A stretch of 26,919 bases of DNA from Planctomycetota bacterium. Lineage in GTDB: Bacteria > Planctomycetota > SZUA-567 > H5-PLA8. The notes beneath the pieces are model-generated. The model did not search any database. It had not been told where the DNA came from and saw nothing but the letters and a program-made list of their open reading frames with translations. The stretch is from assembly GCA_038227875.1 (NCBI GenBank), contig JBBRPR010000089.1, forward strand, positions 1 through 26,919, written 5' to 3'. The position numbers and the translations under genes were made by a program. Of this stretch, positions 1-26,919 are shown in pieces; position 1 is the stretch's first letter, and the number at the start of each line of letters is the position of its first letter.

Positions 1-144
1 AGTTCGGCTTCCGGTTCAGATGTTTCGAGGTCACTTTGCGTTCACTTGCGTTACGGCCCGGTGACTCGCTCGCCATCCAAGATGGCTTTGTCAGTAGGCT
101 TCAGGTCATCGATTTCTCTCCTCCCTGCTACTCAAGCTATACGG
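1..144 (-). ncRNA. Group II intron domain I fragment (5'-truncated, continues off the left edge)
   Basis: Minus strand reads ...TAGCTTGAGTAGCAGGGAGGAGAGAAATCGATGACCTGAAGCCTACTGACAAAGCCATCTTGGATGGCGAGCGAGTCACCGGGCCGTAACGCAAGTGAACGC, which I recognise as the near-5' region of a common bacterial group II intron lineage. The GUGCG start is absent. Recognised from memory, not by covariance model. Confidence 0.65.
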
Positions 145-146
145 GA

Positions 147-742
147 TCAGACGATCATGTCGACCGTGCTCCCGTCGAAACGCAATCCAGAGATCATAGT
201 GGTTGTACTCCAACGCCCGTGCGGCGCAGCATCGACCATGCGCTCGCCGCCCAGCGACCGTCCATAGAGCCTCGTCATATTCGTTTTCGCACCGCTTTCG
301 TCGATAAAAACAAGCCGATTCAGATCAAGTTCGACTGCTTTATTGCGCCATGCCTCGCGCTGCTCTTTGACATCGGGACGGTCTTGTTCCGACGCCCGCA
401 AGGACTTTTTTTTAAGCGATAATCCAGGCGTTTCAGCGCCCGAAAGACGGCCATGATGCTGGCCTTCTTGCCGGTTGCATCCAGCAACTCGCGTAACGTC
501 GCATCCGGTTTTTGCTCGACGAGTTCCTGTAATTGTTGCAACGGCTGCCCGTTGAATACTGCCGTCCGACCTCCACCATGAGGCCTTGCCGCAAAGGATC
601 CTCTTGTGCGTCGCAGCCGCAACAGCTTCTTCACCCAGGAAACGCTGACGTTGAAACGCTTTGCAGCTTGCGCGCGCGACTCAGTCTTGCTGTCGCACGC
701 TGCCATAACGCGTTCTCGCAGGTCCATCGAGTAGGTTTTCAT
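147..742 (-). pseudogene. IS630 transposase (orfA 320-742 plus orfB 147-401, programmed frameshift), truncated
   Basis: Typical IS630 N-terminus and HTH. T8 at 406-413 (AAAAAAAAG on the minus strand) at the frame junction. The first catalytic Asp (FIDESG) is present, but the ORF stops after DMIV, before the second Asp and the Glu. Confidence 0.88.
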
Positions 743-786
743 ACCGATGGTATCGGCGCGTTTTCATTCAAACGTGAATTGCTCTA
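147..786 (-). mobile_element. IS630-family element, 3'-truncated (left end intact)
   Basis: Left end TA-GAGCAATTCACGTTTGAATGAAAA at 786 going downward, followed by an HTH ORF (MKTYSMDLRERV) and a DDE ORF (LVFIDESG) joined by an A8 slippery run. No right end is visible. Confidence 0.85.
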
Positions 787-1935
787 ATCCCTTGGTGGCG
801 CTGTGGATTGTCCGGGACTCAACAACGCCGGCGCGAATATGAGGCGCGGTGTGCGTGCAGCGGTTGTGCCCTCGGCCGCAAGCTCGGCGGCAACGTCGAA
901 TGCTCGGCTGACGAGATTCGATAGTCTTACCTCGACGGCAGTGATGCGCATTCCGTTTTCAACTTGTTCGAATCCATTTCTCGCTATCGTTACAATCGAA
1001 ATATCGCGAGGAACACTCATCTGAAAAAGCGCCAGTTCGCGCAAGAGCGGGCCTATAGCCGACGCTGAAGGCGCAAAAATTGCGGTGGGTCTTTCAGCGG
1101 GGGAGGCGGCGGCCCAACCCGCTACAGTGGGCGCTAGGAATTCCTTCAGGGTTCGCCTGGACCGATGTGGGACCATCAATCGCCAGGCCGGCATGATCGT
1201 TCCGCCAAACTGCCCGATGGCCGCTTCGTAGCCCAGACGCCGCGTTGTCCAGTTCGGATCCCAGGTAAAACCCGGATCGCTAAACTCTTCGGTGACCGCA
1301 AATCTGCGATGACCCATTTCGTGAAAATGGCGCGCAGCAATCGCTCCAACTTCGCGGTCGTTGTACGCGACGCTGTCGATTCCATATGCAGTTGCGTCCT
1401 GGTCGACAGCGAGGACTTTGTGCTGCTTGAGAAATGGATCGCCTTGCGCAATTGTGTCTTCGGCATCAACCAGAAGCGCAACATCAAACGTATTCCATTG
1501 GACCCGTGACAATTGAATGCGGGTCAGTTTCGGTATTGGCCGCTGCCTGTGTCGATTTGGAACTTCGACGACAGTCACGCCGCGGCGACGGGCCTCACTC
1601 ATGAGTGCGATATAGATATCGTGGTTCTCCCATTCTTGACGCGCACGCCTGGAAAGTATTGCGACACGAAGCGGTGCCGAACTGTGAGGCGATTGATTTC
1701 CGGATCGCTCACAGCCAACTCGAAACCACCCGACTCGTGCAGCCGAACGAATCACGCCGTCTTTATTGAGCGATAGAAGAGCGCGATGAATCGTCGTCGG
1801 ACTGACGCCGTACATTACGGCAAAATCCCGCTTCGAAGGCAAATGATCGCCTGGCGCAAATGACTCGCTGACCTGGCGACGCAGGTCGTCCAGGAGCTTT
1901 CGAAACAAATCCCCATTTCTATTCATGCTTATCAA
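784..1935 (-). CDS. GntR-family wHTH plus LacI-type ligand-binding domain transcriptional regulator (AraR-like architecture)
   Basis: N-terminal PGDHLPSKRDFAVMYGVSPTTIHRALLSLNKDG...GWF (GntR). C-terminal DSVAYNDREVGAIAARHFHEMGHRRFA...PTAIF...VPRDISIV (LacI family). Confidence 0.88.
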   Translation of the reverse strand: MISMNRNGDLFRKLLDDLRRQVSESFAPGDHLPSKRDFAVMYGVSPTTIHRALLSLNKDGVIRSAARVGWFRVGCERSGNQSPHSSAPLRVAILSRRARQEWENHDIYIALMSEARRRGVTVVEVPNRHRQRPIPKLTRIQLSRVQWNTFDVALLVDAEDTIAQGDPFLKQHKVLAVDQDATAYGIDSVAYNDREVGAIAARHFHEMGHRRFAVTEEFSDPGFTWDPNWTTRRLGYEAAIGQFGGTIMPAWRLMVPHRSRRTLKEFLAPTVAGWAAASPAERPTAIFAPSASAIGPLLRELALFQMSVPRDISIVTIARNGFEQVENGMRITAVEVRLSNLVSRAFDVAAELAAEGTTAARTPRLIFAPALLSPGQSTAPPRD

Positions 1936-2124
1936 TAGTAACTGAATTCAAGGTAAGCGTGACTGGTGAAATCCGCTCCACCGCGGGCGACGATCTTGCT
2001 GCACATGCACACATGTGCATCATCCGTATTTTCTTAGGACCAGAGTTGGACCAATGAAAAAATTATGATTCGCGGTTCGCCGGAATACCATTCGACCCAA
2101 CTGAATCCGATGGGAGAGAAGTTC

Positions 2125-5100
2125 ATGCGAAATAGGCAATCATCCTTTGTCTTGGCGTTCGTTTTCATAATTGCTTCGTTTTTCAGCGTACAGGCGCACG
2201 GCGCGGTGGTTTCTGCGGCCCCCTCGAACTATACGAGAATTCTGTCTTCACTCCAGCCGGGCGACACGCTCAACCTTGCGGCAGGCACCTATACCAACGA
2301 CCTTTATGTTGCCGGCTTGAATGGTTCATCCAGCGCATGGATTACCATTCAAGGACCGGCGTCGGGCCCGCCTGCATATTTCCTGGCCAATGCTTCCACC
2401 AATACGGTTGAGCTCGTCAATTGCAGCTTTCTTGCCGTCAAAAACTTGACACTGGATGGCCAGAACCAACCCGGTCCATTCGGAGTCAGCGCCAAAGGTG
2501 GCACGTCCAATCTCGTTCACGACATCCTGATTGAGAACTGTACGATTCAAAACTACAACGGCACGCAGGACACCGACGGTATCTCCACCAAGACGACCAC
2601 CTGGAACTGGACTATACGCGGTAACCGGATCGTGAGCGCCGGGACGGGATTGTATCTTGGCAATTCCGACGGCAACGATCCGTTTATTGCGGGTGTAATC
2701 GAGAACAACCTGGTTCAATTCCCGATTGGCTATTGCATGGAGATCAAGCCGCAGAATGAGTGGCCGGCCGTTGTCGGAATGCCCATTGGAACTACCACCA
2801 CGATCATCCGCAATAATGTCTTTATCAAAAATGATTCACCAAGTCCCAGCGGGGACCGGCCCAATCTGCTGGTGGACAACTTTCCGGATTCTGGAACCGG
2901 ATCGAATAATAGGTATGAAGTTTACGGTAATTTTTTCTACCATAATCCGCGAGAGTCGCTGTTTCAGTTTTCCGGCCGCGTCACAATTCATGACAATATC
3001 TTCGTAGACACGCCGAACAACGCGATCGTCGCCCAGAATCACCAATGGTCGCCAACCACCACCACCACCGCAACCTCGGTGGTCAAGCTGGCATACGTCT
3101 ACAACAATACAATATACTCGACGGGCAATGGAATCCATTTTTCTAGCGCCGCCGCGCAGGCCGACGATGTAACAGGCAACCTTGTTTTCGCAAGCACCCC
3201 CATCGGCGGGTCGATCGTCAATCAAAGCAACAATATCACGGATTCGGTCGCGAATGCGGCAAACTACGTCGCATCGCCATCGATAACTCTGGGTAGCATG
3301 AATTTTTATCCACGAGCCGGCCAATGCAGCGGCAGCGCGTTGAGCGTCTCATTATTTACCGGCGATACCGACTACAGCATCGACTTTAATGGAACATCGA
3401 AGGGATCGTTTATCTATCGTGGTGCATATTCAGGATCTGGAACAAATCCAGGATGGCAATTACAGGCGGCCAATAAACCGCTAACCGGATCAATACTGCC
3501 GCCTTCGATCACCAGCGTCCTGAGTGCCGCCGGTACTGTAGGAACTACGTTCACCTATAACATAGCCGCATCCAACAGTCCGACCAGCTTCAATGCGACG
3601 GGTTTGCCTACTGGATTGTCGGTGAACACGACGAGCGGAGTGATCTCCGGAACGCCGACAACGTCGGCAACATTAAACGTCACCATAAGCGCGACCAATG
3701 TCGGTGGAACAGGTTCAGCGACCCTAACGCTCACCATCAATGCTGCGCCGGCAAAGCCCGTGATTACGAGCGCCCTAACCGCCACCGGGACGGTAGGAAT
3801 GTTGTTCAGTTACACGATTGCGGCCAATAACACCCCCACAACCTACGGTGCGTCGGGATTGCCTGCGGGATTGTCCGTCAACACGGCTACCGGCGCAGTC
3901 TCGGGCACGCCAACAACTGCGGGAGCATCAAACGTTATTATTAGTGCGACCAATGCCGTCGGCACGGGTTCGGCTACGCTGGCGCTTACCATTAACGCAG
4001 CTCCGCCGCCGAAGCCGGTCATCACGAGCGCGCTGACCGCCGCTGGCACGGTGGGCAAGGCATTCAATTACGACATCACCGCCACCAACAGTGCGACCAG
4101 CTACAATGCGACAAGGCTGCCCGCGGGATTGTCGGTGAACACATCCACGGGAGCGATCACCGGCACGCCGACGGCGGCCGGAACAACCAATGTCACCATC
4201 AGCGGCACCAATGCGGGCGGAACGGGAACGGCGACGCTCGTTCTGACCGTTAAGCCGTTACCGCCGGCGATTACCAGTGCCTTGACAGCAACTGGAACGG
4301 TGGGATCGGCGTTCAGCTACACCATCGCGGCCAGCAACAGCCCGGCCAGCTTCAACGCCACGGGTTTGCCGGCTGGTCTGGCGGTCAATGCCAGCACGGG
4401 CGCGATTTCCGGGACGCCCACGGCGGCGGGGACATTCAATGTCACCATCGGTGCCACCAATGCCGCCGGCACGGGCACGGCGGTGCTGGTGCTGACCATG
4501 AATGCGGCCAACCGGCCGCCCGTTATCAGCTCGGCTGCCACGGCCGTGCCCAATCCCGCGACGGCCGGCCAAAGCGTCGCGTTCACCGCCGCCGCCGCCG
4601 ATCCCGACGGCGACACGCTGACGTATTCCTGGTCTTTCGGCGACAGCGCCACCGGAACCGGTGCGTCAACGTCGCATTCCTACGCAGCGGCCGGGAACTA
4701 CACCGCCACCGTCACCGTCTCGGATGGGCATGCGCACACCATTAGCAGCTCGGTAGCGGTTGTGGTCAATGCCGCGCTCGTCGCGCCATCGATCACAACG
4801 CAGCCGGCCAACCAAACGGTCACTGCCGGCCAGACGGCCACCTTTAGCGTGGAGGCTTCCGCCTCGGGGGCACTCTCCTATCAGTGGCAGAAGAATGGCG
4901 CGAATATCGCCGGCGCAACGAGTGCTTCGTGCGGCACGCCAGCCACCACGACGGCTGACAGCGGTTCGGCTTTCCGCTGCGTGGTGACCAACTCCGCCGG
5001 CAGCGCCATCAGCAACGCGGCGACGCTGACCGTCAACGCCGCGGGAACCTACGTGGCGCGGATTAATTTCCAGCCGTCAACTTCGCCTGTGCCCGCTGGA

Positions 5101-5994
5101 TACCAAATGGACAGCGGAGCGGTGTTCAATGCGGCGCGCGGCTATGGCTGGAATGTCGCGCCGGGCTATCGCGACCGCGGATCGATCAATGCCGATGCGC
5201 GCCTGGGTACGTTTGTCTTTGTGTGGGCAAAAAGTTCGGCCACCTGGACGTACGACATTCCCAACGGCAACTACCTCGTGACACTGGCCAGCGGCGATGC
5301 CAGCTACGCGCAGGGACCGCAACTGATCGCGGTTCAAGGCAATGTGGCCGTCAACAATGTCGGCACGAAGGCCAATCAGTTTGTCACCGTCACTGATTTC
5401 CCGGTCAGCGTGTTGGCTGGCCAATTGACGGTGATGATCGGCGGAACGGGATCAGGCAATACGATACTCAATTATATCAACATCAAGCCAGCGACGGCCA
5501 GCTCGGAGGCGACGGTAAGCGCGCTATTGTCATCCGAAACCAGCGCCGTACCCAGTGTAAGTCTGTCAGCGGCGCCTCTGCCGCTGGTCGTTAAGAAATT
5601 GTCGTGCGCAGTCAGTTTCAACAAGAAGGGCCACGATACGGCGGCATTCTCCGGAAAGATCTCCGGCTTGCCCAGCCTGGCCAAACTGGCAGGTCAGACA
5701 GTGCAAGTCTGGATCGGCGGCGAGCAGGCCGCATTCACGCTGGACGGCAAAGGTCATGCCAAGTCCGGCGCGGGGGCGTTGTCGATCACGAGCAGCGGCT
5801 CGATCAATGTGGTGCAGAAGGGACAAACATGGTCACAGCCATGGCCGGACGTTGGGATTGATCCCGCCGCCACCCGCGCGAATGCTAAGCTGAAGGTCAA
5901 CGTGATGCTCTCGATCAACGGAACGTTCTACTCCGGTGAAGTGACTGCGACGTATTTTGGAAAGCCAAACGTCGCAGGGAAATTTCATAACTAA
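2125..5994 (+). CDS. Large secreted multidomain protein: right-handed beta-helix, 4 putative-Ig (He_PIG-like) repeats, PKD, Ig, carbohydrate-binding-like domain and C-terminal beta domain
   Basis: Signal peptide MRNRQSSFVLAFVFIIASFFSVQAHG after a GGAGAG RBS (ATG 2125 preferred over 2065). Asn-rich beta-helix coils (LQPGDTLNLAAGTY, IRGNRI, IENNLV), GLPxGLSVNxxTGxISGTP repeats, PKD motif YSWSFGD and Ig motif YQWQKNG. Confidence 0.88.
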   Translation: MRNRQSSFVLAFVFIIASFFSVQAHGAVVSAAPSNYTRILSSLQPGDTLNLAAGTYTNDLYVAGLNGSSSAWITIQGPASGPPAYFLANASTNTVELVNCSFLAVKNLTLDGQNQPGPFGVSAKGGTSNLVHDILIENCTIQNYNGTQDTDGISTKTTTWNWTIRGNRIVSAGTGLYLGNSDGNDPFIAGVIENNLVQFPIGYCMEIKPQNEWPAVVGMPIGTTTTIIRNNVFIKNDSPSPSGDRPNLLVDNFPDSGTGSNNRYEVYGNFFYHNPRESLFQFSGRVTIHDNIFVDTPNNAIVAQNHQWSPTTTTTATSVVKLAYVYNNTIYSTGNGIHFSSAAAQADDVTGNLVFASTPIGGSIVNQSNNITDSVANAANYVASPSITLGSMNFYPRAGQCSGSALSVSLFTGDTDYSIDFNGTSKGSFIYRGAYSGSGTNPGWQLQAANKPLTGSILPPSITSVLSAAGTVGTTFTYNIAASNSPTSFNATGLPTGLSVNTTSGVISGTPTTSATLNVTISATNVGGTGSATLTLTINAAPAKPVITSALTATGTVGMLFSYTIAANNTPTTYGASGLPAGLSVNTATGAVSGTPTTAGASNVIISATNAVGTGSATLALTINAAPPPKPVITSALTAAGTVGKAFNYDITATNSATSYNATRLPAGLSVNTSTGAITGTPTAAGTTNVTISGTNAGGTGTATLVLTVKPLPPAITSALTATGTVGSAFSYTIAASNSPASFNATGLPAGLAVNASTGAISGTPTAAGTFNVTIGATNAAGTGTAVLVLTMNAANRPPVISSAATAVPNPATAGQSVAFTAAAADPDGDTLTYSWSFGDSATGTGASTSHSYAAAGNYTATVTVSDGHAHTISSSVAVVVNAALVAPSITTQPANQTVTAGQTATFSVEASASGALSYQWQKNGANIAGATSASCGTPATTTADSGSAFRCVVTNSAGSAISNAATLTVNAAGTYVARINFQPSTSPVPAGYQMDSGAVFNAARGYGWNVAPGYRDRGSINADARLGTFVFVWAKSSATWTYDIPNGNYLVTLASGDASYAQGPQLIAVQGNVAVNNVGTKANQFVTVTDFPVSVLAGQLTVMIGGTGSGNTILNYINIKPATASSEATVSALLSSETSAVPSVSLSAAPLPLVVKKLSCAVSFNKKGHDTAAFSGKISGLPSLAKLAGQTVQVWIGGEQAAFTLDGKGHAKSGAGALSITSSGSINVVQKGQTWSQPWPDVGIDPAATRANAKLKVNVMLSINGTFYSGEVTATYFGKPNVAGKFHN
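3499..4509 (+). repeat. Four tandem ~84-aa putative-Ig repeats within the large protein
   Basis: Four copies of PxITSALTAxGTVG..F.Y.I.A.N.P...A.GLPAGL.VN..TG..SGTPT.AG..NV.I.ATN..GTG.A.L.LT. Confidence 0.9.
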
Positions 5995-6222
5995 CTAAGT
6001 GCGACGATCAGGTTTGTCTCACAACAAAGAGCGACGAGTCGATCAATTCACTCGGTGACACCGTTTACTCCGCCGAACCAATGCTGCCGTATTCAGGCAA
6101 AGCCAATATCGGAGAAAAGATGCATCAAGTGAAATACAAAGCCACAGAGACACGATTGCTCCTCTTTTTGAGTGCATCTGCCTGCGGCGATTCAATGGGC
6201 GGCCAGCGTTCCTGGCTCGCGC

Positions 6223-6263
6223 TTGACAGCTTAGCACAGTCGTGAAATCATGTCTGACAAGAT
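6223..6263 (+). promoter_or_regulatory. Putative sigma70 promoter overlapped by a GntR-type operator palindrome
   Basis: TTGACA at 6223-6228, a 17-nt spacer, then TGa-AATCAT at 6243-6251. Near-perfect palindrome ATCATGTC-T-GACAAGAT at 6247-6263. Confidence 0.55.
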
Positions 6264-6336
6264 TTTCATTGGCGGCGCTGGATGCCCGAGTACGACATTG
6301 GTCGCAACTCGACGATCTTCTGGGAGAAACACTACG

Positions 6337-7608
6337 ATGCCCAAAACCAAATTCATCATCGTCGGTGTGGGCAACCGCGGACTGGGCTGCTTCGGCAAAG
6401 GTCTGCGAGGCATGATGAACAAGGGTCTGCCGGAGTTTGCGGAACGCGCGGAAGTCGCGGCGCTTGTCGACTCGAACCCGATCCGCGGCCGCGTCGGCGC
6501 CAAGGAGATCGGGCTTCCAGATCTGCTGGTTACTGGCGACATTGCCGCTGCACAGGAGGCTGTGAAGGCCGATTGGTGTATCGTCACGACGCCGGACTGC
6601 ACGCACGCCGACATCATCATAGCCGCGTTGAAAGCGGGGTTGAACGTGTTGGTCGACAAGCCGCTGGCGACCAGCGTCTGGGATTGCGACCGCGTGATCG
6701 ACCAAATGAAGCGCAGCGGCAAGGAAGTACGCGTCGGCCACAACATGCGCTACCACGATTACACCCTGGCGTGCGCCAAGGCGGTGCGCGCCGGGCGAAT
6801 TGGAGAAGTAATCTCCGTTGAGGCGGCCGAAGTGCTTGATTACTCGCACGGAGGCGACTACTTCCACCGCTGGCACTCCGACTTCCCCCAATCCGCCGGA
6901 CTGATGAATCACAAATGCTGCCATAATCTGGATATCCTCAACTGGATCCTCGACGACGATCCGGTTGAAGTCTCGGCCGGCGGAGGGCGGAGTTTCTACC
7001 GCCCGCGTCCGGATTTGCAACACGCGGAGCGTTGCGAAGGCTGCGCGATCGCAGGAGAATGTCCTCACTACTTCGACATGGACAAATGGGATGGTGTCTA
7101 CCGGCGCATGTACCGCGAGGCCGAGGGCGAAGGCGGATACGTCCGCGACCGCTGCGTTTTTTCCGACCGGCACACGATTAACGATCACGAGGCGCTCCGA
7201 ATCCGCTACAAGAAGGGGACGCTCGCTGCGTTTTCACTGGTGACATTTGCACCGCGCGAGTTCTGGTACTTCTACTTCACTGGTACGAAAGGCCGCGCGG
7301 AACTGGGAGTTAACTCGCACGACGGTCAGGTCTTCCTACGGATCCTCAATCCAGACGGGGCGACGGAGCACATTAAGTGTTCACATGGTTCGGGTGAACA
7401 CGGCCACGGCGGTGCGGACATTGAATTGATCGCCGACATTCTTGGCATGGGCCGCAGCGATCCGCTGCAGCGCGCGCTGCCGGAGGAGGCGCGGCGCGCA
7501 GTTCTGATTGCTGATCTCGCCGCGCGCTCAATCGCCGCAGGCGGACGGATCGTTCGTTGCGACGAGGCTGGAAAAGATAGGCCGTCCGCGCCACCGCAGC
7601 CCCGCTGA
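6337..7608 (+). CDS. Gfo/Idh/MocA-family NAD(P)-dependent oxidoreductase (YteT-like)
   Basis: Motifs IIVGVGNRG, VTTPDCTHADI, VLVDKPLA, GHNMRY, HGGDYFHRWH...HKCCHNLD and C-terminal GHGGAD. ATG 6337 follows GGGAG. Confidence 0.92.
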   Translation: MPKTKFIIVGVGNRGLGCFGKGLRGMMNKGLPEFAERAEVAALVDSNPIRGRVGAKEIGLPDLLVTGDIAAAQEAVKADWCIVTTPDCTHADIIIAALKAGLNVLVDKPLATSVWDCDRVIDQMKRSGKEVRVGHNMRYHDYTLACAKAVRAGRIGEVISVEAAEVLDYSHGGDYFHRWHSDFPQSAGLMNHKCCHNLDILNWILDDDPVEVSAGGGRSFYRPRPDLQHAERCEGCAIAGECPHYFDMDKWDGVYRRMYREAEGEGGYVRDRCVFSDRHTINDHEALRIRYKKGTLAAFSLVTFAPREFWYFYFTGTKGRAELGVNSHDGQVFLRILNPDGATEHIKCSHGSGEHGHGGADIELIADILGMGRSDPLQRALPEEARRAVLIADLAARSIAAGGRIVRCDEAGKDRPSAPPQPR

Positions 7609-7641
7609 GACTTCGATCGCACTCTGTCAACGGGAGGATGA

Positions 7642-8262
7642 ATGGCGCTCAACACAACTACAATCAAACGCATGCGCGAAGCGGGGCTCAACGGCGCAAG
7701 ATGGTTCAGCAACAGCCAAGTTAGGATGGAGAAGCCGTACTGGGACGCGAACCATGGCCGATTTATTTACGACCGCCATCTGCCCTCAGGCAAGACGGTG
7801 CTCGGGCTGAACTGGACACAGGGACGCGGGATTTTCTGCCTGCTCGCGGCGTGGGAGCTTTGTGGAGAAACGGAACTGCTCGAAAGCGCGATCCACGCCG
7901 CGAACTACATCAAAATATTGCAGATTTACGATTGCCCGGACAACTCACGCCGCCAGGTTGCCATCAGGGAAGAAGTACCGCAAAGTTGGAGATCGGCGCC
8001 GCGCGACGCCACAGAAGCGGCGCTGGGACTGTTGTTTCTCTATCGTGTGACGGGCAATTCAGAATTACTACGGCGCGTGGTCGATTACCAGCAGCGATGG
8101 TTGGTTGGAAACAGCCGCCGAACTGCGCTGCACTGCCGGAACACGTTACGCACGTGGCGCCGTGGATTGGGAACGGTTGTGCAACCGGCTAGTAATATGG
8201 AATTTTTCATAGCGCTACATTTCATCCGGCATAGGCGAAAGGAACGTGAATGGCAATATTGA
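7642..8262 (+). pseudogene. Hypothetical alpha/alpha-toroid (six-hairpin-like) protein, probably truncated or internally deleted
   Basis: GGAGG RBS. Helical-hairpin motifs LLAAWELCGETELLESAIHAANYI and LLFLYRVTGNSELLRR. After about residue 153 the sequence looks non-coding-like, and the protein is too short for a full barrel. Confidence 0.5.
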
Positions 8263-9968
8263 AAGACAAGGCCGTCAGGCACCTCGCTAAACACGTTGAT
8301 GAGATCATTTCCAAGCAGAATGATAAGGGTGAGTTCTTTCCCGACGCGTATTTTGTTCCGTCGTATCCCACCAGCTATCAACAGTTTGCCTATTACCCAC
8401 TCGCGTGGCTGTACGTGTTGAATCATCCAGAAAATCCGTGGATGGGGAACGGCCGGCTTCTGGCCGCCGTCGAGCGCTCACTACGAAACAATCTGGCGAT
8501 TATGCAGCCCGATGGACGAACGTTGGACTCAAGCCACGATCATTCGCCAGAACCGCGCGCGAGCAATTGGCGCAATTTCACATGGCTTCGCACATGGGAC
8601 CTAATAGGTGAACATCTGGATAAGAAACTTGCTGCCGAGACTGTGGCCGCCATGACCACGATTTTTGACGCGCAGCGCCATGAAGCTGAAAAGGCAGTCA
8701 ACGAAAAAGGCTTCCGCGAGAACAGCAACGTGCGAAATCACCCCGTCTGGCACTTGCTCGCGACATATGCTCTGGCGAAGAAGCTTGGCCGCCAGAAGGA
8801 TCTTAATTGGGTCGCACAGGAGTTCGAAAAAATCGCCGCCTGCCAGCATCCCGTGGGCTGCTGGTTCGAGCACGACGGTCCCGTGCCTGTTTATCAGCAC
8901 GTCACAATAAACGGCCTATCGCACTATCAGCATCTCAGCCAATCAAAGCTCGTGACAGCGGCGCTCGATAAGGCGCTTTCATTTGAGCGCCTGTTTCTGT
9001 ATCCGAACGGCGTGCCCGTTGAGACCATCGATGGCCGCACGCGGTACACCGGCTACTGCATGTCGATCCTCTGTGCTGCGTGGGCGCCGTCGGAGCAGGG
9101 CAGGGCAATGTTGCACTTCCAGCTAGACAGGCTGCTTGAGCAGCCGCTCGGCGGCGGATACCAGGTTCATGGCGGCTGGTTGGGCCTGCCATTCTTCACG
9201 CAGTTTGCGCGCGATCTTCCCGACACTGAGCCTGCAGAGACGACGCGGCCATCGGCGCTCGCGGGCGATGGCGTACATGAACCCGAACAATTGCCGGTTC
9301 GCGTGATTCGCAAGGGTCCCTGGACAGTGGTGCTGTCGGCATTTACACGAAAAGAAGATCCGCAGCAGCGCTGGATGCTGGACTACCAGTCCCACCTTTC
9401 GGTGTTTCACGAGCACGCGGGCCTCATAATCGGAGGCGGCGGTGCGAAGCGGCAGGCAGAATATTCACTGTTCAATGGAGATTTCCGACCGCTTGGATTG
9501 CCGACGCTGGCCATCTCCGGCGCCGCCGAGACGACAGGAAAGAGCGCGGCGCGAATCAGTCTTCGATTTTCCACCTACGTCGCGAGTGTCGAAGCTCGCA
9601 TTGAGAACGATGCAGTAACGCTGATCGCGCGTGTCGATATTAATGAAGGTGCGCGCTACGATTCTTCGATTTACATGCAGTTGCCATTCCTGATGGAGGG
9701 GCCTGAACCGGTCACGACCGGAAGCGCGACGCGACGCGAAGCGGATCTTCAGGACGAGATTCTGGCAGAGGAGCTAAAAGACTCCATCGGACGCGAAGGA
9801 AAATTTACAATCACCGGCTTGAAGGGCGCTCATGCGCTGCTGCGCGTCATGCCGTACAATACGCATTGGCGTGACGGCCGCTCGCCCGCGGGAAAAATGA
9901 TGGGAATCGTAGCGCAGCCATTGGCATCAGGGGTGGCGCGCGAACTTACGATAAAGGTTCCAGACTAA
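8250..9968 (+). CDS. Hypothetical protein with N-terminal alpha/alpha barrel and C-terminal beta-sandwich (polysaccharide-lyase/heparinase-like architecture)
   Basis: 572-aa ORF with an AAGGA RBS. NHPVW, QHPVGCWFEHDGPVPVYQ and YPNG..E..DGR motifs in a helical N-half, with a beta-rich C-half. Function is inferred only. Confidence 0.7.
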   Translation: MAILKDKAVRHLAKHVDEIISKQNDKGEFFPDAYFVPSYPTSYQQFAYYPLAWLYVLNHPENPWMGNGRLLAAVERSLRNNLAIMQPDGRTLDSSHDHSPEPRASNWRNFTWLRTWDLIGEHLDKKLAAETVAAMTTIFDAQRHEAEKAVNEKGFRENSNVRNHPVWHLLATYALAKKLGRQKDLNWVAQEFEKIAACQHPVGCWFEHDGPVPVYQHVTINGLSHYQHLSQSKLVTAALDKALSFERLFLYPNGVPVETIDGRTRYTGYCMSILCAAWAPSEQGRAMLHFQLDRLLEQPLGGGYQVHGGWLGLPFFTQFARDLPDTEPAETTRPSALAGDGVHEPEQLPVRVIRKGPWTVVLSAFTRKEDPQQRWMLDYQSHLSVFHEHAGLIIGGGGAKRQAEYSLFNGDFRPLGLPTLAISGAAETTGKSAARISLRFSTYVASVEARIENDAVTLIARVDINEGARYDSSIYMQLPFLMEGPEPVTTGSATRREADLQDEILAEELKDSIGREGKFTITGLKGAHALLRVMPYNTHWRDGRSPAGKMMGIVAQPLASGVARELTIKVPD

Positions 9969-9991
9969 GGACGGCGGCGTCCGCCTTCCTT
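9967..9991 (+). terminator. Hairpin directly after the stop codon, possible terminator or stabiliser
   Basis: AAGGA-c-GGCGG-cgt-CCGCC-t-TCCTT. There is no strong U-tract. Confidence 0.3.
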
Positions 9992-10118
9992 ACATCGGTA
10001 ATATCGACCCGTCGTGCACGAAAATTTCATCGAGGATCCAATCAAATAGGACAAACACCCGAGCGACCAAACCCGTCCGCCTAACTAAACTAACTATTAA
10101 CCAAGAGAGAGGTCTTCT

Positions 10119-10787
10119 ATGCCAGAATGGAAGTCGCTGTATTTTGATTCCATAAACTCGTCCAATTCGTCATGGTGGTCAGAGGGCGGCGAGAAAGTTT
10201 ACATCGAAGACAATCGCCTTTACATGTTCGCCAATCCACCCATGAAAGCGGATCGTCCAGTAACGGACGGCGGCGTCTGCACCGCCTGGTGCAAAGAACT
10301 GTTGCCGGCCAATCTATCGCTTGAATTCGAGGCGCACGTGATCTCCTCGTCCATCGATGCCAACAACATCAATCTGTTCTTTTGCTATGCGGACCCTAGC
10401 GGTAAACCGCTCTACGACACGCGCCACGAACGCGCCGGCGCCGGATATGATCGCTATCACATGCTGAACGGACACATCATCACGTTTATTAACGGCAACG
10501 AAGCCGGCAGTCCCCGCGCCGAAGACGGCGGTTTCAAAGCCCGCGTGCGCATCCGACGCTGTCCGGGCTTTCAGCTTCTGTCCGAATCCTTCACCGGCCG
10601 CTGCCGCCTGGGCGAAACGTACGCGATTCGCGTCACCAGGCGCGACGGCACTATCGCCTTTTCCGTAAATGGCGCTGAGTATCTACGCGCAACGGATCCC
10701 AACCCGCTCCCCGGTGGCTTGCTGGGACTGCGGACGTTTCAGACGCGATTATGGTGGAGCAACATCCGATTTCGCGCCGATGTCTAG
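10119..10787 (+). CDS. YesU/DUF1961-like concanavalin-fold protein
   Basis: WWSEGG, LSLEFEA, NNINLFF, RIRRCPGFQL, DPNPLPGGLLGLRTF...WSNIR pattern. GAGAGG RBS. Confidence 0.75.
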   Translation: MPEWKSLYFDSINSSNSSWWSEGGEKVYIEDNRLYMFANPPMKADRPVTDGGVCTAWCKELLPANLSLEFEAHVISSSIDANNINLFFCYADPSGKPLYDTRHERAGAGYDRYHMLNGHIITFINGNEAGSPRAEDGGFKARVRIRRCPGFQLLSESFTGRCRLGETYAIRVTRRDGTIAFSVNGAEYLRATDPNPLPGGLLGLRTFQTRLWWSNIRFRADV

Positions 10788-10790
10788 CAG

Positions 10791-10970
10791 CTAGTGTAGT
10801 GTCTCACGAACGACTGGAGTTATTTGCTCTTTTTTCGTGACGCGACGGGGTGCATCCTTTGTTGATCTTTTCCAGAGTTTGGCGACAGCGTTTGAGTTTT
10901 TCAACGATGGAATCGACTATCGCTGTCCAGATGAACGGTTTGGATTGCTGGTTCCAAGCCGCCTGGAATT
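10791..10970 (-). mobile_element. Second IS630-family remnant (transposase C-terminus and right end)
   Basis: AAWNQQSKPFIWTAIVDSIVEKLKRCRQTLEKI matches the IS630 C-terminal NxxPKPFxWT motif. The end reads GACACTACAC-TAG at 10791-10803. Confidence 0.75.
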
Positions 10971-10974
10971 CGTT

Positions 10975-11044
10975 ATCCCACACCTTGATCCCTTCGGAGC
11001 CCCAATGCCAGCGTTTTGCCATCGGGATCAAATGGGATTGCAGT
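10975..11044 (-). pseudogene. Single degenerate WD40-repeat fragment
   Basis: With one 1-nt frameshift in a G run it reads TAIPFDPDGKTLALGSEGIKVWD. Confidence 0.5.
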
Positions 11045-11326
11045 GAAATTCTCAGCAAAAGCCAGGCGGAAGTCGTGATCCTCGGCTTCGCGCATCAAAA
11101 TCCCGGCGCAGAAAGTTCTGTCTTTGAAATGTCTTGTCGTAAAAAATACAACTCATGACCACTTTCATAAATATATGTCATTACTAAAGTTGCGTTTTAA
11201 ATTGACAAGCTCGACAAAGAATTTTGCCAGAAATCTCAGCCTAACTCTTAATTGGCGGACTAAGACTAATGAAGGCGGCGAATGTGATTGAAAATTCGCC
11301 CATTGCAACGCGATAGTGGGACTACA

Positions 11327-12889
11327 ATGGCAACACGCGAACAGTTTACTACCCGAGTTCCTGTCAGCATGCGTGATCACCCATCAGACCTCGAACTCAT
11401 CCAGTCAATTGCTCTTGATCGCGATCGCGTCGCATTTGATGATCTATTTTTGCGCCATAAGGATCGCGCTTTCGGTCTCGCGTACCACATCCTCCAGAAC
11501 TCCGCTTTGGCGGAAGAGGCTGTTCAGGAAGCAATGCTTGCCGTTTGGCTTGCGCCCAAGTTGGACCGCGCCGACCAGAACGTGCCCGCGTGGTTGCTGC
11601 GAATCGTGGCGATAAAGAGCATGAACGTCCGACGCGGTCGCAAACGACAATCGAGCCGCGAAGCGCGTATTTCGCGAAACGATGTTGTGCCCGATTCGGA
11701 ATTGACGGACAACGCAGAACGCGGTGAAACTCTCGAAATCGTCCGGCGGCATTTTCAGGAACTTCCAGAGCTGGATTCCCAACTACTGGCCTGCTGCTTC
11801 GGCGCGAACTTGACGCATCAACAAATCAGTGACCTTCTCGGCATTCCCCGGCGTACAATCACGGGCCGCATCCAGCAGGCGTTGGAACAGTTGCGTGCCC
11901 GCCTTTCGAACAGCGGCGTTGCGCTGATCATGCCATTGCTGAGCACCGAATTGATTCACGAAGCCCTGACGACGGGACATAGTTGCCCGCCCGTGCAGCT
12001 CGTCCTTCCGTCCAAACTGCCAATCCGCTCGCGTAGCATTCGGCATTTGTCAAAAGCGACGTCGAAATCAGGAGTGGTAGTAGTGGGGGGGGCGCTGGCG
12101 GCCGTTGTGATCGCGGCCGTTGCGATAAACAGCGGAATTACGGCTTCCTCGCAGAAGTCGCCCCAGCCTGAGTCTCCGCCGGCCGCAGCGGCTGCCCCAG
12201 TCGTTGCCGGGTCAGAACAAATCAAAGCAGTGGCCGGCACGGCGCCCCCTGAGCCCGCCAGGATTCCAACGCCTGCCGAGACCGGGTCGCAGACTTCGCC
12301 CGCTGGGCCTCAATCGATCAACCGGCATTGGAACTTCAAGGAGGAGCCCGAGAATCTCGACATCCAAATTGTCGATAAGAATTGGGTGTGGGGTCGTCGG
12401 GTTGGTCGCGGTGCGATGGTTTCAGGCAACGGCGATCCTGTAATAGCCATACTTCCCGTCACCATACATCAACAGAGTTGCAAACTGACTTTCAAAATAA
12501 CTCCCAGCGCGAATTCTTTCAGCGTGGAAGTCGGGTGTTTGGATGGCGCGGTCTATCAGCCCAACACATTCTGGCAAACTATCACCGCAATAGACAAAAA
12601 AGAGAAGCTGACGACGACGCTGCTGATTACGCGGGGGGAATGTGTGCAATTGTTCAATGATCATTTAAACAACCACCGTAAATTTGACCGGGATTGGCCA
12701 GGCGATCATCTGCTGATCGGATTCCGGAACGTGGCCGTCGAAGAGATCACGCTTCAAACCATTTCCGATGAAGACGCCGCCAATGAATTCAAGCGCTTAG
12801 AGCCTGAGATTCGCGAGATCCATAAGCTGAAAAGCGAACGATGTCCGTTGCAAACGCTGCCCCAATATGCGCAGCATCTACAGCAATGA
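11327..12889 (+). CDS. ECF sigma-70 factor with a transmembrane helix and C-terminal extracytoplasmic domain
   Basis: Sigma2 (AFDDLFLRH..AEEAVQEAMLAVW..AWLLRI), sigma4 (LPELDSQLL..LTHQQISDLLGIPRRTITGRIQQA), TM segment VVVVGGALAAVVIAAVAI, a Pro/Ala linker and a beta-rich C-domain. Start is uncertain (11288, 11327 or 11369). Confidence 0.9.
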   Translation: MATREQFTTRVPVSMRDHPSDLELIQSIALDRDRVAFDDLFLRHKDRAFGLAYHILQNSALAEEAVQEAMLAVWLAPKLDRADQNVPAWLLRIVAIKSMNVRRGRKRQSSREARISRNDVVPDSELTDNAERGETLEIVRRHFQELPELDSQLLACCFGANLTHQQISDLLGIPRRTITGRIQQALEQLRARLSNSGVALIMPLLSTELIHEALTTGHSCPPVQLVLPSKLPIRSRSIRHLSKATSKSGVVVVGGALAAVVIAAVAINSGITASSQKSPQPESPPAAAAAPVVAGSEQIKAVAGTAPPEPARIPTPAETGSQTSPAGPQSINRHWNFKEEPENLDIQIVDKNWVWGRRVGRGAMVSGNGDPVIAILPVTIHQQSCKLTFKITPSANSFSVEVGCLDGAVYQPNTFWQTITAIDKKEKLTTTLLITRGECVQLFNDHLNNHRKFDRDWPGDHLLIGFRNVAVEEITLQTISDEDAANEFKRLEPEIREIHKLKSERCPLQTLPQYAQHLQQ

Positions 12890-13030
12890 GGATCAACGCA
12901 TGGCTCATTGCCCTGCGTTGATCTGAAAGGGCCGAGCAGCCTACGTTAAGCCAGTTCAATTGGATGCATCGCACTCCACGCCGCCAGGCGCGGCTGGAGA
13001 CACATTGTCTCAATGTGAAAGGAATCCTGC

Positions 13031-13933
13031 ATGTCCGCACAGGAAGACGCAACAGTTCTCGGCATCCCGCAATCTAGCGCTGCGCGCCGGCCCTCCGCAA
13101 TTTCTCAAATTCTGCGAAAAATCAGTGTTGATATGGATGCTTCGAAAGTCGATTGGGATTTGTCGGGCGATGACGATCCGCAGAACCAGTTCCGAATCAT
13201 CGTCGCCGCGGATCGTCAGACACGCAGTCGCGCGTACGCGCTGGCGCATCGCGTCTACCAGGAATCCGGGCTTGCCGCCGCTGCCCGCGGCATGATTGTC
13301 GCGCCCTACGACGCTCGGCCGCACACGCTCACGCTGCTTGCCGTGGATGAACAGGGGCATGATGCCGCCACGATCTCCGTCGTGATAGACTCGCCCGGCG
13401 GTCTGCCTGCCGATGAGATTTACGGCCAGGAATTGACCGCCTTGCGCACAGATGGCCGACTTGCCGCCGAGGTAACGCGGTTGGCGATCAGCAAGGAGCA
13501 CAAGGGTTCTCGGCTCCTGCTCGTGCGCCTCTTCAACTTCATCTATGTCTATGCGCGGCGGGTCTCTGGGTTGGACGATTTTGTCATAGAAGTCCATCCC
13601 CGCCATGTCAGTTATTACCAACGGCTACTGCTTTTCCGTCCGATCGGTCCAGAGAAGCCATGTCCACGTGTAAAGAATTCTCCAAGCGTGCTGCTGCGGC
13701 TGAAATTTGCCGAGAGCGATTCGGTGATCCGGCGTTATGGCGGGAAGCGCTCCGCGGCAGCCTCCGACGGTGAACGGTCGCTCTATCCTTTCTTCTATTC
13801 ATGGCTCGAGGAAGGCGCCGTCGCCGAATTCCTGTCACGTCAGCATCAGCCGATGCACGACGCGGATATCCACTATTTCGGGCTTCATACCCTTGCCTCC
13901 GAGCCGGCGCCAATAGCCGCCGCCGGTGAATAA
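13031..13933 (+). CDS. FeeM/NasY-type N-acyl amino acid synthase (GNAT fold)
   Basis: AYALAHRVY..G, TISVVIDSPGGLPADEIY, EVTRLAI, LFNFIY, FVIEVHPRHVSYYQRLLLF..G..PCPRV..P..LL. AAAGGA RBS. Confidence 0.88.
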   Translation: MSAQEDATVLGIPQSSAARRPSAISQILRKISVDMDASKVDWDLSGDDDPQNQFRIIVAADRQTRSRAYALAHRVYQESGLAAAARGMIVAPYDARPHTLTLLAVDEQGHDAATISVVIDSPGGLPADEIYGQELTALRTDGRLAAEVTRLAISKEHKGSRLLLVRLFNFIYVYARRVSGLDDFVIEVHPRHVSYYQRLLLFRPIGPEKPCPRVKNSPSVLLRLKFAESDSVIRRYGGKRSAAASDGERSLYPFFYSWLEEGAVAEFLSRQHQPMHDADIHYFGLHTLASEPAPIAAAGE

Positions 13934-14004
13934 ATTTAGAGCGGCCGGGCTGGGAAAATTGAATTCCGGTGAACGGCCACAACTCAAACATTAAGGACGG
14001 CGCC

Positions 14005-14544
14005 ATGTTAACGAAGTGTCTTGCCAGCAACGGAAGCGATGCTCCAATTCCGGAGGAACACCTGCTGACGGCCATCCGCCGCGCACTCCTGCGACTGCCC
14101 ATGCTCGACCGGCAATTGATCGCGCTGCATTTTGGCGGAGGTCTTTCGCATAGCCAGATCGCCCAGGCACTGGCGCTGCCGCATCCGCTGATCGGCCATC
14201 GGTTGCGCGCGGCCCTGAGTGGGATGAATTCTCATCTTGAGCGCGAAGGCGTAACAGAGCCGGTCAGTTGCAATTCCGTGGGCCATGCTGTCACCAGCGG
14301 AATGCCCGCTCCAGTCGGCCTTCATGAGAAGATTCAGCAGCGCATTTCAATCGCGATCCGCAATGCCGGCGGGTTGCGGCGTGAAATCGGAATTTCCAGC
14401 CGTTTCGTGATTGTTCTGGCCGTTTACATCAGTGCCTGCGCCCACCCAGAGGAGCCACAACCATGCACCCCTCCAGTTTTGACTACGAGCTCGCCTTCTC
14501 CCGCAACATCGGCCTTGTCAGCCAGCACGAGCAGGACCGACTGA
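14005..14544 (+). CDS. Sigma-70 region-4-only protein, paralogous to the upstream ECF
   Basis: ALLRLPMLDRQLIALHFGGGLSHSQIAQAL..IGHRLRAAL with no sigma2. AAGGA RBS before ATG 14005. The 3' end overlaps thiF by 82 nt. Confidence 0.7.
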   Translation: MLTKCLASNGSDAPIPEEHLLTAIRRALLRLPMLDRQLIALHFGGGLSHSQIAQALALPHPLIGHRLRAALSGMNSHLEREGVTEPVSCNSVGHAVTSGMPAPVGLHEKIQQRISIAIRNAGGLRREIGISSRFVIVLAVYISACAHPEEPQPCTPPVLTTSSPSPATSALSASTSRTD

Positions 14545-15392
14545 AAAAGTGCTGCGTTGCATTGCCTGGGTTAGGGGGCGTCGGTGGCGCCCATCTGCAG
14601 ACACTGGCTCGCATGGGCGTGGGCGCGTTTCGGCTTGCCGATCCTGACACCTTTGACGTTGTGAATTTCAATCGCCAGCTCGGCGCGACAATCAACACGA
14701 TTGGCCGCAATAAGGCGGAGGTCATGGCAGAGGCCGCGCGCATAATCAATCCGGACGCCGATCTCCGTGTGTTTACGGACGGCATCACGAAAGAGAACAT
14801 CGACGCGTTTCTCGCCGGCGTCGATGTGGTGGTCGACGGCATTGAGTTCTTTTCTATGGCAACCCGTCGGATGCTTTATCGCGCGTGTGAAGCGCGTGGC
14901 ATACCGGTGGTGACGGCCGGACCTATTGGTTTCGGAGCGGCCGTCTTAGTTTTTCTGCCGGGACAGACCAGTTTCGATAGGCATTTTGGAATTGACGACG
15001 AACTGACGCGGGCGGAGCAGTTGCTGGCGTTCGCTCTGGGACTGACGCCTGGAATCGTCAGCGACGTGGATCCGTCGCGCGTCGACCTTGCCGGTCAGAA
15101 AGGACCCGCGCTGGCGTCTGCGTGCATGCTTTGCGCCGCAACGGCAGCGACAGAGGTCCTGAAAATCGTCTGTCGGCGCGGCAAACCGCTGGCCTCGCCG
15201 CGCGGCGTTTATTTCGACCCGTTCCGCGGCCGGACCTGTAGCCTGCGTCCGCGTCCATCATTGCGTTCGCTGCGCGGACGCGTGTTACGCTGGATCGCGT
15301 TTCGCCGGTTTCCGGAGTTTCGGCGGATGCACGACCAGGAGATGCAGGCCCGCGGTTCGGGCCTGCACGCTGCCGTTCCGACAAGTCGATAG
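14463..15392 (+). CDS. ThiF/E1-like adenylyltransferase (non-MoeB type)
   Basis: AFSRNIG..EQDRL, GLGGVGG, DPDTFDVVNFNRQ, K, VVVDG. Lacks the MoeB Zn-binding CxxC motifs. GAGGAG RBS. Confidence 0.92.
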   Translation: MHPSSFDYELAFSRNIGLVSQHEQDRLKKCCVALPGLGGVGGAHLQTLARMGVGAFRLADPDTFDVVNFNRQLGATINTIGRNKAEVMAEAARIINPDADLRVFTDGITKENIDAFLAGVDVVVDGIEFFSMATRRMLYRACEARGIPVVTAGPIGFGAAVLVFLPGQTSFDRHFGIDDELTRAEQLLAFALGLTPGIVSDVDPSRVDLAGQKGPALASACMLCAATAATEVLKIVCRRGKPLASPRGVYFDPFRGRTCSLRPRPSLRSLRGRVLRWIAFRRFPEFRRMHDQEMQARGSGLHAAVPTSR

Positions 15393-15434
15393 GTGTCGTG
15401 GCGCCCATTTCCCGCACGAGCGGAGACCGATGCG

Positions 15435-16586
15435 ATGATTGATAATTTACCGATCACCCATGCCATGCACTCGACCAGGCCAGACACCTTAGACGTGTTG
15501 CACGCGATGGCGGAAGCGGCCTCGCGGGCACCGTCCGGCGATAACCTTCAGCCCTGGACGTTTGTGATAGACGCAAAATCCCAATGCCTGGAAGTATGGC
15601 TAGAAACACACTCGGACCCTTCGTCGCTCAATCCAGGACAGCGCATGTCACTCATCGCTTGCGGCTCGGCGATCGAGTGCGCGGCTTGCATCGCGGACGA
15701 TTACGGCTGGACCACGGACGTCCAACTTGCAGCGCCGTGCGAGGTTCTCCCAGCGGAGCGGTTGCCGGTCGCCCGTGTGTATCTGCGCGAATCCGTGGGT
15801 CGCGGTCCGTGTAGAATATTTCAGCGGTTGATAGACGCGCGCACAACCAATCGGCATCTTTATGACTGCTCGCAAGTCGCCGCCGACACACTCACGACGC
15901 TTCTGCGCGAAACGCTACAGTTCGGCACCGCGTCCGTTTGCTGGATTACAGAGCGAAATCAGATCAATGCTTGCGCGCGCCTGGCCGCTGACGCAGATGT
16001 CATGCTATTCAGCGAGGACTCCATGCGCCGCGCTTTCCTGAAAAACGTTCGGTTCGATCTGCCGGCGCGTGCACCCGCGGAGCGTGGTTTACCACTGGGC
16101 GCACTTGAGATTTCGGCATTTGAACGTCTGACCCTTCGCTCCCTCTGCTTCACGCCAGACTGGCTGTTCAAGCTGACGCCTGCGCCGTGGCTGTTTGCCC
16201 GCTATGCCAGCAGATTGGTGCGAAGCGCGTCAGGACTTTGCATCGTTTCAACTCTCGGTGCGAGGCAGGCGGAACTTTCAGCGGGTCGCGCGATGCTTCG
16301 CGCGTGGCTGGCGCTCACCGCACAAGGCATGGCTGTGCACCCAATGATGTCTGGAATAGCGATGACGCAAGCGATTGAGTCTGGGTCGCCGGAACTCATT
16401 CGCTCCCTGGGATTGGAAAAGCTGCGCGCGTACGTCACCGATTTCCGCGCCACGCTGGCCATGCTGGGCGTCAAAGGCTCGCCGCAATTCCTCATGCGCT
16501 TTGGCCGCGCGGCGGCGCCAACAGCACGAACATGCCGAATGCCGCTGGCCGCATTGCTCCGCGCACCACAAGGGCCCAACCCATGA
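15435..16586 (+). CDS. Nitroreductase-family (Acg-like tandem domain) flavoprotein
   Basis: RAPSGDNLQPW, ACGSAIE, RTTNRHLY, AGRAMLRAWLALTAQGMAVHPM and RFG motifs. GGAG lies 9 nt before ATG 15435. The frame is open from 15393. Confidence 0.88.
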   Translation: MIDNLPITHAMHSTRPDTLDVLHAMAEAASRAPSGDNLQPWTFVIDAKSQCLEVWLETHSDPSSLNPGQRMSLIACGSAIECAACIADDYGWTTDVQLAAPCEVLPAERLPVARVYLRESVGRGPCRIFQRLIDARTTNRHLYDCSQVAADTLTTLLRETLQFGTASVCWITERNQINACARLAADADVMLFSEDSMRRAFLKNVRFDLPARAPAERGLPLGALEISAFERLTLRSLCFTPDWLFKLTPAPWLFARYASRLVRSASGLCIVSTLGARQAELSAGRAMLRAWLALTAQGMAVHPMMSGIAMTQAIESGSPELIRSLGLEKLRAYVTDFRATLAMLGVKGSPQFLMRFGRAAAPTARTCRMPLAALLRAPQGPNP

Positions 16587-16932
16587 TCTCCATCGGCTGG
16601 CGCAGTCTTCCCGGCAAGAAAGCACAACTTAACATTGCACAACTCAACACTGAGGTGGCCAATGCGAACGTACGAAGAAGTCGACGCGCTGATTGAGCTG
16701 ACGCGGTCCTTTTATGCCGAGTGTGCAGCGTTTCGCACCGCCAGTGCGGAGGGGCGCCTCTCCCCGGCTGAGGACGCGAAGGTTCAGCGCCGGCTCGAAC
16801 GAATGGATGCGCGTATCGAGGGGTTCAAGGGTAACAACGAGCTCGAGCGCTGCAGAGCAAAAAATTTCATAAACATTATTCCGATGACGCCGTTTGGCCG
16901 GAAGGCGGCACGATGATCTCCATCGGCTGGCG
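16583..16932 (+). repeat. Perfect 20-bp direct repeat ATGATCTCCATCGGCTGGCG (16583-16602 and 16913-16932)
   Basis: Directly visible. It duplicates the first 20 nt of the permease gene. Confidence 0.92.
16662..16916 (+). CDS. Small hypothetical helical protein (84 aa)
   Basis: GAGG RBS before ATG 16662. The stop overlaps the permease start (ATGA). Confidence 0.6.
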   Translation: MRTYEEVDALIELTRSFYAECAAFRTASAEGRLSPAEDAKVQRRLERMDARIEGFKGNNELERCRAKNFINIIPMTPFGRKAAR

Positions 16933-17662
16933 GAACCTAAAGCGTGATCCGACGCGGTGCGCGATTGCCGTGCTCGGAGTTGTATTCGCCGTCGTTCTGG
17001 TCACCGTTGAAGTCGGCATGCTGCTGGGTCTAGTCCGCAACGCGTCGCTGCTGATCGATCAATCTAGGGCGGATTTGTGGGTCTCGACCGTTGACGTCAA
17101 GACGTTCGACTTTGCGACGCCGATCGATCAGCGCAAGCGTTATCGCATCGAAGCGGTCCCTGGGGTGGAGCGAGTTGAAGAATTCAACGTCTCATACAGC
17201 ATCTGGAAACTGCCCGGCGGCGGCAACGCCAACTGCCAGGTGATCGCCATGGACGACGGCGGCCAGCTGGCCGCGCCGCTTAATCTATGCGCAGGCAGCG
17301 TCGAGGCGCTGCATAATCAAGACGCAGTCATTATCGATGAGGGTGAACGCGCAAAGCTCGGTAATCCAAATCTCGGCGAAACCGTTGAAGTGTTGGGGCA
17401 TCGCGCGAAAATTGTCGGCTTCACGCGTGACACACGCTCGTTCACGACGACGCCTTTTGTCTTCTGCTCGCTGCGCCGTGGCGTCAAATACGGCGACCTG
17501 CTTCACGATAACAGCGGCATCTCCATCTATTTTCTGGTGAAGGTCAAGCCCGGTTTCGATCGTGAGTCCGTTCGCGCGGCAATCGCCGGCGCCATCCCTG
17601 ACATTGAAGTTCACACACGCGAGGGATTCAGTTGGCGCACGCGCAGCTATTGGCTGATCGAG
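16913..17662 (+). pseudogene. ABC transporter permease (DevC/FtsX/MacB type), truncated before the C-terminal TM helices
   Basis: WRNLKRDPTR..IAVLGVVFAVVLV, ADLWV and a periplasmic domain ending at RSYWLIE (~aa 250). The ORF runs on to 17908 through hydrophilic, unrelated sequence. Confidence 0.82.
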
Positions 17663-18126
17663 CAACTAAGAGTATTTCATTTAAGATCAAAGCCGGAGCG
17701 AAGACGATATCGGGGAAGTAGCGTTGCGGTAGAAAAATCTGATCTATCGGAACGGCCCAAATCAAAAAGCAGAACATGCTCGCCAATCACGGCATTCGAG
17801 GCTCCGGTAATCTGGGGGACCTCGTTTGACTTGATCCGTACGATGCTTTTTCGGCGGGGAGGTTCACGCCACTGCCGAGTTCAAGCGACTTCGTCATCGG
17901 CGGGTTGAGCCGCTTGTCGTGTTCGGCGACAGCGTCATAAGTTTCTCAAGGCAGATAATCGGCCCCGAGTTCGCTGCTTTGAATTGTCGAGTCTCCAAGA
18001 AAGACCGGTTGCCCGAACGCCGCATTAGTCATCATTCTTGACGATAGACGTATTCGTTCGGATGCCAATCATTGCATTCGAAACTCCGAGACGAACTACG
18101 GGCTCACTGGGTAGGACGCGCGCCAA

Positions 18127-18606
18127 ATGATGGTAACAGAAGTCAAAATCAAGCTCGTTGTCCGGACGGACGATAGACTGCTGGCCTTCGCCAGCATTAC
18201 GTTCGATCGTTGCTTCGTCGTACGGGACATAAAAATCATTCAGGGTGCCAGCGCGGTTTTCGTAGCGATGCCCAGCCGCAAGATGTCGGACCGATGTCCA
18301 AGTTGCAGTGCCAAGAACCATCTGCAAGCGCGCTTTTGCAATCATTGCGGACGCGAACAGAGTGGGAGAAATGTACGCCATGACCGCCACGGTCGAGCCG
18401 AGCTGCATGCCGACATCGTTCATCCGATCAATTTCGAATACAGGCAAGACATCCACAACGCCGTATTGAAAGGCTACGACGAAGAGTTGGAGCGCTCGCG
18501 TCAGCCCGGATACGTCCCTTCGACTCAAGATGGTTTGGACGCAGGACCGGAATGTAATGACGCGGCGACAAACATGCGGATGGTCGCGCAGTCGGATAGA
18601 AGATAG
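18127..18606 (+). CDS. spoVG: SpoVG-family nucleic-acid-binding protein with Zn-ribbon insert (copy 1)
   Basis: VTEVKI..LLAFASITFD.CFVVRDIKII.G...FVAMPSRK, CxxC..KNH..CNHCG and ADIVHPIN. Confidence 0.92.
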   Translation: MMVTEVKIKLVVRTDDRLLAFASITFDRCFVVRDIKIIQGASAVFVAMPSRKMSDRCPSCSAKNHLQARFCNHCGREQSGRNVRHDRHGRAELHADIVHPINFEYRQDIHNAVLKGYDEELERSRQPGYVPSTQDGLDAGPECNDAATNMRMVAQSDRR

Positions 18607-19531
18607 GGGTTGCGGATTCTGAAAACGCATATTGCAACCATAGAAGTTGTCAGGGATCGCGATCTGCCGTAGACAGTCAGCGGCTACGCGTTATGCGCTG
18701 AGCGGTCAGAAGGCCTCTGGAGAATTCGGACGTTCGTACAAAAGCAGATCCCACTCCCATCCCAGCGCTCCCTGCCTGTACATCGTCTTGGGGAGCAGGA
18801 CGCGAGCATTCGGTCGGCTAACCGACCGTCACGACGCCATTCAAATTGTCGTTTGGCCAGAAAATCTATTACCCAGAGAAAATTCGCAAGCGGGCTCCGA
18901 CCCGACCTGGCATACACAAGCCTATCCAGCGATGCACAACTCCTTTTGAATCTGCCAAAGCGGGGTCGGATAGATAAAACAACAATCGGCCTTGCGCGCT
19001 TCGGTAACCCAGAAATCTCCCATTCGTCAATTTGAATGGTCGCCCATGCATCCCTCCCCCGGGGGGTGGCAGTTCTGGTTCCCTGCCCCGGCAGCAGCGT
19101 TCCGCAGGCTTGATTCCCCGGTCCCCGGGGGGCCGCGCGGGGACGCGGACTGGGCGAACCATCCTGGCCGCCATGCCAACACGCCCCCAGGGGCCTGTGG
19201 AGGGCTCAGGGCGTCAACTTGCGACTATTTACGTGTTTGAGATCCTGCGCTCCACAGCGGACCGCAAATGCTCGTCGGGGTGCGCGGGCTGAAGCCCGCA
19301 GTCGCAGGTTCGATCGATCGACTCCAGCCCGCCGAGACCGCATGTCCTGAAACCAGCACCTGACGTTTGGATTACGGGAATACCTTCTGGAGGTCGGCGA
19401 CCCGGCCGTCGGGCCAGGTGACACGACAGTCCGTGGCAAGCCAGCATTCTTCGAGGTTGGAGTAGGCCAGGGCGACGCTCATGACGTCAGTCTACGACTT
19501 GGTTTACCAATCGCCAATTTTCGAGAGCGCT

Positions 19532-19575
19532 TCATTGGCCGAGAAGCTTTCACGGCCCCGGGGGCGCAGCGTCGC
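19532..19575. repeat. 44-bp dispersed direct repeat, copy A
   Basis: TCATTGGCCGAGAAGCTTTCACGGCCCCGGGGGCGCAGCGTCGC, 40/44 identical to 21100-21143. Confidence 0.88.
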
Positions 19576-19734
19576 CCGAAACGAAATGGCGACTGCGGTC
19601 TTCGAATTGCCTAACGCGAACGCAATGTTGATAGTACGGGGCTGCCACGCGTATACCAAATCATTGGCAATGACGCTCGCATATTATATGTTTTCATTAG
19701 ATTTGTTATTGAAATGACTTTGGAGACGCGTTGC

Positions 19735-20211
19735 ATGTTCGTCACTGAAGTGAAGATAAAGCTTGCCCCTCGAGCGGACGACAAGCTATTGGCCTTTGCG
19801 AGCATCACGATCGACCGTTGCTTCGTGGTGCGCGACATCAAGATTGTCCAAGGGCCCCGCGCGATCTTTATTGCGATGCCCAGCCGAAAAATCACTGATC
19901 ATTGCGCAGCCTGCGGCACCAAGAATCATTTGCATGCGTTCTTCTGCAATCACTGTGGGCTCAAGCTACGCCGCAGGGAGAAGCGACAGGACGAAACGGG
20001 CCGACTTAAGCTGCACGCGGATATCGCTCATCCGATCAACGTTCGATGCCGCCAAGCAGTCCATGACGCGATATTGAAAGGCTACGCGGAAGAACTGGAG
20101 CGCTCCCGCAAGCCCGGATATGCCCCGATTGGCCAAGACGATCTTGACGCGGGTCCGGAATATTCCGACGCTGGAACGCTGCCTTTTCGTGGAATTCCTT
20201 CGGTCGAATGA
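19735..20211 (+). CDS. spoVG: SpoVG-family protein with Zn-ribbon insert (copy 2)
   Basis: Same motifs as copy 1 and colinear with it over the full length. GGAG RBS before ATG 19735. Confidence 0.92.
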   Translation: MFVTEVKIKLAPRADDKLLAFASITIDRCFVVRDIKIVQGPRAIFIAMPSRKITDHCAACGTKNHLHAFFCNHCGLKLRRREKRQDETGRLKLHADIAHPINVRCRQAVHDAILKGYAEELERSRKPGYAPIGQDDLDAGPEYSDAGTLPFRGIPSVE

Positions 20212-20242
20212 AGGCACCCGCCACAAGAATCGCGATGCGAGG

Positions 20243-20446
20243 TCAGGCGTCGCCCATCGGGTCTTCAAGGTAAGCCAAATACGCGGCTTTGACATCGATC
20301 ATTCTAAAAACAAGCTCTCCTTGGAAGGTGCGGCATTCCATGAGCCGAGCTGAAAGCACCCACCGCTCCACGCAGTCCCTCGGGACATTGCACATCTGCG
20401 CCACCTGGTGAATATCCAGCAATACTTCGGGTTTGGGAGAATTCAT
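20243..20446 (-). CDS. Small excisionase/MerR-like helix-turn-helix protein
   Basis: LLDIHQVAQMCNVPRDCVERWV..L......G...FR..DV pattern, 67 aa. Confidence 0.7.
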   Translation of the reverse strand: MNSPKPEVLLDIHQVAQMCNVPRDCVERWVLSARLMECRTFQGELVFRMIDVKAAYLAYLEDPMGDA

Positions 20447-20485
20447 GCTTGCATCGCCCCGTCGTCGCTGAATCAGACCGCTCCC

Positions 20486-20926
20486 TCAATTGTTCGATTG
20501 GAGCCCTAGCCGATTTGGGGCCTTATGGCCGACCGCGTGGGAGATTTGCGTCCCGCCCGCGGTGAAACGCGGGCAAACGGTGACGAGGCGCAGCAGGCGC
20601 GTGGGATCGAACGGCTTCATCAAGTAAAAACGGATGCCCAACGCGCGGGCAATCACCGGGGCCTCGAGCCGTGTCGACATGAAAATCATGTCCGGGTGCG
20701 GCTCAAGCGACCGTGCGTGGGCGATGAAGTCCTTGACCGTGGGGCCGAACGTTGCATCGTCGAAGAGGACGACATCCGGGAAGAGCTCAAGCCCGGCAAA
20801 CGCGGCATCAGGGTCGCCGACGACATTGGCGTGGTAGCCCTCGGTGTTGAGCGTGATCTCCAGCAACGTCCGCGTGCGCGGATCGCTGTCCACCGCGAGG
20901 ATCGTCCGACCGACAGGGTAGTGCAT
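20486..20926 (-). CDS. Single-domain response regulator (receiver, CheY-like)
   Basis: ILAVDSD, PDVVLFD, MIFMST and YLMKPFD motifs. Likely start at MHYPVG (20926). Confidence 0.82.
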   Translation of the reverse strand: MHYPVGRTILAVDSDPRTRTLLEITLNTEGYHANVVGDPDAAFAGLELFPDVVLFDDATFGPTVKDFIAHARSLEPHPDMIFMSTRLEAPVIARALGIRFYLMKPFDPTRLLRLVTVCPRFTAGGTQISHAVGHKAPNRLGLQSNN

Positions 20927-21099
20927 GAAATGGCCATCCCAAAAGCTTGCCGTCATCTGTAAACTTGAAAGTAGATGTAAGCATACGCGAACTGGTAAAG
21001 AATCAATTAGGATCCCGCTAGATTGCGATAAATTTTTGCACACGTGAAGTAGAGTTTCCGAACGGCAATTCCGTGCCTCGGTGCTTGTTCCAGGCGACG

Positions 21100-21143
21100 T
21101 CATTTGCCGAGACGCTTTCACGGTCCCGGGGGCGCGGCGTCGC
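21100..21143. repeat. 44-bp dispersed direct repeat, copy B
   Basis: TCATTTGCCGAGACGCTTTCACGGTCCCGGGGGCGCGGCGTCGC. Confidence 0.88.
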
Positions 21144-21352
21144 GCGGGCATGGCCGTTCGAAGTTCCGGGACCGGGTCGCTGCGCGCCCCATCCTAGCGG
21201 TAGTCGCCCAGCAGCGAGTCGGCCTTCTGCGCTGCGGCCACGTCCCGGGATAGCGCTGGATCAATTGCTGGCAGCTCGCGACGACCGTCGCGATGTCCTC
21301 CGCGTTCAATTTCCGGAAGGCGGGCGCCTGCGGGTCCTTTTTGCCCGCGACC

Positions 21353-21481
21353 TCAGGCGTAGCGGCGGTACAGGAAGAACGCCAGCGCGGCCAGCATCAG
21401 CGCGAGCAGGAAATTCCAGACGAACCGCCGTCGGCCTTTGCGCTTGATCGTGATTTCGATCCTGGAGAATGAGTTGGCCAT
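21353..21481 (-). CDS. 42-aa single-pass membrane small protein (not in the ORF track)
   Basis: MANSFSRIEITIKRKGRRRFVWNFLLALMLAALAFFLYRRYA: a basic patch, an ~19-aa hydrophobic helix and a basic tail, with GC3-rich codons. Confidence 0.6.
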   Translation of the reverse strand: MANSFSRIEITIKRKGRRRFVWNFLLALMLAALAFFLYRRYA

Positions 21482-21595
21482 GGCGCTCGAATCCGCGGGG
21501 CAATGCCTATTTCTGCATATTTACCGGCTCTTCATAAGACCCTTACCTGTCCACTCTATCGTATTTACGAGAGAAATCCATGCGGAGGGTCTGGC

Positions 21596-21799
21596 ATGCT
21601 GTCCAAACTTCAACGTCACGCGGCGATCGCGCTTGCGGGTCTGGCCGCCGCCGATCGGGAACGAGTGGTTCGACGGGGCTACCTCGTGGTCAATGTCGAC
21701 CGCGGCGCGGAGACTGGCGTTTGGACGCCCGTGAACCTGGACCCCGACGTCATCAAGGCGGCAGATGCGCTCGCTATGGCTGGGGCCGTTCGAGACTGA
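21596..21799 (+). CDS. Small hypothetical protein (67 aa)
   Basis: GGAGG RBS before ATG 21596 and coding-like codon usage. Confidence 0.55.
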   Translation: MLSKLQRHAAIALAGLAAADRERVVRRGYLVVNVDRGAETGVWTPVNLDPDVIKAADALAMAGAVRD

Positions 21800-21895
21800 A
21801 TGGACGGAATCGCCGCTGAGCGACGGAATCAGTACGCGGTATGAACTTACTTCCGACCTTCTGCTCAGCCATACGGCCGACGAGACAACTCCGAG

Positions 21896-22192
21896 TCAGA
21901 TCCCTGCCGAAGGCGCGCTTTCGCCTACCTTCTTCTTCATCAGCCTTCCGGCGCTGAAACGGACGACTTGCTTACTCGGTACGTCCACCGCCTCCCTTGT
22001 CTTGGGATTTCGGGCTTTCCTCGCCTTTAGAATGCGTACTTCGAAGACCCCGAAGTCTCGCAGTTCCAAACGTCCCTCAGACACCAGAACGTCCACGATG
22101 CCATCGAGGGTCAATTGGACGACCTGCTTCACCGCGATCTGTTCTATGCCCGTCTTCGCGGCGATGGATGAGATCAACTCGTACTTTGTCAT
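21896..22192 (-). CDS. HU/IHF-family DNA-binding protein
   Basis: MTKYELISSIAAKTG...GRLELRDFGVFEVR...RKARNPKT...V.VP...VRF..G. Confidence 0.95.
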   Translation of the reverse strand: MTKYELISSIAAKTGIEQIAVKQVVQLTLDGIVDVLVSEGRLELRDFGVFEVRILKARKARNPKTREAVDVPSKQVVRFSAGRLMKKKVGESAPSAGI

Positions 22193-22222
22193 GGTTGCAA
22201 CGTTCCGGCCATTCGTCCACCG

Positions 22223-22663
22223 CTACAAAGTTTTCAGCTCTTCGACAGTCTGCTCCAGCGCTTTCACCGCCGCGCCGATTTTCGCCCCAACCTGCTGCTC
22301 TACCATGCGGCTGACGATTGCTTCGATGCCGTCCAGCCCCGCGACGTTCATCGCAGTGGCAGCGCCCTTCGGCCTGCCCGGCCCCTTCTTGACGGCGTTC
22401 TTGCTACCCTTGGGCCGTCCGGCTTTCTTCTTGGCCGCAACGGGTGCTTCCGCCTTACCAGGCGCTGCTGGCTTGACCGCCTTACTCGACTTCTGTTGCT
22501 TCTTGCCACCGGCGAACTTCATAAGGTACTGCAACTGGCCCTTGTAGCCCGCGTCCTTGGCTGCTTTGAGCGCATCGGGCCATGAGCCGGTCTTGCGAGC
22601 GGTCTTGACGGCCTCGATGATTGCGGACTTCTGTTCGTCGGTATAGGGGCTCGTGCGGGGCAT
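22223..22663 (-). CDS. Basic protein with two AT-hook motifs and a C-terminal coiled coil; candidate nucleoid-associated protein
   Basis: KKKAGRPKGSKN and KKGPGRPKG motifs, Lys/Ala-rich, AGGAG RBS, 30 nt upstream of the HU gene. Confidence 0.75.
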   Translation of the reverse strand: MPRTSPYTDEQKSAIIEAVKTARKTGSWPDALKAAKDAGYKGQLQYLMKFAGGKKQQKSSKAVKPAAPGKAEAPVAAKKKAGRPKGSKNAVKKGPGRPKGAATAMNVAGLDGIEAIVSRMVEQQVGAKIGAAVKALEQTVEELKTL

Positions 22664-22979
22664 GGGCGAGAGGTCTCCTGTTTGGGTTGAAGGTCAGGAG
22701 TTTATCGAATTGTGTACGAATTACAAAGGAGCGAAAACCAAGGCGAGTCCCCGAAGCGCCGAAAGCCGGCCAGAGGTTTAGCCGTGGACTGGGCCTGGGC
22801 AAAAGTTAACAATTTAACGTTTGGTACTTTCCTTAAAGTACTGATGGCGTCTACCCGTACCAAATCCGTTCAAGATCATTCCTGTGCCGAGCCGGTCAAA
22901 CGTCACCTTGGCCCGATGATCATGTCGAATTCGTCAATTGATCGCCCAAAGGAGCAGTCCAAGCACGTTGACCGAAGTG

Positions 22980-23415
22980 TCAAAATTTAGAGGACGGAAT
23001 TGGGGGCGAGTGGACTTCTCCTCGTGCTCCCAATTCGTTTAGCCGCTGTAATGTCATTGAAGCCGGAACGACACGGAGAGGATTCTGGTCGCCATCCAGA
23101 AACCCAACTATGCCAACGAGCGACTCTCCGAGTCTGTAAATAGCGCGCATTTTGAACATCCCGCCCTCAACCATAAAATCGGTATAGCCCGGTATAGCCC
23201 CATAGTTCCCCGTGAACAAGGGGATCCTCTGGCCTGACGTACTGCGGTGCCGACGGTAGAAGAGCAAGCACTTCATCAGGCGAGTTCGGTCCTCTGACGT
23301 ACTCCAGTGGAATCAGGATTTCAATGATTCCATCTTTGCAAACCCGCGTTGAGGACTGCCCCATCCGGAAAGTACAATTCTCATTTTTCGTCGAGCAATG
23401 TTTCTTGTTTTTCAT
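22980..23415 (-). pseudogene. Hypothetical ~141-aa gene split by a 10-bp tandem duplication
   Basis: CGGTATAGCC occurs twice at 23180-23199. Removing one copy fuses ORFs 23167-23415 and 22980-23276 (…GELWGYTDFMVEGG…), giving 426 nt. Confidence 0.55.
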
Positions 23416-23613
23416 CTTTCTAGGCTCCTGTAATTTGTTTGAGTCAATTCACTCCAGACCATGCATGTTGCAACACTGTCTCTGCTTAGGTTGCGTTTCA
23501 ACCATGGTATGTTTGCGACGGTTCTTGGTCGGTTGGCCGACCAACCAAACCAATCCCAATTCTGGTTTCGGCAGGCTCGTATACAGCGCACTGCTTGCTA
23601 GTGCGCCAGTCCT

Positions 23614-24009
23614 TCAGCGGGACGTGCATCTTCCCTCGCTGATCGAGTACTCGTCCCAGACGACGGTCTCGGGGGCGTGCGCCAGCTCCTCGGCGTGCCC
23701 GTCCACATCGATGCAGCGCAACGCAAACGTCAGTCGAAACTTCAAAGACGCGGCCAAGATGAGCCTTCCGATGTGGCCGCCGCCGGAAGAAACAACCAGC
23801 CGATCGAGATCGGGCTCCCACACGAGGAGTCGATGCAAGCGGACGTGACACCTCGCCTCTGCGGCAGCATTCAATTGGTCGAAGCCGCCATACCCGGTAA
23901 GAACGCTCTCGCCGGGAAAGGGGATGTTGTTGCCGTAAACAAACTGGACGAATCGCAGAATCTCGGCGGGTTCGCCCGTCATTGTCACGAGGGTTTCAAA
24001 ATTATTCAT
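23614..24009 (-). CDS. Hypothetical protein (131 aa)
   Basis: Translationally coupled (ATGA overlap) to the upstream acidic ORF. No family recognised with confidence. Confidence 0.6.
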   Translation of the reverse strand: MNNFETLVTMTGEPAEILRFVQFVYGNNIPFPGESVLTGYGGFDQLNAAAEARCHVRLHRLLVWEPDLDRLVVSSGGGHIGRLILAASLKFRLTFALRCIDVDGHAEELAHAPETVVWDEYSISEGRCTSR

Positions 24010-24248
24010 GGCATTAGGCCCTTCTCTGCGCGTTCTTCCTTGAGCCTCTCCTGTTCAGCGAAGCCGCTCAGAAATTCCAACTCCTCCTCGGCGGCGATGA
24101 TGTCGATCCAGCGCTGCTCCTCCTCGCTGATTTCGTCGGGCAAATCGTCCTGGTCTGGGTGCCTCCCGCCCGGACGACACATCAGGAACGCATCGGGGTC
24201 TTGCTGGTACCAGTACGAGTCCTCATGCGCCGTGGTCCATTCATACAT
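24006..24248 (-). CDS. Small highly acidic protein (80 aa)
   Basis: AGGAG RBS before ATG 24248. About 23 Asp/Glu versus 7 Lys/Arg. Confidence 0.68.
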   Translation of the reverse strand: MYEWTTAHEDSYWYQQDPDAFLMCRPGGRHPDQDDLPDEISEEEQRWIDIIAAEEELEFLSGFAEQERLKEERAEKGLMP

Positions 24249-24711
24249 GCTCGAACTCCTGTCATTGCCGCGCCGCGGGGGGCGCGCCCCCTGAAAACCG
24301 GACATCGGGCTAGGAGTGGCTCAAGGGGCGCGCCTGCGGCCATTACGGCCTGCTTGGTTGTTGTCGTGGGAATCAGCCCGATGTCCTCGACCCACTGGAT
24401 TATACAGAACATTGGACGCCGCCGTTTCGGGGGGCGAGGAAGGCGTCTCAGGTCGTGCGCCGCCTTGACGAAAGACAGCCAGTGCCCATGGATGCGCAGG
24501 TTGCGGAGTGAAGCCTGCGCAGTGGCGCACGACTTCTTTGTGCCTGGAAGCTGGAGCACCGCGAGCAACTACGGCTGTGCTTCGGCAAGATTCTGGACAG
24601 CAACGGCGTGGAGGGGAGCATCGTCACATTATTGCTCGTAAGAGAAACGGTTCGGTCGCATCGTATCTCGGAAGGGTGCCTCGACGCGAGGCAGCCGTGG
24701 CATCACCGTGT

Positions 24712-26177
24712 TCAGGCCGCCCTGAAGCGTTCAAACAATTCTGGATCCTCGATCGCAAGATGCTTCAATTGCGCCGCGAGCATTGTCAATGCTTTGTGGT
24801 ATTGCGCGCTCAGGTGATCCGACGAATATTCGTGGCCGAATTCGTGGATTAGCAGATCGTCCTGCTCTATTGAGCCGACGTCATCAAACCACGCACGCCC
24901 AAGACAGCCCACTTCAAACGTGAGTTCTCGTGCGCCGTAACACGCCGCGAACTGTCGATTGGCCCGGGTGAATCGCACCGTGATGTCCACGCCCATCAGG
25001 CGTCGCGCAAGAGTTGTTGCGTACTCCGCCGTGCGTTTCATGCCATCGGTCCATTCGCTTTCGGGGAGCAGTTCCTCGGGAATTGCGTTCGGGTCTCGCG
25101 AGTATGGCTTCGGTGACGGAGTCACTTTGCCCGCTGAAGTGATCGCGGCTGCCCTTCGCATCTGTTCCCATTCGCCGGCGGAGCATTGTGAACCCGTGAC
25201 AACCGTGTAGCCCTTGGAAAAGGCGAGGGAATTCGCCTCTGGGTCCGACGGATCATAGGAAACGCGACGTTCGCCGAACCTCTTATCAGCCATGGTCCGA
25301 ATGGCATCGTCCGACGCATGCTTGTCGCCGGCGGCTTCCCGAGCCCAGGGTTGGTTCGCGTCGTCCTGCGTGAGCCTTGTGAATGTGGCGTTCAAGGCAA
25401 GGACGCGAAGTAGGCGCAGAAATGCCGGCGGAACATTGTCGCGCTCAAAGCCCAGCGGCACCTTCTGCTGTACGTCGTAGTGGAATTTATCCCCGGTCTC
25501 CACAACGGGAACGCCCAACTCGTATACGCATCCCTGCTCGCCGGGAAGCGGCTCGTGGATGTTCACACGTGTTTTTCTAAACACCCGCCGGAGTACGCCG
25601 GACTCGTCGGCGATTTCCGTTTGAAGGGAATCCTCAAAGGACGCGATGGCTATGCGCGGCACCACGAGTTTGCCGTTAAAGGTGGCCTTTATTCCGCTGG
25701 GGACGATCAGTCTGGCCGCCGCGTCGCACATTTCGTGGTACTGGTCCCGGGTCGCGCGCAATACACCGGCGAAGAGGCTGCCCTGCGGCCGTCTCTCTCT
25801 TAGGCTGTGGCGGCCGGAGTCGTCGAATCGCACGCCGCCTGAGGTTGTGATCACGCGTGCCTCGTCGCACAGGGCGATCACCATTTTTTCACCCAGGTTG
25901 AATCGGCCGCGGAGCAAGGGATCGCCCTTTTTCCCGGACTCGGCAAAGAGCGTCCATGCGTGGCTGAGTTGGGCGAATCCGTCCGGCGAATCGTCCTCGA
26001 TCTCGACGCGAACCTTTGGCTGGCCCGCCACCGGCTCCAGCTTGATGGCGACGTTCGCAACCCCCTCCGCGTCCATGGCATTCTGCCAAAGTTAAGTTCG
26101 AAGATCACGTACGAAAGGCCGCGCCGCTCAAGCAGTTTCGCCAGGCCCTTTTTGTCTACCGAGAATAGCTCCGACAT
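24712..26177 (-). pseudogene. GHKL (HATPase-like) ATPase fused to a C-terminal HExxH zincin-like domain, frameshifted by a 5-bp duplication
   Basis: AGGAGG RBS and ATG 26177 (MSELFSVDKKGLAKLL). AAGTT is duplicated at 26089-26098, and removing one copy restores the N-box ELWQNAMD. Then IEDDSPDGF, RGRFNLG and C-terminal LLIHEFGHEYSSDH. Confidence 0.82.
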
Positions 26178-26457
26178 GTGCGCCTCCTGTTTATCAAGTC
26201 TTTCAATGGCAGTCCGTCCTACTTTCTCGTCGGGCTTGCCCCACTTTCGCTTGTAGTCCCGCGCCAGCCTCTCCCAACTCGGCGTCTTAACGTGCCTGTC
26301 CAGGCCCAGCAATTCGTCCCGAGGATCGACCTTTGGCTTCACTGGGATCGGAGGCAGCGGCGGCCCAGCAGTGCGCCGATGCTCCTCGCCTCCTTCCCAG
26401 CCGCGACAAGTGCGCGATCTGCCACCCACTCGAGGCGCTCTGTTTCCACTTGGCGCC

Positions 26458-26919
26458 TCACAATCCCAGCAGCTCGTCCGAGTCCGGCTTCGTCTCTGGT
26501 CCTTGGGGGGTGGGGGTGCTAACGGCATTAGCCCCAATAAGCAACGGGTTGGTAGGGCGCTGTAGTATATTGGGGATGATGCCGTTAGCCTCCCCCCCAC
26601 TGCACCGAGCGGCCGATTCTGAAATCTGATTCCTGATCCCGGCGAGCAATTTAGAGGCGTACGATTTCTGGCCCCTGAGGCAGGTGGCGATCAACTGGCA
26701 TCTCTGCTCAAGCCTGTCCCTATCTTCATCCTTGGGGACCCAGAGCGTGTATCGCGCGGCATGTTCACGGGATTTCTCGACCAGTTCCACCAGTCCCGAC
26801 AGTTCCAGTCGCTTGAGCGCCTTGCGTCCGGTCATCTTGTTGGGAGCGACGAGTCCGACTGGGATCCTGACCGGGCCGGACTTATGGCCGGAGCATGGCA
26901 GACAGCCCCTGATCCTGAA
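26458..26919 (-). CDS. Partial winged-helix protein, possibly a phage/plasmid replication-initiator type (runs off the right edge)
   Basis: The frame is open from the window edge. TGRKALKRLELSGLVELVEKS...ARYTL is a typical wHTH recognition helix and wing, followed by a low-complexity linker. Confidence 0.5.
   Translation of the reverse strand, partial: FRIRGCLPCSGHKSGPVRIPVGLVAPNKMTGRKALKRLELSGLVELVEKSREHAARYTLWVPKDEDRDRLEQRCQLIATCLRGQKSYASKLLAGIRNQISESAARCSGGEANGIIPNILQRPTNPLLIGANAVSTPTPQGPETKPDSDELLGL
26518..26589. repeat. 22-bp inverted repeat (2 mismatches, 28-nt spacer)
   Basis: GCTAACGGCATTAGCCCCAATA (26518-26539) versus TATTGGGGATGATGCCGTTAGC (26568-26589), flanked by G-run and C-run extensions. 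Confidence 0.85.

Follow-up and report, generated by a model that had tools for sequence, protein, structure and literature searches.

Several described systems combine an acyltransferase with a ThiF-family cyclase and a flavin oxidase of the nitroreductase type. In OxzAB of Pseudoalteromonas rubra, the ThiF and nitroreductase domains are fused in a single polypeptide, OxzB (bioRxiv 2020.06.11.147165), and in TyzABC of Mycobacterium tuberculosis the acyltransferase is accompanied by a separate ThiF cyclase (318 aa), a single-domain flavin oxidase (372 aa) and an adjoining transporter gene (PMC10404671). The clusters for stieleriacines, kyonggic acid and thalassotalic acid also carry NasY, ThiF and nitroreductase as separate genes (PMC12479983, PMC7293339), the trio being reported from Stieleria (Planctomycetota), Massilia and Thalassotalea (PMC12479983). 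No oxazolone was observed from the planctomycete clusters, and the clustered nasY2 of S. neptunia was dispensable, so that clustering did not predict the working synthase there (PMC12479983). Cyclisation and desaturation have been shown for OxzB, TyzBC and TrzS (bioRxiv 2020.06.11.147165, PMC10404671, PMC12856293).

The locus described here lies in a window of 26,919 nt, which is the whole stretch of DNA that was analysed and whose closest named homologues belong to Planctomycetota. Genes for a FeeM-type synthase of N-acyl amino acids (NAS), a ThiF protein and a nitroreductase, followed by a fragment of devC, occupy positions 13031..17662, all on the plus strand. The preliminary description had read this span as three co-oriented enzyme genes with an exporter permease; the enzyme genes are indeed co-oriented and look intact, but the permease is a fragment, and two ORFs within the span had been overlooked, one encoding a sigma-4 region only (14005-14544) and the other a small protein (16662-16916). 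As in TyzABC, a stand-alone ThiF adjoins a stand-alone nitroreductase with the acyltransferase nearby; as in stieleriacine-type clusters, NasY-type synthase, ThiF and nitroreductase are co-located in a Planctomycetota genome; and as in OxzAB the acyltransferase is adjacent, with the sigma-4-only ORF sitting between synthase and ThiF. A profile scan of the 23 window ORFs found no methyltransferase, which is present in other cassettes on contigs C51 and C27. The promoter and terminator scan gave no excess over shuffles (sigma-70 consensus, 2 against 2.7 expected; the scan covered sigma-70 and not ECF promoters), no tRNA was found in the window, and its only Rfam match, at 46-177, is to part of a group II intron.

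The enzyme genes and the split between ThiF and nitroreductase

The synthase (13031..13933, plus strand) matches PF21926 with 155 bits (cut-off 27), and FeeM (2G0B, E 1e-8) is its sole PDB match. It retains 20 of 22 conserved columns, and its E147, which aligns with the Glu of the FeeM AEV motif and is shared by 58 of 69 homologues, occupies what we take to be the position of the conserved active-site Glu, with a catalytic role. The PF21926 score and this Glu place the protein in the FeeM/NasY class. Across the enzymes as a whole, conserved residues are retained at a rate no lower than the median, and synthase, ThiF and nitroreductase align one after another with positions 31-246, 312-588 and 612-803 of the tri-fusion model PRK14852 (989 aa).

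The ThiF protein (14463..15392, plus strand; 309 aa, intact; PF00899) is of the PRK08223 type, with 347 bits against a cut-off of 266, and scores below every cut-off of the curated MoeB, ThiF and TcdA models. Its GxGGxG, DxD and NRQ motifs, K84 and D125 are invariant across 42 aligned rows, and all 74 of 74 conserved columns are retained. The two-CxxC pattern of MoeB-type rows is missing, in agreement with the earlier claim that MoeB zinc motifs are lacking; the single CxxC of the protein (C221/C224) lies at another site than the MoeB-type motifs. In the tree, the protein falls in a 19-row clade; the larger group around this clade consists mostly of ThiFs linked to a synthase or a nitroreductase and is separate from the TcdA and MoeB clades. 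Among the longer homologues listed, 102 of 120 carry a nitroreductase Pfam domain, and the best two are 64-65% identical; identity to the tri-fusion protein DVU_RS16045 is 49%, and homologues at 78-83% identity are found elsewhere. The protein is likely to be TyzB/OxzB-like by predicted function, its putative membership in the OxzB/TyzB cluster being judged indirectly, through fused relatives.

The nitroreductase gene (15393..16586, plus strand; probable start ATG 15435) encodes a single-domain protein of the nitroreductase superfamily that looks like a TyzC-like, flavin-dependent oxidase of the predicted Acg/FDO type. Its matches to NF047509, PRK07877 and PRK14851 are all below cut-off (the Acg-family model NF047509 gives 134.5 bits against 199), and its best PDB match is Acg (2YMV, E 3e-5). 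It is 40% identical to the C-halves of the fused ThiF-nitroreductases P0185 and P0186, and matches 60 of the 120 longer ThiF homologues listed. Conserved columns are retained at 31 of 34 positions; His316 stands where 22 of 25 rows show Gln, and two further conserved columns also deviate.

ThiF and nitroreductase share one frame across a single TAG (15390-15392), giving 707 codons where fusions have 686-728 aa, an arrangement that could also be produced by a nonsense codon in a fused OxzB. This origin is rejected, since the four closest ThiF homologues (4/4) all end at the same position, and on this comparison the split is genuine. TAG serves as an ordinary stop codon here, terminating 918 long ORFs of the genome, and the contig of run X1 shows no difference in this region. 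In other split ThiF/nitroreductase pairs, the two genes are out of frame in seven of eight cases.

The truncated permease gene and the small protein

The devC ORF (16913..17662, plus strand) comprises the first 250 codons of a DevC/MacB-type permease gene and is probably a pseudogene. Homology ends at codon 250 (17662), close paralogs being 377-401 aa long, and the fragment is 89% identical to a full-length 377-aa paralog on C49. It carries MacB_PCD without an FtsX domain and keeps one of four membrane helices, so that the DevC/FtsX-type permease of the preliminary description shrinks to a fragment. There is no ABC ATPase or HlyD adaptor gene beside it; complete DevC, ATPase and HlyD sets, two in the genome, are found instead on contigs C13 and C9. 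Because devC is truncated, the proposed linkage to an exporter fails for this copy.

Past the break lies the decayed remnant of an unrelated gene (17860..17940, minus strand) whose family is multicopy, with DNA matches of 71-84% on nine other contigs. Those matches that were checked fall close to the 5′ end of ORFs of 346-419 aa, and we take the family to be FGE-sulfatase-like. An assembly mis-join was considered for the break and rejected: a contig of run X1 spans it, reaching 39 nt to the left, with no differences and a depth of 10.2 against 11.4, X1 being a possible source of this DNA and its bridging hence not independent evidence. None of the listed pieces from X2 and X3 bridges the break (28 further pieces lie outside that list). 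X3 shares only 0.12 of the sequence words and was left aside as a guide to habitat, and the three runs listed by a search of DNA type include no RNA run with this sequence.

A 20-nt exact direct repeat has its first copy at 16583..16602 (plus strand), which reads as a relic devC start (MISIGWRSL, then diverging), and its second at 16913-16932, the devC start; the two copies flank the small-protein gene. The seven bases after the first copy resemble the devC paralog on C49. The 330-bp piece was also considered as a mobile element with target duplication; it has no other DNA copy in the genome and contains a conserved cassette gene, and a join of two cassettes would fit its sequence better.

The small-protein gene (16662..16916, plus strand) encodes 84 aa predicted as a helical hairpin (alignments A1 and A3; model pLDDT 79) of an unannotated family. 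Comparisons with Pfam (best E 0.028) and with PDB sequences (best E 0.027) gave nothing significant, Foldseek gave no match at E<=0.001, and the ESM Atlas match (0.77) is unnamed. The family has 62 matches among 50% representatives and is absent from fused ThiF-nitroreductase proteins (0/120). Ten copies of the gene occur in five genomes of this family, nine of them directly upstream of devC, and the protein is most likely an accessory of the DevC exporter operon. The family is new, is confined to this lineage and has an evident partner in the genome.

Synthase cassettes and their sigma factors

Upstream of the synthase lies a gene for an ECF sigma factor (11288..12889, plus strand; Pfam sigma r2 and r4), which by hydropathy has one membrane helix (aa 262-280) followed by a C-terminal beta-sandwich. 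No Pfam family was found for this C-terminal domain; in the AlphaFold model (pLDDT 89.6) it would adopt a ConA-lectin/galectin-like fold, its Foldseek matches being galectin-8 and calreticulin (E about 2e-5, TM 0.4-0.5). The protein is the probable regulator of the cassette. The genome holds 19 synthases, 15 of which stand behind a membrane-anchored ECF sigma, compared with 0.6% of 3000 random ORFs, and the dedicated sigma factor of the preliminary description is thereby borne out.

The sigma-4-only ORF (14005..14544, plus strand), whose start is placed at ATG 14005 from a Shine-Dalgarno-like sequence, overlaps the ThiF start and matches Sigma70_r4_2 only, without sigma-2. It appears to be a truncated member of the same ECF family, and may be a relic or a decoy regulator. 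Its best paralog (36%) is a sigma-4-only ORF after the NAS at G000:C49:12813, and comparable ORFs occur on C64 and C17 and in G004. Broken devC and relic sigma-4 ORF fit a decaying locus, and we count them against the explanation preferred below, together with the deviating columns of the nitroreductase and the dispensable nasY2 of S. neptunia.

Synthase, ThiF and nitroreductase co-occur in five of the 16 best related loci (five contigs under 6 kb are among the 16), two of which share the same map, and also in cassettes of G001, G002 and G004. Most cassettes are headed by a membrane-anchored sigma, and some contain the small protein. The trio recurs in relatives and in other phyla. With the ThiF grouped among synthase-linked ThiFs and this synteny, the OxzAB-like chemistry put forward in the preliminary description stands at the level of sequence, where none of the contrary outcomes named there was observed. 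The novelty claimed for it does not, because TyzB and TyzC are already split polypeptides (PMC10404671) and the same trio is already published for the planctomycete Stieleria (PMC12479983). In the best explanation, lineage-specific duplication gave rise to the 19 synthase loci, this one included, and tailoring and export genes were shuffled or fell into decay.

Proposed pathway, alternatives and comparison with known systems

The locus probably encodes a lipoamino-acid pathway of the TyzABC/stieleriacine type, controlled by its own membrane-anchored ECF sigma, in a copy that has lost its exporter, and oxazolone/dehydro-amino-acid chemistry by the three enzymes is likely from their predicted functions. 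The outward lectin-like domain would sense an envelope or glycan cue, upon which sigma would be freed and the cassette transcribed. The synthase would then join an acyl group, supplied as acyl-ACP or acyl-CoA, to an L-amino acid. Characterised relatives suggest Tyr, Phe or Trp as the likeliest substrate, and the family assignment comes from the present sequence. ThiF would adenylate the carboxyl group with ATP, so that the amide oxygen could close the oxazolone ring, and the FMN oxidase would desaturate the alpha-beta bond using O2. The product would be an acyl-oxazolone or, on ring opening, which acid or methanol can bring about (PMC12856293), an N-acyl 2,3-dehydro-amino acid resembling stieleriacines. 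The end product may be such an N-acyl dehydro-amino acid, because no oxazolone has been seen from the planctomycete clusters (PMC12479983). Export by means of the present locus would not be possible; the lipid may be cell-bound or leave via the DevC, ATPase and HlyD sets on C13 and C9.

It is unlikely that the cassette is instead a decaying silent duplicate that has lost its exporter and whose enzymes have stayed intact only for want of time since decay began. The truncated devC fused to a decayed gene, the relic devC start and the sigma-4-only fragment point in this direction, as do further broken copies (ThiF on C17 with an internal TAA, devC on C105 and C64 in pieces). However, the genes for sigma, synthase, ThiF, nitroreductase and small protein all have uninterrupted reading frames of full length, the conserved columns of the three enzymes are kept, and the close ThiF homologues elsewhere and the two complete exporter sets also argue against silent decay.

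Such synthases have reportedly been connected with PEP-CTERM (Craig et al. 2011, as cited in PMC7293339). An activated acyl-amino acid (adenylate or azlactone) might accordingly serve as acyl donor lipidating envelope proteins or glycans and not as a free molecule, a reading that we regard as improbable. The association between these synthases and PEP-CTERM/exosortase sorting, the PEP-CTERM genes adjoining the tri-fusion relative on a Nitratidesulfovibrio plasmid, the PEP-CTERM gene in the Stieleria cluster (PMC7293339), and a weak match to TIGR03694 (PEP-CTERM/exosortase-associated acyltransferase) are consistent with it. However, that match reaches only 16 bits against a cut-off of 112, the 88%-complete genome has no exosortase (PF09721) match, and characterised systems yield free lipids; the PEP-CTERM search was blank, but so was its positive control. 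That ThiF modifies the 84-aa protein, as a substrate of the ubiquitin-like or RiPP type, and that the nitroreductase serves as the oxidase is highly improbable: ThiF enzymes usually activate protein C-termini (PMC12596934), and seven of the ten gene copies have a ThiF within 1.5 kb upstream, but three do not while nine precede devC, the G012:C105 cassette has no ThiF in 13 kb, and the protein has a variable C-terminal tail without Gly-Gly and is modelled as a helical hairpin, not a beta-grasp.

Because the chemistry of the preferred lipoamino-acid pathway is already known, the locus alone adds one more oxazolone/dehydro-amino-acid lipid enzyme set, and the complete cassette on C13 is a better bench object. 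The wider cassette pattern outweighs the single locus: with 15 of 19 synthases behind their own sensor sigmas, the regulation of such lipids and the diversity of their products could be studied one cassette at a time. It is conceivable, although doubtful, that about 15 lectin-domain membrane-anchored ECF sigmas each switch their own synthase and a distinct tailoring set (ThiF/oxidase, FAD oxidase, methyl- or glycosyltransferase) in a combinatorial lipoamino-acid signalling code, with a few shared DevC-type exporters needing the 84-aa accessory subunit and sigma-4-only proteins tuning the cassettes.

DevBCA-type tripartite ABC exporters (TIGR01185) have a role in lipid export. Relatives encode permease, ATPase and HlyD in a row, whereas the present locus retains a DevC-like permease only in its N-terminal two thirds, without FtsX domain, ATPase or adaptor. 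The PRK14852 tri-fusion, exemplified by DVU_RS16045 on plasmid pDV, shows these three domains in identical order, but as one 989-aa protein adjoining PEP-CTERM genes and not as separate genes. In OxzAB (bioRxiv 2020.06.11.147165), the N-acyltransferase also lies upstream of the ThiF and nitroreductase domains, and these form one polypeptide in OxzB where two genes, with a stop position conserved in close homologues, are found here. Stieleriacine-type clusters share with this genome the presence of several NAS paralogs (3-4 there, 19 loci here); within the available parts of their descriptions, they differ in a ring methyltransferase, which is not at the present locus, and neither a membrane-anchored sigma at the head of each cluster nor a comparable small protein is described. 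TyzABC resembles the present locus in being split into acyltransferase, separate ThiF and oxidase with an adjacent transporter gene; here, the synthase is a co-oriented FeeM (PF21926) member, the transporter is of the DevC type and broken, a small protein is added, and an ECF sigma heads the cassette.

The three enzyme genes and the boundary between ThiF and oxidase

The window is the complete contig C89 of a 9.34-Mb genome (176 contigs, 88% complete), and the three enzyme genes of the preliminary description lie on its + strand as described: a FeeM-family N-acyl amino acid synthase (13031-13933; PF21926, 155 bits; sole PDB match FeeM 2G0B), a ThiF protein (14463-15392), which scores above the cut-off of PRK08223 and below that of all other 22 models listed, including MoeB, ThiF and TcdA, and a nitroreductase, here called the oxidase (15393-16586), whose top matches are of the Acg/FDO type. 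These proteins align in matching order to the tri-fusion model PRK14852. The ThiF carries one CxxC, where MoeB-type rows carry two, in keeping with the described lack of the MoeB-type Zn motif pattern. Its nearest named homologues are from Planctomycetota, which makes the phylum given in the preliminary description likely. In a tree of 56 rows, built without L001, L002 and L006 (duplicates of other fetched loci) and L100 and L016 (short matches), it falls in a starred clade with the ThiFs of related cassettes, apart from TcdA-like and MoeB-like rows. Conserved columns are kept at 74/74 positions in ThiF, 31/34 in the oxidase (locus L010 excluded) and 20/22 in the synthase, at least the median of the respective alignments.

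A single TAG separates ThiF and oxidase, which share one frame, and 102 of the 120 longer ThiF homologues listed include a nitroreductase domain, the best two being 64-65% identical. Because the four closest stand-alone ThiF homologues (78-83%) terminate at the identical position, and in seven of eight further split pairs the two genes lie in different frames, the split is, on these alignments, genuine, with two separate genes. A reverse-order fusion, nitroreductase then ThiF (664 aa), occurs in a Bdellovibrionales genome (L010:4679-6673).

Sigma-headed synthases in the genome and its relatives

The proposed link between the cassette and a sigma factor is borne out genome-wide, since 15 of the 19 FeeM genes are preceded, on their own strand and at a distance of no more than 2 kb, by a full-length membrane-anchored ECF sigma gene, versus 0.6% of 3000 random ORFs. 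The C-terminal domain of these sigmas, whose profile derives from 18 sigmas chosen next to synthase or ThiF genes, is shared by only 19 of 131 sigma matches, and the converse count is partly circular. In the window sigma, a single membrane helix is accompanied by a beta-sandwich that is modelled with confidence (pLDDT 89.6) and has calreticulin and galectin-type lectin domains as its top fold matches (E ~2e-5, TM 0.4-0.5). ECF sigmas bearing membrane-spanning extensions are generally known (PMC7826278). The preliminary description overlooked an ORF with sigma region 4 and without region 2 (14005-14544); its best paralog (36%) occupies the matching position 3′ of the synthase on contig C49, and similar ORFs lie on C64, on C17 and in two cassettes of genome G004. 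It may be either a relic or a decoy.

Synthase neighbours differ among cassettes and include ThiF/oxidase, FAD oxidase, methyltransferase and glycosyltransferase genes (60 neighbours scanned, rather than every ORF of the 19 regions). Because the synthases of this genome mostly cluster together in a FastTree phylogeny and several copies are broken, the cassettes appear to have been shaped by duplication, shuffling and decay. A protein of 380-490 aa with no Pfam match, a candidate tailoring enzyme, adjoins synthases in several cassettes and genomes (L080:13154-14308, L087:6271-7491, L130, L166, L174), and small YgaP-like membrane proteins lie between sigma and synthase or ThiF genes (L086:9035-9343, L097:8269-8604, L125, L129, L136, L144).

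Thirteen of the 31 genomes searched have FeeM, and the match counts are 24 for G004, 47 for G021 (many of them split hits) and 13 for G028; PRK08223 ThiF occurs in 9/62 class genomes and 16/401 phylum genomes. Of the 16 best related loci, five combine synthase, ThiF and oxidase, as do cassettes of G001, G002 and G004. Because the mapped cassettes of the class relatives G021 and G028 mostly have no sigma, the sigma wiring seems to be a trait of the taxonomic family. Many open frames in the G021/G028 expansion span 600-1200 aa, mostly without an adjacent sigma, and multi-domain fusions among them are possible.

The broken exporter, the small protein and the rest of the window

An exporter had been described as linked to the cluster, but the one at this locus is broken. 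Homology of the devC-like gene, whose sole domain match is the periplasmic MacB domain, ends at codon 250 (close paralogs, 377-401 aa), one of four membrane helices is left, and neither an ATPase nor an HlyD gene follows. About 200 bases past the break, the opposite strand holds the decayed remains of an unrelated multicopy gene. A contig of sequencing run X1, possibly the source of the window DNA, spans the break without differences (depth 10.2); no listed piece of the two other runs bridges it. Cassettes on C13 and C9 have complete permease-ATPase-HlyD sets. An exact copy of the 20 nt that open devC stands just 3′ of the oxidase (chance expectation in 9 kb ~4e-5, by our own arithmetic), and because the first copy tracks the C49 devC for 7 further bases, this repeat suggests that two cassettes were joined here. 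The front half is nearest C49:10275-13169 (sigma 47%, synthase 63%), and devC is nearest C49:1628 (89%). In other cassettes of the genome, one ThiF has an internal TAA (G000:C17:152197-153096), and devC is in pieces through frameshift or deletion (C105:14128-14400, C64:12771-13350).

Also overlooked was an 84-aa helical hairpin protein (16662-16916; model pLDDT 79) with nothing significant among Pfam, PDB or fold matches. Its family has 62 matches among 50%-identity representatives, nearly all of 65-120 aa; ten copies occur in five of the nine genomes of the taxonomic family, with one other weak match in 401 phylum genomes searched by a profile built from most of those ten. DevC lies within 1.5 kb downstream of 9/10 copies, ThiF within 1.5 kb upstream of 7/10, and ATPase and HlyD genes behind 7/10. 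The protein would be dispensable for some devC, because 15 of 24 devC matches are without it.

The contig end carries a group II intron D1-D4 fragment (46-177, -; RF02003, 74 bits) adjoining an IS630-like transposase helix-turn-helix ORF (320-742, -). A surface protein of 1309 aa (2065-5994, +) has He_PIG, PKD and Ig domains, internal repeats and many genomic paralogs. SpoVG occurs as two paralogs that carry a zinc ribbon insertion (18127-18606 and 19714-20211, +) and are 67% identical, a third lying on C21; a 47-nt direct repeat (19532-19578 and 21100-21146) is 89% identical. None of six ORFs tested in 21765-26600 has a Pfam match.

Predicted chemistry and comparison with known systems

Gene families, order, integrity, clade and the broken permease are established directly at the window. 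In established work, OxzA forms N-acyl-Tyr, which OxzB with ATP converts to tyrazolone (bioRxiv 2020.06.11.147165); the separate proteins TyzB and TyzC perform ATP-dependent cyclisation and O2-dependent desaturation (PMC10404671); and for TrzS cyclisation is the first step, the ring being opened by acid or methanol (PMC12856293). The window cassette, under its own sigma, would run such cyclisation and desaturation on an aromatic amino acid, yielding an acyl-oxazolone or ring-opened dehydro-amino acid that stays cell-bound or is pumped out by the exporter of another cassette. We consider this reading probable, although the three oxidase departures at conserved columns and the dispensability of the clustered synthase in S. 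neptunia (PMC12479983) count against it. A silent, decaying copy, to be weighed with the lost permease and the well-kept enzyme columns, is unlikely, and a role as acyl donor for envelope polymers somewhat more so. That the small protein, often near ThiF, serves as its substrate is very improbable, although ThiF enzymes usually activate protein C-termini (PMC12596934, a 2025 review).

The preliminary description stressed the split onto two polypeptides in a phylum other than that of OxzAB. Split synthase/ThiF/nitroreductase clusters of Planctomycetota are already in print (PMC12479983; PMC7293339), and the latter source mentions a putative regulator and transporters in the cluster. At listing level (supplements may bear on this), the literature surveyed shows no paper on sigma-headed synthase arrays, their DevC-type exporters or the 84-aa protein; new from the window are the broken exporter, the small-protein family and the sigma-4-only ORF. 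The cassette is predicted to function like TyzABC/OxzAB. Because it lacks the ThiF/nitroreductase fusion of OxzAB, it is not a strict member of that type, whereas it fits the gene layout of TyzABC, with a predicted activity to match.
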